Source of the DNA: an uncultured Lachnospiraceae bacterium
GTDB lineage: Bacteria > Bacillota > Clostridia > Lachnospirales > Lachnospiraceae
Direction: 5' to 3'
DNA: 64,000 bases
Assembly (NCBI GenBank): GCA_910585255.1
Contig: CAJUEI010000003.1
Coordinates: 2,782 to 66,781, forward strand
Below are positions 1 to 64,000 of this stretch, piece after piece (the first letter of the stretch is position 1; every line of letters begins with the position of its first letter). The notes under the pieces were generated by a model that ran no database searches, was not told the origin of the DNA, and was given only the letters and a program-made list of their open reading frames with translations. The translations under genes were made by a program, and so were the position numbers.

Positions 1-1
1 G

Positions 2-481
2 GAAGCGAATATCGTAGTGGCACACTGTGCGGATTCTAATATTAATATCTGCAGCGGGATTGCTCCTGTACGGCGTTTGGTAAAAGAAGGGGTTTGGGTA
101 ACACTGGGATCGGATATCGCCGGAGGGGCACAGCTTTCTATGGCAGAGGTGATTACTATGACCATTCGCTCTTCTAAGATTAAGGCGATGCAGGAAGGGG
201 AAGAGAAGGAGTTTCTCTCTGTAGCAGAAGGATATTATTTGGGAACGGTTTCAGGACATCGGTATTTTGGAGCGGGGGAAGGATTTTGCAGCGGGGATTT
301 TCTGCATGCAATTGTAGTAGAAGACAGTGACAGGATTTCGCTTGGAAGAGAGATGTCTTTAAAGGAACGATTTGAGCGTGTAATCTATCGGATGAAAAAA
401 GAAAATATTGCAGTAGTCTACTCAGAGGGAAGAAAAGTAATAGATAAAATACAAGTACAAGAAAGGATAAGAGCGGAATGA
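2..481 (+). CDS. C-terminal part of a metal-dependent amidohydrolase (guanine deaminase / chlorohydrolase-like); the 5' end lies upstream of the window
   Basis: The frame is open from nt 2 (EANIVVAHCADSN...). HCADSN...GSDIAGG resembles the His/Asp metal-ligand strands of the amidohydrolase superfamily. The stop overlaps the next start (ATGA at 478-481). Confidence 0.6.
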   Translation, partial: EANIVVAHCADSNINICSGIAPVRRLVKEGVWVTLGSDIAGGAQLSMAEVITMTIRSSKIKAMQEGEEKEFLSVAEGYYLGTVSGHRYFGAGEGFCSGDFLHAIVVEDSDRISLGREMSLKERFERVIYRMKKENIAVVYSEGRKVIDKIQVQERIRAE

Positions 482-1101
482 GTCAGAAGTTTTATGCAGT
501 AAGAAAGGGGAAAGAGCCGGGAGTCTATCAGGATTGGAAAACGTGCAGAGAACAGATCAGCGGGTTTTCTGGAGCGGTTTATAAAAGTTTTTTGACTAGA
601 GAGGAGGCAGAACAGTTTTTGGAGGGAGAGATAGAAGTAGAAGAGTCTTATTTATTAGAAAAGACAACAATTTTTACAAATGAAGAAACCGTGGTTGCCT
701 ATGTGGACGGGAGTTTTGAAAAGATAATTGGAAAATATGCCTATGCCTGTGTGATTTTATTTAAAGGAGAGATAACGGAACTGTCAGGAACAGGAGAGGA
801 AGAGGAGTATTTAAGTATGAATAATGTAGCGGGTGAGATACTGGGAAGTATTTGTGCCATTCAATGGGCAATCGAGCATCAGGCAAAAAAGATTCATATT
901 TATTATGACTATGAAGGAATTGCTAGATGGGCGGATGGGGACTGGAAGGCAAATAAGAAAAAAACAAAAGAGTATCAGGAGTTTGTAAAAGAAAGCCGGA
1001 AAAAAATCGCAATTTGTTTTACAAAGGTAGCGGCCCATACCGGGGTTGAGTTAAATGAACGGGCGGATAAGCTGGCAAAGCAGGCTTTAGGAGTTTTATA
1101 G
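478..1101 (+). CDS. rnhA: Type 1 ribonuclease H with an N-terminal hybrid-binding domain
   Basis: The N-terminus KFYAVRKGKEPGVYQDWKTCREQISGFSGAVYKSFLTREEAEQFL is the RNase H1 / caulimovirus-type hybrid-binding fold. The C-terminal part carries DEDD candidates (YVDGS, AGE, YYDYEG, NERADKLAK). Confidence 0.8.
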   Translation: MSQKFYAVRKGKEPGVYQDWKTCREQISGFSGAVYKSFLTREEAEQFLEGEIEVEESYLLEKTTIFTNEETVVAYVDGSFEKIIGKYAYACVILFKGEITELSGTGEEEEYLSMNNVAGEILGSICAIQWAIEHQAKKIHIYYDYEGIARWADGDWKANKKKTKEYQEFVKESRKKIAICFTKVAAHTGVELNERADKLAKQALGVL

Positions 1102-1117
1102 GAAAGAGGGAGAAGAG

Positions 1118-3760
1118 ATGGATATTAATCAGGTATTGGATACGTATGATGCTATGTTTGGAGCTTATAGTTTGGAACAGATAGATGCTTTTTTAGAAAA
1201 GATGATAGAGGAGGCACTGGCAGAAGGAGATGTTTCTTCGATTATTACTTTAGTAAATGAAATGATTGGATTCTGCCGGGATACTGGTAAGGAAGAGCGG
1301 GGAATTGCGTACTGCAGTCAGTTAATTACATTAATGCGGGATTTGGAGATGGAAGGTACCATTCCCTATGCAACTTCTATGCTGAATATAGGAAATGCCT
1401 ATCGGGCTTTTGGATGGTTAGAAGAGGCAATGGAGTGCTATCAGACGGTAGAAGTGATCTATGATCAGGATTTGGATGAATATGATTTTCGGTTTGCAAG
1501 TCTTTATAATAATTGGAGTCTGCTTTATCAGGAGATGGGGGAATTTGTCTATGCAAAGAAAGCACTTTATAAAGCACTTGCTATTGTTTTACTCTATGAT
1601 GAGGCTAAGATAGAACAGGCTGCAACACATACAAATTTGGCGGTTACACTGCTGCGGCTGGGGGAGATAGAGGAAGCAGAAAAACATTTAAAGCAGGGGC
1701 TTGAAATTTATGAAGAAAATGGAGGAGAAGATTTTCATTACAGCGGAGCATTAGCGGCAGCCGGAGATGCCTGTTATCTCAGGGGAAGGCAAGAAGAAGC
1801 CATTCACTATTATAAGACGGCAATGGAAAAATTGGAGAAACAGGTAGGAAGGACAGAGGCATATAAGCGGATTTCTGAAAATTGCCAAAAGGCGGAGGAA
1901 GAGCTTAAGCGGCAGAAGGAAGAAAAGCAGAAGCAGCAGGACAAAAAGGCAGAGATAATACAAAGCAGAGAAACAGAGAAAGAAGAAGAAAAGGACGAAG
2001 AAGAGAATAAAAATAGAATAATTAAAAAAGAAAAGGCAATAACAAAAGAAAAAACCATAGAAAAAGAAGCAGCGATAACAAAAGAAGAGCCTATAACAAA
2101 AGAGGAAGCACTTTCACCTACAAAAGAACGAACAGGGGTTTATTTAGAAAAGTGCAGAGAGTTCTATATGCAATATGCTGCTCCAATGATTCATGCACGT
2201 TTTCCAGAGTATGAACAGCAGATAGCGGTGGGGCTTGCAGGAGAGGGTTCAGAGTGCTTTGGATATGAGGACGAGATTTCAGCAGATCATGACTTTGCAC
2301 TAGGGCTTTGTCTTTGGATACCGGAGGAATTAAACTGGACAATAGGAAAAGAATTGGAGGCGGCTTATCAGGAACTTTTAAGCCATTCTGTATTAAAAGG
2401 AGAGAAGACAGCGGAATATTCGTCTGCTTTTCGGGAAAATCAACGGCGGGGCGTGATCACGATAAATGAGTTTTACCGCTATTTTTTAAGACAGCCGGGA
2501 CTGCCTGAACAACTTAAGGAATGGATGCAGATACCAGACGGAGCCTTGGCGGCAGCTACAAACGGGGCAGTATTTCGGGATGATGCTGGGATTTTTTCTG
2601 GTGTTCGGAAGAAGCTGAAGGAATATTATCCAGAGGAAGTATTTCGCTGCCGATTAGCAGAAGAACTTACGTATTTTTCTCAATACGGACAATATAATTA
2701 TTCTCGTATGATGGCAAGACAGGATTATGTAACAGCAAAGGTTTCTCTGTCTGAATGGATGGTGCATACCATGCGGATTGTATATTTGCTCAATCGAGCC
2801 TATGAGCCTTATTACAAATGGCTGCGGAAGGGGCTGCTCTCTTTGTCGATTTTACCGGAGATTGGGGATATTTTGGATGCAGTGGCAGATATGCCGGATC
2901 AGCGGGAGGCATGGAAAGATGTGCATTATTGTGCAGGCGAAGTAAATGGTGCTGATCAGATTGCACTTACGATTGAGCTGGTGGCACGTTATCTTTTGGC
3001 GGAGCTGCAGCGGCAGGGACTGGTCAGGGAAGAGAGTACGTATCTGGCTTTTCATGCAGAGGAATTGCTGCTGAATAAAAAGAAAAAAGGGTTTGAGCTG
3101 CAGGGAAAACCAAAAGAGCAGACAGAACAAAATAAGACAGAGTATATGGATTTAATTTCTAGAATTGTCCATCTGGAGTGGCAGCAGTTTTATAATGTGC
3201 AGCAAGAAGGAGAAAGGGCAGAGTGCCAGAGTGATTGGAAGACATTTCAGATTATGCGGAAGAGTCAGTATCTGACATGGAATCGGGAACTGCTAGTCAG
3301 CTATTTAGAAGATCTTTTGGAATCGGAAAAGAATGGATGGAATCTGATTATGGAGAAGTATGCCCGTATGATGGAATCGACAGCACCAGAAGAATATCAG
3401 AAGTTAAAGCCGCTGCTTCCTAAGCGTGAAATAGAAAGGATTGTCTTGCAGGAAGAGATTATTAAAATTCAGGTAAGCTGGATGGAGGAGTTTTCAAAAA
3501 AGTATCCTTTTATGGCAAGAAATGCAAGAAACATCTACAGTGTGCAGGATACGCCATGGGAGACCTCATATGAGACATATCTTCGCGGAGAACTTGGAAT
3601 TTATTCGGATCGAACGTTGGAACTTTATGGACGGTTTGTAGTTGAGCTGGCACAAAAGAAGAAAAATTTGGCTGAGATGATTATGGAAAATACAGCTGAA
3701 TTTTATGGCTATTCGTCAATAGATGAGGCAGAACAATCTCTGTTAAAAAAGCAGGAATAA
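1118..3760 (+). CDS. 880-aa fusion protein: TPR repeats, K/E-rich repeat linker, minimal nucleotidyltransferase-like domain (DUF4037-like), DUF4125-like C-terminus
   Basis: TPR-like helices at the N-terminus (NIGNAYRAFGWLEEAMECYQ, NLAVTLLRLGEIEEAEKHLKQ). GLAGEGSECFGYEDEISADHDF fits the G-S...D-x-D nucleotidyltransferase motif. RBS GGGAGAAGAG lies before the ATG. Confidence 0.6.
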   Translation: MDINQVLDTYDAMFGAYSLEQIDAFLEKMIEEALAEGDVSSIITLVNEMIGFCRDTGKEERGIAYCSQLITLMRDLEMEGTIPYATSMLNIGNAYRAFGWLEEAMECYQTVEVIYDQDLDEYDFRFASLYNNWSLLYQEMGEFVYAKKALYKALAIVLLYDEAKIEQAATHTNLAVTLLRLGEIEEAEKHLKQGLEIYEENGGEDFHYSGALAAAGDACYLRGRQEEAIHYYKTAMEKLEKQVGRTEAYKRISENCQKAEEELKRQKEEKQKQQDKKAEIIQSRETEKEEEKDEEENKNRIIKKEKAITKEKTIEKEAAITKEEPITKEEALSPTKERTGVYLEKCREFYMQYAAPMIHARFPEYEQQIAVGLAGEGSECFGYEDEISADHDFALGLCLWIPEELNWTIGKELEAAYQELLSHSVLKGEKTAEYSSAFRENQRRGVITINEFYRYFLRQPGLPEQLKEWMQIPDGALAAATNGAVFRDDAGIFSGVRKKLKEYYPEEVFRCRLAEELTYFSQYGQYNYSRMMARQDYVTAKVSLSEWMVHTMRIVYLLNRAYEPYYKWLRKGLLSLSILPEIGDILDAVADMPDQREAWKDVHYCAGEVNGADQIALTIELVARYLLAELQRQGLVREESTYLAFHAEELLLNKKKKGFELQGKPKEQTEQNKTEYMDLISRIVHLEWQQFYNVQQEGERAECQSDWKTFQIMRKSQYLTWNRELLVSYLEDLLESEKNGWNLIMEKYARMMESTAPEEYQKLKPLLPKREIERIVLQEEIIKIQVSWMEEFSKKYPFMARNARNIYSVQDTPWETSYETYLRGELGIYSDRTLELYGRFVVELAQKKKNLAEMIMENTAEFYGYSSIDEAEQSLLKKQE
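1900..2110 (+). repeat. Low-complexity A/G-rich coding repeat encoding the K/E-rich linker, with reiterated xITKE(E/K) units
   Basis: GCAATAACAAAAGAA, GCGATAACAAAAGAA and CCTATAACAAAAGAG recur within about 70 nt. The peptide reads KEKAITKEKTIEKEAAITKEEPITKEEA. Confidence 0.6.
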
Positions 3761-3854
3761 AGTGGTATTTTTTTAAAAAATAAAATAAACTGCTTGTATA
3801 ATAGAAGAAATTGTGTCAAAATATTGGGGAATAAATGAAAGGGAGTATTATGTA

Positions 3855-5171
3855 ATGGGAAAAAGTAATCAAAACAGGCAAGGAAAAGGAAGGCAGTCAT
3901 CAGAAGGAAAAGAAGGTGCAGAAAAGATTGTAACAAAGTACGATCGGAAGATGGAAGCCAGACGAATTCAGGCAGAAAAAGAAAGACTTGCGGCAAGACG
4001 CTGGAAGATTGGTACTTTAGCAGCAGGGCTTTGTCTGGTCTGTATTTTGGCAGGGGTAACCATTCGCTCTGTTGTAAAAAAACAGGCAGCCTTAAAGGAT
4101 GTCTATATTACGGTGGGCAGTCATGAACTGACCCAGTTAGAATATGACTATTATTATAACAGTGCGGTAAATAGTTATATTAATACGTATTATTCTTATC
4201 TCTCCTATATGGGACTGGATCTTTCAAAGGATTTTGCAGAGCAGAACTATAGTGATACTCTGACTTGGAAGGACAATTTTGATCAGATGGCAGTGGATAG
4301 TATAACAGAGATAAAGGCAGTAATGGACGATGCAAAGGCACAGGGATTTGAATATGATGTAACAGAAGACTATCAGTCTTATTTGGAGAATATAAAAAAT
4401 TCGGCATCGGAAGCAAAGATTTCTGTTGCCAAATATTACACTTCTTCTTTTGGAACCTATGCTACAGAGAGTAATATGGAGCCGTTTATAAAAGAGATGC
4501 TGTTTGCATCTGCTTATTATGAACATCTAAAAGAACTCTATGCCCCATCAGAAGAAGAAATTACCACTTATTACGAAGAAAATAAAAATAGTTATGATAA
4601 AGTGGACTATCATGAATTTTCATTTCAGGCGGAACTAGAAGAGGGGGCTTCTGAGGAAGCGATAACAACGGCTATGCGTGATTTGAATACACAGGCAGAC
4701 GAGATGATTCAGCGGTTAAAGGCAGGGGAAGATTTTGAGATTTTGTGTGAGGAATATGCAAAAGAGGATCAGAAAGCAGAGTACAGTGATCCAGAGACAG
4801 AAAAATCTTTCCATGCAGATGCTACTTATTTTTCGGTATCTTCTCAGTATGCCGAGTGGATATATGAAGAAGGACGTGCTGCAGGAGAGATAACAAAGGT
4901 AGAGGATACGGAAAATCATGCAGTTTATGTAGTACAGTTAGATGAGAGAAAATATGACGAGACCTGCCGCACTACAATTTCTGAACGGCTGGTCAATCAG
5001 ACAGTAAGCGAATATGTAGGCGGATTAAAAGAAAATTATTTGGTAACAGATAAAAAAGGAGAATTAACGTATTTAGTAAAGCAGCAGACAACATCAGAGG
5101 AAGGAGAATCTAGTTCAGGAGAAACAGATTCTTCCGAGGAGGGATCTGAAACACAGACAGCAGCAGAATAG
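3855..5171 (+). CDS. Membrane-anchored SurA/PrsA-like (degenerate parvulin-type) foldase, putative
   Basis: One N-terminal TM helix (IGTLAAGLCLVCILAGVTI) is followed by an extracytoplasmic domain ending in a parvulin-like ...GEITKVEDTENHAVYVVQL. I chose the ATG at 3855 behind GGGAG rather than the track GTG at 3813. The C-terminal tail is S/E-rich. Confidence 0.45.
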   Translation: MGKSNQNRQGKGRQSSEGKEGAEKIVTKYDRKMEARRIQAEKERLAARRWKIGTLAAGLCLVCILAGVTIRSVVKKQAALKDVYITVGSHELTQLEYDYYYNSAVNSYINTYYSYLSYMGLDLSKDFAEQNYSDTLTWKDNFDQMAVDSITEIKAVMDDAKAQGFEYDVTEDYQSYLENIKNSASEAKISVAKYYTSSFGTYATESNMEPFIKEMLFASAYYEHLKELYAPSEEEITTYYEENKNSYDKVDYHEFSFQAELEEGASEEAITTAMRDLNTQADEMIQRLKAGEDFEILCEEYAKEDQKAEYSDPETEKSFHADATYFSVSSQYAEWIYEEGRAAGEITKVEDTENHAVYVVQLDERKYDETCRTTISERLVNQTVSEYVGGLKENYLVTDKKGELTYLVKQQTTSEEGESSSGETDSSEEGSETQTAAE

Positions 5172-5190
5172 ACAGTAGATTGGAGAAGAA

Positions 5191-5237
5191 AAAGACTTTA
5201 GTAAAAGGGATAAGAACCCCCTACTAAAGTCTTTTTC
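5191..5237 (+). terminator. Rho-independent terminator
   Basis: AAAGACTTTAGTA (5191-5203) pairs with TACTAAAGTCTTT (5222-5234) and is followed by TT, directly after the stop at 5171. Confidence 0.7.
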
Positions 5238-5466
5238 CATCCATAAGGATAAGTATCGAATTGAATGTAAAAAAATGGATGCGGTTTCCCGCATTTATTA
5301 AGTAAAAGAAGAAATACAAAGGATAGAAAAATTGTAACATAAGAATAATAGATTGACAATCTTTTATCTATAGAATAGGTTTAAAAATTATTCTTATAGC
5401 TAACAAAGGCGAGAAAAAGCAGAAATAGTGACAAAATTCGACAAAATTCTTGTAATAAAATGCTAA

Positions 5467-5495
5467 TTGACACCTTTTCTTTGTTATAGAATAAT
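5467..5495 (+). promoter_or_regulatory. Candidate sigma-A promoter upstream of the XRE regulator
   Basis: TTGACA (5467-5472), 17 nt, AATAAT (5490-5495). A related TTGACA...TATAGAATA motif also occurs at 5353-5377. Confidence 0.3.
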
Positions 5496-5603
5496 AGAAC
5501 ATAGAAAAAATAAGGAAAAGGGAAAACGGGGAAGCAGTAAGATTAGAAATTTAAAAGCTGCGAAGCAATTAGGGAATGTCAACGGAAACGAGGGGAAAAT
5601 TTT

Positions 5604-5840
5604 ATGAACAATAATTACAGGGGAACAGATTATGAGGAAAAAACTGTAGGAGAGCGAATTGTGGAACTAAGCAGAGAAAAGGCGGTGACATATTATCGGA
5701 TTGCCGATAGAGCAGATATTCCTATGTCAACCATTATGAATCTGATTAGCGGTCGAATTAAAAATCCCACTTTAGATACACTGCAGGGAATCTGTCGTGG
5801 TTTGGAAGTCTCTTTAAACGAATTCTTTGCTGAAATGTAG
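5604..5840 (+). CDS. XRE-family helix-turn-helix transcriptional regulator
   Basis: 78 aa. VGERIVELSREKAVTYYRIADRADIPMSTIMNLISG is a typical Cro/C1 HTH. RBS GAGGGG lies before the ATG. Confidence 0.8.
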   Translation: MNNNYRGTDYEEKTVGERIVELSREKAVTYYRIADRADIPMSTIMNLISGRIKNPTLDTLQGICRGLEVSLNEFFAEM

Positions 5841-5934
5841 CTTCTATCGGAAAATGATTGAATTAAATTACAGAATCGGGTAAAATAAGACTAATTTGAT
5901 TTGTTCAAGTAAATTTTACCAGGAGGATGTGACC

Positions 5935-7887
5935 ATGAGGATAAAAGTATCGAATTATATTGCTCAATTATTGGTGGAACATGGGATTTCCCATGTATTT
6001 ACCGTTACAGGCGGAGGTGCTATGCATTTAAATGATGGATTAGGACATCAAGAGGGATTGACCTGTGTATATAATCATCATGAACAGGCTTGTGCCATTG
6101 CAGCGGAGAGTTATGCCAGAATTTATAATAAAATAGCAGCTGTCTGCGTTACGACAGGACCGGGGGGAACGAATGCCATTACAGGGGTAGTAGGAGGATA
6201 TTTGGATTCGATTCCTATGTTTATCTTGTCAGGGCAGGTGCGTTATGATACAACAGCCCGCAGCACGGGATTAAATTTGCGTGCGATGGGAGATCAGGAA
6301 TTTGATATTACAAAAGCAGTCAGCAGTATGACAAAGTATTGCGAAATGGTAATTGATACCAAGAAGATTCGCTATTGTGTAGAGAAAGCACTTTATATTG
6401 CACAGAGCGGAAGACCAGGACCTTGCTGGCTGGATATTCCAGTGGATATTCAGGGAAGCTATATTGATACAGAGGAGCAGACGGCGTTTGATCCAGAAGA
6501 ATATCAAAGAGAAAATAGGACAATCCTTCCTTCTTTGACAGAAGAAAAAACCGTACAGGCTGTACTTGCAAAGATAAAAGAGGCGAAAAGGCCCATATTT
6601 TATGCCGGAAACGGAATTCGGATTGCAGGAGCACATGCGGTTTTTCGGCGAGTAACAGAGAAACTAAATATTCCGGTCGTTACGGCATGGGACAGTATTG
6701 ATGCAATAGAGGATGCTCATCCTCTCTATGTGGGACGCGGCGGGATTATGGGAGATCGTGCAGGAAACTTTGCTGTACAAAACAGTGATTGCATTTTGGC
6801 TGTTGGAAACCGGCTGAGTATTCGTCAAGTTGGCTATCATGTAAAGACATGGGCAAGAGAGGCATTTGTGATTATGGTAGATGCTGATGCGGAAGAGATG
6901 AAGAAGCCAGTTCTTCACTGTGAGATGCCAATCCATGCCGATGCAAAAGAGTTTTTGGAAAAATTAGAAAAGGAATTGGAAAAGGAATTAGAGGGAAAAG
7001 AGACAAAATGGTTTCAGCAAGAAAAATGGCTGACCATATGCCAAAACTGGAAACAGAACTATCCAGTGGTACAGCAAAAGCACTATCAGCCGCAGCCTTG
7101 TGTCAATGTCTATGCATTTATTAAGGAGTTAAGCAGCCGGCTTTTGGAAAACCAAGTTACTGTTGTAGGAAACGGTTCGGCATGTGTAGTCGGAAGCCAT
7201 GGCTATATAATAAAAAAGGGACAGCGGTTTATTATTAATTCTGCAATCGCTTCAATGGGATATGATCTGCCGGCGGCAATCGGAGCATGTGTAGCTTTAT
7301 ACGGCAATCGGGTTTTAAAGAGGGCAAGACCAACGATAGATTCCTGCGGAAATCCTATTAAAACAGAAAAAGATATAGAAGAGCGGAAAGAAAAGAGTGA
7401 TTTGGATCTTATTTTAGTAACAGGAGACGGCAGTATTCAGATGAATCTGCAGGAGCTGCAGACCATTATTCACCATCGGATGCCGATTAAGATCTTTTTA
7501 ATTAATAATAATGGCTATCATTCCATTCGGCAGACACAGAGCAACTTTTTTGGAGAGCCTTTGGTTGGAATCGGATATGACAGCGGAGATTTAAGTTTTC
7601 CTGAGATGGAGAAACTAGCAGGGGCATATGGCTATCCCTATAGGAGAATCGAGAAAAATGAGCAGTTAGGGGAGCGGATAGAGGAGACATTGGCCATGGA
7701 AGGACCCGTTATCTGTGAGGTAATGGTCTCAATGGATCAGAAATTCGAACCAAAGTCTGCTACTCGGCGATTGGAGGACGGCACGTTGGTTTCTCCTCCT
7801 TTAGAGGATTTAGCACCATTTTTAGATCGGGAGGAATTAGAGAAAAATATGCTGATTCCTTTGGTGGAGGAATCTTATGGCAAGTAG
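5935..7887 (+). CDS. Thiamine-diphosphate-dependent enzyme, acetolactate-synthase large-subunit-like
   Basis: N-terminal pyrimidine-binding domain (VFTVTGGGAMHL, HEQACAIAAESYAR, TTGPGGTNAITG). C-terminal TPP motif GDGSIQMNLQELQT...INNNGY. I chose the ATG at 5935 behind AGGAGG instead of the TTG at 5896. Confidence 0.85.
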   Translation: MRIKVSNYIAQLLVEHGISHVFTVTGGGAMHLNDGLGHQEGLTCVYNHHEQACAIAAESYARIYNKIAAVCVTTGPGGTNAITGVVGGYLDSIPMFILSGQVRYDTTARSTGLNLRAMGDQEFDITKAVSSMTKYCEMVIDTKKIRYCVEKALYIAQSGRPGPCWLDIPVDIQGSYIDTEEQTAFDPEEYQRENRTILPSLTEEKTVQAVLAKIKEAKRPIFYAGNGIRIAGAHAVFRRVTEKLNIPVVTAWDSIDAIEDAHPLYVGRGGIMGDRAGNFAVQNSDCILAVGNRLSIRQVGYHVKTWAREAFVIMVDADAEEMKKPVLHCEMPIHADAKEFLEKLEKELEKELEGKETKWFQQEKWLTICQNWKQNYPVVQQKHYQPQPCVNVYAFIKELSSRLLENQVTVVGNGSACVVGSHGYIIKKGQRFIINSAIASMGYDLPAAIGACVALYGNRVLKRARPTIDSCGNPIKTEKDIEERKEKSDLDLILVTGDGSIQMNLQELQTIIHHRMPIKIFLINNNGYHSIRQTQSNFFGEPLVGIGYDSGDLSFPEMEKLAGAYGYPYRRIEKNEQLGERIEETLAMEGPVICEVMVSMDQKFEPKSATRRLEDGTLVSPPLEDLAPFLDREELEKNMLIPLVEESYGK

Positions 7888-8842
7888 GATAGAACATGCT
7901 GTCGTAACAGGAGCGACCGGAATGATTGGGATAGCACTGACAGACTATCTGCTAAGCCAGGGAGCTTGTGTAACAGCTTTGATAAGAAAAGGCTCAAAGA
8001 GGGCAGGGCGGCTTTCTGATCGGAAGGGATTAAAAAAAATAGAGTTGGATTTAACGGAACTTTCAAAGGAAGAAGTTTTATTGTCAAGCGGGGGAATAGA
8101 GCAGAAGCAGGACGTATTTTTTCATCTGGGGTGGGAGGGGACATTTGGAGATTCCCGAAATGATATGGACTTGCAAAATAACAATATTCGTTATACACTA
8201 GATGCAGTGCGGCTGGCAGCCCGTCTGGGCTGTCAGGTGTTTGTGGGTGCTGGTTCACAGGCGGAGTATGGACGGACGGAACAGAAACTGACGTCTGCTA
8301 CACCGGCATTTCCTGAGAATGGATATGGCATTGCAAAATTGGCAGCGGGGCAGATGAGCCGTATTTTGTGTCAATCTTTGGGGATGCGGCATGAGTGGGT
8401 AAGAATATTAAGTATCTATGGAGCATTTGATCTAGAGCGAACGATGATTATGTCAGCGATCCGCAAGTTTGCAGCAAAAGAGACGGCAGGATTTTCAAAA
8501 GCAGAACAGCTTTGGGACTATCTCTATGTAAAAGATGCGGCACGTGCATTATATTTAATTGCGGAGCGGGGAAGGGACGGAGCAGTTTATCCAATTGGAA
8601 GCGGAACAGCACGACCGCTGAAAGAATATATTTTTACGATTTGGGACAAGATGGATAGGGAAGGAGAGATTGCTCTTGGAGCAGTTCCTTATGCAAAAAA
8701 TCAGGTGATGTATTTGTGTGCCGATATTTCTGAACTGACAGAGGATACGGGGTTTGTGCCAAAGTATACATTTGAAGAGGGAATAGAAGAGACGATACAG
8801 TGGTATGGGAAAGGAACAGGTTTGATTCATGAAAAAGGTTAG
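7877..8842 (+). CDS. NAD(P)-dependent epimerase/dehydratase/reductase (extended SDR)
   Basis: VVTGATGMIGIAL Rossmann motif and YGIAK (YxxxK) catalytic motif. Overlaps the upstream gene by 11 nt. Confidence 0.8.
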   Translation: MASRIEHAVVTGATGMIGIALTDYLLSQGACVTALIRKGSKRAGRLSDRKGLKKIELDLTELSKEEVLLSSGGIEQKQDVFFHLGWEGTFGDSRNDMDLQNNNIRYTLDAVRLAARLGCQVFVGAGSQAEYGRTEQKLTSATPAFPENGYGIAKLAAGQMSRILCQSLGMRHEWVRILSIYGAFDLERTMIMSAIRKFAAKETAGFSKAEQLWDYLYVKDAARALYLIAERGRDGAVYPIGSGTARPLKEYIFTIWDKMDREGEIALGAVPYAKNQVMYLCADISELTEDTGFVPKYTFEEGIEETIQWYGKGTGLIHEKG

Positions 8843-9782
8843 TATTGTGGTTCCTTGTTTTAATGAGGAGGAGAATGTAGTTCCGTTAAGTGAAGCAATT
8901 ATTCGTACATTTCAGGAAGAGCTGCCTGGTTATGACTATGAGATTATTTTTATTGATAATGATTCTCAGGATAAAACACGAGGATTGCTAAAGGAAATGT
9001 GTGCGGGAAATTCGAAAATTAAGGCTATTTTAAATGCTAAAAATTTCGGACAGTTTAATTCTCCTTATTATGGGCTTTTGCAGATTACAGGGGACTGCGG
9101 TATTTTGGTAGCGGCAGATTTTCAGGACCCGATTGAGATGATTCCTAAATTTGTAAAGGAGTGGGAGAAAGGGTATAAGATTGTCTGTGGAATTAAGACC
9201 AGCAGCCGGGAGAGCAAATGGATGTATTTTTTTAGGAGCTGTTATTATAAGATGATTAAGAGGCTTTCTCAGGTGGAGCAGATTGAGCATTTTACGGGGT
9301 TTGGGCTGTATGACAGGAAGTTTATCGAGGTGTTAAAGCAGTTAGATGATCCGACACCTTTTTTGCGGGGGATTGTAGCGGAGCTGGGCTTTCGCAGAAA
9401 GGATTTGGAGTATACACAGCCTAAGAGGAGGGCTGGGAAGACCAGTAATAATTTTTACCGGCTTTATGATGCGGCGATGCTGAGTATTACTTCTTATACG
9501 AAGGTAGGGCTTCGACTGGCAACTTTGGTGGGGTTTTTGTGTGCGGCTTTTAGTATGGCGGTGGCAGCGGTTTATTTGGTGCTGAAGCTGATCTATTGGG
9601 ATCGCTTTATTGCCGGAACGGCACCTATTTTGATTGGGATGTTTTTGCTTGGATCGGTGCAGTTGTTTTTTATTGGGATGCTGGGGGAGTATGTGCTTAC
9701 GATTAATTCTAGGGTGATGAAGAGACCGCTTGTGGTGGAAGAGGAGAGGATTAATTTTGATTTGGAAGAGGATGGGGAATAA
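8829..9782 (+). CDS. GT2 glycosyltransferase, polyprenyl-phosphate sugar synthase type (GtrB/CsbB/DPM1-like) with two C-terminal TM helices
   Basis: VSIVVPCFNEEENV, FIDNDSQDKT and VAADFQDP motifs. The C-terminal hydrophobic segments are LATLVGFLCAAFSMAVAAVYLVL and ILIGMFLLGSVQLFFIGMLG. Confidence 0.8.
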   Translation: MKKVSIVVPCFNEEENVVPLSEAIIRTFQEELPGYDYEIIFIDNDSQDKTRGLLKEMCAGNSKIKAILNAKNFGQFNSPYYGLLQITGDCGILVAADFQDPIEMIPKFVKEWEKGYKIVCGIKTSSRESKWMYFFRSCYYKMIKRLSQVEQIEHFTGFGLYDRKFIEVLKQLDDPTPFLRGIVAELGFRRKDLEYTQPKRRAGKTSNNFYRLYDAAMLSITSYTKVGLRLATLVGFLCAAFSMAVAAVYLVLKLIYWDRFIAGTAPILIGMFLLGSVQLFFIGMLGEYVLTINSRVMKRPLVVEEERINFDLEEDGE

Positions 9783-9822
9783 AGGGAAAGAGGTCGATAG
9801 CGAGAGGTGGTTCCGAGGGGAC

Positions 9823-10066
9823 GATAGATGGGGAAGGCATCTTCTCACTGATACTCCGGTCTCCAGAAAGTAAGAAGTTCTAAGACTTCTGCATATTGGT
9901 GCATCCAGCCGGACGGACCGGGGTGCAATTCGCCCGTGCAACGGGCTAAACACACCCCTTTTTCGGGCACAAGTGCCCTCAAATCCTTTGTTTTCTAGCA
10001 GAAGTCAAAAACTTCTAACTTTCTTCCGAAGTCGTATCAGTGGGAAGATGCCTCCCCCATCTATCT
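9823..10066 (+). repeat. Copy A of a ~243-nt hairpin-forming intergenic element (long imperfect inverted arms plus a conserved asymmetric core)
   Basis: The arm at 9823-9892 pairs with 9998-10066. The core contains GGGGTGCAATTCGCCCGTGCAACGGGCTAAACACACCCCTTTTT. Related copies lie at 13752-13996 (inverted) and 24741-24981. Confidence 0.8.
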
Positions 10067-10181
10067 GTTTTCTGGATTAATAGGATGGTGGATTAGAGGT
10101 AAGAGAGAGTATGAGGAATTTTATTGTTTGGTTTAGGTAGGGATGGTTGGAGATTAAAAGATTACTGGAGATTAGGAAATT

Positions 10182-11414
10182 GTGAAAAAGAAATTGTGGA
10201 GAGGAAAAGAAGGTTTTCTGATAAAGTTGTTGGGGAATAAGATGCTTCAGGATGGAATTTTGTCGATTGGGGCAAAGTGTATTTTTTTTCTGGTTTTAAA
10301 GGGGTTGATTGAGCCTTGGATGAATCGGACATTAGGAGATGCGGCATTTGGGGATTATGTGGTGTATTATGGGTATATTTGTATTTTTTCTTATAGCTGC
10401 GGAGAGGCATTGAATCATATTCGGGTATTGAATCAGGAGACGGATCGGGAGCGGGCTAGGGACTATCGGCGGATTATAGCGGCGGAGGCTTTGATTAGTG
10501 TTTTGATTTTGTTCTGTTTTGGAATGGCTGTAGAACAGATGGGGGTGAGAGAAAGTGTTTTGTTTGGGATAACCTCTGTGGTGCTGATGGTGCGGCTGTA
10601 TTCGGAGTGTGTATTTCGGATTGAGATTAATTATAAGAAGATTTTGCTTTCTTCTGTACTGATGTCATTTGGATATTTGGCTGGTTATTTGGGGTTTCGG
10701 GCAACAGGGCAGTGGTATGTTATTTTTTTGATTGGAGAGACAGTTGCGGTTATTTATGCTGCTGTATCAGGAAAGTTATTTTGGGTGGATAGAAAAAAGG
10801 GAGTCAGTCAGTATTTTCTGCAGACTACGAAAAATGCAGCGACTCTGACAGGTTCTTATCTGATTAGCTATGCATTGATCTATATGGATCGGTTTTTGGT
10901 GCAGTTTCTTTTGGGGAGTGAGCAGGTGTCTACTTATTATATTGCGACTACTTATGGGAAATGTGTTGCATTAGTGATTCCTCCGATTACGGCGGTGCTG
11001 TTAAGCAATATTTCAAAGGGCACAATTTCGTTGGATAAGAAGATGGTTTATAAGGTGGTAGCGGGTTCTTTGGGGGCAGTTTTGTTGTTCTTTTTGGCGG
11101 GGATTCCTATGTCTAGAATCATGATTGGGATTCTTTATCCGGGGGCTTATAGGAACTGTTTGGCTGTGATGGATATGGGAAATCTGGCACAGATTGTATA
11201 TTATAGTTGTAGTATTGTAAATATGATGGCAATTCGGCTTTGTGATATGAAACTTCAGGTATTTGTGGAAACAGCCTATGCCATCCTTTATATTTTATTT
11301 GCTGTTATTGGTGCTGCGGCTGGCGGCTTGGTCGGGCTTGCAGTTGGAACATTGGGTGCCAATATTCTTCGGTTTATTTTATTAACCGTTCCGGTATATA
11401 GAAAGGTGAGGTAG
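10182..11414 (+). CDS. Polytopic membrane protein, oligosaccharide flippase (Wzx/MOP-like), putative
   Basis: About 12 hydrophobic segments, roughly 400 aa, located in a glycan locus. The start is uncertain (GTG 10182 or ATG 10242). Confidence 0.5.
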   Translation: MKKKLWRGKEGFLIKLLGNKMLQDGILSIGAKCIFFLVLKGLIEPWMNRTLGDAAFGDYVVYYGYICIFSYSCGEALNHIRVLNQETDRERARDYRRIIAAEALISVLILFCFGMAVEQMGVRESVLFGITSVVLMVRLYSECVFRIEINYKKILLSSVLMSFGYLAGYLGFRATGQWYVIFLIGETVAVIYAAVSGKLFWVDRKKGVSQYFLQTTKNAATLTGSYLISYALIYMDRFLVQFLLGSEQVSTYYIATTYGKCVALVIPPITAVLLSNISKGTISLDKKMVYKVVAGSLGAVLLFFLAGIPMSRIMIGILYPGAYRNCLAVMDMGNLAQIVYYSCSIVNMMAIRLCDMKLQVFVETAYAILYILFAVIGAAAGGLVGLAVGTLGANILRFILLTVPVYRKVR

Positions 11415-11415
11415 A

Positions 11416-12636
11416 ATGAAGCGTTCACAGGTATTTACATTGGTATTTTGTATTTCTATGTTTACATTGGGATTGATTACATTGACGTTATTTTTGCAGA
11501 ATCCGCAGGGAAGCCAGAGAAGTCTTCTTTTTCCGGATCAGGATGATTATTTTATGGATTTTTTTAATACTTTAAATTATACGGCAAATCGAAATCCCTA
11601 TCAGGACGGATATGGCGGATTGGTCAACCGGAATTATCTGCCTCTGGCATATTTGATTTTGTATCCATTTTCTAAATTGGGAGATTTTATTCATGAGCTG
11701 CCCAAAGAGATTCGCCCCGAACAGGCGGCAATGATCGGCTGTTTTGTATTTTTGCTGCTTTCTTTTGGGCTGTTTTTTTATTTGATGTATGAGGGAAAAA
11801 GCGGAAGGCGATTAGAAAAACTTTTTACTACTTTGGCATGTGCCTGTTCGGGGCTGATTCTTTATAATATTGACAGAGCCAATACAATCATTTTAGCGGT
11901 TGCTTTTTTATGGCTGTATCTATTGTTTTATCGGGATGAAAATCCAGTTTATCGCCATATTGCTTTAGTAGGGCTGGCGATTTCCGCTGCATTAAAAGTC
12001 TATCCGGCAATCTTTGGCGTGCTGCTTTTATATGAAAAACGTTGGAAAGATACAGCATGGGCAATTTTGTATGGGGTTATTGCGGTATTTCTGCCGTTTT
12101 TATTTTTTGAAGAAGGTTTTGCAGCCGTTCCTCAATTACTCTATAATGTACAATTAAACAGTAAAAAATATTATGGGGGAAGCTTCAGTATTGTAACCAA
12201 TCATATCTTAGATACGACCAATCTATTGTCCATTGGTTTTGGAATAGCAAAAGTACTGATGGTTCTTATTGCGGCAATGGCATGGCTTCAGGAAAAGTTT
12301 TGGAAAAGAATTTTGCTGCTGACCTGTGCACTGCTGCTTTCTCCGACACACAGCGGGTATTACTGCGGACTCTATCTGTTTATTCCGCTGATTTTCTTTT
12401 TAAACGAAGAAGATCACAGCAATTTAGACTGGCTGTATTTAGTTCTATTTATTTTGGCAGTTAGTCCGCTGCAGTTTCGTATCTCATTGCCTGAAACACG
12501 CTTGTTTCGGACACAGTTTGATAATTTTATGCTTCAAAATATGGCAGCAATAGGAATCTATCTAAGTTTAATTATAGAGACACTCTATTCAGCAGTAAAA
12601 CAATGGAATCTAAGAAAAAGACAGGTAGTTACATGA
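11416..12636 (+). CDS. Polytopic membrane protein, candidate polymerase (Wzy-like) or GT-C glycosyltransferase
   Basis: Ten or more TM segments with one larger loop. The ATG follows the preceding stop by 1 nt. No soluble domain is present. Confidence 0.4.
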   Translation: MKRSQVFTLVFCISMFTLGLITLTLFLQNPQGSQRSLLFPDQDDYFMDFFNTLNYTANRNPYQDGYGGLVNRNYLPLAYLILYPFSKLGDFIHELPKEIRPEQAAMIGCFVFLLLSFGLFFYLMYEGKSGRRLEKLFTTLACACSGLILYNIDRANTIILAVAFLWLYLLFYRDENPVYRHIALVGLAISAALKVYPAIFGVLLLYEKRWKDTAWAILYGVIAVFLPFLFFEEGFAAVPQLLYNVQLNSKKYYGGSFSIVTNHILDTTNLLSIGFGIAKVLMVLIAAMAWLQEKFWKRILLLTCALLLSPTHSGYYCGLYLFIPLIFFLNEEDHSNLDWLYLVLFILAVSPLQFRISLPETRLFRTQFDNFMLQNMAAIGIYLSLIIETLYSAVKQWNLRKRQVVT

Positions 12637-13565
12637 AAGAGAAAACGAGTTTAAAGAAAAAAATAGTAAAGATCGGCGGAATTCTGCTTGCAGCAGTAAT
12701 TCTAGGATTTATGGTAAAAGAATTTATACAAAACTGGCAGGATATCCGTCCCTATCTGGAAAATGCAAAACTAGGAATATTAGGAATTGCCATTTTACTC
12801 TATGCGGCTGCTTTTCTAGCAACCGGATATAATTGGGCATATCTGCTTTGGAGAATGGACAGCCGGCTGGAAAAAAGAGAATATCTGCATATTCATATGG
12901 TATCTGCTCTGGCACGCTATATTCCGGGAGGGATTTGGAATATTGTAGGAAAGGCATATATGTGTACAGAAAAAGGAGTAGAAAAATCGGCTACTACAGC
13001 CAGCATGATATTGGAATATGTATTTCAGATTTTATCAAGCGGCTTATTCCTGCTCTTTTTTTTACCAGTATTGATACAAGAATTTTTAACACCAATTTTA
13101 ACAGCAGGATTTATCCTAATTACCATTTTAATTCTTATCTTCCTTCCATGGATAGTCCGAATAGGAATCAAAATACTTGGAAAAGTATTCCGAGAAGATC
13201 TATCTGGGATGCAGATAAAAAATCGCTATGTTTATCAAATCTTAGCCCAATATGTCGGAGTCTGGCTATTTACTGGATTTGGATTAATTGTATTAGTAAG
13301 AGCCTTTGAAAACATTAGCTGGCTGCAGGGACTCTATCTTATGCTGTCCTATCCGATTTCCTGGGTAGCCGGTTTTTTAAGCCCCTCTCCCAATGGAATG
13401 GGAGTCCGGGAGGGAGTCCTTCGCCTGCTGTTAGGAGAACGCTACTCTTATGAACTATTACTATTAATTACATTAACAACCAGAATATGGACAATATTAG
13501 GAGAAGTAGTGGCATTTGCCGGATTTGAAAGTTACTATCATCTTAGAACCAAAAAGAGAAAATAA
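12633..13565 (+). CDS. Flippase-like / lysylphosphatidylglycerol-synthase TM-region family membrane protein
   Basis: The multi-TM protein with RYIPGGIWNIVGK and SPSPNGMGVREG motifs is typical of the UPF0104/LPG_synthase_TM family. I chose the ATG at 12633, which overlaps the upstream stop (ATGA). Confidence 0.6.
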   Translation: MKEKTSLKKKIVKIGGILLAAVILGFMVKEFIQNWQDIRPYLENAKLGILGIAILLYAAAFLATGYNWAYLLWRMDSRLEKREYLHIHMVSALARYIPGGIWNIVGKAYMCTEKGVEKSATTASMILEYVFQILSSGLFLLFFLPVLIQEFLTPILTAGFILITILILIFLPWIVRIGIKILGKVFREDLSGMQIKNRYVYQILAQYVGVWLFTGFGLIVLVRAFENISWLQGLYLMLSYPISWVAGFLSPSPNGMGVREGVLRLLLGERYSYELLLLITLTTRIWTILGEVVAFAGFESYYHLRTKKRK

Positions 13566-13751
13566 AAAAAGGAAATTCAGAATCTACTCCGCCACTTCCT
13601 CATAATCCCATGCTGCTATTGCAGCTTGTCAGATGGGACTTGCACCCTACCTGACACAAGGAAGTCCCTCAACCCACCGCTTTCGCCTTCACGGCTTAGA
13701 AACAGGGGACTTCCTCGATAGGTTAAAAAATGTACATTGCTGAAAAAACAA

Positions 13752-13996
13752 CCGGGTTTTGGAATTGGTCTTTTTCTGCTGTGACTTCGGAAGAAAGTTA
13801 GAAGGTCTTAGGCTTCTGCTCAAAAATCAGGATTTTTTGCCATCATCTGATGGCAAAAAAAGGGGTGTGTTTAGCCTCCTGCAGAGGCGAATTGCACCCC
13901 GTTCCGTCTGGTTGGATGCATGTTCCTGCAGAAGCCTTAGTCCTTCTTACTTTCTGGAGAGCGGAACAGCAGAAAAAGACCAATTCCAAAACCTGG
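13752..13996 (-). repeat. Copy B of the ~243-nt hairpin element, inverted relative to copies A and C
   Basis: The arm at 13752-13819 pairs with 13928-13996. The reverse complement of the core reads GGGGTGCAATTCGCCTCTGCAGGAGGCTAAACACACCCCTTTTTTT. Confidence 0.8.
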
Positions 13997-14144
13997 TGTC
14001 CTGCCCGGAAAAATCCAATAGGCAGAAAATAGATGCAGTAAGATACCAATCTTACCCCCAGTATTCTGCCCAAAAACACTTTTCCAGATTAAACCAGAGA
14101 CGAAAAATCAAAACCAAAACTAATTTAAGAAGGGACCCGTAAAA

Positions 14145-15101
14145 TTGAAGAAAAAAACACTATTTATCACAACCAAAAACTTAGACTACCTACGCAATAC
14201 ACAAGAAATCAATCTATTAAAAAAGCAGAATCAAGAAGTAAAAATAATAGGTTCTCTTTCCAAAAGCTATCCAAAACGGCTTCTTACCGTCTATACCAAA
14301 CTTTTCTTTCAAAACCTAAAAAAATATGATGAAGTTTTTATAGGCTTTGCCCCTCAGCTTATTCTCCCCTTTTGGCAGTGGAAATTTCGTAAAAAATCAG
14401 TTACAATCGATTTTTTTATTTCTATGTATGATACATTTATATTTGATCGAAAAAAATTCAAAAAAAACAGTCTATTTAGTAAATTTTTTCACTATTTAGA
14501 TCAAAAAACCATTTCCCTTGCCGATACTATTATCTGTGATACCAAGGAACATGGAAAATATTTTACAGAAGAATTCAACGCTTCTCCTAAACAACTGCAT
14601 ACTTTATATCTAGAGGCAGATACTACTATATATTATCCAAGAGAGAAGAAAAAAGAAAATGATTTTTTTGAGGTACTTTATTTTGGAAGTATTCTGCCTT
14701 TACAAGGCGTGGATATTGTGTTAAAATCAGCACAGATTTTGCGGAGAAATTCTGCCGTTCATTTTACTTTAATAGGACCAATTGAAAAGAAATATCAAAA
14801 AATAGAGAGTGATACCATTACGTATCTGTCCTGGCTTCCACAAGAGCAGCTTGCCGAAGCGATTGCTCAGGCGGATCTGTGTCTAGCCGGACATTTTAAT
14901 GGAGAGATCCAGAAAGCAAAGCGAACGATTCCAGGAAAGGCTTATATCTATCAGGCAATGAAAAAACCAATGATATTAGGCGACAATCCCGCTAATAGAG
15001 AACTCTATTCAGAGGACATGGAAGGGATTTATTTTGTAGAAATGGGTAATCCGCAGGCACTTGCTGAGAAAATTCTTGAGGTTAAAGGAGAAGACAAATG
15101 A
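14145..15101 (+). CDS. GT-B fold glycosyltransferase (GT4/GT1-like)
   Basis: TTG start. The C-terminal half FGSILPLQGVDIVLKSA...FTLIGP...PGKAYIYQAMKKPMILGD resembles the GT1/GT4 nucleotide-sugar binding domain. Confidence 0.55.
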   Translation: MKKKTLFITTKNLDYLRNTQEINLLKKQNQEVKIIGSLSKSYPKRLLTVYTKLFFQNLKKYDEVFIGFAPQLILPFWQWKFRKKSVTIDFFISMYDTFIFDRKKFKKNSLFSKFFHYLDQKTISLADTIICDTKEHGKYFTEEFNASPKQLHTLYLEADTTIYYPREKKKENDFFEVLYFGSILPLQGVDIVLKSAQILRRNSAVHFTLIGPIEKKYQKIESDTITYLSWLPQEQLAEAIAQADLCLAGHFNGEIQKAKRTIPGKAYIYQAMKKPMILGDNPANRELYSEDMEGIYFVEMGNPQALAEKILEVKGEDK

Positions 15102-16060
15102 AACTGATTATTCAGATACCGTGCTATAATGAAGAAGAGACGCTTCATATCGCACTAAACGATTTGCCCAAGCAGATCGATGGAATTGATAAAATTGAAT
15201 ATTTGATTATTAATGACGGAAGTAAGGATAAGACAGTAGAAGTAGCAAAAAAATGGGGTGTTAATTATGTCGTAAATTTTAAACGAAATAAAGGGCTTGC
15301 CTATGGATTTATGGCAGGATTAGACGCCTGTCTGCGAAATGGGGCAGATATTATTGTAAATACCGATGCCGATAACCAATATGTAGCAGAAGATATTGAA
15401 AAATTGGTCAGACCCATTTTGGAGGGAAAGACCGATATTGTGATTGGAGAGCGGCCGATTGATCAGACAGCACATTTTTCACCGCTGAAAAAGAAACTAC
15501 AGCATTTTGGAAGCTATGTGGTGCGAATTGCTTCTAAAACTGATATTCCAGATGCCCCAAGTGGTTTTCGTGCCTTTAGCCGGGAAGCGGCACTTCGTCT
15601 GAATGTGGTAAATGAGTATACCTATACTCTAGAGACAATCGTACAGGCAGGACGGGAGAAAATCGCTATGACCTCCGTACCGATTCGTACCAATCCCGAG
15701 CTTCGGAAGTCTCGTCTGTTTAAAAGTATGTTTGGATATGTAAAAAAGTCTATTGTAACCATTGTCCGTGCCTTTGTGATGTATAAACCCATGCAGTTTT
15801 TTTCTCTGGTAGGAGGAACCGTGTTTGCACTTGGGTTTATTCTTGGCGTGCGGTTTTTGGTATTTATTGCAATGGGAGAAGGGAATGGACATGTACAGTC
15901 CCTTATCTTAGCAAGTACACTGATGATGCTTGGATTTCAGACTTTTATTGTGGGGCTTCAGGCAGATATTATTGCAGCAAACAGAAAGATTTTAGAAGAT
16001 ATTCAATATCGAGTAAGAAAGATGGATTACGACAATGATGCAGAAAAAGAAAATAAATAA
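15098..16060 (+). CDS. GT2 polyprenyl-phosphate sugar synthase (CsbB/GtrB-like) with C-terminal TM helices
   Basis: IIQIPCYNEEETL, INDGSKDKT and NTDADNQY motifs, plus two C-terminal TM segments. ATGA overlap with the upstream gene. Overlaps the yfhO-like gene downstream. Confidence 0.8.
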   Translation: MKLIIQIPCYNEEETLHIALNDLPKQIDGIDKIEYLIINDGSKDKTVEVAKKWGVNYVVNFKRNKGLAYGFMAGLDACLRNGADIIVNTDADNQYVAEDIEKLVRPILEGKTDIVIGERPIDQTAHFSPLKKKLQHFGSYVVRIASKTDIPDAPSGFRAFSREAALRLNVVNEYTYTLETIVQAGREKIAMTSVPIRTNPELRKSRLFKSMFGYVKKSIVTIVRAFVMYKPMQFFSLVGGTVFALGFILGVRFLVFIAMGEGNGHVQSLILASTLMMLGFQTFIVGLQADIIAANRKILEDIQYRVRKMDYDNDAEKENK

Positions 16061-18854
16061 TTTTTTAAAGGCGAACTGGCCAATTCTTCTGGGAATTTTT
16101 GGGGCGGTTCTTTATGTATATCGGGATATGATCTTTGGGGTATACCGCTTGTCTTACTCAAATCTAGTTTATCGTATGATGCCTTGGAAAAGTCTGGGAG
16201 TAGCTACAAAGGGACCGATTCTTTCGGATACGATGGACAACCTGATTCAGACTATTTTTTCTACGATGAGAAGCGGAGAACCTTATCAGTTTTGGAACAA
16301 TATGATTGGAATGGGGGCAAAAGAAGATATTTCGATTGTGATGTACCCGCTCTATCTGCTCTATCTGCTTCCGCTGGGGGCTGCTACCTTTATAAAATCG
16401 GTATTTCAGTTTATTATGGCATTTTTTGCAATGTATTGCCTGGTGCGGGAGTTTGGGTGCAGAAAACTGCCGTCAGTTGTGAGCGGAATTTTATATACAT
16501 TTTGTTCCTCATTAGTATGCTGGCATAGCTGGCCTCACAGCGATGTGGCGTTGTTTGCTCCTTTTGCATTTTTGCTGGTATGGCGGTTGGTTCAGAATCG
16601 GAAAGTATCGGACAGTATTTGGCTTGCATTCGTGCTTTATCTTATGCTGGCAGCAGGGATGCCGACTTTTGCTGCCTATTTTTTATATTTGCTGGGTCTT
16701 TGGATTGTGGTGCTTACGATTCACCGCTATCGGACAGAGATACGAAAGATTTTGGTGGTTTTTTGTGAATTCGGCAGCTCGGTTGTGATAGCAGGACTGA
16801 TGAGTTTTCCTTATACAGCACAGCTTTTGTTTTCAGTTGGTTCAAATGGCTATACTGAATCTAGGAGAAATCAGGGGTTTGATACATTGGAGACATTTTA
16901 TCTATCCCTTTCTTATTATCCAGACTGGACACAGGAATTAGCACGTCATTTTAATGAGTGTACCTTTTATATTGGAATGTTGGGGCTGATTTTGTTGCTC
17001 TGTACATTTATTCGGCTGCATAAGCGGAAGAATATTTGGTATTGGGCGGGAGCGGCGGTGGTGCTGCTGCTTTTAACTTATACACATACATTGGATTTTA
17101 TCTATACACGGCTGCCGGCTGTCAATACTTCGAATAAGTTTCGGGTACTGGTGCTTTTAAATTTTACGATTTCTATTCTTGCCGGGTTTCATATAGAGGA
17201 TTTGATAGAAAATCGGGCATACTATAAAAAACATTGGTATCTGTTCTTGCCGGCTGTTTTGATTGTACTGGGCGGATGGGTATATTTTTCTGAATTAGAT
17301 ATCAAGATGCTGTCAGAGACACTTACTGATACAAAAATCATTACACTGTGCTATATTTTGGCAAGTGCTCTGTGTTTGATTTTTTATGCATGGTGGGGGA
17401 GAAAGGAAATTTTAGCGGTGCTCTGTATAGTTGCTGTCTTGGATTTAGGAGGATTTGCCAGCAGCTATCTGCCCTTTATTGAAAAGGGAGAAAAGGATGT
17501 TCCCGATCCGACTGATTCCATTGCCTACCTGCAGGAACATACGCCGAATGGGGAGCGGATTACGGCAGTGGATACCTGGACGCTGTTTCCAAATATGAAT
17601 GTGTTTTATGGGCTAAAGGATACTCGTTCACATAATTTAATTAATACGAATCCAGATTTGACGTTGTACTTTACGGTAATGGATGAGTGGTATTATACAA
17701 CGCCGACTCGGACGGCTGTCTGGGAGATTCAGAATTATAATCTGTTAAAATATCTGGGGGTGAAGTATATTGCGGATACGACCAAGTATGAGACAGAGGT
17801 CTATGTAGAGAATCGGGACGGACAGACTTCTGTAGGGGATCTGCATGGAGAAAAGTATGTAAGGCAGACGTTTACGGTAGAGAGGGACGGATTTTCATCT
17901 CTTCAGATACAGGCGGCTACGTTTGGAAACGTCTATGACAGTTTGGAGGAGCTTCGGGTGCAGCTGACCGAGAAGGGCAGCGGACGGGTGATTTGTGAAG
18001 AGGCATACCCGCTTGCTACATTTCAGGATAATGATTATCTATTAATGGAGTTTGATACGGTTGCTGATTCGGCAGGGAGGGTCTATGAATTGTATATTTA
18101 TAATTCGGCACAGGACGAAAAGCTGCCGGTTACAGTGTGGCGTGCGGGAAAAGATGTATATAAGGGGGATTTAATTGTAAATGGAGAGACGGTGGATGGG
18201 GATTTGATTTTAATTGCCGGGTTTGTCAATGAGAATTGGATGCCTGTCTATGACGGAAAGGATGGTTTATTTATTAAACAGATGAATGAGTGGACAGAGC
18301 GATTTACGCTTTGTGATACGGCATTTATCGGGGATTCGGAGAAGACAACGATTGCTTGGATGGCAGAGGAGTTTTTGCCGCATACGGTGTTTATTTCTAC
18401 GGATTATTACAGCGGGAGCGTGACGGAAGCACAGTTGTGGGATCGGGTGGATACCGTAAAATCGACTGATCCACGCAATGCACCTTATGGACGGATTGCG
18501 TTTTCGAAGTTGGGGGAGGAGGAGCAGGTTACGCTGGTTTCGGAGCGGGATGACTGTACCGTTTTGGAGGTTTCGGTTTCGGAGGGAAGGTTTTTGCTGT
18601 TTAATGAGTATTATGATGATGAGTGGGCGGTTTATATCGATGGAGAGAGAGCGGAGTTGTTAAAGGCGAATTTTTTGATGCGGGCGGTTTATCTGCCGGA
18701 GAGGGGAGTACATCAGGTGGAGTTTCGGTATGAGCCGGTATCGGTTTGGAGGATGATTGGGGTTGCTGGGTGCGGCGTGTTGATTTTATTGGGGGTTTTG
18801 GTGTTTCGGAGGAGGATTCAAATGGGGGTGGATAGGGTTTCAAATAGGAGATAG
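16035..18854 (+). CDS. YfhO-family GT-C membrane glycosyltransferase
   Basis: 939 aa, with many N-terminal TM helices, a large extracytoplasmic C-terminal domain and a final TM anchor. This architecture, and the pairing with a CsbB-like GT2, is typical of YfhO. Confidence 0.75.
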   Translation: MMQKKKINNFLKANWPILLGIFGAVLYVYRDMIFGVYRLSYSNLVYRMMPWKSLGVATKGPILSDTMDNLIQTIFSTMRSGEPYQFWNNMIGMGAKEDISIVMYPLYLLYLLPLGAATFIKSVFQFIMAFFAMYCLVREFGCRKLPSVVSGILYTFCSSLVCWHSWPHSDVALFAPFAFLLVWRLVQNRKVSDSIWLAFVLYLMLAAGMPTFAAYFLYLLGLWIVVLTIHRYRTEIRKILVVFCEFGSSVVIAGLMSFPYTAQLLFSVGSNGYTESRRNQGFDTLETFYLSLSYYPDWTQELARHFNECTFYIGMLGLILLLCTFIRLHKRKNIWYWAGAAVVLLLLTYTHTLDFIYTRLPAVNTSNKFRVLVLLNFTISILAGFHIEDLIENRAYYKKHWYLFLPAVLIVLGGWVYFSELDIKMLSETLTDTKIITLCYILASALCLIFYAWWGRKEILAVLCIVAVLDLGGFASSYLPFIEKGEKDVPDPTDSIAYLQEHTPNGERITAVDTWTLFPNMNVFYGLKDTRSHNLINTNPDLTLYFTVMDEWYYTTPTRTAVWEIQNYNLLKYLGVKYIADTTKYETEVYVENRDGQTSVGDLHGEKYVRQTFTVERDGFSSLQIQAATFGNVYDSLEELRVQLTEKGSGRVICEEAYPLATFQDNDYLLMEFDTVADSAGRVYELYIYNSAQDEKLPVTVWRAGKDVYKGDLIVNGETVDGDLILIAGFVNENWMPVYDGKDGLFIKQMNEWTERFTLCDTAFIGDSEKTTIAWMAEEFLPHTVFISTDYYSGSVTEAQLWDRVDTVKSTDPRNAPYGRIAFSKLGEEEQVTLVSERDDCTVLEVSVSEGRFLLFNEYYDDEWAVYIDGERAELLKANFLMRAVYLPERGVHQVEFRYEPVSVWRMIGVAGCGVLILLGVLVFRRRIQMGVDRVSNRR

Positions 18855-18894
18855 ATGGTTTGGGTAGGTTTCAAATGGGAGACAGATGGTTTGG
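18835..18894 (+). repeat. Tandem ~30-bp duplication spanning the yfhO-like stop codon
   Basis: GGGTTTCAAATAGGAGATAGATGGTTTGG (18835-18863) is followed by AGGTTTCAAATGGGAGACAGATGGTTTGG (18866-18894). Confidence 0.7.
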
Positions 18895-18908
18895 ATAGTA
18901 GTCAGGAC

Positions 18909-19048
18909 GCAGACAGCCTAGAGGGAATCTCTGCTGGGGCCGTTTGCACTAAGGCTTCCTCGCAGCGGGCACATAAGATGCTAAAAGACAGCATCTAAGT
19001 GCCGGCGGGAAGCAATACCCCTGCAGAGATTCCCTCTAGGCTGTCTGC
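18909..19048. repeat. ~140-nt long imperfect palindrome (a second type of hairpin element)
   Basis: GCAGACAGCCTAGAGGGAATCTCTGC (from 18909) is the reverse complement of GCAGAGATTCCCTCTAGGCTGTCTGC (ending at 19048). An inner hairpin reads GGCACATAAGATGCT...AGCATCTAAGTGCC. Confidence 0.75.
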
Positions 19049-19210
19049 TGTGTGTTCCGGGCGGTATGAAATCTTTATGAGAAGTGGAGACGTGGGATAT
19101 TTCGGGGGTAATGAAAGATAGATTGTTTTTGGTGGTTGGAAGGGAAAGGAGAAGATGCTCTTTCTATTTAAAGATAGTTTAAGAATAGTTGGGTGTGCGG
19201 AGGGTGTTTT

Positions 19211-21079
19211 ATGAAGAATATTCCAAAGAAGTGTATAAAGGCGGTTAGGATTTTGATGAGGGAAGGTCCTTCTGTGTTGATGAAGAAGGTGGCAAGTCAG
19301 TTAAAACCGCAGATGGATTATATGGAGTGGCGGAAGGCGGGACTTCCTTCTAGGGAGGAATTGCTTCGTCAAAGTGGGGAGCAGTTCGAGAGACAGGTAA
19401 AATTTAGTATTTTGGTGCCTCTTTATAATACCCCGCTTTCTTTTTTAGAAGAGATGGTGCAGTCGGTTTTGGATCAGAGTTATTCGGATTGGCAATTGTG
19501 TCTGGCGGATGGAAGTGATTCGGAGCACGGAGAGGTTGGGGACTGGTGCAGGGCACTGGTTCAGAGGGAGAATCGGGTAAGGTATCAGAAACTGGAGAAG
19601 AATGGAGGAATTTCGGAGAATACCAATGCCTGTATTTTAATGGCTTCGGGAACGTATTTGGCGTTGTTTGATCATGATGATTTGCTGGCACCGGATGCCT
19701 TGTATGAAGTGTATCAGGCTATTGAGAATCGGCAGGCGGAGATTGTTTATACGGATGAAGATAAGGTGAATGAAGAGGGGACTTTGTATTCGGAGCCGCA
19801 TTTTAAGTCTGATTTCAATTTGGATCTGCTGCGGTCTAATAATTATATCTGTCATTTTTTTGTAGTGAAGCGGGAGATTGTGGAACGGGTCGGAGGATTC
19901 CGCAGTGAATATAATGGCTCGCAGGACTATGATTTTATCTTTCGCTGTGTGGAGCAGACAAAACAGATTGTGCATATTCCTAAGGTGCTGTATCACTGGC
20001 GGATGCATAGAAATTCTACGGCGGCGAATCAGCAGAGTAAGATGTACTGTTATACGGCGGGGCAGAGGGCGATTGCTTCTCATTTGGAACGCTGCGGGGT
20101 AAAAGGGGAAGTTGCGATGCAGGAACATCTTGGATTTTATCGGGTTACTTATCCGGTACAGGGGGAACCGCTGATTTCGATTTTGATTCCGAATAAGGAT
20201 GAAAGGGAGACGTTAAAGACTTGTATCGATTCGATTTTGGAGAAATCTACGTATCGAAATTTTGAAATTATTGTGATAGAAAATAATAGTGTTCAGGCAG
20301 AGACGTTTGCTTTTTATCGGGAGTTGGAGCAGAGGGATAAAGGGAATCGGATTCGGGTAGTGGAGTGGAAAGGGAAATTTAATTTTTCTGAAATTAATAA
20401 TTATGGGGTGTCGTTTGCAGAGGGAGAATATCTGTTGTTTTTAAATAACGATATGGAAGTGATTTCAGAGGATTGGATGGAGCGGATGCTTTCAAATTGT
20501 CAGAGAGAAGAGGTTGGGATTGTCGGAGCGAAGCTGTATTATCCCGATAAGACGATTCAGCATGGCGGGGTAATTCTTGGGCTTGGAGGAATTGCCGGAC
20601 ATGCTTTTTCTAGACAGCTTGGAATGGAACCTGGGTATTTTGCAAGGGCGGTGTGTCAGCAAAACCTTTCGGCAGTTACGGCGGCTTGTATGATGGTTTC
20701 GAAGCAGGATTTTGAGAAGGTAGGGGGATTGGATCAGGAGCTTGCGGTTGCGTTTAATGATGTGGATTTTTGTTTGAAGGTAAGGCATTTGTTGGGAAAA
20801 TTGGTGGTGTATGATCCGGGCGTGGAGTTGTTTCATTATGAATCAAAATCACGGGGAGCAGAGGATACGCCGCAGAAACAGAGACGGTTTCATCGGGAGA
20901 TTGTACGGTTTGCAGAGAAGTGGGAGGAGGATTTAAAGGGGGATCCTTATTATAATCCGAATCTGACCTTGATTGCTGGAGATTTTTCTTTGAAGAGACC
21001 AGAGGAGCGGTTTCGGAAGGATTTGGAGTATGTACAGATGATTCGAGGGATGTTGGAAAAGGAAGGTGACAAGGTATGA
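19211..21079 (+). CDS. Two-domain GT2 glycosyltransferase
   Basis: Two GT-A modules: FSILVPLYNTPLSFL...CLADGSD...FDHDD, then ISILIPNKDERETL...IENNS...LNNDME. I chose the ATG at 19211 behind GGAGGG. Confidence 0.8.
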   Translation: MKNIPKKCIKAVRILMREGPSVLMKKVASQLKPQMDYMEWRKAGLPSREELLRQSGEQFERQVKFSILVPLYNTPLSFLEEMVQSVLDQSYSDWQLCLADGSDSEHGEVGDWCRALVQRENRVRYQKLEKNGGISENTNACILMASGTYLALFDHDDLLAPDALYEVYQAIENRQAEIVYTDEDKVNEEGTLYSEPHFKSDFNLDLLRSNNYICHFFVVKREIVERVGGFRSEYNGSQDYDFIFRCVEQTKQIVHIPKVLYHWRMHRNSTAANQQSKMYCYTAGQRAIASHLERCGVKGEVAMQEHLGFYRVTYPVQGEPLISILIPNKDERETLKTCIDSILEKSTYRNFEIIVIENNSVQAETFAFYRELEQRDKGNRIRVVEWKGKFNFSEINNYGVSFAEGEYLLFLNNDMEVISEDWMERMLSNCQREEVGIVGAKLYYPDKTIQHGGVILGLGGIAGHAFSRQLGMEPGYFARAVCQQNLSAVTAACMMVSKQDFEKVGGLDQELAVAFNDVDFCLKVRHLLGKLVVYDPGVELFHYESKSRGAEDTPQKQRRFHREIVRFAEKWEEDLKGDPYYNPNLTLIAGDFSLKRPEERFRKDLEYVQMIRGMLEKEGDKV

Positions 21080-22050
21080 AGACAACGGTAATTATTCCAA
21101 ATTATAATGGGAAGCATTTTTTAGAGGATTGTCTGAAGGCACTTTCTAAGCAGACACAGACAGATTTTTATACCTTGGTTATTGACAATGGTTCTTCGGA
21201 TGGCAGTGTAGAGTATATTCGGGAGTATTTTCCGAAGGTAGAGGTGGTTTCTTGTAAAAAGAATTACGGGTTTTGCGGGGCGGTGAATCGGGGGATTCGA
21301 ATGGCAAAGACGCCTTATGTGTTGCTGCTAAATAATGATACAGAGGCGGAGGCGGGGTTGATTGAGGAGTTAGAGAGGGCGATAGAGCGGCATCCTAAGG
21401 CATTTTCGGTCAGCAGTAAGATTCTTCAGTTTCGGGAGAGGGAGCGGATGGATGATGCCGGTGATATGTATTGTCTGGTGGGGTGGCAGTTTCAGCGTGG
21501 GGTGGCACGATCGGAGAAGTATTTTGTAAAAGAGGAGCGGATATTTTCTGCCTGTGCTGCTGCTGCGATTTACCGCAGGAAAGTATTTGAGAAAATCGGA
21601 TATTTTGACGAACAGCATTTTGCTTATTTAGAGGATATGGATATTGGGTTTCGTGCTCGGATTTATGGGTATCAGAATTGGTTTTGTCCGGCAGCTCGGG
21701 TTTATCATGTGGGGAGCGGAACAAGCGGTTCAAAATATAATTCATTTAAAGTGAAACTTTCTGCAAGAAACAGCGTGTATATGAATTATAAGAATATGCC
21801 GTCTGGAATGTTGGCTGTTAATTTTCTTCCTCTGCTGATTGGATATCTGGTAAAATGGGGGTTTTTTATTCGAAACGGATTTGGAAAGGACTATGGTGCC
21901 GGGGTGTTGGAGGGAATACGAAAGAGGAAAAAATTAAGAAAAGTTTCATTTGCTTTTTCCCGGATTTGGAATTATATTGAAATCGAGTGGGAATTGTTTC
22001 GAAATTGTTTTCTTTATGTTTATGAGTTTATACAGCGGCGGGTGGAATAA
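21076..22050 (+). CDS. GT2 glycosyltransferase (rhamnosyltransferase-like subgroup)
   Basis: TVIIPNYNGKHFL, IDNGSSDGS and LLNNDTE motifs. ATGA overlap with the upstream gene. Confidence 0.75.
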   Translation: MKTTVIIPNYNGKHFLEDCLKALSKQTQTDFYTLVIDNGSSDGSVEYIREYFPKVEVVSCKKNYGFCGAVNRGIRMAKTPYVLLLNNDTEAEAGLIEELERAIERHPKAFSVSSKILQFRERERMDDAGDMYCLVGWQFQRGVARSEKYFVKEERIFSACAAAAIYRRKVFEKIGYFDEQHFAYLEDMDIGFRARIYGYQNWFCPAARVYHVGSGTSGSKYNSFKVKLSARNSVYMNYKNMPSGMLAVNFLPLLIGYLVKWGFFIRNGFGKDYGAGVLEGIRKRKKLRKVSFAFSRIWNYIEIEWELFRNCFLYVYEFIQRRVE

Positions 22051-22097
22051 ATCAAGACAAAAGTTTGGAAACTGGGAAAGGACTTGTGTGAGGAATC

Positions 22098-23495
22098 GTG
22101 ATAAAAGATAATCAAAAGTATTTTAACCGTATGCATGTGGTATTAGACGGGATTATTATTTTAATTTCATATTTGCTTGCTTACTATATTCGGCTGGAGT
22201 CAGGACTGTTTCCGCAGAAGGCAGAAGAGGGGATGCGGATGCGGGAATATATGCTGATGATCAGCATTATTGTGCCCTATTATTTGGTGCTTTATGCGAT
22301 CTTTCATTTATATACGCCAAAGCGGGTGCAGGGCAGGCGGCTGGAGCTTTCTAATATTGTAAAGGCAAATACGGTTGGATTGATGATCTTTATTGTCGGG
22401 CTTTATATTCTTCGGCTGATGGAGTTTTCCCGGCAGATGATGTTTATCTTTTATGTGATTAATATTTTCTTTGAGACATTGGAGCGAAATTTGATTCGGA
22501 TGGTTCTGCGATCGTTTCGAAAGAAAGGATTTAATTTAAAGCATATTCTTTTGGTGGGCTATAGCCGGGCAGCAGAAGGGTATATTGATCGGATTCATGC
22601 AAATCCGCAGTGGGGGTATATTGTGCGGGGAATTTTGGATGATGAAGTGGAGGCAGGTACGGTCTATAAGGGCGTGAAAGTGTTGGGATGTATTGACAAT
22701 TTGAATATTATACTGCCTGAGAATAAATTGGACGAGATTGCGATTACGCTTGGGATTACACAGTATGCACGGTTAGAAGAGGTTGTAAATATGTGTGAGA
22801 AGTCTGGAGTGCATACAAAGTTTATTCCCGATTATAATCATATTATTCCTACTAAGCCGTATACAGAGGATTTATTGGGGCTTCCTGTAATTAATATTCG
22901 TTATGTGCCGCTTTCTAATACGGTAAATATGGTGGTAAAGCGGATTGTGGATCTGATTGGATCGATTGTGGCTTTGGTGCTTTTTTCTCCAGTTATGCTG
23001 GTGACGGCGATTGCCATTAAGTGCACTTCTCCCGGACCGATATTTTACAGTCAGGAACGGGTGGGGCTGCACAATCGTCCTTTTAAAATGTATAAATTTC
23101 GGTCTATGCAGGCAGCGGAAGTAAAGGATGGGTGGACGACAAAGAATGATCCTAGAGTAACCGGGGTGGGGCGGTTTATTCGAAAGACCAGTATTGACGA
23201 GCTGCCGCAGCTTTACAATGTGCTTCGGGGAGATATGAGTCTGGTAGGTCCCAGACCGGAACGGCCTTTTTATGTGGAGAAGTTTAAGGAGGAGATTCCT
23301 AGGTATATGGTAAAACATCAGGTTCGCCCGGGGATGACAGGATGGGCACAGATTAATGGGTATCGGGGGGATACTTCGATACGGAAGCGGATCGATTGTG
23401 ATCTCTATTATATTGAGAATTGGACAATTGGGCTGGATTTTAAGATCTTGTTTTTAACGTTTTTTAAGGGGTTTATTAATAAAAATGCTTATTAG
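22098..23495 (+). CDS. Polyprenyl-phosphate hexose-1-phosphate transferase (WcaJ/CpsE-type priming glycosyltransferase)
   Basis: N-terminal TM helices, a central Rossmann-like region and the C-terminal bacterial sugar transferase domain (KRIVDLIGS..., PGPIFYSQERVG, FKMYKFRSM, DELPQLYNVLRGDMSLVGPRP). GTG start. Confidence 0.85.
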   Translation: MIKDNQKYFNRMHVVLDGIIILISYLLAYYIRLESGLFPQKAEEGMRMREYMLMISIIVPYYLVLYAIFHLYTPKRVQGRRLELSNIVKANTVGLMIFIVGLYILRLMEFSRQMMFIFYVINIFFETLERNLIRMVLRSFRKKGFNLKHILLVGYSRAAEGYIDRIHANPQWGYIVRGILDDEVEAGTVYKGVKVLGCIDNLNIILPENKLDEIAITLGITQYARLEEVVNMCEKSGVHTKFIPDYNHIIPTKPYTEDLLGLPVINIRYVPLSNTVNMVVKRIVDLIGSIVALVLFSPVMLVTAIAIKCTSPGPIFYSQERVGLHNRPFKMYKFRSMQAAEVKDGWTTKNDPRVTGVGRFIRKTSIDELPQLYNVLRGDMSLVGPRPERPFYVEKFKEEIPRYMVKHQVRPGMTGWAQINGYRGDTSIRKRIDCDLYYIENWTIGLDFKILFLTFFKGFINKNAY

Positions 23496-23581
23496 GGTGA
23501 TCTGGGATTGATTAGAGGGTGCCAGGGTGGAATAGAAATAACAGAAGAAATTGGGTATGGCGGAAAGGAAAAGGTTGAAAT

Positions 23582-24688
23582 ATGAGTAAGAAAAAGTTGA
23601 CGGGACAGCAGAGGAAGAAGAAACTGGCAAGACGCAGAAGGCGGAAAAAGATTCTGATTGTTGTGGAACTTTTGATTTTGCTGGTGCTGGGGGTGGGGGT
23701 TTATGCTGCTTCTAAGTTTAATCTGTTGGAGGTCAATCCGATTGCTGATTCGGATGTGATGATGAATGAGGAAGTGACAAAGAATAAGGAGTTAAAGGCA
23801 TATACCAATATTGCTTTATTTGGAATTGATTCTAGGGATGAGTCGCTGGGGGACGGGAATCGGAGTGATACGATTATAGTGGCTAGTATTAATAATAAGA
23901 CAAAGGAAATTAAGATGGTTTCTGTCTATCGGGATACGTATCTTCTGATTCCAAAGGAGGATCGTACATATGACAAGGCAAATTTGGGGTATTTTTATGG
24001 GGGACCGGAATTGGCGATTAATGAGTTAAATCGAAACTTGGATTTGGATATTACGGATTATGTGTCGGTGAACTTTTCAGCTTTAATTGATACGATTGAT
24101 GCTTTGGGTGGGATTGATGTAGAGATTACGGAGAAGGAATGTTTTTATATTAATGGATATATGACGGAGACGGCGGAAATTACCGGGAAAGAGAAGGTGG
24201 AGCTTTATGAAAGCGGGCTGGTGCATCTCAATGGGATGCAGGCAACGGCTTTTTGTCGAATTCGATATGTGCCTACTGTGAATGGGACAAATGATGACTA
24301 TGGGAGGACGGAGCGGCAGAGATTGGTGATTAGTAAGATTGCGGAAAAGGCGAAGAAGGCGGATCTGCTTACGTTGAATAAGGTGGTGGATACGGTGCTG
24401 CCTAATATTTCGACCAGTTTGACTGCAGGGGAGATTTTGGGGTTGATTTCTGGGGTTGCAAAGTATGAATTGGTGGATAATGCGGGGTTTCCATTTGAGA
24501 AGGTGGGGACTGGAATGGGGAGCAAGGGGGATTGTGTGGTGCCTGTGGATTTGGAGTATAATGTGGAGGAACTGCATCGATTTTTGTTTGGGGTGGAGGA
24601 TTATGCTGTGTCGGAGACGGTGAAGGAGATTAGTGAACGGATTGTTGAGGTGTCTGGGCTGAGACATAAGGAAGTTGGAGTGGAATAA
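23582..24688 (+). CDS. LytR-CpsA-Psr (LCP) family glycopolymer ligase
   Basis: Basic N-terminus plus a TM helix, then NIALFGIDSRDE...GNRSDTIIVASIN, typical of the LCP domain. Confidence 0.85.
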   Translation: MSKKKLTGQQRKKKLARRRRRKKILIVVELLILLVLGVGVYAASKFNLLEVNPIADSDVMMNEEVTKNKELKAYTNIALFGIDSRDESLGDGNRSDTIIVASINNKTKEIKMVSVYRDTYLLIPKEDRTYDKANLGYFYGGPELAINELNRNLDLDITDYVSVNFSALIDTIDALGGIDVEITEKECFYINGYMTETAEITGKEKVELYESGLVHLNGMQATAFCRIRYVPTVNGTNDDYGRTERQRLVISKIAEKAKKADLLTLNKVVDTVLPNISTSLTAGEILGLISGVAKYELVDNAGFPFEKVGTGMGSKGDCVVPVDLEYNVEELHRFLFGVEDYAVSETVKEISERIVEVSGLRHKEVGVE

Positions 24689-24740
24689 ATGGGGGAGATT
24701 GGGAGATTAGGAGGGAATTGACAGTGGGGGAGGGGACGCT

Positions 24741-24981
24741 AGAGTGGGGAAGTGCTCCCTTCCTGCTGTTCCGCTCTCCGAAAAGTAAGAAAGTCTTATG
24801 CCTCTGAGTCTGGATGCATCCAACCGGACGAACCGGCACGCAATTCGCCTCTGCAGGAGGCTAAACACGTGCCTTTTTTTGTCATCAGGAGATGACAAAA
24901 AATTCTAGGGAGCTGACAGAGGCATAAGACTTTCTTACTTTTCTCCGAAGTTACAGCAGGAAGGGAGCACTTTCCCACTCT
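24741..24981 (+). repeat. Copy C of the ~243-nt hairpin element
   Basis: The arm at 24741-24806 pairs with 24917-24981. The core reads GGCACGCAATTCGCCTCTGCAGGAGGCTAAACACGTGCCTTTTTTT followed by GTCATCAGGAGATGAC. Confidence 0.8.
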
Positions 24982-25155
24982 GGCTGTTTTTTTCTGCTTG
25001 TAGAGTTGTTGTGGGTGTGCCTTTGGATTATTGGATTGTGTTTGATTGGGGATGATAGAGTGTTTGTTGGGGTGCAGCGGTGGTTAGGGAAAATCCTTTG
25101 TTTTTAGGCATGGGGTGTGTCAATAGAATGGATAGAGTAAGTGAGGAAATTTGGA

Positions 25156-27474
25156 ATGAATCCACAGATGATATTAAAACAATACTTTGGTTATGATAAT
25201 TTTCGTGAGGGGCAGCGGGAATTGATTGATTGGATTTTAGAGGGTGGAGATGTACTTGGGATTATGCCTACGGGTGCTGGTAAGTCGATTTGTTATCAGG
25301 TGCCGGCTTTGATGTTTTCGGGGATTACGGTTGTGATTTCACCGCTGATTTCTCTTATGAAGGACCAGGTTTATTCGTTATCACAGGCAGGAATTTCTGC
25401 TGCTTATATTAATAGTTCTTTGAGTGATGCACAGATATATAGAACGTTTAAAAATGCCGGATTGGGAAAGTATAAAATTCTTTATATTGCACCGGAACGG
25501 CTGGATACTTCATTATTTTTGGAGTTTATTGCTTATGCGGATATTTCTTTGGTGGCGGTGGACGAGGCACACTGTGTTTCGCAGTGGGGGCAGGATTTTA
25601 GACCTAGTTATCTGAATATTGCACCGTTTGTAGCACAGCTTCAAAAGCGACCAGTTTTGTGTGCATTTACTGCTACTGCTACCAGTGAGGTAAAAGATGA
25701 TATTTTATGTATTTTAGGATTGAGACAGCCGAAGTTGTTAATTACGGGGTTTGATCGGAAGAATCTGTATTTTGCGGTAAAGCATGTGAAAAAGAAGAAG
25801 CAGGAAATCTTGGGTTATGTGAAGGAACATCGGGATCAGTGTGGGATTATTTATTGTTCTACTAGAAATAATGTAGATGAAGTGTATCAGATGTTATGTG
25901 AGAACGGGATAGATGCAGCCCGGTATCATGCCGGAATGAGTAAGGAAGAGCGGACGAAGAGTCAGGAGGAGTTTATCTATGATGTAGAGACGGTTATGGT
26001 TGCTACAAATGCATTTGGTATGGGGATTGATAAATCAAATGTTCGTTATGTTCTGCATTACAATATGCCGCAGAGTATGGAGAATTATTATCAGGAAGCG
26101 GGAAGGGCAGGGAGAGACGGAGAAAATTCGGAGTGTATTTTGTTTTATGAGCCAAGGGATGTGCATATTAATAAGTTTTTAATTGAGAATAAAGAGTCAA
26201 AAAAGGAACTGACAGAAGAGGAAGAGGCGGCGATTCGGGAACGGGATTATAAGCGGCTTCGGGAGATGACGTTTTATTGTACAACCAAGGAATGTCTTCG
26301 AAATTTTATTTTAAAGTATTTTGGAGAGCGGACTGGGGCAGATTGTAATAACTGCAGTAACTGTCTGACTGATTATGAGAAGACGGATGTAACTGAGTTA
26401 AGCCGGAAGATTTTAAATTGTGTTTATGAATTGAGACAGCGTTTTGGGATTAATATTGTGATAGGAGTGTTAAGAGGGAGCAAGGCGGCTCGGATATTGG
26501 AGAATGGGTTTGATAAGTACCGAACGTATGGAACATTGACAGAGTATGCGGAGAGTTCGCTTCGGCAGATTATTGATGCACTGATTCAGGAGAATATGCT
26601 GATTCAGACAGAGGATCAATATCCGGTGCTGCGGCTGGGGGCGGATTATCTGAAATTAAAGGATGAGGCAAATCGAATTTATATAAGAAGTGAAGTTCGC
26701 CGGGCAAAGGAAGTGGCAAAGCCGGTGGATGGAAAGAAGAGCATTTTAACCAATAAAGGATATGCCTTATTTGAGAAGCTGCGTCTTTTGCGGATGGAGA
26801 TTGCAAAGGAGGAGAATATCCCTCCTTATATTGTATTTTCGGATAAGACGTTAAGTGATATGTGCAGGAAGCTGCCGTTTACGCCGGAAGAGATGCTTTC
26901 AGTAACCGGGGTGGGACAAAATAAGAAGGAAAAGTATGGGCGGCGGTTTTCTGAATTGATTTTGCAGGTGACAGGCGGGGATAGGGAAGGTTATTCCTGG
27001 ACAGAACCGAATTCGTCTGTTGGGCAGAAAGAGGCAGAGATAGTAAAGAAGAAAAAGGAATTAGAGAGGAGGGAATTGGAAAAGAAAAAAGAGTTAGAAA
27101 AAAAGACAGAAAATCATGCAGTAGGAAAGAAGGGAAAGGAAGAGTTTTATTTTACAAGGTGGATGGCGGAGCGGATTAACTGTAGAGGGGATTGTATGCT
27201 GGCTGAATTTGTAAAGAAATTAAATGAACAAATTGATGCAGAGCAGGTAAAAAGACTGACAACTTCTTTTATAGAAAGACGATTAGAAGAGGGAGGGTAT
27301 ATTCACTGTGAACATCATATGCGTTCGGTTGTGATTGTAAAAGAGAAAGGAAAAAGGCAGGGATTTTTTGTTGCACAGCGGATTAGTCAGAATGGAAATA
27401 AGTATGATGTACTGATGTTAAATGAGCAGTCACAGAGGTGGTTATTGGGGAAGGTTGTAGAGAAAAATCTGTAA
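25156..27474 (+). CDS. recQ: ATP-dependent DNA helicase RecQ with an extra C-terminal domain
   Basis: FGYDNFREGQRE, MPTGAGKS, VAVDEAHC (DEAH box), SQWGQDFRP, a zinc-binding C...C..C..C cluster and an HRDC-like segment (YIVFSDKTLSDM). I chose the ATG at 25156. Confidence 0.9.
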   Translation: MNPQMILKQYFGYDNFREGQRELIDWILEGGDVLGIMPTGAGKSICYQVPALMFSGITVVISPLISLMKDQVYSLSQAGISAAYINSSLSDAQIYRTFKNAGLGKYKILYIAPERLDTSLFLEFIAYADISLVAVDEAHCVSQWGQDFRPSYLNIAPFVAQLQKRPVLCAFTATATSEVKDDILCILGLRQPKLLITGFDRKNLYFAVKHVKKKKQEILGYVKEHRDQCGIIYCSTRNNVDEVYQMLCENGIDAARYHAGMSKEERTKSQEEFIYDVETVMVATNAFGMGIDKSNVRYVLHYNMPQSMENYYQEAGRAGRDGENSECILFYEPRDVHINKFLIENKESKKELTEEEEAAIRERDYKRLREMTFYCTTKECLRNFILKYFGERTGADCNNCSNCLTDYEKTDVTELSRKILNCVYELRQRFGINIVIGVLRGSKAARILENGFDKYRTYGTLTEYAESSLRQIIDALIQENMLIQTEDQYPVLRLGADYLKLKDEANRIYIRSEVRRAKEVAKPVDGKKSILTNKGYALFEKLRLLRMEIAKEENIPPYIVFSDKTLSDMCRKLPFTPEEMLSVTGVGQNKKEKYGRRFSELILQVTGGDREGYSWTEPNSSVGQKEAEIVKKKKELERRELEKKKELEKKTENHAVGKKGKEEFYFTRWMAERINCRGDCMLAEFVKKLNEQIDAEQVKRLTTSFIERRLEEGGYIHCEHHMRSVVIVKEKGKRQGFFVAQRISQNGNKYDVLMLNEQSQRWLLGKVVEKNL

Positions 27475-27482
27475 TATCACTG

Positions 27483-27509
27483 TAAATTATTTATTAAATC
27501 TACCGATAT
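27483..27509 (+). promoter_or_regulatory. Sigma-28 (SigD/FliA) type promoter for flaG-fliD-fliS
   Basis: TAAA (27483-27486), a 15-nt spacer, then ACCGATAT (27502-27509), against the consensus TAAA-N15-GCCGATAT. Confidence 0.75.
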
Positions 27510-27586
27510 GTATAGTAGAAATGGAGAACACGGATGTACTCCTTTATTTATAATAGTTTTATTAAAAATACACGGAGGTGATTTTA

Positions 27587-28033
27587 ATGGCAATCGAATC
27601 AGTTGCGAATGTAGGAATGGGAAATGCAGCATCTTATCAAACAACTGTATCCAAGGCACCAAAAGCAGTGGAGGCTGTGACAGAGCCGGTAAAGGTAGCA
27701 CCGAAGCCAGCGGTAAAGTCACAGATTACAGAAGGAGTAACACCGAACAGCAGTGAGGGAAAGGAATTTTCGGCTAGTAGTGCAGCAGATACATTAAAGA
27801 TGCAGAATGAGATGACACAAGAAAAAGTGCATAAAGCATTGGACGATATCAATAGAAAATTGTCTTCTACATCTTGTGAGTATGGTTACGATGATACAAC
27901 AAACCGAGTAACAATTAAAATTATTGATAAGGAAACAGATGAAGTAATCAGAGAACTTCCGCCGGAGAAAACATTGGAAATGATTGCAAAGGCATGGGAG
28001 CTGGCTGGATTGTTGGTAGATGAGCGGTTGTAA
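27587..28033 (+). CDS. flaG: Flagellar protein FlaG
   Basis: The C-terminal YGYDDTTNRVTIKIIDKETDEVIRELPPEKTLEMI is the FlaG signature. I chose the ATG at 27587, 10 nt after GGAGG. Confidence 0.8.
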   Translation: MAIESVANVGMGNAASYQTTVSKAPKAVEAVTEPVKVAPKPAVKSQITEGVTPNSSEGKEFSASSAADTLKMQNEMTQEKVHKALDDINRKLSSTSCEYGYDDTTNRVTIKIIDKETDEVIRELPPEKTLEMIAKAWELAGLLVDERL

Positions 28034-28045
28034 GGAGGGAAAAAT

Positions 28046-29563
28046 ATGCCAATTAGAATATCGGGTATGATATCAGGTATGGATACCGATGCTATGGTAA
28101 AAGAATTAGTATCGGCATATCAGACTAAAACAGACAAATATAAGAAAGCACAAACAAAATTAGAGTGGAAGCAGGATGCGTGGAAGGAACTAAATTCAAA
28201 GATATATAAGTTATATACAAATATGTTTAGTCGGACGTTATCTTCAAATTATAATAAAAAGAAGACGGTAAGTTCAGATGAATCAAAGGCATCTGTAGTA
28301 GCTGCGAATGGTTCTGTAATAGGAACACAAACATTAAAAATTAACAAACTTGCAAAATCTGGTTATTTAACAGGTGCAGAAATTGAGACAGAGAGTGGAG
28401 AACATGCGACAGCTGATACAACTCTTAGTGAGCTTGGAATTACAGATGCAACTAGTTTTAAAATTAAAGTAGGTAAGGAAGAACAGACAATTGAGTTGAC
28501 TGGTTCAATGAAAATCGGTGATTTGGTTAAGGAATTAAATAAAACAGGTGTAACAGCTAGTTTTGATGAAAAGAATCAAAGATTTTTTATTAGTTCCAAG
28601 TCTAGTGGAGGAGCAAATAATTTTGAAATTGATTCAGATGATACACAAGCATTAGAAGCATTAGGTTTAAAATATTCTACTAAAGATAGTGAAAATGTAG
28701 GTTCAAAGGAAGCTCATAAGGTTACAGGTACTGATGCAGAGATTGTATTAAATGGAGCAACATTTACTTCTGAAACAAATAGTTTTAGTATTAATGGATT
28801 GACTATTACAGCAAAAGCAGTAACAGATAAAGATACAAATGAGACTCTTACTTTATCAACAGATACAGATGTAGATGCAATTTATGATTCTATTAAAGAG
28901 TTTATAAAAGAATATAATGAATTGATTAAGGAAATGGATACTCTTTATAATGCAAAATCAGCAAAGGGTTATGAACCATTGACAGATGAAGAAAAAGATG
29001 CTATGTCTGATACGGAAGTGGAAAAGTGGGAAAGTAAGATTAAGGATTCATTATTAAGAAGAGATCAGACTTTGGGCAGCGTAACTTCTCTTATGAAAAA
29101 TGTAATGCAGAAATCTTTTGAAATAGATGGAGAAAAATTATCTCTTTCAAGTTTTGGAATAGCAACGGCAGGATATTTTGATTCTGGTGAAAATGAAAAA
29201 GGTTTGTATCATATTGATGGAGATCCAAATGATTCTTCAACAAAAGGAAACAGTGACAAATTAAAGACAATGATTGCATCTGATCCAGATAAAGTAGCAT
29301 CTTTCTTCAGTCAATTGTCGAAGAGTCTTTATGACGAATTAGGAAAAAAGATGACTTCCACTTCATTAAGCAGTGCGTTTACTGTATATAATGATAAACA
29401 GATGAAGAGTGAGTATGATAACTATACAAAAACGATTAAGAAATGGGAAGATTATGTAACAGAGCAAGAAGAGAAATGGTTTAAAAAATTTTCCGCAATG
29501 GAGTCTGCACTTGCAAAATTACAGTCTAGTACATCTGCTTTATCAGGATTATTAGGCAGTTAA
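28046..29563 (+). CDS. fliD: Flagellar filament cap protein FliD (hook-associated protein 2)
   Basis: N-terminal ISGMISGMDTDAMVKELV and C-terminal FSAMESALAKLQSSTSALSG coiled-coil signatures. Position next to fliS. Confidence 0.9.
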   Translation: MPIRISGMISGMDTDAMVKELVSAYQTKTDKYKKAQTKLEWKQDAWKELNSKIYKLYTNMFSRTLSSNYNKKKTVSSDESKASVVAANGSVIGTQTLKINKLAKSGYLTGAEIETESGEHATADTTLSELGITDATSFKIKVGKEEQTIELTGSMKIGDLVKELNKTGVTASFDEKNQRFFISSKSSGGANNFEIDSDDTQALEALGLKYSTKDSENVGSKEAHKVTGTDAEIVLNGATFTSETNSFSINGLTITAKAVTDKDTNETLTLSTDTDVDAIYDSIKEFIKEYNELIKEMDTLYNAKSAKGYEPLTDEEKDAMSDTEVEKWESKIKDSLLRRDQTLGSVTSLMKNVMQKSFEIDGEKLSLSSFGIATAGYFDSGENEKGLYHIDGDPNDSSTKGNSDKLKTMIASDPDKVASFFSQLSKSLYDELGKKMTSTSLSSAFTVYNDKQMKSEYDNYTKTIKKWEDYVTEQEEKWFKKFSAMESALAKLQSSTSALSGLLGS

Positions 29564-29577
29564 AGGAGGAACCAAAT

Positions 29578-29955
29578 ATGGCAGCATCTGGGTATAATGC
29601 ATACCAGCAGAATAAAATTGCAACAGCGTCACCAGCAGATCTTACACTTATGCTTTATGAGGGAGCAATTAAGTTTTGTAATATAGCAATAGTAGGGATT
29701 GAGCAAAAGGATATTCAAAAGGCACATGATAATATTAAAAAAGTAGAAGCTATTATTGTAGAATTTCGTTCTACATTAGATTTTAAATATGAGGTAGCAA
29801 AGGATTTTGACAATGTGTATGAATATCTTTATGACCGTCTGATAGAAGCAAATATTAAGAAAGATAAAGAAATACTGGAAGAAGTATTGGGGCATTTACG
29901 TGGGATGCGTGATACTTGGAAAGAAGTTATGGTAAGGGCAAAACAAAAATCATAA
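29578..29955 (+). CDS. fliS: Flagellin-specific export chaperone FliS
   Basis: YQQNKIATASPADLTLMLYEGAIKF is the typical FliS N-terminus. 125 aa. Confidence 0.9.
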   Translation: MAASGYNAYQQNKIATASPADLTLMLYEGAIKFCNIAIVGIEQKDIQKAHDNIKKVEAIIVEFRSTLDFKYEVAKDFDNVYEYLYDRLIEANIKKDKEILEEVLGHLRGMRDTWKEVMVRAKQKS

Positions 29956-29964
29956 AAAGTGATA

Positions 29965-30030
29965 GAAAGTTTCCTGTTTATATTAATTTGTTGTATTGAA
30001 TTAATATAACAGGAAAATTTCTTATTTATA
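29965..30030 (+). terminator. Long AT-rich hairpin, probable terminator or attenuator after fliS
   Basis: GAAAGTTTCCTGTTTATATTAATT pairs with GAATTAATATAACAGGAAAATTTC (one bulge, one mismatch) and is followed by TTCTTATTT. Confidence 0.55.
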
Positions 30031-30049
30031 GAAAGAGGTAAGAACGGGG

Positions 30050-30526
30050 ATGGAAAAAAATTATTTAAAGATTATGATTGGTAGTTTATATAAGAAAATT
30101 GCAGTTTTGGATGATATTTCAGAAGAAAATGAAAAACAGAGATTATTGTTTCTGAAGGAGGATATAGAACCAGAGGATTTAGAAGAAACATTAGAAAGGA
30201 AACAAGAGTTGATCGATAAATTAAATGAGTTAGATGAAGGTTTTCAGTCAATTTATGATAGATTAAAAGAAGAGTTGCAAGGACATCCAGAAAAGTATAA
30301 AGATGAAGTAAAAGAAATGAAAGAATTAATTAGTCAAATTACAGGAAAAAGTATGGTGGTACAGACAGAGGAGGAACGAAATAAATTGGCAGTACAGGAA
30401 TACTTTAGCAGGTTTAAGAGCGGGATTCGTCAGGCAAGAACCAGTCAGAAGGCAGCAGTAAATTATTATAATAATATGAATAAATTAAATCATATAGGAG
30501 CACAGTTTATGGATCGGAAGAAATAG
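30050..30526 (+). CDS. Small coiled-coil protein, FlgN/FliT-like flagellar chaperone, putative
   Basis: 158 aa, all-helical and E/K-rich, positioned between fliS and a flagellin gene. I recognised no sharper motif. Confidence 0.4.
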   Translation: MEKNYLKIMIGSLYKKIAVLDDISEENEKQRLLFLKEDIEPEDLEETLERKQELIDKLNELDEGFQSIYDRLKEELQGHPEKYKDEVKEMKELISQITGKSMVVQTEEERNKLAVQEYFSRFKSGIRQARTSQKAAVNYYNNMNKLNHIGAQFMDRKK

Positions 30527-30702
30527 TATTAGGAAGAGTATTTTTATGTTGATGTAAAATTGAAGATATAAAAAAGTTATAAATTTTTAATTTGAAATAA
30601 TGTTAAATATAGTGGGAAATTAAATTAAGCAATTATTGTGTATGATAAAAGAAGAAATAATCAAGGATAAGATTAATTTTAAGATTGCAGGGAGGCTGAC
30701 AT

Positions 30703-33700
30703 ATGCAAATAATAGCACACAATTTAGCATCTATGTTTACAAACAGACAACTAAATATTACAACAAAGAATAAGTCTAAAGCTGTAGAAAAGTTATCGTC
30801 TGGTTATCGAGTAAATCGAGCGGCAGATGATGCGGCAGGTTTATCAATTTCAGAAAAAATGCGTTATCAAATTCGGGGGTTAGATCGAGGAAGCAAAAAT
30901 ACAGAGGAAGGTATCTCTTTTATTCAAGTAGCAGATGGAGCAATGCAGGAAATTCATTCTATGATTCAACGGATTAGAGAACTTTCAGTACAAGCATCAA
31001 ATGATACAAATACAACATCTGATAAACAATGTATTAATGAAGAAATTAAACATATCAGAAATGAAATTAACAGAGTTTGTGCAGATACAGAATTTAATAA
31101 TCAACCAGTATTTGAAAATTCTGCAGTATCAATAGAAATTGGGAGAAGACCAGAAGATTTACAGATATTTGATGCTACTTATGATGATGGAACAGGACAA
31201 GTGACGTATGGAGGTTTTATTTTTCATGGGGAAAGACTTACTTGGGACATGATAGATCCTGATATGGTAAAAACGGATACAATAACGGGAGAACAAATTT
31301 TTTTAGGTGGAGATTATACTTATACGGATCAGGATACAGGATATACATTTCAGATTTCTTGTAATGTTGGTGATACTGTTCCTAAAATTAGTAGAACAAT
31401 TAATATTTCTGCAGATAATAAAGGGGTTATAGTAGATGGAAAACATTTTTCTTGGTATCATTTAAGTGATAAAGATGGAAAATTACTTTCAGATCATACT
31501 ATTCATGCTGGAATATGGAATTTAAATTATCAAGGAACAAATATTGAATTTCAAGTGGGAGCAAGTGCTAATACTGTTTCGGATATGGCAAAAGCGATTA
31601 ATTCTATGGATTATGTATGTGAAATCATATATAGTGGTGTGACTGAAGAAAAGGCAGTAGATGCAGATGTAATAAAAAATTTACGTGTTTCGAACAATTT
31701 ACTTAATATTTTGGGTGGCTCAGATAAATTGGATATCCGGGTTAGAGCAGGGAAGGATGCAGTAAATCAACAGGATGGTATTTGGTTGGAAAAGAGTGAT
31801 GGGACAGTGATAGCAGGTTCTTATCGAACATGGGCAAGTATGGGAATTACTTCATGGGATTCAGGAAAAGATATTAATAGTTCTTATAGTTATATTTACC
31901 ATGATGATGATGGAAGTAATGATACTTATTTTTCATTTGAATATAATTTATCAGATGTAACAAGTGTTGATTCTGTAATTGATGGATTGGATAATATGGT
32001 GATTTGTTCAGATGGAGTTACAACGAAATATGGGATTAATACAAGTGTAACAATTCCGAAAGATGGAAATTTAATTTCTGCAACACATAATCATAATGGA
32101 GAAAATATTTCTTTTCAAGAAGAGAAAGTTTTAGGAAGAGATTTTGATAAGAAGCAGATTAATGGAGTAGCAAGTACAGATCTTGTATATGATTCAAAAA
32201 GTAGCAACGTAAAAGCTATATTTGCAGATGCAAATGGAAATCCAGTCATTACCTATAATGGAAGTACAACACAAATAGAAAAGGAATTGTATACCGATTT
32301 AACATCTTATATTTCTTATGTATTAAGCAGAAAAAAGGCTCTTGCACTTAATGGAAAAGATCCGCAGAAAGAGGATTTAACAAAAGGAGATTTGTCACAG
32401 ATAGTAGGAGCAGGAAATATTACATCATCTGGTTATTTTGATGAAGTAATAACAATTGATAGTACTTCTATGAAGCTGACAAATGGAGCTCCTGGAGTAG
32501 ATGGTGTAAAATATCCGGGTGCATATATTGATTTTTCTGATTTTGGAAATACTTATACAGCCGATACTTTGATTGGATTAGGATTTAATTCTACTTGTAA
32601 GACGTGTTCGAATCACTATAGTATTGTATTTGTAGAAGATGCATCTTTAAGTACTACACCACAGGGATATAAATATAATTATAAGTCACAGAATAATGAT
32701 TATGCACTTCAGATTGATATAAATTCTATCAATGCAAAGAATGGAGAAGAATTAGCAAGTGCTTTAATTGATATTGTTTCAGAGTGTTTTGATTTTCATT
32801 TTACACAATATGCAGCAGAAGGAAGTAAATTGTATATTTATGATAATAGACCAAGTAATAGTGGAACCATGGATGCAACTTTTGAAACAAAACCACATCT
32901 TGATATTTATAAGGATGTATTTTCTGTTTCTTTAAATACTAATGATGGGAAAACTTTAAATTTTAACTATACTTATGATTATGAAGATATAAAAGATGAT
33001 GTTATTGTAGAGATGGTACAGGATAATAATGGAGATTATATACAAAGGGGAGATGGAAGCTACGAGAAATACGATTCTTCAGATGCGTCTATGGTAGGAA
33101 GTCAAAGATATAATTTAAATGTGAGTTATAAAAAACATTCGGATTCATCTGTTGCAGTGGGGATAGATGAACTGATTCGTGATTGTACAGAAGGTGCATT
33201 AACAGAAATGATTCAAAATTCACATGTCCGGTTAGATGCAAAAGATTATACTTATATGCAAATTTCTGGTGATGAGAGTCCAAATGTTGCAATTAAGGCT
33301 GTATTTACTCCTAATATAGCAGAAAAATATCTGGATAAGGGATTAATTATTCAGAATAGTTCTAATAGCAAAGACATTGTTAAAATTCCAAGATTTTCGG
33401 TTAATACATCACTCCTAAAATTAGATGATATTGATGTGGAGAGTTATGAGGCAGCACAAAATACGATTCGCTGTTCTGATTATGCAATTAATTATATTTC
33501 AAGTAAGAGAAGTTTGTATGGGGATTACCAGAATCGTTTAGAATATATATATAATAATAGTAGGAACACTTTGGAAAATACACAGGCAGCAGAGTCACGA
33601 ATTCGTGATGCAGATATGGCAAAGGAAATGGTATCTTATTCTAAAAGTATATTGTTAGAACAAGTGACACAAACGATGCTTTCTCAGGCAAATCAGCAAA

Positions 33701-33732
33701 AAGATAGTGTGATGCAATTATTACAAGAATAA
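30703..33732 (+). CDS. Giant flagellin (1009 aa) with conserved D0/D1 termini and a ~750-aa unique central region
   Basis: The N-terminus is IAHNLASMFTNRQLN...KLSSGYRVNRAADDAAGLSISEKM. The C-terminus is YQNRLEYIYNN...TQAAESRIRDADMAKEMVSYSKSILLEQVTQTMLSQANQQ. RBS GGGAGG. Confidence 0.9.
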   Translation: MQIIAHNLASMFTNRQLNITTKNKSKAVEKLSSGYRVNRAADDAAGLSISEKMRYQIRGLDRGSKNTEEGISFIQVADGAMQEIHSMIQRIRELSVQASNDTNTTSDKQCINEEIKHIRNEINRVCADTEFNNQPVFENSAVSIEIGRRPEDLQIFDATYDDGTGQVTYGGFIFHGERLTWDMIDPDMVKTDTITGEQIFLGGDYTYTDQDTGYTFQISCNVGDTVPKISRTINISADNKGVIVDGKHFSWYHLSDKDGKLLSDHTIHAGIWNLNYQGTNIEFQVGASANTVSDMAKAINSMDYVCEIIYSGVTEEKAVDADVIKNLRVSNNLLNILGGSDKLDIRVRAGKDAVNQQDGIWLEKSDGTVIAGSYRTWASMGITSWDSGKDINSSYSYIYHDDDGSNDTYFSFEYNLSDVTSVDSVIDGLDNMVICSDGVTTKYGINTSVTIPKDGNLISATHNHNGENISFQEEKVLGRDFDKKQINGVASTDLVYDSKSSNVKAIFADANGNPVITYNGSTTQIEKELYTDLTSYISYVLSRKKALALNGKDPQKEDLTKGDLSQIVGAGNITSSGYFDEVITIDSTSMKLTNGAPGVDGVKYPGAYIDFSDFGNTYTADTLIGLGFNSTCKTCSNHYSIVFVEDASLSTTPQGYKYNYKSQNNDYALQIDINSINAKNGEELASALIDIVSECFDFHFTQYAAEGSKLYIYDNRPSNSGTMDATFETKPHLDIYKDVFSVSLNTNDGKTLNFNYTYDYEDIKDDVIVEMVQDNNGDYIQRGDGSYEKYDSSDASMVGSQRYNLNVSYKKHSDSSVAVGIDELIRDCTEGALTEMIQNSHVRLDAKDYTYMQISGDESPNVAIKAVFTPNIAEKYLDKGLIIQNSSNSKDIVKIPRFSVNTSLLKLDDIDVESYEAAQNTIRCSDYAINYISSKRSLYGDYQNRLEYIYNNSRNTLENTQAAESRIRDADMAKEMVSYSKSILLEQVTQTMLSQANQQKDSVMQLLQE

Positions 33733-33789
33733 TTAAAAGGAGAATTTTATAATTTCCAAATTTTAATATAAAAAATTTTAAAAAGAGTC

Positions 33790-33816
33790 TAAAGTATTTT
33801 GAATTAAACCCGATAT
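33790..33816 (+). promoter_or_regulatory. Sigma-28 (SigD/FliA) type promoter of the canonical flagellin gene
   Basis: TAAA (33790-33793), a 15-nt spacer, then CCCGATAT (33809-33816). Confidence 0.8.
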
Positions 33817-33904
33817 ATAAGGTGTAAATAACTTAAAGAGTTAAATAAAATGAAGCGCGCAATCATTAAGAGAACTTTAAGGTTATTAAAGAAATCAGAT
33901 AAGT

Positions 33905-33945
33905 GCAGCAAGGAAGCTGCTAGTCAAATCAAATTTCAAGGAGGA
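33905..33945 (+). promoter_or_regulatory. Candidate CsrA-binding sites in the flagellin 5' leader
   Basis: The hairpin GCAGC-AAGGAA-GCTGC (33905-33920) presents GGA in its loop. A second GGA lies in the Shine-Dalgarno AAGGAGG (33938-33944). Confidence 0.5.
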
Positions 33946-33952
33946 AACAATT

Positions 33953-35161
33953 ATGTCTATGGTAGTACAACACAATCTTACAGCGATGAACGCTAACAGA
34001 CAGTTGGGTGTCACAACTAGTTCCCAGGCAAAAGCAACTGAAAAATTATCTTCTGGTTATAGAATCAATCGTGCAGGTGATGATGCTGCTGGATTAAAGA
34101 TTTCTGAAAAAATGAGAAGTCAGGTTAGAGGTCTTACTAAAGCATCTACAAATGCACAGGATGGAGTATCTCTTATTCAGACAGCAGAAGGTGCTTTAAA
34201 TGAAGCTCATTCTATTCTTCAGAGAATGAATGAATTAGCAGTACAGGGTGCTAATGATACAAATGAAAGCATTGACCGTGATGCAATTAATGAGGAATTG
34301 GAAGCATTGACAACGGAATTAGATAGAATTTCTTCTACAACGCAGTTTAATAAGCAAAATTTATTAGATGGTAGTTTTCAGGATAAAAATCTTCATGTTG
34401 GAGCAAATGCTAATCAGAGAATTGCAATTAGTATTGGCAATATGGACGCTACAACTTTAGGATTAAGAAAGATTACGGGTAGTGATGGAGAAGCAAAAGC
34501 TCAGGAAGGTTTAAAGCCGAATAAATATGTTTATGGTACAGTTTCTGGAACTTATGATTCAACTAGTTCTATGAATTGGAATAAGAAGGCTGCTATTTCA
34601 GCAGTTAAACAACAAGTAAGTACGGTAATTACTGCTAGCCAATATGCACCAAAGTTTGATACTTCTGTTTATTATGTAGCTAATTCTGATAGTCAGAAAT
34701 ATGCTACTCTTTCAAAGGCAATGGCGGCGGATAAATCTGCATATAAACAAACTGTTAGTAAAGATATAACAGCTAATTTTACAAATTATATTACAACTTC
34801 TGCTGTTGAGGCGAAAAGTGCAAGTCCATTAACTCCAAGTGGAGATTTTGATTTAAAGGCACCAAATGTAAGTACTTATGCAAGAGCAAATGCAACTATT
34901 TCTGCAGTTCAGGAAGCTATTAATAGGGTTTCTTCTCAAAGATCTGCTCTTGGTGCATTACAGAATAGATTAGAGCATACAATTGCTAATTTGGATAATG
35001 TTGCTGAAAATACTCAAGCAGCAGAATCGCGTATTCGTGATACAGATATGGCTTCTCAGATGGTTGAATATAGTAAGAATAATATTCTTGCTCAGGCTGG
35101 ACAGTCTATGTTGGCACAAGCAAATCAATCAAATCAGGGTGTATTATCATTACTTGGTTAG
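33953..35161 (+). CDS. fliC: Flagellin (canonical size, 402 aa)
   Basis: VQHNLTAMNANRQLG...KLSSGYRINRAGDDAAGLKISEKM at the N-terminus, LQNRLEHTIANLDN...AESRIRDTDMASQMVEYSKNNILAQAGQSMLAQANQ at the C-terminus. Strong RBS and its own sigma-28 promoter. Confidence 0.95.
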   Translation: MSMVVQHNLTAMNANRQLGVTTSSQAKATEKLSSGYRINRAGDDAAGLKISEKMRSQVRGLTKASTNAQDGVSLIQTAEGALNEAHSILQRMNELAVQGANDTNESIDRDAINEELEALTTELDRISSTTQFNKQNLLDGSFQDKNLHVGANANQRIAISIGNMDATTLGLRKITGSDGEAKAQEGLKPNKYVYGTVSGTYDSTSSMNWNKKAAISAVKQQVSTVITASQYAPKFDTSVYYVANSDSQKYATLSKAMAADKSAYKQTVSKDITANFTNYITTSAVEAKSASPLTPSGDFDLKAPNVSTYARANATISAVQEAINRVSSQRSALGALQNRLEHTIANLDNVAENTQAAESRIRDTDMASQMVEYSKNNILAQAGQSMLAQANQSNQGVLSLLG

Positions 35162-35186
35162 TAATTGAGTAAAGATGAAAAAGAAT

Positions 35187-35220
35187 AAAAGAGTTGGTGA
35201 AACCAACTCTTTTATTTTAT
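35187..35220 (+). terminator. Rho-independent terminator of the flagellin gene
   Basis: AAAAGAGTTGGT - GAA - ACCAACTCTTTT followed by ATTTTAT. Confidence 0.85.
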
Positions 35221-35238
35221 AAATATTGGAGATAGATT

Positions 35239-35574
35239 ATGTATGATAATATAAAAAAATTGGAACAACAAATAGATGATATTGCTGTTGGATATTTATT
35301 TAGACAAGAAAGAAAGAATATAGAATTAGTAAAGAAGATTGTTCCACAAATACAAGAATTTGTTTTTTGGTTTTTAAATGGGAATAGATATGGGATAGAA
35401 GAAAAATTATACAAAGATTTGAGTAATAATTTGATTTATATTTTAGAGGATATATTGGAAGCTTTAGAACAGGGAGATAGAGTACTTTTGCATGATGCTT
35501 TAACATATGGATTGAAAGAATATTTATTATTATTTTTACAAAAGAAGGAGGATAACATAAATGAATATATATGA
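35239..35574 (+). CDS. Hypothetical 111-aa helical protein, translationally coupled to the Maf-like gene
   Basis: The ORF overlaps the next gene by 14 nt. I recognised no family. Confidence 0.4.
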   Translation: MYDNIKKLEQQIDDIAVGYLFRQERKNIELVKKIVPQIQEFVFWFLNGNRYGIEEKLYKDLSNNLIYILEDILEALEQGDRVLLHDALTYGLKEYLLLFLQKKEDNINEYI

Positions 35575-37420
35575 AAAGAATCTTAAAACATTAACTAAAT
35601 ATTATCCTCGAATAGATGAATTAATTGAAGATGCAAAGATAAATTTAAAACCGGAATTAGAGGTAATAGAAGATTATGCGGATAATAAAGAGATAATTTT
35701 AAAAGTTAAAAAAGATGGGAAAACTTTTTATTTGAATGGAAAACGAAATACACAAGAACCTGCACAGATATGGGTAGATAGTTTAGGAGAATTACAAAGC
35801 AATGCTCCAATATTTATGATGGGGATTGGAAATCCAACTTATTTACAAAGATTAGTAAATCAAGTAGAAAAAAAAATAGTAATTGTTATATATGAGCCAT
35901 CTATTCAAATATTTCTTAAATTTTTAGAGATATATGATTTAGAAAAATGGATGGATAAGCATGTGATTATATTTTGGGTAAAAGGATTAGAAGGAATGGA
36001 TGAAGAAAATATGAAGAGAATAATGGTACAACTATTAAGATACGAGATGCTGATGTATTTTAGAAGTTTAGTTTTACCCAATTATGATGTTCTATTTTCA
36101 GAAGAAGCAGTTAAATTTATGAAAATATGTAGAGATGTTGCAAAAGATCAGATAATTGAATATAACACAAATAATAAATATAATACTGTAGTAACAAAAA
36201 ATTTATTATATAATGCAAAATATTTATGTGACGGATATAAGACAACACAACTTGTAGATGTAATACCAAGAGATATTCCAGGAATAGTGGTTGCTGCAGG
36301 TCCATCTTTGAATAGGAATATTAATAATTTAAAAAAAGCAAAAGGAAAAGCATTTATTATAGCTGTGGATACTGCATTAAAACCACTTTTAAAACAAGGA
36401 ATTATGCCAGATATGTTTGTGTTAGTAGATCCTAAAAAACCATTAGATTTAGTTAGTTTAGAAGCAGTAAAAACAATTCCACTTCTTACATCAATAAGTG
36501 CATCTAGTGATATTTTACAGTTTCATACAGGAATGAAATTTTTTTACAATGAAGGATATTTATTTGCAGAAAAGATTCTTTTAAAAAGTTCATTAAAGAT
36601 TGGAAAAGTAGAGTGTGGGGGTTCAGTTGCAACAGCTGCATTTTCTTTATTATACAAAATTGGTATAAATCATATTATATTAGTTGGTCAAGATCTTGCA
36701 TATACAAATAATAAATCTCATGCAGACGGAACATTTCATGAGATTATGGAAGAAGCGGATACTAGTAATTTTATAACTGTAGAGGGAAATTTTGAGGAAA
36801 AAGTACCTACACGACCAGATTTTAAAATATATCTTGATTGGTATAATATGTATATTAAGGGCTGTAAGGAACAAGTAAAAGAATTATATGTGATTAATGC
36901 GACAGAAGGAGGTGCTAAGATTGAAAATACAGATGTAATGACCTTAGAAGATGCAATTAATCAAGAGTGTAAAAAAGAAATAAATATTCAAGAATGTTTG
37001 GAAAAACTTTCTCCTATGTTAGATGAAAAAAATAGAGAGTGGGCAAAAGAATATTTAAAAAATTTACCAAAGGATTTTTATAAATTAGTAATTAATTCTA
37101 AAAAAGCAAAAAAAATGTATCAAAAATTGGATAAGGTATGTGATAAAAAGAAAATTGATAAAAAAGAATATCAAAGTATTTTAAAAAAATTAGGAATTAT
37201 AATAAAAAATATTGAAGAACAAAGTGTATATCAGCTTATTACATTAACAATAGTTAATGCACAATGTATTTTAAAAAATGAGCAGTTTATGCAAGAAGAT
37301 ACGATACAAAAAGAAGGAAAAGAAATTGCAAGAAAAGGAATATTGTATATGGAAACTGTACAAAAATTAGCAGAATTGTTTGAAGAAATAGCAGGAGAGG
37401 CCTTTAATAATTGGAATTAA
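35561..37420 (+). CDS. Motility-accessory-factor (Maf, DUF115/MptE-like) putative flagellin glycosyltransferase
   Basis: The central IVVAAGPSLNRNI...AFIIAVDTALKPL...PDMFVLVDP...GGSVATAAFSLL...ILVGQDLAY matches the Maf/DUF115 core. Located directly after the flagellin genes. Confidence 0.75.
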   Translation: MNIYEKNLKTLTKYYPRIDELIEDAKINLKPELEVIEDYADNKEIILKVKKDGKTFYLNGKRNTQEPAQIWVDSLGELQSNAPIFMMGIGNPTYLQRLVNQVEKKIVIVIYEPSIQIFLKFLEIYDLEKWMDKHVIIFWVKGLEGMDEENMKRIMVQLLRYEMLMYFRSLVLPNYDVLFSEEAVKFMKICRDVAKDQIIEYNTNNKYNTVVTKNLLYNAKYLCDGYKTTQLVDVIPRDIPGIVVAAGPSLNRNINNLKKAKGKAFIIAVDTALKPLLKQGIMPDMFVLVDPKKPLDLVSLEAVKTIPLLTSISASSDILQFHTGMKFFYNEGYLFAEKILLKSSLKIGKVECGGSVATAAFSLLYKIGINHIILVGQDLAYTNNKSHADGTFHEIMEEADTSNFITVEGNFEEKVPTRPDFKIYLDWYNMYIKGCKEQVKELYVINATEGGAKIENTDVMTLEDAINQECKKEINIQECLEKLSPMLDEKNREWAKEYLKNLPKDFYKLVINSKKAKKMYQKLDKVCDKKKIDKKEYQSILKKLGIIIKNIEEQSVYQLITLTIVNAQCILKNEQFMQEDTIQKEGKEIARKGILYMETVQKLAELFEEIAGEAFNNWN

Positions 37421-37493
37421 AGAGTGTAATTGTATAGTATAATATTTTTCTTGTTATGTTAAAGAACATAGAATAGTTATAAAGAGGGAAAAA

Positions 37494-38702
37494 ATGAATT
37501 ATAAAGTCATATTTTTATATAATCAAGAATTACGCCAAGAAGTTGTAGATTTATGGAATTTGTTTAGAGAAGTGGAAATGCAAGTAGAAGATAAAGAACT
37601 ATTGATTAAAATAGTTGATGAATTAAAGAAAATGGAACATATGTTAGGACTTGGATTAGAAGAAAAATTTTTTGAGATATTAAAACAATGGATTCAAGAA
37701 GATGAATGGTTAGTTGCAAAAAAGAATATATTACAGTATTTAATTAATTTATTAGAATTATTAGATTCTTTTTCATGTAAAAATATAATTGACGATAAAT
37801 TTTGTGATATATATAGATATATACTAAATTTAGGAGTAGATGGATTATATGAACAAATGATACAAGAATTTAATCAGTATTGTGAGAAGGAACCAGTAAA
37901 ATCAAGATTCTTAATGAAGTCTTATAATCGAGTGTTATACTGGGGGGGTATTGATTATGATAGAGGAAATTATGAAATGCTTAGAAATCGGGCTGAATCT
38001 TTGGTAGACAATGCTAACGAATTTATATGGATGTATTTAAAATTAAGTGATTATACATCTAAGAGAATATTAAATAACATAATTATAAATTGGATTACGT
38101 TTTCACATGAAGTTTTAGATAAAATACCTCGTAATCAATATGATCAATATTTTGATTTTGATATTATAAGTGATGCTGGTAAAGTATTTGTAGATGCAGG
38201 TGCTTGTAAAGGAGATACGATAGAGTCTTTTATAAGAAATTATAGAAATTATGAAAAAATATATTCATATGAGATAACGCCAGATACGTTTCAGATATTA
38301 TTAGGTAATGTTTCAAGGTATGAAAATGTGGATTGTAGATGTAAAGGAGTATCGAATAAGTCGGGATTAATGTATGTTACTATATGTGAAGATATAGGGG
38401 GAAATCGATTAGGAGAGAATGGAGATATAGAAGTGCCAGTTGTTACATTAGACGAGGATATTGTTGAAAAAATTGATTTTATAAAAATGGATATTGAAGG
38501 GGCAGAATATAATGCATTATTAGGAGCAAAGGGGCATATTCAGAAGGAACATCCATGTCTTGCTATAGCAGCATATCATAATAATGTTGATATTTTTCGA
38601 TTAGCAAAATTAATTTATGAGATGGATGAAAATTATAAATTTTATTATCGTTATTATGGCGGTTCATTGTATCCAAATGATTATGTATTATATGCAATTT
38701 AA
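37494..38702 (+). CDS. FkbM-family SAM-dependent methyltransferase with a ~200-aa N-terminal extension
   Basis: VFVDAGACKGDT (SAM motif I) and IDFIKMDIEGAEYNAL are typical of FkbM. Confidence 0.7.
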   Translation: MNYKVIFLYNQELRQEVVDLWNLFREVEMQVEDKELLIKIVDELKKMEHMLGLGLEEKFFEILKQWIQEDEWLVAKKNILQYLINLLELLDSFSCKNIIDDKFCDIYRYILNLGVDGLYEQMIQEFNQYCEKEPVKSRFLMKSYNRVLYWGGIDYDRGNYEMLRNRAESLVDNANEFIWMYLKLSDYTSKRILNNIIINWITFSHEVLDKIPRNQYDQYFDFDIISDAGKVFVDAGACKGDTIESFIRNYRNYEKIYSYEITPDTFQILLGNVSRYENVDCRCKGVSNKSGLMYVTICEDIGGNRLGENGDIEVPVVTLDEDIVEKIDFIKMDIEGAEYNALLGAKGHIQKEHPCLAIAAYHNNVDIFRLAKLIYEMDENYKFYYRYYGGSLYPNDYVLYAI

Positions 38703-38854
38703 AGGCTTAATAATAGAAAATGAAAAATATTTTAGCGTTTAAATGTATCATTTTAAAAGATAAATAGCAATGTAAAAGACAAGGTTTTTGTAAAAAAGAA
38801 AGGAATTTAGTTATTAAATATATTAATTTTAATAATTATGGTATGAGAAAATAA

Positions 38855-39895
38855 ATGAATAGATATGATGAATTATATAATTTTAGAATTGCTTCCCGAA
38901 AGGATATTGATTCTGTTATGCTGTTTTTAAAGACAGAGTGGGGAGAAAACCATATTTTAGCAAATGATAAAGAATTTTTTATCTGGCAGTATGGAAATGA
39001 ACAATATGGAGATCATAGTACCATTAATTTTGTATTAATGGAAGATAAAAAGGGAACTCTTGTAGGGGTAAATGGTTTTATTCCATATGCCCCGGCAGGA
39101 AAAAGACGTTATGTATCAAGTGCAATTACAAAAGTGAAATCAGATATAAAGATACCAATGGCAGGGATAGAGTTAATCAAGAGATTTAAAGAATTAGTAC
39201 CGGCAGATGCTTATTATAGTTCAGGTACAAATCCAAAAACAATGATTCCTATAGGGGCAAAAGTATTTCATTATACAACCGGAATTTTACAACAGTATTA
39301 TGTATTAAATCCTACCAGAAAGGAGTTTAAAATTGCATTTTTAAAAGAAGAATTGCTAGAGAAAAAAATGCTAAAGGATATCTGGAAATTAAGAGAAATT
39401 CTATCATTTCATGAGATAAACGAACATTATGATTTACAAAAACAATATGCTTATCAGGGGTATAAATCACCAGAATATATAGAAAAGCGTTATTTTCAGC
39501 ATCCAATTTATAAATATAAAGCATTTGGTCTATATCAGGAAGATCAGATAGAGTATAGTGGAATATTAGTAGCAAGAGAAATTCAGGTAAATGACAGTAA
39601 AATATTACGATTTGTTGACTATTTAGGAGAAATTCGTAATTTATCGGGGATCGGTGTTTCTTTACAAAATTTATTGATACAATCGGGATATGAATATGCA
39701 GATTTTGTAGTAGGTTCTATAGAAGAGGAACTATTGGAAGGTTCTGGTTTTAGATTAAGAAAAGAAGAAGCAATTATTCCTATGTATTTTGATCCATTTC
39801 TTAGAGAAAATATAGAAATTTGGTATCAAAAAAGTAAAGAGGAAATTGTAATATTTAAAGCAGACGGCGATCAGGATCGACCGAATCATCGCTAG
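38855..39895 (+). CDS. Hypothetical protein, possibly a GNAT-fold acyltransferase
   Basis: The N-terminal IASRKDIDSVMLFLKTEWGENHIL...LVGVNGFIP resembles GNAT beginnings. This is a weak assignment. Confidence 0.3.
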   Translation: MNRYDELYNFRIASRKDIDSVMLFLKTEWGENHILANDKEFFIWQYGNEQYGDHSTINFVLMEDKKGTLVGVNGFIPYAPAGKRRYVSSAITKVKSDIKIPMAGIELIKRFKELVPADAYYSSGTNPKTMIPIGAKVFHYTTGILQQYYVLNPTRKEFKIAFLKEELLEKKMLKDIWKLREILSFHEINEHYDLQKQYAYQGYKSPEYIEKRYFQHPIYKYKAFGLYQEDQIEYSGILVAREIQVNDSKILRFVDYLGEIRNLSGIGVSLQNLLIQSGYEYADFVVGSIEEELLEGSGFRLRKEEAIIPMYFDPFLRENIEIWYQKSKEEIVIFKADGDQDRPNHR

Positions 39896-39934
39896 TATCT
39901 TTTAATAGTCAAATGAAGATGTAGGAGATAAAAT

Positions 39935-41359
39935 ATGGCATTTTATAATGAATTAAGTAAGTATGGTGATAGAGCAGCATTGATAGGAGAAGAGGGAACG
40001 ACAATTACTTATCAGGAATTGGAAAATTTGTCAAATGATTTTGGGAAAATAATACCAGAAAGAGAATTGGTATTTGTTCTTTGTAGGAATATACCAGGGT
40101 CAGTGGGTGGTTATTTATCATTTTTGGCTAAAGATATTGTTCCTCTTTTATTAAGTGCAGAAATTAATAAAGATCTTTTAGAGAATTTACTTTCTATTTA
40201 TCAGCCCTCTTATTTATATGTACCAGAACAAATGAGTCAGGAATTTGATAAGTCAGAGTTGTTATATAAGAAATATGGATATTGTTTATTATGTATAGAT
40301 AGTAGAGAAGAGGTAAAATTATATCCTGATTTGGCATTGCTTCTTACTACTTCTGGCTCTACTGGGAGTCCTAAATTAGTACGTCAAAGTTATACGAATA
40401 TTCAAGCGAATGCAGAATCAATTGCTTCTTATCTTCATTTAGATGAAAGAGAACGTCCAATTACAACATTACCTATGAATTATACGTATGGGCTTTCTAT
40501 TATTAATAGTCATATTTTGGTAGGAGCAACGATTTTAATGACAGAACAGACTTTAGTAAATCGGAATTTCTGGAATTTCTTTCGTGAACAGGAAGCAACT
40601 TCATTTGGCGGAGTCCCTTATACTTATGAAATTTTAAAGAAGTTAAAATTTTTCCATATGGAACTTCCAAGTTTAAGAACATTTACACAGGCGGGAGGGA
40701 AATTACCTCCTTCTTTGCATCAGGAATTTGCGGAGTATGCAGAGGAAACAAATAAAAATTTTGTTGTAATGTATGGACAAACAGAAGCAACGGCAAGAAT
40801 GGGATATTTACCTCCAGAGTATGCATTAGAGAAAAAAGGTAGTATGGGGATTGCTATACCAGGTGGAACGCTTTGGTTAAAAGATATAGAAGGAAATGAA
40901 ATTACAGAAGCAGATAAAGTGGGAGAATTGGTATATGAGGGAAAAAATGTAACATTGGGATATGCAGAGTGTAGGGAAGATCTGCAAAAAGGGGATGAGC
41001 GTAATGGAATATTGGAAACAGGAGATATGGCAAAGCGTGATAAAGATGGATTTTTTTATATTGTGGGAAGAAAGAAACGTTTTTTAAAGATTTATGGGAA
41101 TCGTGTAAATTTAGATGAGACAGAGCGAATGATTCAGGCAGAATATTTGGACATGGATTGTGCCTGTGCAGGTATGGATGATAAATTATATGTATTTATT
41201 ACGAATCAATCAGAGGAAAGAAGAGAAGAAGTGCAGCATTTTCTTTCTAATAAGACAGGATTAAATCCAATTGCTTTTTATGTAAAGTCCATATCAGAAA
41301 TTCCAAAAAGCGATGCAGGAAAGACATTATATATAAAGTTGGAGGAGTATTATGATTGA
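39935..41359 (+). CDS. AMP-forming adenylating enzyme (acyl/aminoacyl-carrier-protein or CoA ligase, ANL superfamily)
   Basis: LLTTSGSTGSPKLV (A3), YGQTEA (A5), TGDMAKRDKDGFFYIVGRKKRFLKIYGNRV (A8) core motifs. Confidence 0.85.
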   Translation: MAFYNELSKYGDRAALIGEEGTTITYQELENLSNDFGKIIPERELVFVLCRNIPGSVGGYLSFLAKDIVPLLLSAEINKDLLENLLSIYQPSYLYVPEQMSQEFDKSELLYKKYGYCLLCIDSREEVKLYPDLALLLTTSGSTGSPKLVRQSYTNIQANAESIASYLHLDERERPITTLPMNYTYGLSIINSHILVGATILMTEQTLVNRNFWNFFREQEATSFGGVPYTYEILKKLKFFHMELPSLRTFTQAGGKLPPSLHQEFAEYAEETNKNFVVMYGQTEATARMGYLPPEYALEKKGSMGIAIPGGTLWLKDIEGNEITEADKVGELVYEGKNVTLGYAECREDLQKGDERNGILETGDMAKRDKDGFFYIVGRKKRFLKIYGNRVNLDETERMIQAEYLDMDCACAGMDDKLYVFITNQSEERREEVQHFLSNKTGLNPIAFYVKSISEIPKSDAGKTLYIKLEEYYD

Positions 41360-42431
41360 TTATAAAGAGATCTTAATGATTCCGCCTTATAAATTGGAAA
41401 AAAAAGAGAAACAAGAACAGATGAACCAGCGTATGGTAGAATTAGTTATGCATCATTATCATTCTTGTCCTGCATATAAGAATATTTTGGATGTACTGGG
41501 ATATCGGATAGAAGAAAAATTTGATTATAAACAAATGCCATATTTACCAGTACGTTTATTTAAAGATTTGGAATTAAAAAGTATTTCTTCAGAACAGATA
41601 TTTAAAACAATGACTTCTTCCGGTACAACGGGTCAAGCTGTATCAAAAATATATTTGGATAAAGAAACGGCTTCTAATCAACAAAAGACATTGGTTAAAA
41701 TTGTATCTAGCTTTTTGGGTAGAAATCGTGTGCCAATGTTAATAATGGACTGTCCTTCTGTAATAAAAGATAGAAATAAATTTTCTGCAAGAGGAGCAGG
41801 AATTCTAGGTTTTTCTATTTTCGCATCAGATAGATGGTATGCTTTTACAGACGATATGGAATTAGATTATAGTGGAATAGAAGCATTTTTAGAAAAACAT
41901 AGAGGAGAGAAAATTTTATTATTTGGTTTTACCTTTATGATTTGGCAGTTTTTTTATAAAAGATTGCTAGAAGATAAAAAGAAATTAGATTTGTCTAATG
42001 CAGTTATGATTCATGGAGGTGGATGGAAAAAGTTAATTGCAGAGTCGGTTTCAGCATCTGAATATAAGGAACAATTGCAGAGTGTATGTGGGATTTCTTC
42101 TATTCATGACTACTATGGAATGGTAGAACAGACAGGATGTATTTATATGGAGTGTGAATATGGACATTTACATGCCAGTGTTTTTTCAGATGTAATAACA
42201 AGAAGGGCAAAAGATTTTTCTATTTGTGAATATGGAGAGAAAGGAATTCTTCAGGTAATTTCGATGATACCAGAGTCTTATCCAGGTCATTCTTTATTAA
42301 CAGAAGATGAAGGGATTATTTTAGGAGAAGATGATTGTCCTTGCGGCAGAAAAGGAAAGTATTTTAAGGTAGTAGGAAGAATTAAAAATGCAGAAGTTAG
42401 GGGGTGCAGCGATACATATGAAAAGAGGTGA
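41352..42431 (+). CDS. LuxE-like acyl-protein synthetase
   Basis: MTSSGTTGQ adenylation loop, ~360 aa, immediately upstream of a LuxC-like gene. Overlaps the upstream gene by 8 nt. Confidence 0.65.
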   Translation: MIDYKEILMIPPYKLEKKEKQEQMNQRMVELVMHHYHSCPAYKNILDVLGYRIEEKFDYKQMPYLPVRLFKDLELKSISSEQIFKTMTSSGTTGQAVSKIYLDKETASNQQKTLVKIVSSFLGRNRVPMLIMDCPSVIKDRNKFSARGAGILGFSIFASDRWYAFTDDMELDYSGIEAFLEKHRGEKILLFGFTFMIWQFFYKRLLEDKKKLDLSNAVMIHGGGWKKLIAESVSASEYKEQLQSVCGISSIHDYYGMVEQTGCIYMECEYGHLHASVFSDVITRRAKDFSICEYGEKGILQVISMIPESYPGHSLLTEDEGIILGEDDCPCGRKGKYFKVVGRIKNAEVRGCSDTYEKR

Positions 42432-43602
42432 AGCAGAGTATCTATTTGGAGAAAAGGAGATTCAAGTAATTCCTATGATTCCATTTGAAGATCAGGTATG
42501 TGAATTTTTAGATCGATTATCAAAAGCGTTAAGAGAAGATTTAGAAGCAAAACAATACCCGGATATTATGACATTTGCATTTTGGATTAGAAAAGCAAAT
42601 ATTTTGAAATTAAAAACACTTTATCAAAAAAAAGAAGTACGAGTAGGAAAAGGGCTGATCTTTCATATCGCACCTTCTAATGTGCCGATTAATTTTGCTT
42701 ATACTTTTGTATTTGGTCTACTTTCAGGAAATTCTAATATTGTGAAAGTTTCTTCTAAAAGATTTATACAGACGGATCTAATCTGTAAAATAATGAATCA
42801 GCTTATTTTAGAGGGATTTGATTGGGTAGCTAAGAGAAATGCAATTGTTTTATATAGACAAGAGGAAGTAGAATTAACCAGAGAATTTTCTTATGCATGC
42901 GATGGAAGGGTGATTTGGGGTGGAGATCAGACGATAGCGGAGATAAGAAAAGCACCTTTACAGCCTCGTAGTGTAGAGATAACATTTGCTGATAGATATT
43001 CTTTTGGAATTATCTCAGCAAAGGCGATTTTAGATGCATCCGATAAAGAAAGAGTTATTTTAGCAAAGAATTTTTATAATGATACTTATTTAATGGATCA
43101 AAATGCATGTTCTACGCCGCATCTTATCTGTTGGATGGGAACAGAGGAAGAGGTAGAGGTAGCGAAGGAGTTGTTTTGGAAAGAAGTGTATCAGAAATCG
43201 AAGAGTTATCCATTAGAGGAAATAAAAGCAAGTGAAAAATATACAATATTTTGTGAGATGGCTGCTAATGGAGTATTATCTTCTTGGAAACGATATGATA
43301 ATTTTCTTTATGTTGGTCAATTATTGGAATTGCCAAAGGATATTTGCAGATTACGTGGAAAGTTTGGTTTATTTTATGAATATCATTTAAAAGATTGGAA
43401 AGAATTGTCTGGACATTTAGGAAAGAAAGTACAAACTTGTGCCATATATGGAATTGAGTCATCTGAAGTATCGGAGTGGATTGTAGAAAGTCATAGTATG
43501 GGAGTGGATCGGATTGTTCCATTTGGAAAAACATTGGATATGGGATTAATTTGGGATGGATATGATATAATTTATACATTTTCTCGTTGTATTGTATTAT
43601 AA
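42418..43602 (+). CDS. LuxC-like acyl-CoA/acyl-protein reductase (aldehyde-forming)
   Basis: IFHIAPSNVPINFAYTFVFGLLSGNSNIVKVSSK and NDTYLMDQNACSTPH resemble the LuxC family. I chose the ATG at 42418 behind AGGGGG. Confidence 0.65.
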   Translation: MKRGEAEYLFGEKEIQVIPMIPFEDQVCEFLDRLSKALREDLEAKQYPDIMTFAFWIRKANILKLKTLYQKKEVRVGKGLIFHIAPSNVPINFAYTFVFGLLSGNSNIVKVSSKRFIQTDLICKIMNQLILEGFDWVAKRNAIVLYRQEEVELTREFSYACDGRVIWGGDQTIAEIRKAPLQPRSVEITFADRYSFGIISAKAILDASDKERVILAKNFYNDTYLMDQNACSTPHLICWMGTEEEVEVAKELFWKEVYQKSKSYPLEEIKASEKYTIFCEMAANGVLSSWKRYDNFLYVGQLLELPKDICRLRGKFGLFYEYHLKDWKELSGHLGKKVQTCAIYGIESSEVSEWIVESHSMGVDRIVPFGKTLDMGLIWDGYDIIYTFSRCIVL

Positions 43603-43662
43603 AGACATTTATATAGTTAAAATATAATAGTATTAAAAATAAGAAGAAATTGGAGTAACAGT

Positions 43663-45243
43663 ATGAATGAAATAGAAGTGATTGGTGTATTATGTAGTGA
43701 GATTGAGAATGAATTAATAATTTATGGAGATTATGTTTCGAATAATTTGATAGATAAAACTAATATATTGCTTCAGATTATTGATAAAGCACCAGTAGAA
43801 TATAAAGTAGCAGTAGAAAAACAATTATTAGCATTTACAACTAAAGCACAGGGATATTCAAAGGTATGGTTATATTCAGCGATAATTAGATTAACATATA
43901 ACTCGAAAATATTAGAAGAATTTTTAGATTATATTATTAAAGAAGAAAAATTTAGTGCTAATATTAAGTATTTTATTTATTATCAAATCAAGAGTACAGT
44001 ATTTTGTTATATTAATTTAGATAATGATAATACGAAATATTTAAGATGGAAATTATTAAAACAAGTAGTTGAATTATTTAAAAAAGAAATGATGGATTTA
44101 CTAATACCAATACCTGAAAAAGAAAGAAATCAAAATATGGTATTAGTGATTACAGAACAGGTATTGTCTGAAAAACATGGACCAACTAAAATAGTTTTTG
44201 ATAGGTGTAAAATTCTTATAGAAGAAATGAGGAAAAAGGTATTGTTGGTTAATACTGCAGAAATATTGTCACAAGTTGGTAGTATTCCATATTATAGTCA
44301 AGAAAAAGGAAATTATTTTGAAGAATATTTAACAAAGGAAGAATTAGATTGGAAAGGAACAAAAATTCCATATTTTCAATGTGAAAATAATATGCCTAAT
44401 ATTAATGAATTGCGAGTGTTATTACAAATGGTAAGAAATATAAAGCCAGGATTAGTTGTTACGGTTGGAGGAAGTGGTGTTTTAATAAATTTGATTGATA
44501 CAATTATCCCCGTATTGTGTATTGGATTGGGTCCGTTTGAGTTAGAAACAACAATGGTTACATGTCAAACGTTAAGTCGGTCATTAAAAGAAAAAGATAA
44601 AAAATTACTCGCTCGGATTGGAAAGGATGAGCAAAGCGTTATTCAAAGTATATTTACATCTAGCTTGCAGCCGCAGAGAATTAAAGTTACAAGAACAGAA
44701 TTAGGATTACCAGAGGATAAGTTTATTATAGTTATAGTGGGGTATCGTTTGGATACAGATATTAGTAAGGAATTTATGGAGATGTTGGATGAAGTTGTAG
44801 ATGATAGTATAGTGGTAGCTTTAATTGGTATATTTGAATCTTATAAAAGTTATATGCTGGAATTTCCAAAGCTGAGAGATAAAGTATATTTGTTAGGATT
44901 GACAAATGATATTTTAGCATGGATAGAGGTTTGTGATTTATATGTAAATCCACATCGAAAGGGAGGAGGAACTTCTGGTGTAGAAGCATTGTTCCAAGGA
45001 TTGCCTGTTGTTACAACATATTATGGAGATGTTGCGGTAAATGTTGGAGAAGATTTTTGGACAGAATCATATAAAACGATGCCAGATTTGATTAGAAAAT
45101 ATAAAGATGATAAAGATTTTTATAATCAGATGTCAGCAAAAGCAAGAATGAGAGCAAAGATTTTGTTAGATACAAGAAGTGAGTTTAAGAGTATTATAAA
45201 AGAGTTTGAATATCGAACAAGAAATAAATTACAAGACAAATAA
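43663..45243 (+). CDS. Glycosyltransferase with a GT-B C-terminal domain and an uncharacterised N-terminal region
   Basis: The C-terminal LYVNPHRKGGGTSGVEALFQGLPVVT resembles the GT1/GT4 E-x7-E region. Confidence 0.5.
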   Translation: MNEIEVIGVLCSEIENELIIYGDYVSNNLIDKTNILLQIIDKAPVEYKVAVEKQLLAFTTKAQGYSKVWLYSAIIRLTYNSKILEEFLDYIIKEEKFSANIKYFIYYQIKSTVFCYINLDNDNTKYLRWKLLKQVVELFKKEMMDLLIPIPEKERNQNMVLVITEQVLSEKHGPTKIVFDRCKILIEEMRKKVLLVNTAEILSQVGSIPYYSQEKGNYFEEYLTKEELDWKGTKIPYFQCENNMPNINELRVLLQMVRNIKPGLVVTVGGSGVLINLIDTIIPVLCIGLGPFELETTMVTCQTLSRSLKEKDKKLLARIGKDEQSVIQSIFTSSLQPQRIKVTRTELGLPEDKFIIVIVGYRLDTDISKEFMEMLDEVVDDSIVVALIGIFESYKSYMLEFPKLRDKVYLLGLTNDILAWIEVCDLYVNPHRKGGGTSGVEALFQGLPVVTTYYGDVAVNVGEDFWTESYKTMPDLIRKYKDDKDFYNQMSAKARMRAKILLDTRSEFKSIIKEFEYRTRNKLQDK

Positions 45244-45307
45244 TGTAGTATAATTTAAAATAATTATATATTAAATTAATATATATATTATATGGGAGAT
45301 ATTATTA

Positions 45308-46237
45308 ATGAAAAAAGTATTAATTTTAGGTGGAACGGGGTTTATTGGTATTAATTTGACGCTATATTTTTTAAAGAATTTTGAATATGAAATTACTGTA
45401 TTTGGTCGAAACTTGAATTACTATCCTCTAGATTTACAAGAGGATAGTCGAATAAAAATTGTTAAGGGAGAATTTAGTTCTAGTTGTGATTTTGATAGTT
45501 TGGTAAAAGAAAAAGATATTATTTTTCATTTGATTAGTACAACTGTACCAACTACTTCTAATAGAAATATTGCAAAAGAAATTGCTGAAAATATTGAAAG
45601 TACATCTGTATTGTTAGAGGCATGTTTAAAGTATAAAGTAAAAAAGGTTATATTTCTTTCAAGCGGAGGTACAGTTTATGGAATTACCAGTAATAGGAAA
45701 ATTTTTGAGGATATGCAGACAAATCCGATTACATCTTATGGATTACAAAAACTTTCTATTGAAAAACTTTTTTATTTATATTCTTATATAGGGGAATTGG
45801 ATTATCGAATTGTAAGGTTATCAAATCCTTATGGTCCTTATCAGAAAGTGAATGGATTACAAGGAGTAATTGTTAATTTTATTTATAATTTATTGTATAA
45901 TAAAGAATTACTTGTTTATGGAGATGGAAGTATAGTAAGGGATTATTTATATATAGATGATGCAATTTGTGCTATTATGAATATTTCTGGTGATAATGCG
46001 AAGGAAAAAATATACAATGTTGGAAGTGGGATAGGACTAAGTATTAATGAGATTATTATAAAAATACAACAGATTTTAGGTATAGAAGCTAAAGTGAGAT
46101 ATGTAGAAAATCGAAAAGTTGATGTACCTGTAAATATATTGGATATTAGTAGATATGAAAAGGAATTTGGTCAGGTAAATCTTACTTCATTTCGGGATGG
46201 AATATTAAAAACAACAGCATTTATAAAACAACAATAG
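45308..46237 (+). CDS. NAD-dependent sugar epimerase/dehydratase (extended SDR)
   Basis: ILGGTGFIGINL Rossmann motif and YGLQK (YxxxK). Confidence 0.8.
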   Translation: MKKVLILGGTGFIGINLTLYFLKNFEYEITVFGRNLNYYPLDLQEDSRIKIVKGEFSSSCDFDSLVKEKDIIFHLISTTVPTTSNRNIAKEIAENIESTSVLLEACLKYKVKKVIFLSSGGTVYGITSNRKIFEDMQTNPITSYGLQKLSIEKLFYLYSYIGELDYRIVRLSNPYGPYQKVNGLQGVIVNFIYNLLYNKELLVYGDGSIVRDYLYIDDAICAIMNISGDNAKEKIYNVGSGIGLSINEIIIKIQQILGIEAKVRYVENRKVDVPVNILDISRYEKEFGQVNLTSFRDGILKTTAFIKQQ

Positions 46238-46277
46238 TTATAATGTTCAAATTTTTCTAGGAAGGTAATTTATAAAT

Positions 46278-47192
46278 ATGAGAGTAATTGTTACAGGAGC
46301 GGTAGGTTTTGTTGGAAAATGGTTAGTAGATGAGTTGTTGTATCAAAAAGATGAAATAGTAATTATTGTGAGAGATATTCAATATGTTCCTGAAAACTGG
46401 AAAAATAAGTTGCATATTATAGAAATGTCATTGCAGGATTTGGATAAGTTAGAAGAGTCATATTTTCCCTGGGAGGAAGCAGATATATTTTTTCATTTAT
46501 CATGGGATGGTACATCAGGAGAACATAGAGCAGACATTTCATTGCAGTTAGAAAATATAATAAATACTTGTAATGCTGTTGAGCTTGCTGAAAAATTGAA
46601 ATGTAAGCGATTTGTAAACGCTGGTAGTATTATGGAATATGAAGCAATGCAATATATTCCACTTGAATATGCTAAACCAGGAGAAAAGTATATATATAGT
46701 ACAGCTAAGCTTGCAGCGGATTTTATTGCAAAGATAATGACTGTTAATAAATATATGGAATATATTAATGTGGTAATTTCAAATATATATGGTCCAGGTG
46801 AGCGGTCGGAGCGATTCATTAATTCTACAATCAGAAAAATGCTAAAAAATGAAAAGATTTTTTTTACGCATGCAATGCAATTGTATGATTTTATTTATAT
46901 TAAAGATGCAGTAAAAGAAATTATATTGGCAGGAAAAAAAGGAGAAAGGAATAGTGTTTATTATATTGGGAATGGAGAACCTAAGATATTAAAATATTTT
47001 ATTTTGCAGATGAAGGAAGTATTACATAGTGAGTCAGAATTATTTTTTGGTAGTATACCATTTCAAGGTGTAATGCTTACATATAAGGAGTTTGATACGA
47101 GAAAAGTATTGAAATTAGGATTTGTACCTGAAATTACATTTGAAGAAGGAATTATATTATTACAAAAATGGATTTTAGAGGAGGAAAAATGA
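46278..47192 (+). CDS. NAD(P)-dependent sugar epimerase/reductase (extended SDR)
   Basis: VTGAVGFVGKWL Rossmann motif and YSTAK (YxxxK). Confidence 0.8.
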   Translation: MRVIVTGAVGFVGKWLVDELLYQKDEIVIIVRDIQYVPENWKNKLHIIEMSLQDLDKLEESYFPWEEADIFFHLSWDGTSGEHRADISLQLENIINTCNAVELAEKLKCKRFVNAGSIMEYEAMQYIPLEYAKPGEKYIYSTAKLAADFIAKIMTVNKYMEYINVVISNIYGPGERSERFINSTIRKMLKNEKIFFTHAMQLYDFIYIKDAVKEIILAGKKGERNSVYYIGNGEPKILKYFILQMKEVLHSESELFFGSIPFQGVMLTYKEFDTRKVLKLGFVPEITFEEGIILLQKWILEEEK

Positions 47193-47749
47193 ATATTGAT
47201 TTTGAAATACAGGAACAGAAGATAGAAGGAATAAAATTGATTAATCCTTTTTATATAGAGGATAAACGGGGGTATTTTATGAAAAGTTTTGAAAAGGATA
47301 TTTTTAAAAGTTTTGGTATACAGACAGAAATATATGAAGATTTTGAATCTTATTCCATTGGGGGGGTAATACGTGGATTGCATTTTCAAACACAATATCC
47401 TCAAAGTAAACTTGTACGAGTAATAAAGGGAGAGATACGAGATGTTGTTGTAGATTTACGAAAAAATTCAAAAACTTTTGGCAAGTATATGGATATAGTG
47501 TTAAATGAAAAAAATCATTATATGTTATGGATTCCTGCAGGGTTTGCACATGGATTTGAAGTTTTATCAGAAAATGCAATTATGTCATATAAATGTTTTG
47601 GAAAATATAGAAAAGAGTATGATACAGGTATCCGATGGAATGATAAAGATATTTCAGTAGAATGGATAACTTTGAATCCGATCCTTTCAGAAAAAGATAT
47701 GTTTTTAATGACGTTTGATGAATTTGTAAGGAAATATATAGGATTATAG
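47189..47749 (+). CDS. dTDP-4-dehydrorhamnose 3,5-epimerase-like cupin (RmlC family)
   Basis: DKRGYFMKSF, RGLHFQ, KLVRVIKGEIRDVVVDLR and IPAGFAHGF motifs. I chose the ATG at 47189, which overlaps the upstream stop (ATGA). Confidence 0.85.
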   Translation: MNIDFEIQEQKIEGIKLINPFYIEDKRGYFMKSFEKDIFKSFGIQTEIYEDFESYSIGGVIRGLHFQTQYPQSKLVRVIKGEIRDVVVDLRKNSKTFGKYMDIVLNEKNHYMLWIPAGFAHGFEVLSENAIMSYKCFGKYRKEYDTGIRWNDKDISVEWITLNPILSEKDMFLMTFDEFVRKYIGL

Positions 47750-47760
47750 GAGAAAAAGAT

Positions 47761-49194
47761 ATGGATTCAAATGTTATATTTAGTATTTTTATGTGTGCAA
47801 GAAATGCTGAAAAAACAATTAATCGTGCAATAGATTCCGTGATATTTCAAAATTGTAAAAATTGGGAATTGATAATGATAGATAATGGTAGTGAAGATAA
47901 AACCTGGTTATTAATGCAAGCAGCTATGGAAAGGGATTCAAGAATACATGGAATTCATTTAGAGCATGGAATTGGTTGGCCTAAAGGGGTAAGTATATGT
48001 ATGGAATATGCTGTCGGGAAATATATGACATTTCTTGCAGCAGATGATTTTTTTGTAAGTCCAGGAAGTTTATATGCAGTAGAATGTGTGTTATCAGAAA
48101 ATCCAGATATAGTTTTCTGTGGTCATATGACAGTACAATTAAATAAAAATATGTATAATATATGTAATGGAATTATTCCGGAAAGAAAGATATATCAGGG
48201 TAAAGATAAGATTTTTGAATTGTTTGATATTATGACTAGTGTTTATTATAATTCATTTTTTCATTTTGTTAGTTTAGAGGTTCTTAGGAAAAATAAAATT
48301 GATTTTTATGAACCTTTTTATGCAGATTATGAGGGCATGACAGAAGCGATTTGTAGATCGTCTAAAATTATTGTTATAGATTATGCAATATATGCATTAA
48401 CGATTAATACTTCACAGAGTAAAGGAATGATATGGAAAAATTATGTTATGCAATGGAGAAGTGTAAAACGTACAATAATAGAAAATGGAAAATTTGATAA
48501 GGATAGATTATGTCATATTGCATTTATAATTTTTAATAATAATTTTTCAATTTTAAAAAATATGTGTTTTGGAGGGAAAATCCAAGATAAAGAAATGAAT
48601 TTTATAACTATTTCTTGTATGGAGAAGTTGAGATTTGTGGAAGAGTTATTGGAAAAAGAAGAAACAGTGGAAATGCTTTTCTTTACAAAAAGAAGATATT
48701 ATACAGAAAAAATTTTTGAATGTGCTAAATATGTATATTCTCAGGGTATATTAGCAGGAGATTCAAATAATGTAGTTAAGATAAAATGGATTGATAAACT
48801 TATATTGGGATTATGTTTTTTTGATGGAGAAAAATTTATTGATAAAACAGAGTTTTATAAACAAGACTTTCAAAATGTCTATTATGCTTTGTGCAATGAA
48901 AATAATATAGGAATGTTTGGCTATGAATTAATTAGTGTTATGCAAATATTTGTTACACCGGAAGTAGAAAAAATTTGGCTAGAAATATTTGTAAGATATA
49001 TAGACTTGATAAAACAGAAGATATATGAATTTTTGTTTATGGCGACAGAAATTAAAAAGCGTGGAAGATGGCAAGAGGTTGTGATTATTCTGAAAGAAAG
49101 TATAAGTCTCTTACAACAAATTGCACCTTATTTAGTAGAAAAAGATTTAATGCAGATTAAAAATGATTTGAAAATGGTTATTGATAGAGGATAG
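47761..49194 (+). CDS. GT2 glycosyltransferase with a ~230-aa C-terminal extension
   Basis: FSIFMCARNAEKTI, MIDNGSEDKT and LAADDF motifs. Confidence 0.7.
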   Translation: MDSNVIFSIFMCARNAEKTINRAIDSVIFQNCKNWELIMIDNGSEDKTWLLMQAAMERDSRIHGIHLEHGIGWPKGVSICMEYAVGKYMTFLAADDFFVSPGSLYAVECVLSENPDIVFCGHMTVQLNKNMYNICNGIIPERKIYQGKDKIFELFDIMTSVYYNSFFHFVSLEVLRKNKIDFYEPFYADYEGMTEAICRSSKIIVIDYAIYALTINTSQSKGMIWKNYVMQWRSVKRTIIENGKFDKDRLCHIAFIIFNNNFSILKNMCFGGKIQDKEMNFITISCMEKLRFVEELLEKEETVEMLFFTKRRYYTEKIFECAKYVYSQGILAGDSNNVVKIKWIDKLILGLCFFDGEKFIDKTEFYKQDFQNVYYALCNENNIGMFGYELISVMQIFVTPEVEKIWLEIFVRYIDLIKQKIYEFLFMATEIKKRGRWQEVVIILKESISLLQQIAPYLVEKDLMQIKNDLKMVIDRG

Positions 49195-49310
49195 ATTTTT
49201 GTATTGATTAATAATTATATTAAAAATGAATAAGTTGATATTTTCATAATAAATGAAATATAAGTTGAAATATTTTTATAATATGAAAAAGTCAGAAAGG
49301 ATATCATATT

Positions 49311-50273
49311 GTGAATAAAATATATATTGTTATGTATCACTATGTACGCAATTTAAAAGGAAGTCGTTATCCAGAAATAAAAGGTTTGGATTATGCACTT
49401 TTTAAAAAGCAGATTCAATTTTTTTCTGAGAACTTTCATGTAATAACAATGGAAGATGTGATTCATTATTATACAGAAGGTTATCCGCTTCCACCGAATG
49501 CACTTTTATTAACATTTGATGATGGCTATATTGATAATTATACTTATGTTTGGCCTGTGCTTTTGGAATATAAAATGCAAGGTTCATTTTTTGTTCCTGC
49601 GAAAACATTTTGTGAAAATTGCTTATTGGATGTAAATAAAATTCATTTTATTTTAGCAAGTACTCCTATTGAAGAATTGTGCAGAGAGTTATATGAACAA
49701 TTAGATTATTATCGTAGCAAAGAATGGGATTATCCGTCTAATGAGGAACTTTTCCATAAGTATGCAATAGCAAATAGGTTTGATACAAAAGAAACTATTT
49801 TTTTTAAACGAATTTTACAAGCAGTTTTACCAGAAGAGCTAAGAGGGATTATATCAAGTAGTATATTTAAAAAATATGTAGGGATTTCGGAAGAAGTAAT
49901 GGCACAGGAACTTTATATGAATTATGATCAAATGAAAGTAATAAAAAGACAAGGTGGTTTTTTTGGAATTCATGGATATAATCATTATTGGATGAATCGT
50001 TTAGAAAAGAATGAATTATTAACAGATATTGATTTGGCATTAGATTCAATGAGTGAATTGGTTGATAGAAAGCAGTGGGTAATTAATTATCCATATGGAT
50101 CTTACAGTGAAAAGGTAATAGAATGGATTCAAGGGAAAGGGTGTTTGCTTGGCTTATCTACAGATGTAAAGGTAGCAGATTTGGAAAGAGATAACCAATT
50201 TGTGCTACTGAGATTAGATACAAATGATTTTCCACCTAAAAGTGAAAATTTTAAATCTTATGATATTGGATAA
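49311..50273 (+). CDS. Polysaccharide deacetylase (NodB homology, CE4)
   Basis: LLTFDDGYIDNYTYVWPVL (the DD metal/catalytic motif) and HGYNHYWM. GTG start behind AAAGGA. Confidence 0.75.
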   Translation: MNKIYIVMYHYVRNLKGSRYPEIKGLDYALFKKQIQFFSENFHVITMEDVIHYYTEGYPLPPNALLLTFDDGYIDNYTYVWPVLLEYKMQGSFFVPAKTFCENCLLDVNKIHFILASTPIEELCRELYEQLDYYRSKEWDYPSNEELFHKYAIANRFDTKETIFFKRILQAVLPEELRGIISSSIFKKYVGISEEVMAQELYMNYDQMKVIKRQGGFFGIHGYNHYWMNRLEKNELLTDIDLALDSMSELVDRKQWVINYPYGSYSEKVIEWIQGKGCLLGLSTDVKVADLERDNQFVLLRLDTNDFPPKSENFKSYDIG

Positions 50274-50357
50274 TTTTGGTTATCAATGGTTTAGATTTTA
50301 ATAGAGGATAAGATTTAATCAATAAAAATAAATAAGAATAATTTTAACATTTTTATT

Positions 50358-50396
50358 AAAAGCCTAGACTCTTTAACAGAGAGTCTAGGCTTTTAG
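50358..50396. terminator. Bidirectional rho-independent terminator between convergent operons
   Basis: AAAAGCCTAGACTCT - TTAACAG - AGAGTCTAGGCTTTT, flanked by T/A runs on both sides. Confidence 0.85.
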
Positions 50397-50455
50397 AAAA
50401 ATATTTTTATAATGTGTTATGTGAAATACAGTAACTTATTGTTAATATAATTCCA

Positions 50456-50716
50456 TTAAATTTCTATTTTATATGTTTCTTTAAGAATTTCAATTCCTTT
50501 TTCATAGGAACTGAGATCAATAATATCGTCAGTATCCATTGTAATTTCAAAACTGTCTTCTAATTCTGCAATTAAGGACATATGACCGACAGAATCCCAT
50601 TCTGGAATACTCATATACTCTAAGCCAGTTAGTTTATTTTTTTCAATTGCAAATGTTTCCATAAAAGCTGCATCATATTTTTCCCTATTAGTCATAATTA
50701 AGTTCCTCTCTTTCAA
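50456..50716 (-). CDS. Acyl/peptidyl carrier protein (ACP-1)
   Basis: 86 aa, acidic. EWDSVGHMSLIAELE contains the phosphopantetheine serine context. Confidence 0.75.
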   Translation of the reverse strand: MKERNLIMTNREKYDAAFMETFAIEKNKLTGLEYMSIPEWDSVGHMSLIAELEDSFEITMDTDDIIDLSSYEKGIEILKETYKIEI

Positions 50717-50730
50717 TTTTATATAATTAA

Positions 50731-51771
50731 TTATATTTCGTTAGCAATGGCATTTTCTTGGATTAAGGTATCTTCTTCTACATCAATTAATAGCTTTTTA
50801 CCTATAAGCCATTCAATTTTATCAGGACTTAAACCGGTGCCAGGGCGTTTTAGATCGAGATCGTCTTCTGAAAGTATTGTCCCAGCTTTTAGATTTCTTT
50901 TGCTTACGATACTTCTCCGCATTTTTAACCTTTGTTCTAATTCTTCAGAAGAAACACATCTTTCTTCACTTCCTAAGGCAATTGACACAGAGTGACAATT
51001 TTTTACTAATTGCTTCATTTCTTCTTTTTCTATTGCCATCTGGTTATCCATACCAATTTTAGAACGATCTAAAGTAAAGTGTTTTTCTATTAAGCTTGCT
51101 CCTAAAGCAATAGAGGCGGGAGCTAATTCTATTCCAAGGGAATGATCGGAAAAACCAATTGGATAATTAGGAAAATATTTTTTTAGCCCCAAAATATTTT
51201 TTAGATAAATTTTATCTTTTGTTGTTGGATAAATGGAAGTACAATGTAAAATACAAATATTATAATTATCAGCATCTTCTATTGTTTTAATTGCTGCACG
51301 TATTTCTTCTAAACTACCCATTCCAGTAGATAAAACAATAGGAGCTTTTGTTTTTGCTATATATTTAAGAAAAGGATAATTATTTAAGTCCATAGAAGCT
51401 ATCTTAATATATGGTACATCACAGTATTCTAAAAGAAAATCTACTTCTTTTTCAGAGTATGGAGTGGATGCAAATGCAATTTTTTTCTCTTTACTATATT
51501 TGGCAACTTCTAAAAGTTGTTCATTAGAGAAAGCAAATTTTTTTACAAAACGTTCTGCTATAGGGTTTTCTTTATAATAGCTTTTAGAATAAAGGGTTTT
51601 AGAGGACCAAGATTGAAATTTTACACAATCACAGCCAGCTTGTTTAATTTCATCAATCATCTTTTTAGCTGTTTCTACACTTCCATTGTGACTGGTATTT
51701 ACTTCAGCTACAATATAAGGAGAATAAGAGTTACCAATTTTTCTTTTATCTAGGAATACACATTCTGTCAT
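50731..51771 (-). CDS. NeuB-family PEP-condensing synthase (NeuB/PseI/LegI-like) with a C-terminal SAF domain
   Basis: YIVAEVNTSHNGSVETAKKMIDEIKQAGCDCVKFQSW, ILHCTSIYPT, GFSDHS, EKHFTLDR, then a SAF-like RSIVSKRNLKAGTIL...LKRPGTGL. Confidence 0.85.
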   Translation of the reverse strand: MTECVFLDKRKIGNSYSPYIVAEVNTSHNGSVETAKKMIDEIKQAGCDCVKFQSWSSKTLYSKSYYKENPIAERFVKKFAFSNEQLLEVAKYSKEKKIAFASTPYSEKEVDFLLEYCDVPYIKIASMDLNNYPFLKYIAKTKAPIVLSTGMGSLEEIRAAIKTIEDADNYNICILHCTSIYPTTKDKIYLKNILGLKKYFPNYPIGFSDHSLGIELAPASIALGASLIEKHFTLDRSKIGMDNQMAIEKEEMKQLVKNCHSVSIALGSEERCVSSEELEQRLKMRRSIVSKRNLKAGTILSEDDLDLKRPGTGLSPDKIEWLIGKKLLIDVEEDTLIQENAIANEI

Positions 51772-51788
51772 TTTTGTAACCTCCTTTC

Positions 51789-53576
51789 TTATTGATCAAT
51801 GGGTTCTATTATCATTTCTGATAGAAATAGTTCTCTATCTAAAAAAGGAGCCTGATCTTCAAGTGGTCTACGTACAATCTTTTTAGATTGGTTTCTAGCA
51901 TATGAATTACAAATATATTCTTGATTTTCTACCCCTATAATTTCACAAAGTACAGAAGAATCTAATTGCAGAATACTGGATAATTGTTCTTCTAGATTTT
52001 TACTGGTTTCTATTTTGATATAAGTCATATCGAAACATTCAGCGATTTTCTTGAAGTTAGGACAACTAACACCATTATTGGAGTCTGTACCAATTGTTCG
52101 AGTTCTGAAAAGATCTTGTTGTCTTTTTCGTATAATGGAGTATATATTATTATTAATAACAAATATTTTTATAGGAAATTGATGATAACGGATGGTTTCT
52201 AATTCTTGGAGATTCATCATAATAGAACCATCACCAATTACAGCTATTACATTTTTATTGCCAGTTGAAGCAATACCAATTGTTCCAGGAAGTGCAAATC
52301 CCATGGCACCTTGCATAGGAGAATGAATACATCTCATATTTTTTTTAAATGAGATATTAGATGGAAGAATAAGTTCCTCTAGTCCAGCATCGCATAAAAA
52401 TACAGAATTTTCAGGTAAAGTATTAGTAAAACCTTCCGCTAAACGATAAAGATCTACTTTTGATTGATTTTTATATTTATCTTCACATTTTGGAAAGATA
52501 TTTTTCCAATGGAGACATTTTTCTTGCCATTCTATTGATGTAGTTTTTATTTTTTTATCTAATATAGATGTAAGGAAATATTTTATATCTACAATCAGCA
52601 GTTTATCAATTTGAACAGATCTTTTGGAATGTTCTATTTTATCAATATCAATAACAATGATTTTAGCAGCACGTGCAAATTTTTCATATTCTTCGCCAGT
52701 TGTCATAGAAGATAAACGACATCCTAGAATAAGTAATAAATCGGAATTTTGTACAGCAAAATTTCCTGCCCTTGTTCCACATAAACTACCTACAGTTCCA
52801 ATTGATAAAGGATTTTCTAATCCATATAAATCTGTAGCTGTATGTGAATAGGTAACAGGTATTTTAGTTTTTTCTACAAATTTATAAAATAATTCTTTAG
52901 AATTTGAGGTTCTTACTCCACTGCCAATTAATAAAATAGGTCTTTTTGCAGTATTAATTGCTTGGCAGATTTCTTCTATATTTGTATCTAGGTAATTAAA
53001 ATTTTCTTTTTTTTCTTCAGGGATATATCGTTCTAGTTTTTCTGGTTCAATTCTCATATTTTGAATATTAATTGGAATGTCTATCCAAACAGGTCCTTTT
53101 CTTTCTGAATTTGCATAATAAAAAGCTTTATCTAATTCATATGCAATTTGCTCAGCAGAGGTAATCATAGTTGCATATTTTGTAATTGACTTAACAATTG
53201 GAATAATATTTGTTTCTTGTGAACCGTATGTTCGAATAGGTATTTTTGTGTAATTTACAGTTTCATTTAATATATTTTGTCCGGAAATAAAGATACAAGG
53301 TATTCCATCTTGCCAAGCTTCCAATACGCCTGTGATTGTATTCGTAGATGCACAACCTGTAGATACAAGACAAGCACCAATTTTTTCAGTATATTGAGCA
53401 TTAGCGGTTGCAGCAAAGGCGGCAGCCTGTTCATGATGCATAGAAATATTTTTAATTTTTTCAAATTTTGCTACTGCATCTGATAAATACAGTATTCCTC
53501 TTCCTGTAATAGAAAAGATATTTTTTACTCCTTCTTCATAAAGTCTTTCTATGATATAATCGGCTACTCTAATCAT
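51789..53576 (-). CDS. Thiamine-diphosphate-dependent enzyme, acetolactate-synthase-like (second copy in the window)
   Basis: HHEQAAAFAATANAQ and STGCASTNTITG in the N-domain. GDGSIMMNLQELET...INNNIY is the TPP motif. Confidence 0.85.
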   Translation of the reverse strand: MIRVADYIIERLYEEGVKNIFSITGRGILYLSDAVAKFEKIKNISMHHEQAAAFAATANAQYTEKIGACLVSTGCASTNTITGVLEAWQDGIPCIFISGQNILNETVNYTKIPIRTYGSQETNIIPIVKSITKYATMITSAEQIAYELDKAFYYANSERKGPVWIDIPINIQNMRIEPEKLERYIPEEKKENFNYLDTNIEEICQAINTAKRPILLIGSGVRTSNSKELFYKFVEKTKIPVTYSHTATDLYGLENPLSIGTVGSLCGTRAGNFAVQNSDLLLILGCRLSSMTTGEEYEKFARAAKIIVIDIDKIEHSKRSVQIDKLLIVDIKYFLTSILDKKIKTTSIEWQEKCLHWKNIFPKCEDKYKNQSKVDLYRLAEGFTNTLPENSVFLCDAGLEELILPSNISFKKNMRCIHSPMQGAMGFALPGTIGIASTGNKNVIAVIGDGSIMMNLQELETIRYHQFPIKIFVINNNIYSIIRKRQQDLFRTRTIGTDSNNGVSCPNFKKIAECFDMTYIKIETSKNLEEQLSSILQLDSSVLCEIIGVENQEYICNSYARNQSKKIVRRPLEDQAPFLDRELFLSEMIIEPIDQ

Positions 53577-53607
53577 TATATATTCCTTTCTATATGAATT
53601 AGTTTTT

Positions 53608-54084
53608 TTATTTTTTTGGTTTAAAAGAATTTAAAATATCTGGAATAGCTATTACGAATTCTGCTGAACAAGCTTCTTCATCATTAACAAAACTTTTTAC
53701 ATATCCTTTAGCAATACCTCTTCGGAAGGACAAAAGTTCTGCATAAATATCAAGTTGATCTCCTGGAATAATTTTACGTTTAAATTTTATATTATTGGCA
53801 CTTACAAAACTTGTTTTTTTCCCTTTATATTCATCCATACATAAAAAAGTCATAATAAATGTTTGGGCAAGACATTCTATCTGAATAAAACCTGGAACAT
53901 TGGGATCATCTGCGAAATGTGCAGGAAAATACCATTCATTATAACTAAAATTTTTTATACCATGTGCCGTTTTTCCTGGTTCGATTGCTATTATTTTATC
54001 AATGAATAATAGAGGATATCTGTTTTGTTGGGAATTTTGAATGTCTATTATCCCTAAATTAGTTAGAATTTCATTATTTTTCAT
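53608..54084 (-). CDS. FabZ/FabA-like hotdog-fold dehydratase (FabZ-like 1)
   Basis: NRYPLLFIDKI, FPAHFADDPNVPG (catalytic His) and IECLAQ (catalytic Glu). Confidence 0.75.
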   Translation of the reverse strand: MKNNEILTNLGIIDIQNSQQNRYPLLFIDKIIAIEPGKTAHGIKNFSYNEWYFPAHFADDPNVPGFIQIECLAQTFIMTFLCMDEYKGKKTSFVSANNIKFKRKIIPGDQLDIYAELLSFRRGIAKGYVKSFVNDEEACSAEFVIAIPDILNSFKPKK

Positions 54085-54192
54085 AGTGATTTTATCCTTT
54101 TTATTTATAATAATCTTAATTTTATTATTATGTGTATTTTTATTAAATTTTATTTTTGATATGCTTATAAAATTTTTTTAGATTTGTTAAAA

Positions 54193-54389
54193 AATATTTT
54201 ATGGTTTCGAGAAAAGTGTACTTTTTCCAAAACTTGTACTTGTATAATTTTAATATAAAATTTAAAAAAAATCAAGAGCATCATTAACCTTTTTAGCAAA
54301 AATATTGTTTAAATTTGTGTTTATAAAGAATATAATTTTATATTTTATAGTTTTGGAAAAAGTACACTTTTTACGAAACTATAAAATAT
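54193..54389. promoter_or_regulatory. 41-bp inverted repeat pair (54193-54233 and 54349-54389) bracketing a 115-bp AT-rich segment in the divergent promoter region
   Basis: The arms are reverse complements at 38/41 positions (hand alignment). Each arm contains the palindrome AAAAGT-GT-ACTTTT. Inside the bracketed segment a leftward TTGATT-17-TAAAAT promoter-like match lies at 54274-54246. Confidence 0.8.
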
Positions 54390-54453
54390 GAAAAAAGTAG
54401 TTATTTCCAAGGTTTGAAAGGATTCAAATTATAATTTCAGGAGGAAGATTAAA

Positions 54454-54699
54454 ATGACAAATTATGAAAAATATGTAGAAGCATTTAAAACAGGGCTTGG
54501 CATTGATGGAGATAAGGTAACAAAGGAGTTGACATATCAATCTGTAATGGAATGGGATTCAGTAGGGCATATGGAATTAGTTGCTGAATTGGAAGAAGTA
54601 TTTAACATTTCTATGGATACGGATGATATTGTTGACTTTAATTCATTTGAGGCAGGAATAAAGATCCTTAAAAAATATAATATAAAGATTGAGGAATAA
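54454..54699 (+). CDS. Acyl/peptidyl carrier protein (ACP-2), paralogue of ACP-1
   Basis: 81 aa. EWDSVGHMELVAELEEVF...MDTDDIVDF is closely parallel to the 50456-50716 product. RBS GGAGGAAG. Confidence 0.75.
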   Translation: MTNYEKYVEAFKTGLGIDGDKVTKELTYQSVMEWDSVGHMELVAELEEVFNISMDTDDIVDFNSFEAGIKILKKYNIKIEE

Positions 54700-54705
54700 A
54701 CAGAG

Positions 54706-55446
54706 ATGATTAAAGATAAGTATGCTGTTGTAACAGGAACAAGCAGAGGAATTGGGCGTGCAGTAGCAGAAAAATTAGCACAGTGTGGGGCTGATCTATT
54801 TGTGTGTGCAAGAACCAGAACAGATGAATTTGAAGAGTGGGTAACACAACTTCAGATTCAGACAAATAGAAAAATTATGTCTGTTTATTTTGATTTACAG
54901 GATGAAAATCAGATAAAAGAAGCATTTTTACAGATTAAAAAGGCGTCTGTTCCTATTGATATTTTAGTAAATGTAGCAGGCTGTGTGTATAGTGCAAATT
55001 TTCAAATGACCGGAATAAGTAAAATGAAGGAATTATTTGCAATTAATTATTTTAACCAAATACAGTTTACGCAATATATTTTAAAGCTTATGTTAAAACA
55101 ACATAAAGGAAGTATTGTAAATATTGCATCAAGTGGCGGAATAGATGGAAATCCAGGCAGAACTGCTTATAATGCTACAAAGGCATCCATTATTTCTACT
55201 ACTAGAACAATGGCAAAAGAATTGGGTAAAAATGGAATTCGAGTAAATGCTATTGCTCCAGGATTAATTGATACAGATATGGCAAGAAATTATACTCCCG
55301 ATTCTATTATGAAACTTGAATTAGAAAATACTTGTATGGGACGTATAGGAAAAGCAGAGGAAGTTGCAAATGTGGTAGAATTTCTTGCATCTGATGCAGC
55401 ATCTTATGTAACAGGACAGGTATGGCGTGTGGACGGAGGAATGTAG
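54706..55446 (+). CDS. Short-chain dehydrogenase, 3-oxoacyl-ACP reductase (FabG)-like
   Basis: VVTGTSRGIGRAVA, NVAG, S...YNATK catalytic residues and PGLIDTDM. Confidence 0.85.
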   Translation: MIKDKYAVVTGTSRGIGRAVAEKLAQCGADLFVCARTRTDEFEEWVTQLQIQTNRKIMSVYFDLQDENQIKEAFLQIKKASVPIDILVNVAGCVYSANFQMTGISKMKELFAINYFNQIQFTQYILKLMLKQHKGSIVNIASSGGIDGNPGRTAYNATKASIISTTRTMAKELGKNGIRVNAIAPGLIDTDMARNYTPDSIMKLELENTCMGRIGKAEEVANVVEFLASDAASYVTGQVWRVDGGM

Positions 55447-55448
55447 TT

Positions 55449-56303
55449 TTGGATGAGAAAACGATCAATAAGATAAGTGAATTTGCTTTTCATATGAGAA
55501 AGCATGCTCTAACTATGTCATATGCATCTGGGAATCATGCAGTTCATTTTGGTGGTGGTATGTCTGTAATTGATATTTTGGCAGTTTTATATGCAGAGAT
55601 ATTAAAATTGGATAGGGAGAATCCTGTTTGGGAAGACAGAGATAGATTTATTATGAGTAAAGGTCATGGTGTAATTGGATATTATGCGGCATTAGCAGAA
55701 GTTGGTTATATCCCTTTAGAAGAGCTGAAAAAATTTGAACAAGAGAATTCTTATTTAATGGGTCATCCTGTTTATACTCCTAAATATGGAATCGAATTTA
55801 CAAACGGAAGCCTTGGTATGGGAGTTTCCCTTGGAATAGGAACAGCATTGTCAGCTAAAAAGAAAGGAAAAAACTATAAAACTTATATATTAATCGGTGA
55901 TGGAGAAGCAGATGAAGGTTCCATATGGGAAGCTGCTATGTCTGCAGTTCAGTTTCAGTTAGATAATTTATGTGTGATTATAGATCGGAATCGTCTACAA
56001 CTTGGCGGGGATACAGAAGAAATTATGGCACATGGTGATTTAAGAAAGAAATATGAGATATTTGGATGGAATTCTTATGAAGTGAATGGGCATAATGTGA
56101 AAGAATTGTGTCATGTATTTCATGAAATACCAGTAAATAAAAAACCATCAATTATTATTGCTAATACGATAAAAGGAAAAGGATTTCATTTTTCAGAAAA
56201 TAATAATTCCTGGCATCATGCAGTAATGACAGAATCACAATATGAAGCAGCATTAAAAGAGCTGGAGGATAGCTATTATGGAAATAACAGCAAAAAATGT
56301 TAA
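55449..56303 (+). CDS. Split transketolase, N-terminal (TPP-binding) subunit
   Basis: HFGGGMSVIDILAVLY, RDRFIMSKGHG and GDGEADEGSIWEA. The likely start is TTG 55449, 9 nt after GGAGG; the track ORF begins at 55422. Confidence 0.8.
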   Translation: MDEKTINKISEFAFHMRKHALTMSYASGNHAVHFGGGMSVIDILAVLYAEILKLDRENPVWEDRDRFIMSKGHGVIGYYAALAEVGYIPLEELKKFEQENSYLMGHPVYTPKYGIEFTNGSLGMGVSLGIGTALSAKKKGKNYKTYILIGDGEADEGSIWEAAMSAVQFQLDNLCVIIDRNRLQLGGDTEEIMAHGDLRKKYEIFGWNSYEVNGHNVKELCHVFHEIPVNKKPSIIIANTIKGKGFHFSENNNSWHHAVMTESQYEAALKELEDSYYGNNSKKC

Positions 56304-57243
56304 AAAATGGTCTACGGTAGGAGCACGACCTACATTTGGAATGACTATGGTGGAATTAGCGAAGACAAATCCAAATATGATAGTACTTACTGCAGATGTA
56401 TCTACTTCAGCAGGATTAGAACGTTATAAAAAGATGTTTCCAGAGCAATTTATTGATGTGGGTATTGCAGAACAAAATATGATGGGAATTGCGACAGCTC
56501 TTTCAAAAGAAGGATATTGTGTGGTTACAACAACATTTGCACCATTTCAATCTATGAGGTGTTTAGAGCAGATTCGAGTAAATCAAGGATATATGGGTCT
56601 GCCTGTTATTATGGTTGGACTTTCAAGCGGATTATATCATTGTTATTTAGGAAATACACACTGTTGTTTTGAAGATGCAGCTATTTTACGCTCTATTCCT
56701 AATATTGCAGTTGTGACACCTGCAGATGGTGCTGAGATTGTAAAAACATTTGAATATGCTGTTAATTATCATAAATCAATATATGTTCGTTTGATTGAGG
56801 GAAAAAATCTTCCAATTATATATAAGGAAGACTTTTCATTTTCAATAGGAAAAGCAAATATTTTAAGAGAAGGACAGGATATTGTAATATTGGCAAATGG
56901 TACTATGGTGGCTCAGGCTTTAACAGCAGCAGATATTTTACAAGAAAGGGGTATATCCTGTAAAGTTATTGATTTTCATACGATAAAACCATTAGATACA
57001 GAGTTATTGGATTCTGTTATAGATTATCCATTATTAATTACCATAGAAGAACATAGCGTAATTGGAGGATTAGGTTCCGCTGTAGCAGAGTATATGATAC
57101 AAAAGAGAAGAAAACCAAGGCAGCTTTTCATGGGAATTCAAGATTTTTATCCACATTCTAGTGACTATGAGACCGTGTTAAAGCAGTGTGGATTGACGGC
57201 AAAGCAGATTGCAGAAAAAATAGTAAGCGAGATAGGTGAGTAA
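56278..57243 (+). CDS. Split transketolase, C-terminal (pyrimidine-binding) subunit
   Basis: FIDVGIAEQNMMGIATALS, TFAPF, and the C-terminal domain IDFHTIKPLD. Confidence 0.8.
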   Translation: MEITAKNVKKWSTVGARPTFGMTMVELAKTNPNMIVLTADVSTSAGLERYKKMFPEQFIDVGIAEQNMMGIATALSKEGYCVVTTTFAPFQSMRCLEQIRVNQGYMGLPVIMVGLSSGLYHCYLGNTHCCFEDAAILRSIPNIAVVTPADGAEIVKTFEYAVNYHKSIYVRLIEGKNLPIIYKEDFSFSIGKANILREGQDIVILANGTMVAQALTAADILQERGISCKVIDFHTIKPLDTELLDSVIDYPLLITIEEHSVIGGLGSAVAEYMIQKRRKPRQLFMGIQDFYPHSSDYETVLKQCGLTAKQIAEKIVSEIGE

Positions 57244-57247
57244 AAAT

Positions 57248-58276
57248 ATGGGTTACGTAGATAAAAAAAGAGTGCTTCAAAAACTTCACAATTTTCATAA
57301 GGCTGTAAAAGAAAATGGCGGGAAAATTGGAACAGCACCAAGAATTATTGATTTAAGTTATGATAATGCATGTAATTTTAAATGTCAGCATTGTTTTACA
57401 AAAGCACCAGAAGGAATTAATACATTAAAACATATGCCAATGGAAATGATAACGAAATTAGCGGATGAAGCAGATACCTTAGGATTTTATGAGTTTGATT
57501 TACAGGGAGGAGAATTATTGATTCGTCCTGAACAATTTTTTGATTTGGTAAAAGCAGTAGGAGCAGAAAGATTTTATATTTATTTAACAACGAATGGGTA
57601 TTTTCTAGATCAAAATATGGCACATCGATTAGCTCAGGCAGGAATTGACAGGGTATCTGTCAGCATTGATGGCTTAGATGCAAAAGAACATGATTCTTTT
57701 CGAGGAAAAAGTGGAGCATTTGATAGGGCAATTCATGCATTAAAGTATGTAAAAGAAGAAGGAATGGAACCTTTTATGAATATTACAATAGGTCATTACA
57801 ATGCCTTCTCAAAAGAATTAGAAGAACAACTTGCTTATTCCTATGAAAATGGTTTTAAATCAATTTTAAACGCAGCTGTTCCGGCTGGATGCTGGAAAAA
57901 TAATTATGATATTATGCTGACAGAGGAAGATACAAAACATATTGAACAGTTGAGAAAAAAGTATCCCAATATGATAAGGGATATATGGGATCCTTTTGAT
58001 CGGAAACAAGAAAAAATATTGGGATGTAATGCAGGAAATATTTTATACATTACTCCTTGGGGAGACGTTTTGCCATGTCCATTTATTCATATAAAATTAG
58101 GAAATATTTATGAAATGAGTTTAGAAGAGATTGTAAATTATACATTTTCATTGGATGCGTTTTCTGAATATTCGGATAAATGTTTAGCCGGGGAAGACAA
58201 AGATTTTGTGAAAAAATATATGAGTGGAGATATATCAACTCAAAATCCTGTAAGTGCGGCAGAAATTTTTAGATAA
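57248..58276 (+). CDS. Radical SAM enzyme with a SPASM/twitch-like C-terminal Cys cluster
   Basis: CNFKCQHC (CxxxCxxC) near the N-terminus. The C-terminus has GCNAG...PWGDVLPCPF. I chose the ATG at 57248 behind AGGTGAG. Confidence 0.8.
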   Translation: MGYVDKKRVLQKLHNFHKAVKENGGKIGTAPRIIDLSYDNACNFKCQHCFTKAPEGINTLKHMPMEMITKLADEADTLGFYEFDLQGGELLIRPEQFFDLVKAVGAERFYIYLTTNGYFLDQNMAHRLAQAGIDRVSVSIDGLDAKEHDSFRGKSGAFDRAIHALKYVKEEGMEPFMNITIGHYNAFSKELEEQLAYSYENGFKSILNAAVPAGCWKNNYDIMLTEEDTKHIEQLRKKYPNMIRDIWDPFDRKQEKILGCNAGNILYITPWGDVLPCPFIHIKLGNIYEMSLEEIVNYTFSLDAFSEYSDKCLAGEDKDFVKKYMSGDISTQNPVSAAEIFR

Positions 58277-58291
58277 GTAGGAGGAAATGGT

Positions 58292-58765
58292 ATGGAGGAA
58301 AAGTTGAGTTTGGATATTGTTCAGATTCAGGAATATGAAGCGAATCGTTATCCATATTTATTAATTGATAAAGTAACAGAAATTGTTCCGGGAAAGTATG
58401 CAAAGGGATATAAAAATCTTACATTTAATGAATGGTTTTTTCCCTGTCATTTTGAAGGGTGTCCGAATATGCCAGGGATGCTTCAAATAGAAGCATTATC
58501 TCATGTATTTATTTTATTATTTCTAACATTACCTGGAAATAAAGGAAAAATTACTAATATTCTAGGGGCAAATAATTTAAAATTTTATCAAAGGGTATTA
58601 CCAGGAGATAGATTAGAGATAGAAGCAGAATTGAATTCATGGAAACGTGGAATTGGAATTGGACCTGCACGGGGATATGTAGATGGAAAATTGGTATGTG
58701 AAGCAGAATTTAAAATTTGTATCCCAGAAATTTTACAGCAATATACACCTAAAAGTAATAAATAG
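58292..58765 (+). CDS. FabZ/FabA-like hotdog-fold dehydratase (FabZ-like 2)
   Basis: NRYPYLLIDKV, FPCHFEGCPNMPG and IEALSH. The C-terminus parallels FabZ-like 1. Confidence 0.75.
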   Translation: MEEKLSLDIVQIQEYEANRYPYLLIDKVTEIVPGKYAKGYKNLTFNEWFFPCHFEGCPNMPGMLQIEALSHVFILLFLTLPGNKGKITNILGANNLKFYQRVLPGDRLEIEAELNSWKRGIGIGPARGYVDGKLVCEAEFKICIPEILQQYTPKSNK

Positions 58766-58773
58766 TAAGGGAA

Positions 58774-59934
58774 ATGGTATTGTTATATGAAGTAATGATT
58801 AGAGAGGATGGGAATACGGTGTTAGAATTATCAGAAATAACTTTTTCAATGGATAAAACGCAAAGTTATATTATTTATGGACCAGGTGAAAATGGAAGAA
58901 TGTTAAAGCGGGTGCTAGATATATTAAATCAAAAAGTTTCTTGCTTTATTTGTAGTACTGGACATAAGAAAGTAACTGAAATAGATGGAATTCCAGTATT
59001 TGAATTGTCAGAGTATTTAAATTCTAAAGAAAAGAATTTGGACAAAATCTTAATGACTGTATGTGGGGGGGTAGACTCTATTTTAGAGGGGTTGAAGAGG
59101 CAACTGGAAAATGTGATTTGCCAAATTAATTCATCACAAGATATTTGTAAAGTATATGAATATTTTTATAGAAATTATTTTTTACAAAGAGGGGTTGATT
59201 TGAGCGGAGATTTTATAAAGCTAAAGGAAATGGAATTTATTAATCCGTTTAAAGCAGAACTATCTTATTCATTGGCTTTTTATATGTCGTGTGGGGATAT
59301 TATTCTTCCAACTATATATAAGGATTTATCTTGTAGTTGGGAGGGATCATATGAAGTATCTCCTGTTCTGTTGCAGGAAAATGATATTGTTATAGATTGT
59401 GGAAGCAATATGGGACTTTTTTCAATTATAGCAGCTAATCGATGTGCAAAATCATATGCATTTGAATGTGTGCCATCTACTTATCATTATATCAATCAAA
59501 TTTGTAAAAAATACAATAACATAGAATTGGTAAAGAAAGCGATAGGAGCATTTGTAGGTAAGGTTAGATTTTCTATGGATGAGGATCTTAATTGTAATAA
59601 TCGGATTGTATGGGAGGATGGAGAAATTGGACATAATCCAGTAAAATTTGGTGCTCCTGAAAACTTTCAATTAGTTGATATGATAACAATAGATGAATTT
59701 GTAAAAGAATATAAATTAGATAAAGTAGATTTTATAAAAGCTGATATTGAAGGGGCAGAGCGAGATATGCTTAGAGGGGCACAAGAGACTTTGAGAAAAT
59801 ATTCTCCTAAATTGGCTATATGTGAATATCATATGCTAGATGATCCGGAAGTGCTTGAAAAGATTATATTGGATGCAAATCCAAATTATGTTGTTTTTCA
59901 TAAATATAAAAAATTATATGCTTATGTACCTTAA
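58774..59934 (+). CDS. FkbM-family methyltransferase (second copy) with an N-terminal extension
   Basis: VIDCGSNMGLFS (SAM motif I) and VDFIKADIEGAERDML. Confidence 0.7.
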   Translation: MVLLYEVMIREDGNTVLELSEITFSMDKTQSYIIYGPGENGRMLKRVLDILNQKVSCFICSTGHKKVTEIDGIPVFELSEYLNSKEKNLDKILMTVCGGVDSILEGLKRQLENVICQINSSQDICKVYEYFYRNYFLQRGVDLSGDFIKLKEMEFINPFKAELSYSLAFYMSCGDIILPTIYKDLSCSWEGSYEVSPVLLQENDIVIDCGSNMGLFSIIAANRCAKSYAFECVPSTYHYINQICKKYNNIELVKKAIGAFVGKVRFSMDEDLNCNNRIVWEDGEIGHNPVKFGAPENFQLVDMITIDEFVKEYKLDKVDFIKADIEGAERDMLRGAQETLRKYSPKLAICEYHMLDDPEVLEKIILDANPNYVVFHKYKKLYAYVP

Positions 59935-60009
59935 GATTAGGATAAGCTGTTTTGATTTTGTGGTTGTATAAAAAGTTTATAAAAATTGGTATATTAAAGG
60001 AAATTATAA

Positions 60010-60953
60010 TGATGAAAGAAATTCAAGATAAAATTAAGAGAATTTGTTCTATGCTTCAAATTGATATTCCTATTTTACAAGGGGCAATGGCTTATATTGC
60101 TAATTATAAATTGGCGGCAGCAGTTTCTGAATATGGTGGATTAGGAATTCTTGCAGCAGGTGGATTGAAATCAGAGCAGCTAGAATATGAAATTAATGAA
60201 TTAAAGAAGTGTACTAAAAAAAGTTATGCAGTTAATATTGCATTAAAAAGTGATAATGTAGAAGAGATTATTTGTATTTTAAAAGATCAGAAAGTGCCTA
60301 TTGTTGTTACAGGAGCGGGAAATCCTGAAAAATATATTTCTGAATTAAAGGGATATGGAGCGAAAGTGATTCCTGTAGTTGCTTCTGTAGCATTGGCAAA
60401 AAGAATGGCTAGATATGGTGCGGACGCAGTAATAGCTGAAGGAAGTGAATCAGGTGGTCATATTGGAAATACAAATACTATGTGTTTAATACCGCAAGTT
60501 GTAGATGCAGTAGATATTCCTGTTATAGCAGCTGGTGGAATCGCTGATGGGCGTGGAGCAGCTGCTTCTTTTATTCTTGGAGCTTGTGCCGTTCAGATGG
60601 GAACACGGTTTCTTGTATCAAGTGAAAGTCCAGCTCATAAAAATTACAAGGAATTACTTTTAAGGGCAAAAGATATTTCAACTGTTGTATTAAATACTAC
60701 ACAAAATGATCAGGATAATATTAGGGCAGTAAAGAGTTTATTGACGGGACAATATTTAGAGGCAGAATTTCGTGGTAGGGAAAATCCAGGATGGATGTTA
60801 AAAGATGCTTTAAAAAAAGCAGCTAAGAATGGAGACAGCAGTCAAGGTCTTTTTATGGCAGGACAATGTGCGGGTTTGATAAAAGAGGAAATGTCAGTTG
60901 AAGAAATTTTAAAACAAGTATGGGGAGATGTTTGTAAATATTTAGAATTATAA
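60010..60953 (+). CDS. FMN-dependent enoyl-ACP reductase II (FabK) / nitronate monooxygenase family protein
   Basis: PILQGAMAYIANYKLAAAVSEYGGLGILAAG, DAVIAEGSESGGHIG and IAAGGIADGRG. I chose the ATG at 60010. Confidence 0.75.
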
Positions 60954-60997
60954 GTGTTTGATTAATAGATAAAAAATAGTTTAAGTTGGGAGAAAAG

Positions 60998-61435
60998 ATG
61001 GAGGAGATAAAATTAGATATAGAGGGAATTAAAAAATATATAAAAATTAGATATCCTGTTTTAATGCTAGATGGAGCAACAGTAATTCCTGGTGTTAGTG
61101 CAGAAGGATTTAAAATATTAGATGGAAAAGAGGAATTTTGGAAAGGACATTATCCAGAATATCCTATTATGCCTGGAACTTATCAATTAGAAGCATTGGC
61201 ACAGCTTTTTTCATTGAGTTTTTTGGTTTTAAATGATTATAGTGAGATAATTCCTAAATTGGTTGGGTTTGAGAAAGTACGATTTTATAAAGAAGTAAAA
61301 CCAGGAGAAAAAAATCATAGCTTAATAATGTCAGCAAAATTACTTTCCTTTAAGCATAATGTTGCAAAAGGAGAAGCAAAAGGAATGGTTAATGGAGAGA
61401 TTGTATGTAGTGCAGAAATTAAGACCTTTTTATAG
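60998..61435 (+). CDS. FabZ/FabA-like hotdog-fold dehydratase (FabZ-like 3, most divergent)
   Basis: IRYPVLMLD, GHYPEYPIMPG and LEALAQ. I chose the ATG at 60998 behind GGGAGAAAAG. Confidence 0.65.
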   Translation: MEEIKLDIEGIKKYIKIRYPVLMLDGATVIPGVSAEGFKILDGKEEFWKGHYPEYPIMPGTYQLEALAQLFSLSFLVLNDYSEIIPKLVGFEKVRFYKEVKPGEKNHSLIMSAKLLSFKHNVAKGEAKGMVNGEIVCSAEIKTFL

Positions 61436-61577
61436 TAAACGGGATAAGTTTTTAATTTAATTGGATAAGAATTATGATTGATTTTATAATAAAAATTAAT
61501 TTATCTCAATTTCAAAATATATAAGAATATAATTTTTTATTATAAAGTTTTAAATATAGTAGCTTAGAAAAAATTTT

Positions 61578-61670
61578 TGTAGTGGGTGGATTGAAATCAG
61601 AATAGTTTTCGTATGAAATTAGTAAACAAAAGAAATAGACTAAAAAGACATGTAATTAATAATATATTTA
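61578..61670 (+). pseudogene. Decayed fragment homologous to an internal part of the FabK-like gene (compare 60157-60245)
   Basis: GGTGGATTGAAATCAGA is identical to 60159-60175. It is followed by TATGAAATTA, AAAGAA and ACTAAAAA blocks in the same order as in the gene. The fragment is interrupted by stops. Confidence 0.5.
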
Positions 61671-61680
61671 GAAAATGTAT

Positions 61681-61730
61681 TATATAAACAAGGGCAAAAT
61701 CGATTTTAAGGTTTTGTCCTTGTTTATATA
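61681..61730 (+). other. Hairpin (possible operon-end terminator, no clear U-tract)
   Basis: TATATAAACAAGGGCAAAAT ... GTTTTGTCCTTGTTTATATA, about 19 bp with one mismatch. Confidence 0.4.
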
Positions 61731-62168
61731 GGACAAACTTATAAACTAAATTTTTTATAAAATCACCATTTTTTATCGTATTTTCAGAATAAGTTTTTTG
61801 AAATATTGAAATTTTTATCTTAAAGATCGTATACAGAAGAGCAATTTAACACTTTTGTAATTTTATAAGTTTATCGTTTATATAATACATGTTGTATCAT
61901 TTTTTAAATTTGTGTTATAATAAGGATTAAAAATAATAATCTTTATTTTAACTAATTATTTTAGAAAAATTCTATCAATACTATTTGTAAAATTGGTATT
62001 ATTAAAGGTTTTTTCTTTTAAAGAAAATCTAAAAAATTGATAATATAATGTTTTTATATAAAAGTATTTGTCCTAAAAATATGATAAATTTTTTGTTCGA
62101 ATGATTAGTTTGTTGAGATATAGAGTGAGTTAAGGTTTTGGATTTTGGAAAAATAAAAGGAGGAATTT

Positions 62169-63764
62169 ATGGGAATTTATCTGAATCCAGGAAATGAAGC
62201 GTTTCAAATTTCAATTGCTAGTGAGATATATGTAGATAAGACAGAAATGATTTCTTTTGTTAATAAAAGATTAGGACAAGAGAAGAGATTTTTGTGTGTA
62301 AGCAGACCACGTAGATTTGGAAAGTCTATGGCAGCAAATATGCTTTGTGCTTATTATGATAGAGAATGTGATTCCAAGGAATTGTTTAAAAGGTTCAGTA
62401 TAGCAAAAGAGATTTCTTTTGAACAACATCTTAATCAATATGATGTAATTTTTTTAAATATTCGGCAATTGATACATACAGCTGATAAGATAGAAAATTT
62501 AGTTGATACAATAGAAGGACAAGTTTTAGAAGAGATAAAAGAGAACTATAAAGAATTTTTAAATGATTCCATTACAACTTTACCACTTGCACTTACTACT
62601 ATTTTTACAAAAGAGAGCAGATTAAAAAAAGGATTTATATTTATTGTGGATGAATGGGACTGCATTTTTCGTGAAGCAAAAGAAAATGTACAAGTTCAAA
62701 AAAAATATTTAGATTTTCTACAAGATTTATTTAAAGATCGGACTTATGTAAAATTAGTGTATATGACAGGTATTTTACCTATAAAAAAGTATGGAACACA
62801 TTCTGCACTTAATATTTTTGATGAGTTTTCTATGACAGCACCAAAAAAATTAGCAAAATATGTTGGTTTTACAGAGGAGGAAGTAAAGGAATTATGTTAT
62901 ACTTTTTCCATGAATTTTGAAGATATGAAACGTTGGTATGATGGATATCATTTAAGACAAGGTATTCATATCTATAATCCTAAATCAATAGTGGATGCTA
63001 TTATGGAAGAGGAAATTCATAGTTATTGGAATAATACAGAAACTTATGAGGCACTTAAGATTTATATTGATATGAATTTTTCTGATTTAAAAAACTCTGT
63101 GATAACTTTATTAGGAGGAGGAAAATGTAAAATTAATTCAAGAAAATTTCAGAATGATATGACAAGTTTTGAAAGTAAAGATGATATTTTTACACTTTTG
63201 GTACATTTAGGTTATCTCTCTTTTGATGAAGAAACACAAGAAGTTTGTATTCCTAATCAAGAAATTGGAGAGGAGTTTAAGAATGTGATAGAAGGAGAAA
63301 GTGGATGGGGAATATTAGCGGATATGTTACAATATTCAGAAAAATTATTAGAAGCAACCTTACGTCATGATACAAATATAGTAACAAGCATATTAAATAA
63401 AGTTCATGTGGAACAAACTTCTGTTTTATCTTATAATGACGAGAATTCTTTAAGTTGTGTAATAACACTTGCTTATTTTAGTGCGAAAAAAGATTATATA
63501 TTTATAAGAGAGTTTCCTACAGGAAAAGGATTTGCAGATATAGTGTTGCTTCCACGTAAACAGTCAGATAAACCAGCAATAGTGATAGAATTGAAGTGGA
63601 ATCATTCTGTTAATGGAGCGATTCAGCAGATAAAGGAAAAAGCATATATTTCGGCATTGGAAAATTATACAGGAGAAATTTTGCTTGTTGGAATTAATTA
63701 TAGTAAGAAAACAAAAGAGCATCAATGTATAATAGAAACATATAAAAAAAGTAAAGGAAAATAA
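62169..63764 (+). CDS. AAA-ATPase-like N-domain fused to a PD-(D/E)xK nuclease-like C-domain (the family formerly named DUF1703)
   Basis: The N-terminal YVDKTEMI...VSRPRRFGKSM is a P-loop. The C-terminal GKGFADIVLLP...AIVIELKW is a D...E-x-K motif. RBS AAAGGAGG. Confidence 0.7.
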   Translation: MGIYLNPGNEAFQISIASEIYVDKTEMISFVNKRLGQEKRFLCVSRPRRFGKSMAANMLCAYYDRECDSKELFKRFSIAKEISFEQHLNQYDVIFLNIRQLIHTADKIENLVDTIEGQVLEEIKENYKEFLNDSITTLPLALTTIFTKESRLKKGFIFIVDEWDCIFREAKENVQVQKKYLDFLQDLFKDRTYVKLVYMTGILPIKKYGTHSALNIFDEFSMTAPKKLAKYVGFTEEEVKELCYTFSMNFEDMKRWYDGYHLRQGIHIYNPKSIVDAIMEEEIHSYWNNTETYEALKIYIDMNFSDLKNSVITLLGGGKCKINSRKFQNDMTSFESKDDIFTLLVHLGYLSFDEETQEVCIPNQEIGEEFKNVIEGESGWGILADMLQYSEKLLEATLRHDTNIVTSILNKVHVEQTSVLSYNDENSLSCVITLAYFSAKKDYIFIREFPTGKGFADIVLLPRKQSDKPAIVIELKWNHSVNGAIQQIKEKAYISALENYTGEILLVGINYSKKTKEHQCIIETYKKSKGK

Positions 63765-63768
63765 TAGA

Positions 63769-63810
63769 AAATCCCTGCATATTATTTAAAAAATAAAGAT
63801 GCAGGGATTT
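63769..63810. terminator. Hairpin between convergent genes; on the minus strand it is followed by a T-run
   Basis: AAATCCCTGCAT ... ATGCAGGGATTT. On the minus strand it is followed by TTTTCT. Confidence 0.55.
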
Positions 63811-63823
63811 AAAAATATCAATA

Positions 63824-64000
63824 TTATAGTTTGAAATTTTTTCGAGGATGTTTTGTGGTTAATATATCTTTTTGTTTAGCCATAGCTACATGAGTATAAA
63901 TTTGTGTTACACTGATAGAACTGTGTCCAAGCATTTCTTGAATATAACGGATATCTACATCAGCTTCTAATAGGTAAGTAGCAAAGGAGTGGCGAAACAT
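63824..64000 (-). CDS. 3' end of a tyrosine site-specific recombinase/integrase (XerC/D-like); it continues beyond the window and is absent from the ORF track
   Basis: My translation of the reverse complement reads [58 protein letters not shown]-stop. It contains the RHSFAT (H-x-x-R), LGH and catalytic Y (IYTHV) box II motifs. Confidence 0.8.

What the first reader, a model, noticed from the sequence alone, without database searches (positions are those of the whole stretch)
54454..61435. Carrier-protein module with no ketosynthase: ACP, FabG, split transketolase, radical SAM, FabZ, FkbM methyltransferase, FabK-like and FabZ
**Gene content**
- The nine-gene + operon encodes a full beta-carbon processing set around an ACP: a ketoreductase, two dehydratases (a third is in the divergent operon) and an FMN enoyl reductase.
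- In this window I recognised no ketosynthase, no malonyl-CoA:ACP transacylase and no phosphopantetheinyl transferase.
- The only candidate C-C bond-forming enzymes are TPP-dependent (the split transketolase here and the ALS-like enzyme opposite) and the NeuB-type synthase.

**Precedents, recalled from memory**
- A split transketolase-type enzyme that delivers a two-carbon glycolyl unit to an ACP is known from quinocarcin/naphthyridinomycin biosynthesis.
- Extra ACP and FabH-like genes of unresolved role exist in the Campylobacter jejuni flagellar glycosylation locus.
- Lipid-biosynthesis-like sfm genes are implicated in Shewanella oneidensis flagellin modification.
- I know of no described pathway with the combination seen here.

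**Paralogy**
- ACP-1/ACP-2 and FabZ-like 1/2 are clear paralogue pairs across the divergent operons.
- All three FabZ-like proteins keep the catalytic His and Glu.
- There are also two FkbM methyltransferases (37494 and 58774).
- This suggests duplication and diversification of a modification cassette.
Basis: partly seen in the sequence, partly recalled or inferred. Interest (0 to 1): 0.85.

Follow-up and report, generated by a model that had tools for sequence, protein, structure and literature searches.

The report
Ketosynthase-free carrier-protein cassette decorating flagellin sugar
The nine genes are real and belong to a widespread, undescribed gene cassette (gut Lachnospiraceae to marine SAR11) that probably builds a short acyl side chain for a surface sugar on a carrier protein, most likely forming its carbon-carbon bond with a remodelled transketolase rather than a ketosynthase.

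Summary

The nine-gene operon is not the functional unit.
- **TK-type core.** Comparative genomics shows a conserved nine-gene core: ACP, FabG-like SDR, split transketolase (two genes), SPASM/twitch radical SAM, FabZ, AMP-ligase, LuxE and LuxC. It occurs in about 44 loci from Bacillota, Synergistota, Elusimicrobia and Proteobacteria, including many SAR11 genomes. It usually sits in nonulosonic-acid clusters.
- **In this window.** The core is split: AMP-ligase, LuxE and LuxC lie at 39935-43602. FkbM, FabK and the last FabZ are lineage-specific add-ons.
- **Second cassette type.** The divergent operon (FabZ, ALS-like, NeuB, ACP) is the C-C module of another cassette with the same chassis, seen in 38 loci.
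- **Transketolase.** It keeps its catalytic residues but has a remodelled acceptor pocket in every orthologue (H461A/S/G, D469L, R520G/S/T).
- **Unknown protein at 38855.** It is a tandem-GNAT acyltransferase by fold.

Best model (inferred): LuxE/LuxC make an aldehyde, a TPP carboligase extends it, and the tailored acyl-ACP is transferred to an amino sugar.

Closest precedent: the Vibrio cholerae O1 tetronate pathway. Verdict: new variant of a known kind.

Three phase-variable poly-G tracts were also found.

The parts
54454..54699 (+). ACP-2 (81 aa), carrier protein of the TK-type cassette; phosphopantetheine Ser36 in WDSVGHM
   Evidence: PP-binding E 1.9e-4. ACP subfamily hits. The motif is conserved in 68 orthologues.
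54706..55446 (+). FabG-like NADPH ketoreductase (SDR); always travels with the transketolase and the radical SAM enzyme
   Evidence: adh_short_C2 3.3e-60. TIGR01830 1.2e-62, below the equivalog cut-off. Present in 38 of 44 TK-type loci.
55422..56303 (+). Split transketolase, N-terminal (TPP-binding) subunit; all catalytic His residues and the Mg/TPP motif are kept
   Evidence: Transketolase_N 9.2e-45. Matches 6YAK at 1.6e-62. H26, H66, H100, D155, N185 and H261 are conserved in at least 40 of 41 orthologues each.
56278..57243 (+). Split transketolase, Pyr/C-terminal subunit with a remodelled acceptor and phosphate pocket (H461S, D469L, R520G in E. coli TktA numbering)
   Evidence: Pfam. Matches 6YAJ at 2.3e-59. 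Substitutions at H461 and D469 occur in all 43 distinct cassette orthologues; R520 is replaced in all but one (L022). Controls (E. coli, C. hydrogenoformans and human TK) keep H, D and R.
57248..58276 (+). Radical SAM enzyme with CNxxCxxC and a three-Cys SPASM/twitch-like C-terminal domain; signature gene of the TK-type cassette; reaction unknown
   Evidence: Pfam. More than 870 homologues. AF2 model pLDDT 90.7. Foldseek hits: SkfB, SuiB, CteB, BlsE, MoaA, anSME. Conserved Cys residues.
58292..58765 (+). FabZ-2, 3-hydroxyacyl-ACP dehydratase of the TK-type cassette (core member)
   Evidence: FabA domain 6.2e-23. NF000582 118 bits, above its cut-off of 113. A FabZ family member is present in 37 of 44 loci; 36 of the 41 proteins best match FabZ-2.
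58774..59934 (+). FkbM-family methyltransferase 2 (lineage-specific add-on), with a G7 tract at 59065-59071 that is one G shorter in other assemblies
   Evidence: Methyltransf_21 3.6e-16. The gene is frameshifted in L001, L003 and L004. Tract sequence.
60009..60953 (+). FabK-like FMN enoyl-ACP reductase (add-on, shared only with Acetivibrio L012 and close relatives)
   Evidence: TIGR03151 1.4e-110. Present in 3 of 44 loci.
60998..61435 (+). FabZ-3, second dehydratase (add-on, travels with FabK)
   Evidence: FabA domain 4.2e-13. L012 carries FabK followed by FabZ-3.
39935..41359 (+). AMP-ligase; core chassis gene, displaced from the operon in this window; probably loads a short (di)carboxylic acid on the ACP
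   Evidence: AMP-binding 1.7e-40. Best solved relatives are MenE, oxalate-CoA, 4-hydroxybutyrate-CoA and malonyl-CoA ligases. Syntenic in 31 of 44 TK-type and 27 of 38 ALS-type loci.
41352..42431 (+). LuxE-like acyl-protein synthetase (core chassis); C-terminal Cys352 is invariant
   Evidence: LuxE 2.1e-51. Cys352 is conserved in 100% of 36 sequences.
42388..43602 (+). LuxC-like acyl reductase (core chassis); catalytic Cys241 is invariant; makes an aldehyde
   Evidence: LuxC 1.1e-27. Cys241 is conserved in 100% of 35 sequences.
38855..39895 (+). Tandem-GNAT fold protein, candidate N-acyltransferase that off-loads the ACP-bound acyl group
   Evidence: No Pfam or NCBIfam hit. AF2 model pLDDT 92. 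Foldseek hits: GNAT 2ozg at 4.9e-11, N-myristoyltransferases, Eis2, MAB_4324. Found next to cassettes in L001, L007, L012, L042, L044, L094-L096, L102, L105 and L113.
53608..54084 (-). FabZ-1, dehydratase of the second (ALS-like/NeuB-type) cassette
   Evidence: FabA domain 5.4e-19. FabZ-1-type proteins sit directly before the ALS-like gene in 26 of 38 loci.
51789..53576 (-). ALS-like TPP enzyme (three domains); C-C or decarboxylating module of the second cassette type
   Evidence: Pfam. TIGR00118 1.2e-99, far below its cut-off. Orthologues at 60-65% identity occur across phyla.
50731..51771 (-). NeuB-family PEP-aldehyde condensing enzyme embedded in the second cassette; catalytic residues intact; substrate undecided
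   Evidence: NeuB 1.8e-74. Below both the NeuB and PseI equivalog cut-offs. Residue analysis against N. meningitidis NeuB. Follows the ALS-like gene in 33 of 38 loci.
50456..50695 (-). ACP-1 (79 aa as called in public assemblies)
   Evidence: Weak ACP hit. 57.5% identical to ACP-2. Gene call.
49311..50273 (+). Polysaccharide deacetylase-family protein; possibly frees a sugar amine for re-acylation
   Evidence: Polysacc_deac_1 1.1e-16. Next to cassettes in L001, L002, L007, L012, L044, L094, L095 and L102.
35561..37420 (+). Maf/PseD-like flagellin glycosyltransferase; with the flagellin genes at 30703-33732 and 33953-35161 it defines the flagellin glycosylation context
   Evidence: MptE-like 1.5e-40. 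PseD domain 1.7e-25. Flagellin_N and Flagellin_C domains.

Best explanation
The nine genes are one half of a modular, ketosynthase-independent, carrier-protein pathway. It builds a short, oxygenated and optionally methylated acyl side chain, which is then attached to an amino group of the flagellin glycan, most likely a nonulosonic-acid-type sugar.

**Shown**
- A conserved chassis of ACP, AMP-ligase, LuxE, LuxC and FabZ combines with one of two C-C modules.
- One module is a split transketolase plus FabG plus a SPASM/twitch radical SAM enzyme (this operon).
- The other is an ALS-like TPP enzyme plus NeuB (the divergent operon).
- This window holds both modules but only one AMP-ligase/LuxE/LuxC/tandem-GNAT set.

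**Inferred mechanism**
1. The AMP-ligase tethers a small (di)carboxylic acid, such as malonate, malate or oxaloacetate, to the ACP.
2. LuxE adenylates the remaining carboxylate and LuxC reduces it to an aldehyde.
3. The transketolase adds a two-carbon ketol unit from a ketose or hydroxypyruvate donor to that aldehyde. Its pocket has lost the Asp that reads an acceptor 2-hydroxyl and two of the four phosphate ligands. This step takes the place of a ketosynthase.
4. The new carbinol or ketone is processed by FabG, the radical SAM enzyme and FabZ. In this lineage FabK, FabZ-3 and the FkbM O-methyltransferase act as well.
5. The deacetylase-family protein frees a sugar amine, and the tandem GNAT transfers the finished acyl group from the ACP.
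6. Maf puts the sugar on flagellin.

Poly-G tracts switch the tailoring genes on and off.
For: **Conserved TK-type synteny**
- The nine-gene core recurs across phyla.
- Counts in 44 non-redundant loci: rSAM 42, TK-N 40, TK-C 38, FabG 38, FabZ 37, ACP 35, LuxE 33, AMP-ligase 31, LuxC 31.
- FabH-like genes occur in only 2 of those loci.

**Second cassette with the same chassis**
- It carries ALS-like plus NeuB.
- Counts in 38 loci: ALS 37, NeuB 33, FabZ 32, ACP 29, AMP-ligase 27, LuxE 24, LuxC 23.
- A hybrid locus, L111, carries both modules in one operon.
- The chassis enzymes are invariant while the variable modules are all aldehyde-using C-C enzymes. That points to the LuxC aldehyde as the shared electrophile.

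**Enzymes look competent**
- LuxE Cys352 and LuxC Cys241 are invariant.
- ACP Ser, FabZ His/Glu and the FabG triad are conserved.

**Transketolase**
- It keeps the TPP and donor-side residues.
- D469L is strict and H461 is lost in all 43 distinct orthologues; R520 is lost in all but one. Control transketolases keep all three.

**Two adenylating enzymes**
- Their presence argues for two carboxylates.
- The AMP-ligase's nearest solved relatives act on short or dicarboxylic acids.
- There are weak hits to the 2-oxoglutaryl-ACP ligase AmcH.

**Off-loading and context**
- Tandem-GNAT fold of the 38855 protein.
- Neighbouring genes are Leg/Pse-type: PseG, DegT, NeuC, CMP-transferase, PglD-like.
- Flagellin and Maf genes lie alongside.

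**Precedent**
- RfbK (ACP) and RfbL (AMP-ligase) of V. cholerae O1 make the 2,4-dihydroxybutanoyl N-acyl group of the O-antigen (PMC12208996, citing Morona 1995).
Against: - No biochemical or mass-spectrometric data exist for any carrier of the cassette.
- The starter acid, the identity of the aldehyde, and whether it is ACP-bound are all inferred.
- R358 and S385 of the transketolase are retained, so a phosphorylated or carboxylated substrate is not excluded.
- The radical SAM enzyme has no assignable reaction.
- FabH-like genes accompany 7 of 82 loci, so condensing enzymes can be combined with the chassis.
- The cassette NeuB keeps every residue of a normal sialic-acid synthase, including R314. 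It may simply be a sugar synthase.
- The window lacks a CMP-transferase and the other nonulosonic-acid genes. The sugar that receives the acyl group is therefore not identified here.
- The housekeeping PPTase and any in-trans FAS enzymes are outside the window.
Confidence: 0.5

Rival explanations
1. It is a specialised fatty-acid-type pathway that borrows the housekeeping ketosynthase and malonyl-ACP in trans. It makes a medium or long lipid chain, the 'liposugar' idea put forward for the ACP/FabG/ligase/LuxE/LuxC genes of Aeromonas and enterobacterial flagellin glycosylation islands.
For: - FabG, FabZ and FabK are the canonical reductive trio.
- The literature interprets the related five-gene set as fatty-acid synthesis (PMC7874193; PMC4875605).
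- FabH-like genes sit next to 7 of 82 cassettes.
Against: - 75 of 82 loci from many phyla encode no condensing enzyme, yet they always keep a TPP carboligase or NeuB.
- FabK is present in only 3 of 44 TK-type loci, so a full reductive cycle is not part of the core.
- This model does not explain two adenylating enzymes, a reductase that makes aldehydes, a transketolase and a radical SAM enzyme.
- SAR11 genomes are streamlined and still keep all nine genes.
Confidence: 0.12
2. It is a quinocarcin/naphthyridinomycin-like system. The split transketolase takes a C2 unit from a ketose and delivers it to the ACP as glycolyl-ACP (or, phosphoketolase-like, as acetyl-ACP). This gives an N-glycolyl-type substituent, and the other genes do unrelated tailoring.
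For: - The split transketolase is encoded next to an ACP.
- The TPP and donor-side residues are intact.
- N-glycolyl and N-glyceroyl nonulosonic acids exist in bacteria (from memory).
Against: - No lipoyl-carrying E2-like partner, or any oxidant for dihydroxyethyl-TPP, was found in the window or in the conserved core.
- The changes in the transketolase are in the acceptor and phosphate pocket. That fits a new aldehyde acceptor better than a thiol acceptor.
- The strict co-occurrence with LuxE/LuxC, FabZ and the radical SAM enzyme is left unexplained.
Confidence: 0.12
3. The transketolase, NeuB and ALS-like enzymes act on sugars, not on the carrier-bound chain. They would build a higher-carbon or branched (YerE-like) sugar or a second nonulosonic acid. 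The ACP/ligase/LuxE/LuxC/FabG/FabZ genes would separately make a simple acyl group such as a hydroxybutanoyl or tetronate-like unit.
For: - The cassette NeuB keeps all residues of a genuine sialic-acid synthase.
- ALS-like paralogues paired with an SDR occur in ordinary polysaccharide clusters, including this window at 5896-8842. This resembles YerE/YerF (from memory).
- The cassettes are embedded in Leg/Pse clusters.
- The Aeromonas five-gene set works without any C-C module.
Against: - The cassette-type ALS-like enzymes form a distinct group. They share at least 46% identity with the window's enzyme and are always flanked by FabZ and NeuB, never by the SDR.
- Lysinibacillus and Paenibacillus carry a separate complete NeuC/NeuB/NeuA set beside the cassette NeuB.
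- The transketolase has lost the residues that recognise a sugar-phosphate acceptor.
- The transketolase, FabG and radical SAM genes are interleaved with the ACP and FabZ genes in one operon.
Confidence: 0.18

Closest known systems
Vibrio cholerae O1 rfbKLMNO pathway for the 3-deoxy-L-glycero-tetronyl (2,4-dihydroxybutanoyl) N-acyl group of perosamine (Morona et al. 1995, Gene 166:19; cited in PMC12208996)
   Same: - A dedicated ACP (RfbK) and an AMP-ligase (RfbL) activate a short hydroxy or dicarboxylic acid for N-acylation of an amino sugar.
- From memory, RfbN is LuxE/LuxC-like and reduces a carboxylate, and RfbM is an iron alcohol dehydrogenase.
- No ketosynthase is involved.
- The variant island L001 even carries Fe-ADH and Ldh/Mdh-like genes beside a second ligase/ACP/LuxE/LuxC set.
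   Different: - The V. cholerae pathway has no transketolase, radical SAM enzyme, FabZ, FabK, ALS-like enzyme or NeuB. Its aldehyde is simply reduced, not extended.
- That pathway is itself only a sequence-based proposal.
- I could not compare the sequences directly, because V. cholerae is not in the searchable annotated collections.
ACP / 3-oxoacyl-ACP reductase / AMP-ligase / LuxE / LuxC five-gene set of Aeromonas group II and enterobacterial flagellin glycosylation islands
   Same: The same five families occur in the same context: between pse genes, and next to flagellin and Maf genes (PMC7874193; PMC4875605). The alternative divergent operon of L001, L003 and L004 is such a set.
   Different: - Those sets lack the transketolase, the radical SAM enzyme and (mostly) FabZ.
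- They were interpreted as fatty-acid or liposugar synthesis.
- Their product is unknown.
Quinocarcin/naphthyridinomycin glycolyl-ACP system (two-component transketolase plus lipoyl E2-like protein plus ACP; recalled from Peng et al. 2012, not found in the library)
   Same: A two-component transketolase is encoded with an ACP. C2 chemistry is linked to a carrier protein without a ketosynthase.
   Different: - There is no lipoyl/E2 component and no NRPS here.
- The conserved partners are LuxE/LuxC, FabZ and a radical SAM enzyme.
- The pocket changes suggest an aldehyde acceptor.
Split transketolase of Carboxydothermus hydrogenoformans (PDB 6YAK/6YAJ)
   Same: It is the best solved relative of both subunits (E 1.6e-62 and 2.3e-59), with the same split architecture and cofactor residues.
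   Different: The C. hydrogenoformans enzyme keeps H461, D469 and R520. In all 43 distinct cassette orthologues H461 and D469 are replaced (A/S/G and L), and R520 is replaced by G/S/T (rarely A or V) in all but one.
Carrier-protein-tethered side-chain pathways without a ketosynthase (butirosin AHBA BtrI/J/K/O/H; Campylobacter flagellin di-O-methylglyceroyl groups; cispentacin AmcB/AmcH), from memory and NCBIfam names
   Same: A small acid is loaded on a stand-alone ACP, tailored while tethered, and then transferred to an amine. There are weak hits to AmcB, AmcE and AmcH.
   Different: All of those scores are far below the family cut-offs, and none of those pathways uses a transketolase, LuxE/LuxC or NeuB.

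Membership tests
Type II fatty-acid/polyketide synthase | Ketosynthase (FabH/FabB/FabF or KS-CLF) | tested here: not met
   There is no thiolase-fold domain in any ORF. tblastn gives nothing better than E = 0.7. The enzyme is absent from 75 of 82 related loci.
Type II fatty-acid/polyketide synthase | Malonyl-CoA:ACP transacylase | tested here: not met
   E. coli FabD tblastn gives E of 2.9 or worse. There is no Acyl_transf_1 hit (same Pfam calls).
Type II fatty-acid/polyketide synthase | ACP plus ketoreductase, dehydratase and enoyl reductase | tested here: met
   Only FabZ-2 reaches an equivalog cut-off. FabG and FabK score below theirs.
Canonical transketolase (EC 2.2.1.1) | TPP/Mg2+ motif and catalytic His residues (H26, H66, H100, H261, H473, E411) | tested here: met
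Canonical transketolase (EC 2.2.1.1) | Sugar-phosphate acceptor pocket: R358, S385, H461, R520 and D469 | tested here: not met
   R358 is kept in all orthologues and S385 in nearly all. H461 becomes A/S/G and D469 becomes L in every cassette orthologue. R520 is replaced (G/S/T, rarely A or V) in all but one.
Qnc/Nap-type glycolyl-ACP system | Two-component transketolase with an ACP | tested here: met
Qnc/Nap-type glycolyl-ACP system | Lipoyl-bearing E2-like acyltransferase that passes the C2 unit to the ACP (feature recalled from memory) | tested here: not met
   No Biotin_lipoyl or 2-oxoacid_dh domain is present in the window or among the conserved neighbours.
Vibrio cholerae O1 tetronate-type N-acyl pathway (RfbKLMNO) | Dedicated ACP plus AMP-ligase | tested here: met
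   (family level only; no direct sequence comparison).
Vibrio cholerae O1 tetronate-type N-acyl pathway (RfbKLMNO) | LuxE/LuxC-like carboxylate reductase | tested here: met
   That RfbN is LuxE/LuxC-like is from memory.
Vibrio cholerae O1 tetronate-type N-acyl pathway (RfbKLMNO) | Alcohol dehydrogenase that reduces the aldehyde (RfbM; recalled from memory) | tested here: not met
   There is no Fe-ADH in the window. One is present in the variant island L001/L003/L004.
Flagellin glycosylation island five-gene set (Aeromonas group II / Enterobacteriaceae) | ACP, 3-oxoacyl-ACP reductase, AMP-ligase, LuxE and LuxC near flagellin and Maf genes | tested here: met
Flagellin glycosylation island five-gene set (Aeromonas group II / Enterobacteriaceae) | Embedded between pseBC and pseHFGI | tested here: not met
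   The window has only a NeuB-family gene. It has no DegT, PseG, PseH or CMP-transferase. Related loci such as L009 are embedded in this way.
Nonulosonic-acid synthase (NeuB/PseI/LegI) | Catalytic residues K53, Q55, K129, Y186, H215, H236, D247 and R314 (N. meningitidis NeuB numbering) | tested here: met
Nonulosonic-acid synthase (NeuB/PseI/LegI) | Score above the NeuB or PseI equivalog cut-off, and a partner CMP-transferase | tested here: not met
   NeuB scores 319.6 against a cut-off of 399.65. PseI scores 261.8 against 340.25. There is no CTP_transf_3 in the window.
SPASM radical SAM enzymes | CX3CX2C cluster plus the seven-Cys SPASM motif | tested here: inconclusive
   CNxxCxxC is present. 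Only three conserved C-terminal Cys residues are found, plus an invariant His. Pfam SPASM scores E 5e-7. The fold is nearest SkfB, BlsE, MoaA and anSME.
GNAT acyltransferases (protein at 38855-39895) | GNAT fold, tandem | tested here: met
   Foldseek probability 1.00, E 5e-11 to 1e-9, TM about 0.45-0.55. No sequence-family hit.

The most novel reading that the evidence does not exclude
LuxE/LuxC convert a carrier-protein-tethered carboxylate into an aldehyde. A remodelled transketolase then extends it; in the sister cassette, an ALS-like TPP enzyme and a NeuB-type PEP condensing enzyme do so. This would be a previously unrecognised, ketosynthase-independent way of growing a carbon chain on an acyl carrier protein. 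It would be used from gut Lachnospiraceae to SAR11 to diversify surface-glycan side chains.
Probability: 0.3. Interest if true: 0.9.

Novelty: new variant of a known kind. Interest (0 to 1): 0.72.

Why it matters
- **Enzymology.** If the model holds, it adds a third logic for carrier-protein chain building: aldehyde plus TPP carboligase, instead of Claisen condensation.
- **A natural transketolase variant.** Its D469L-type pocket resembles the variants that engineers make to accept aliphatic aldehydes.
- **Reinterpretation of earlier work.** It would explain the 'fatty-acid genes' long noted, and never understood, in flagellin glycosylation islands of Aeromonas and enterobacteria.
- **Ecology.** The cassette sits in the surface-glycan loci of SAR11, among the most abundant bacteria on Earth, and in gut Lachnospiraceae whose flagellins are immunologically relevant. 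An unknown glycan substituent may therefore be very common.
- **Variation.** Module swapping between near-identical strains, and the poly-G switches, suggest antigenic or phage-receptor variation.

Tried and rejected
- **Exact-sequence lookup of the radical SAM protein** from its GTG start found nothing. The public gene call starts at 57248.
- **Promoter and terminator scans** of 53900-62300 were no better than shuffles.
- **tblastn of the radical SAM protein against plasmids:** no match.
- **PDB sequence-profile search for the 38855 protein** gave only a chance hit. Its fold had to be predicted.
- **The quinocarcin paper** could not be found in the library. Its features are quoted from memory.
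- **Specificity-determining residues of the cassette NeuB** did not settle whether its substrate is a sugar.
- **Fold search of the radical SAM model** gave only generic SPASM/twitch neighbours.
- **My first idea** was that NeuB plus an oxidative ALS-like decarboxylase give a 3-hydroxyacyl-ACP directly. I keep it only as a sub-variant, because nothing tests it and NeuB looks like a normal sugar synthase.
- **Capsule or lipid A cassette unrelated to flagellin:** rejected for this window, which has flagellins, Maf, FliD, FliS and FlgN alongside. The cassette family itself is not flagellin-specific.

Full report
**1.

The window's right half (about 28-64 kb, G+C 0.26-0.33 against 0.40-0.46 upstream) is a flagellin glycosylation island. 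In order it carries:
- FlaG, FliD, FliS and FlgN;
- two flagellins, one of 1009 aa;
- a Maf/PseD-like transferase and an FkbM methyltransferase;
- an unknown 346-aa protein, then AMP-ligase, LuxE and LuxC;
- glycosyltransferases, two sugar-nucleotide SDRs and RmlC;
- a polysaccharide-deacetylase-family protein;
- a divergent operon on the minus strand (FabZ-1, ALS-like TPP enzyme, NeuB, ACP-1);
- the nine-gene plus-strand operon of the finding.

Public gene calls shift three starts: radical SAM to 57248, FabK to 60009, FabZ-3 to 60998.

No ketosynthase, malonyl transacylase, phosphopantetheinyl transferase or lipoyl/E2 domain is encoded anywhere in the 64 kb. This rests on Pfam runs on all sizeable ORFs. 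tblastn with E. coli FabH, FabD and FabF and a FabH-like protein from a related locus gave a best E of 0.7.

The paralogy claims are correct in numbers: ACP-1/ACP-2 57.5%, FabZ-1/FabZ-2 49%, FabZ-3 36-39%. The catalytic His and Glu are kept.

**2. The operon is not the unit**

The identical FabG is on record in 134 blocks of public assemblies, in Lachnospiraceae MAGs and gut metagenomes. The nine genes occur there in two contexts:
- one like the window;
- one in which the divergent operon is replaced by GNAT-like, SDR, ACP, AMP-ligase, an unknown protein, LuxE and LuxC. There the nine genes run straight into the 346-aa protein, AMP-ligase, LuxE and LuxC.

The radical SAM protein has more than 870 homologues. 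I looked at its orthologues (47-75% identity) in long contigs and in a scan of one genome per species. I called ORFs and classified them against the window's proteins, then clustered all neighbours.

In 44 non-redundant loci, many cut by contig ends, the counts are:

| Gene | Loci (of 44) |
|---|---|
| radical SAM | 42 |
| TK-N | 40 |
| TK-C | 38 |
| FabG | 38 |
| FabZ | 37 |
| ACP | 35 |
| LuxE | 33 |
| AMP-ligase | 31 |
| LuxC | 31 |
| NeuB | 16 |
| sugar SDR | 16 |
| DegT aminotransferase | 13 |
| CMP-transferase | 10 |

These genes are almost always in one block, for example AMP-ligase, LuxE, LuxC, FabZ, rSAM, FabG, TK-N, TK-C, ACP. The gap between 31 and 16 separates the core from the neighbours. 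FabK and FabZ-3 occur in 3 loci, FkbM-2 in 2, and FabH-like genes in 2.

The hosts are Lachnospiraceae, Acetivibrio, other Clostridia, Fretibacterium, Elusimicrobia, a deltaproteobacterium, Rhodospirillales, Marinagarivorans, Litoricola and, most often, Pelagibacteraceae.

The neighbours are Leg/Pse-type nonulosonic-acid genes. They include PseG (TIGR03590, 1.6e-51), DegT, NeuC-like Epimerase_2, CBS-NTP-transferase, a PglD-like transferase and CMP-transferase. In flagellated hosts, flagellin and Maf genes are also nearby. SAR11 has no flagella (general knowledge). The cassette is therefore a general surface-glycan module, used here for flagellin.

**3. A sister cassette explains the divergent operon**

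The ALS-like enzyme has orthologues at 60-65% identity in many phyla. In Lysinibacillus sp. A4 and Paenibacillus motobuensis the context is tandem-GNAT, FabZ, ALS-like, NeuB, ACP, AMP-ligase, LuxE, LuxC and a deacetylase. This block lies beside flagellin and Maf genes. It also lies beside a separate, complete NeuB/NeuC/NeuA set.

A metagenome scan gave 38 loci whose ALS-like protein shares at least 46% identity with the window's. Their counts are ALS 37, NeuB 33, FabZ 32, ACP 29, AMP-ligase 27, LuxE 24, LuxC 23.

ALS-like proteins at 35-42% identity are instead followed by an SDR. The window's second ALS-like gene at 5896-8842 is of this kind. One locus (L111) fuses both module types.

FabZ-1-type proteins go with ALS/NeuB cassettes and FabZ-2-type with TK cassettes. 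The in-window paralogues are therefore old lineages brought together, not a local duplication. The window has both C-C modules but only one AMP-ligase/LuxE/LuxC/GNAT set.

**4. What the proteins say**

- **LuxE and LuxC.** LuxE keeps an invariant Cys eight residues from its C-terminus, and LuxC an invariant Cys241. This is as expected for an acid to acyl-enzyme to aldehyde relay (the mechanism of the lux enzymes is established knowledge).
- **AMP-ligase.** It has the core adenylation motifs and a conserved Lys near its C-terminus. Its nearest solved relatives are o-succinylbenzoate-, oxalate-, 4-hydroxybutyrate- and malonyl-CoA ligases.
- **Transketolase.** It is closest to the split enzyme of Carboxydothermus hydrogenoformans.
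  - Aligned with E. coli TktA, the cassette enzymes keep H26, H66, H100, D155, N185, H261, E411, H473 and R358; S385 is kept in nearly all.
  - In all 43 distinct orthologues H461 is A/S/G and D469 is Leu. R520 is G/S/T (rarely A or V) in all but one. The three control enzymes keep H, D and R.
  - D469 reads the 2-hydroxyl of the acceptor, and H461 and R520 bind its phosphate (established transketolase knowledge).
  - From memory, engineered D469 variants accept aliphatic aldehydes.
  - So the cofactor and donor side is intact and the acceptor side is new.
- **The 346-aa protein.** It has no sequence-family hit but folds with confidence (pLDDT 92) as a tandem GNAT. Its structural neighbours are N-myristoyltransferase, Eis and MAB_4324. 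Its family sits beside cassettes of both types.
- **Radical SAM enzyme.** It is a SPASM/twitch-type protein with three conserved C-terminal Cys residues. Fold neighbours (SkfB, SuiB, BlsE, MoaA, anSME) give no specific reaction.
- **Cassette NeuB.** It keeps all catalytic residues of N. meningitidis NeuB, with three group-specific changes (N29S, F112Y, S251A). It scores below both the NeuB and PseI cut-offs.

**5. Mechanism**

Shown: a fixed chassis (ACP, AMP-ligase, LuxE, LuxC, FabZ) combined with interchangeable modules whose enzymes all use aldehydes as electrophiles.

Inferred:
- One carboxylate of a small acid is tethered to the ACP and another is reduced to an aldehyde. This accounts for the two adenylating enzymes.
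- The transketolase adds a C2 ketol to that aldehyde.
- FabG, the radical SAM enzyme and FabZ process the product. An rSAM-plus-SDR pair could deoxygenate a diol as AprD4/AprD3 do (from memory).
- FabK, FabZ-3 and FkbM are extra tailoring steps in this lineage.
- The deacetylase-family protein and the tandem GNAT swap an N-acetyl group for the new acyl group, and Maf glycosylates flagellin.

If the tethered aldehyde is 3-oxopropanoyl-ACP (from malonate), any nucleophilic addition yields a 3-hydroxyacyl-ACP. That would explain why FabZ is part of the chassis. This last point is speculation.

I give the general statement (a KS-free, ACP-tethered short side chain for a glycan amine) about 0.8, and the specific aldehyde/transketolase route about 0.35-0.4.

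**6. Comparison with known systems**

The nearest described logic is the V. cholerae O1 tetronate pathway: RfbK is an ACP, and RfbL is an AMP-ligase for 2,4-dihydroxybutanoate (PMC12208996, citing Morona 1995). From memory, RfbN is LuxE/LuxC-like and RfbM is an alcohol dehydrogenase.

The five-gene ACP/FabG/ligase/LuxE/LuxC set is known from Aeromonas and enterobacterial flagellin islands, but only as 'fatty-acid synthesis, perhaps a liposugar'.

The Qnc/Nap glycolyl-ACP system shares the transketolase-ACP pairing. Its lipoyl E2 partner is absent here.

Nine full-text searches found no paper that links a transketolase, an ACP and flagellin or pseudaminic-acid modification. I therefore call it a new variant of a known kind, with a real chance (about 0.3) of being a new principle of carrier-protein chain extension.

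**7. Seen in passing**

The window has exactly three G7 tracts. All lie inside tailoring genes of the island: FkbM-1, RmlC and FkbM-2. Shuffles of the island give 0.28 such runs on average. Two of the tracts differ by one G in otherwise near-identical assemblies and split the gene there. This looks like slipped-strand phase variation.

Noticed in passing
window 37942-37948, 47360-47366, 59065-59071: The only three G7 runs in the 64 kb lie inside FkbM-1, RmlC and FkbM-2 of the low-GC island; shuffles give 0.28 on average. The RmlC tract is G8 in L006, where the gene is split. The FkbM-2 gene has a one-base deletion placed at this tract in L001, L003 and L004, where the gene is also split. This looks like slipped-strand phase variation of glycan tailoring.
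   Followed up: partly
window 5896-8842: A second ALS-like TPP enzyme (35% identical to the one at 51789) is followed by an SDR, inside a cell-wall polysaccharide cluster (GT2, GT87-like, Bac_transf, LytR). In metagenomes, ALS-like proteins at 35-42% identity are regularly followed by such an SDR. This may be a YerE/YerF-like branched-sugar pair.
   Followed up: partly
L001/L003/L004 versus window 50456-54084: Strains with a near-identical nine-gene operon (97-100% protein identity) have a different divergent operon: tandem GNAT, SDR, ACP, AMP-ligase, an unknown 284-aa protein, LuxE and LuxC, with Fe-ADH and Ldh/Mdh-like genes nearby. Their nine genes are fused directly to GNAT, AMP-ligase, LuxE and LuxC. 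The island is therefore reshuffled module by module.
   Followed up: partly
L097, L100, L114, L119, L130 (metagenome loci); L010, L031: A FabH-like, FabG-like, FabH-like trio sits upstream of five ALS/NeuB-type cassettes. Single FabH-like genes sit beside two TK-type cassettes. Condensing enzymes are thus optional add-ons to the chassis.
   Followed up: no
L111: A hybrid cassette carries ALS-like, NeuB, FabG, ACP, TK-N, TK-C, AMP-ligase, LuxE and LuxC in one block.
   Followed up: no
window 30703-33732: An unusually long flagellin (1009 aa) has normal N- and C-terminal domains and a very large central region. It lies next to a 402-aa flagellin.
   Followed up: no
window about 28000 and 50000-54000: G+C drops from 0.40-0.46 to 0.26-0.33 at the start of the flagellar and glycosylation region. 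GC skew is strongly positive (0.25-0.44) across most of the window, falling to about 0.07 at 12-16 kb and to about zero at 50-54 kb, where the divergent operon lies. The island ends with an AAA-ATPase/PD-(D/E)XK gene (62169-63764) and, just beyond the window in L002, an integrase.
   Followed up: no
window 58774-59373 and 37494-38180: Both FkbM methyltransferases have N-terminal extensions of about 200 aa with no family hit. A related locus (L011) annotates a 'C2185-like_N' domain on its FkbM proteins.
   Followed up: no
L009, L029, L028, L041 and other SAR11/alphaproteobacterial loci: TK-type cassettes in aerobes are accompanied by Antibiotic_NAT-like acetyltransferases (10 loci) and by PhyH or TauD dioxygenases. 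These may be the off-loading and hydroxylating enzymes there.
   Followed up: no
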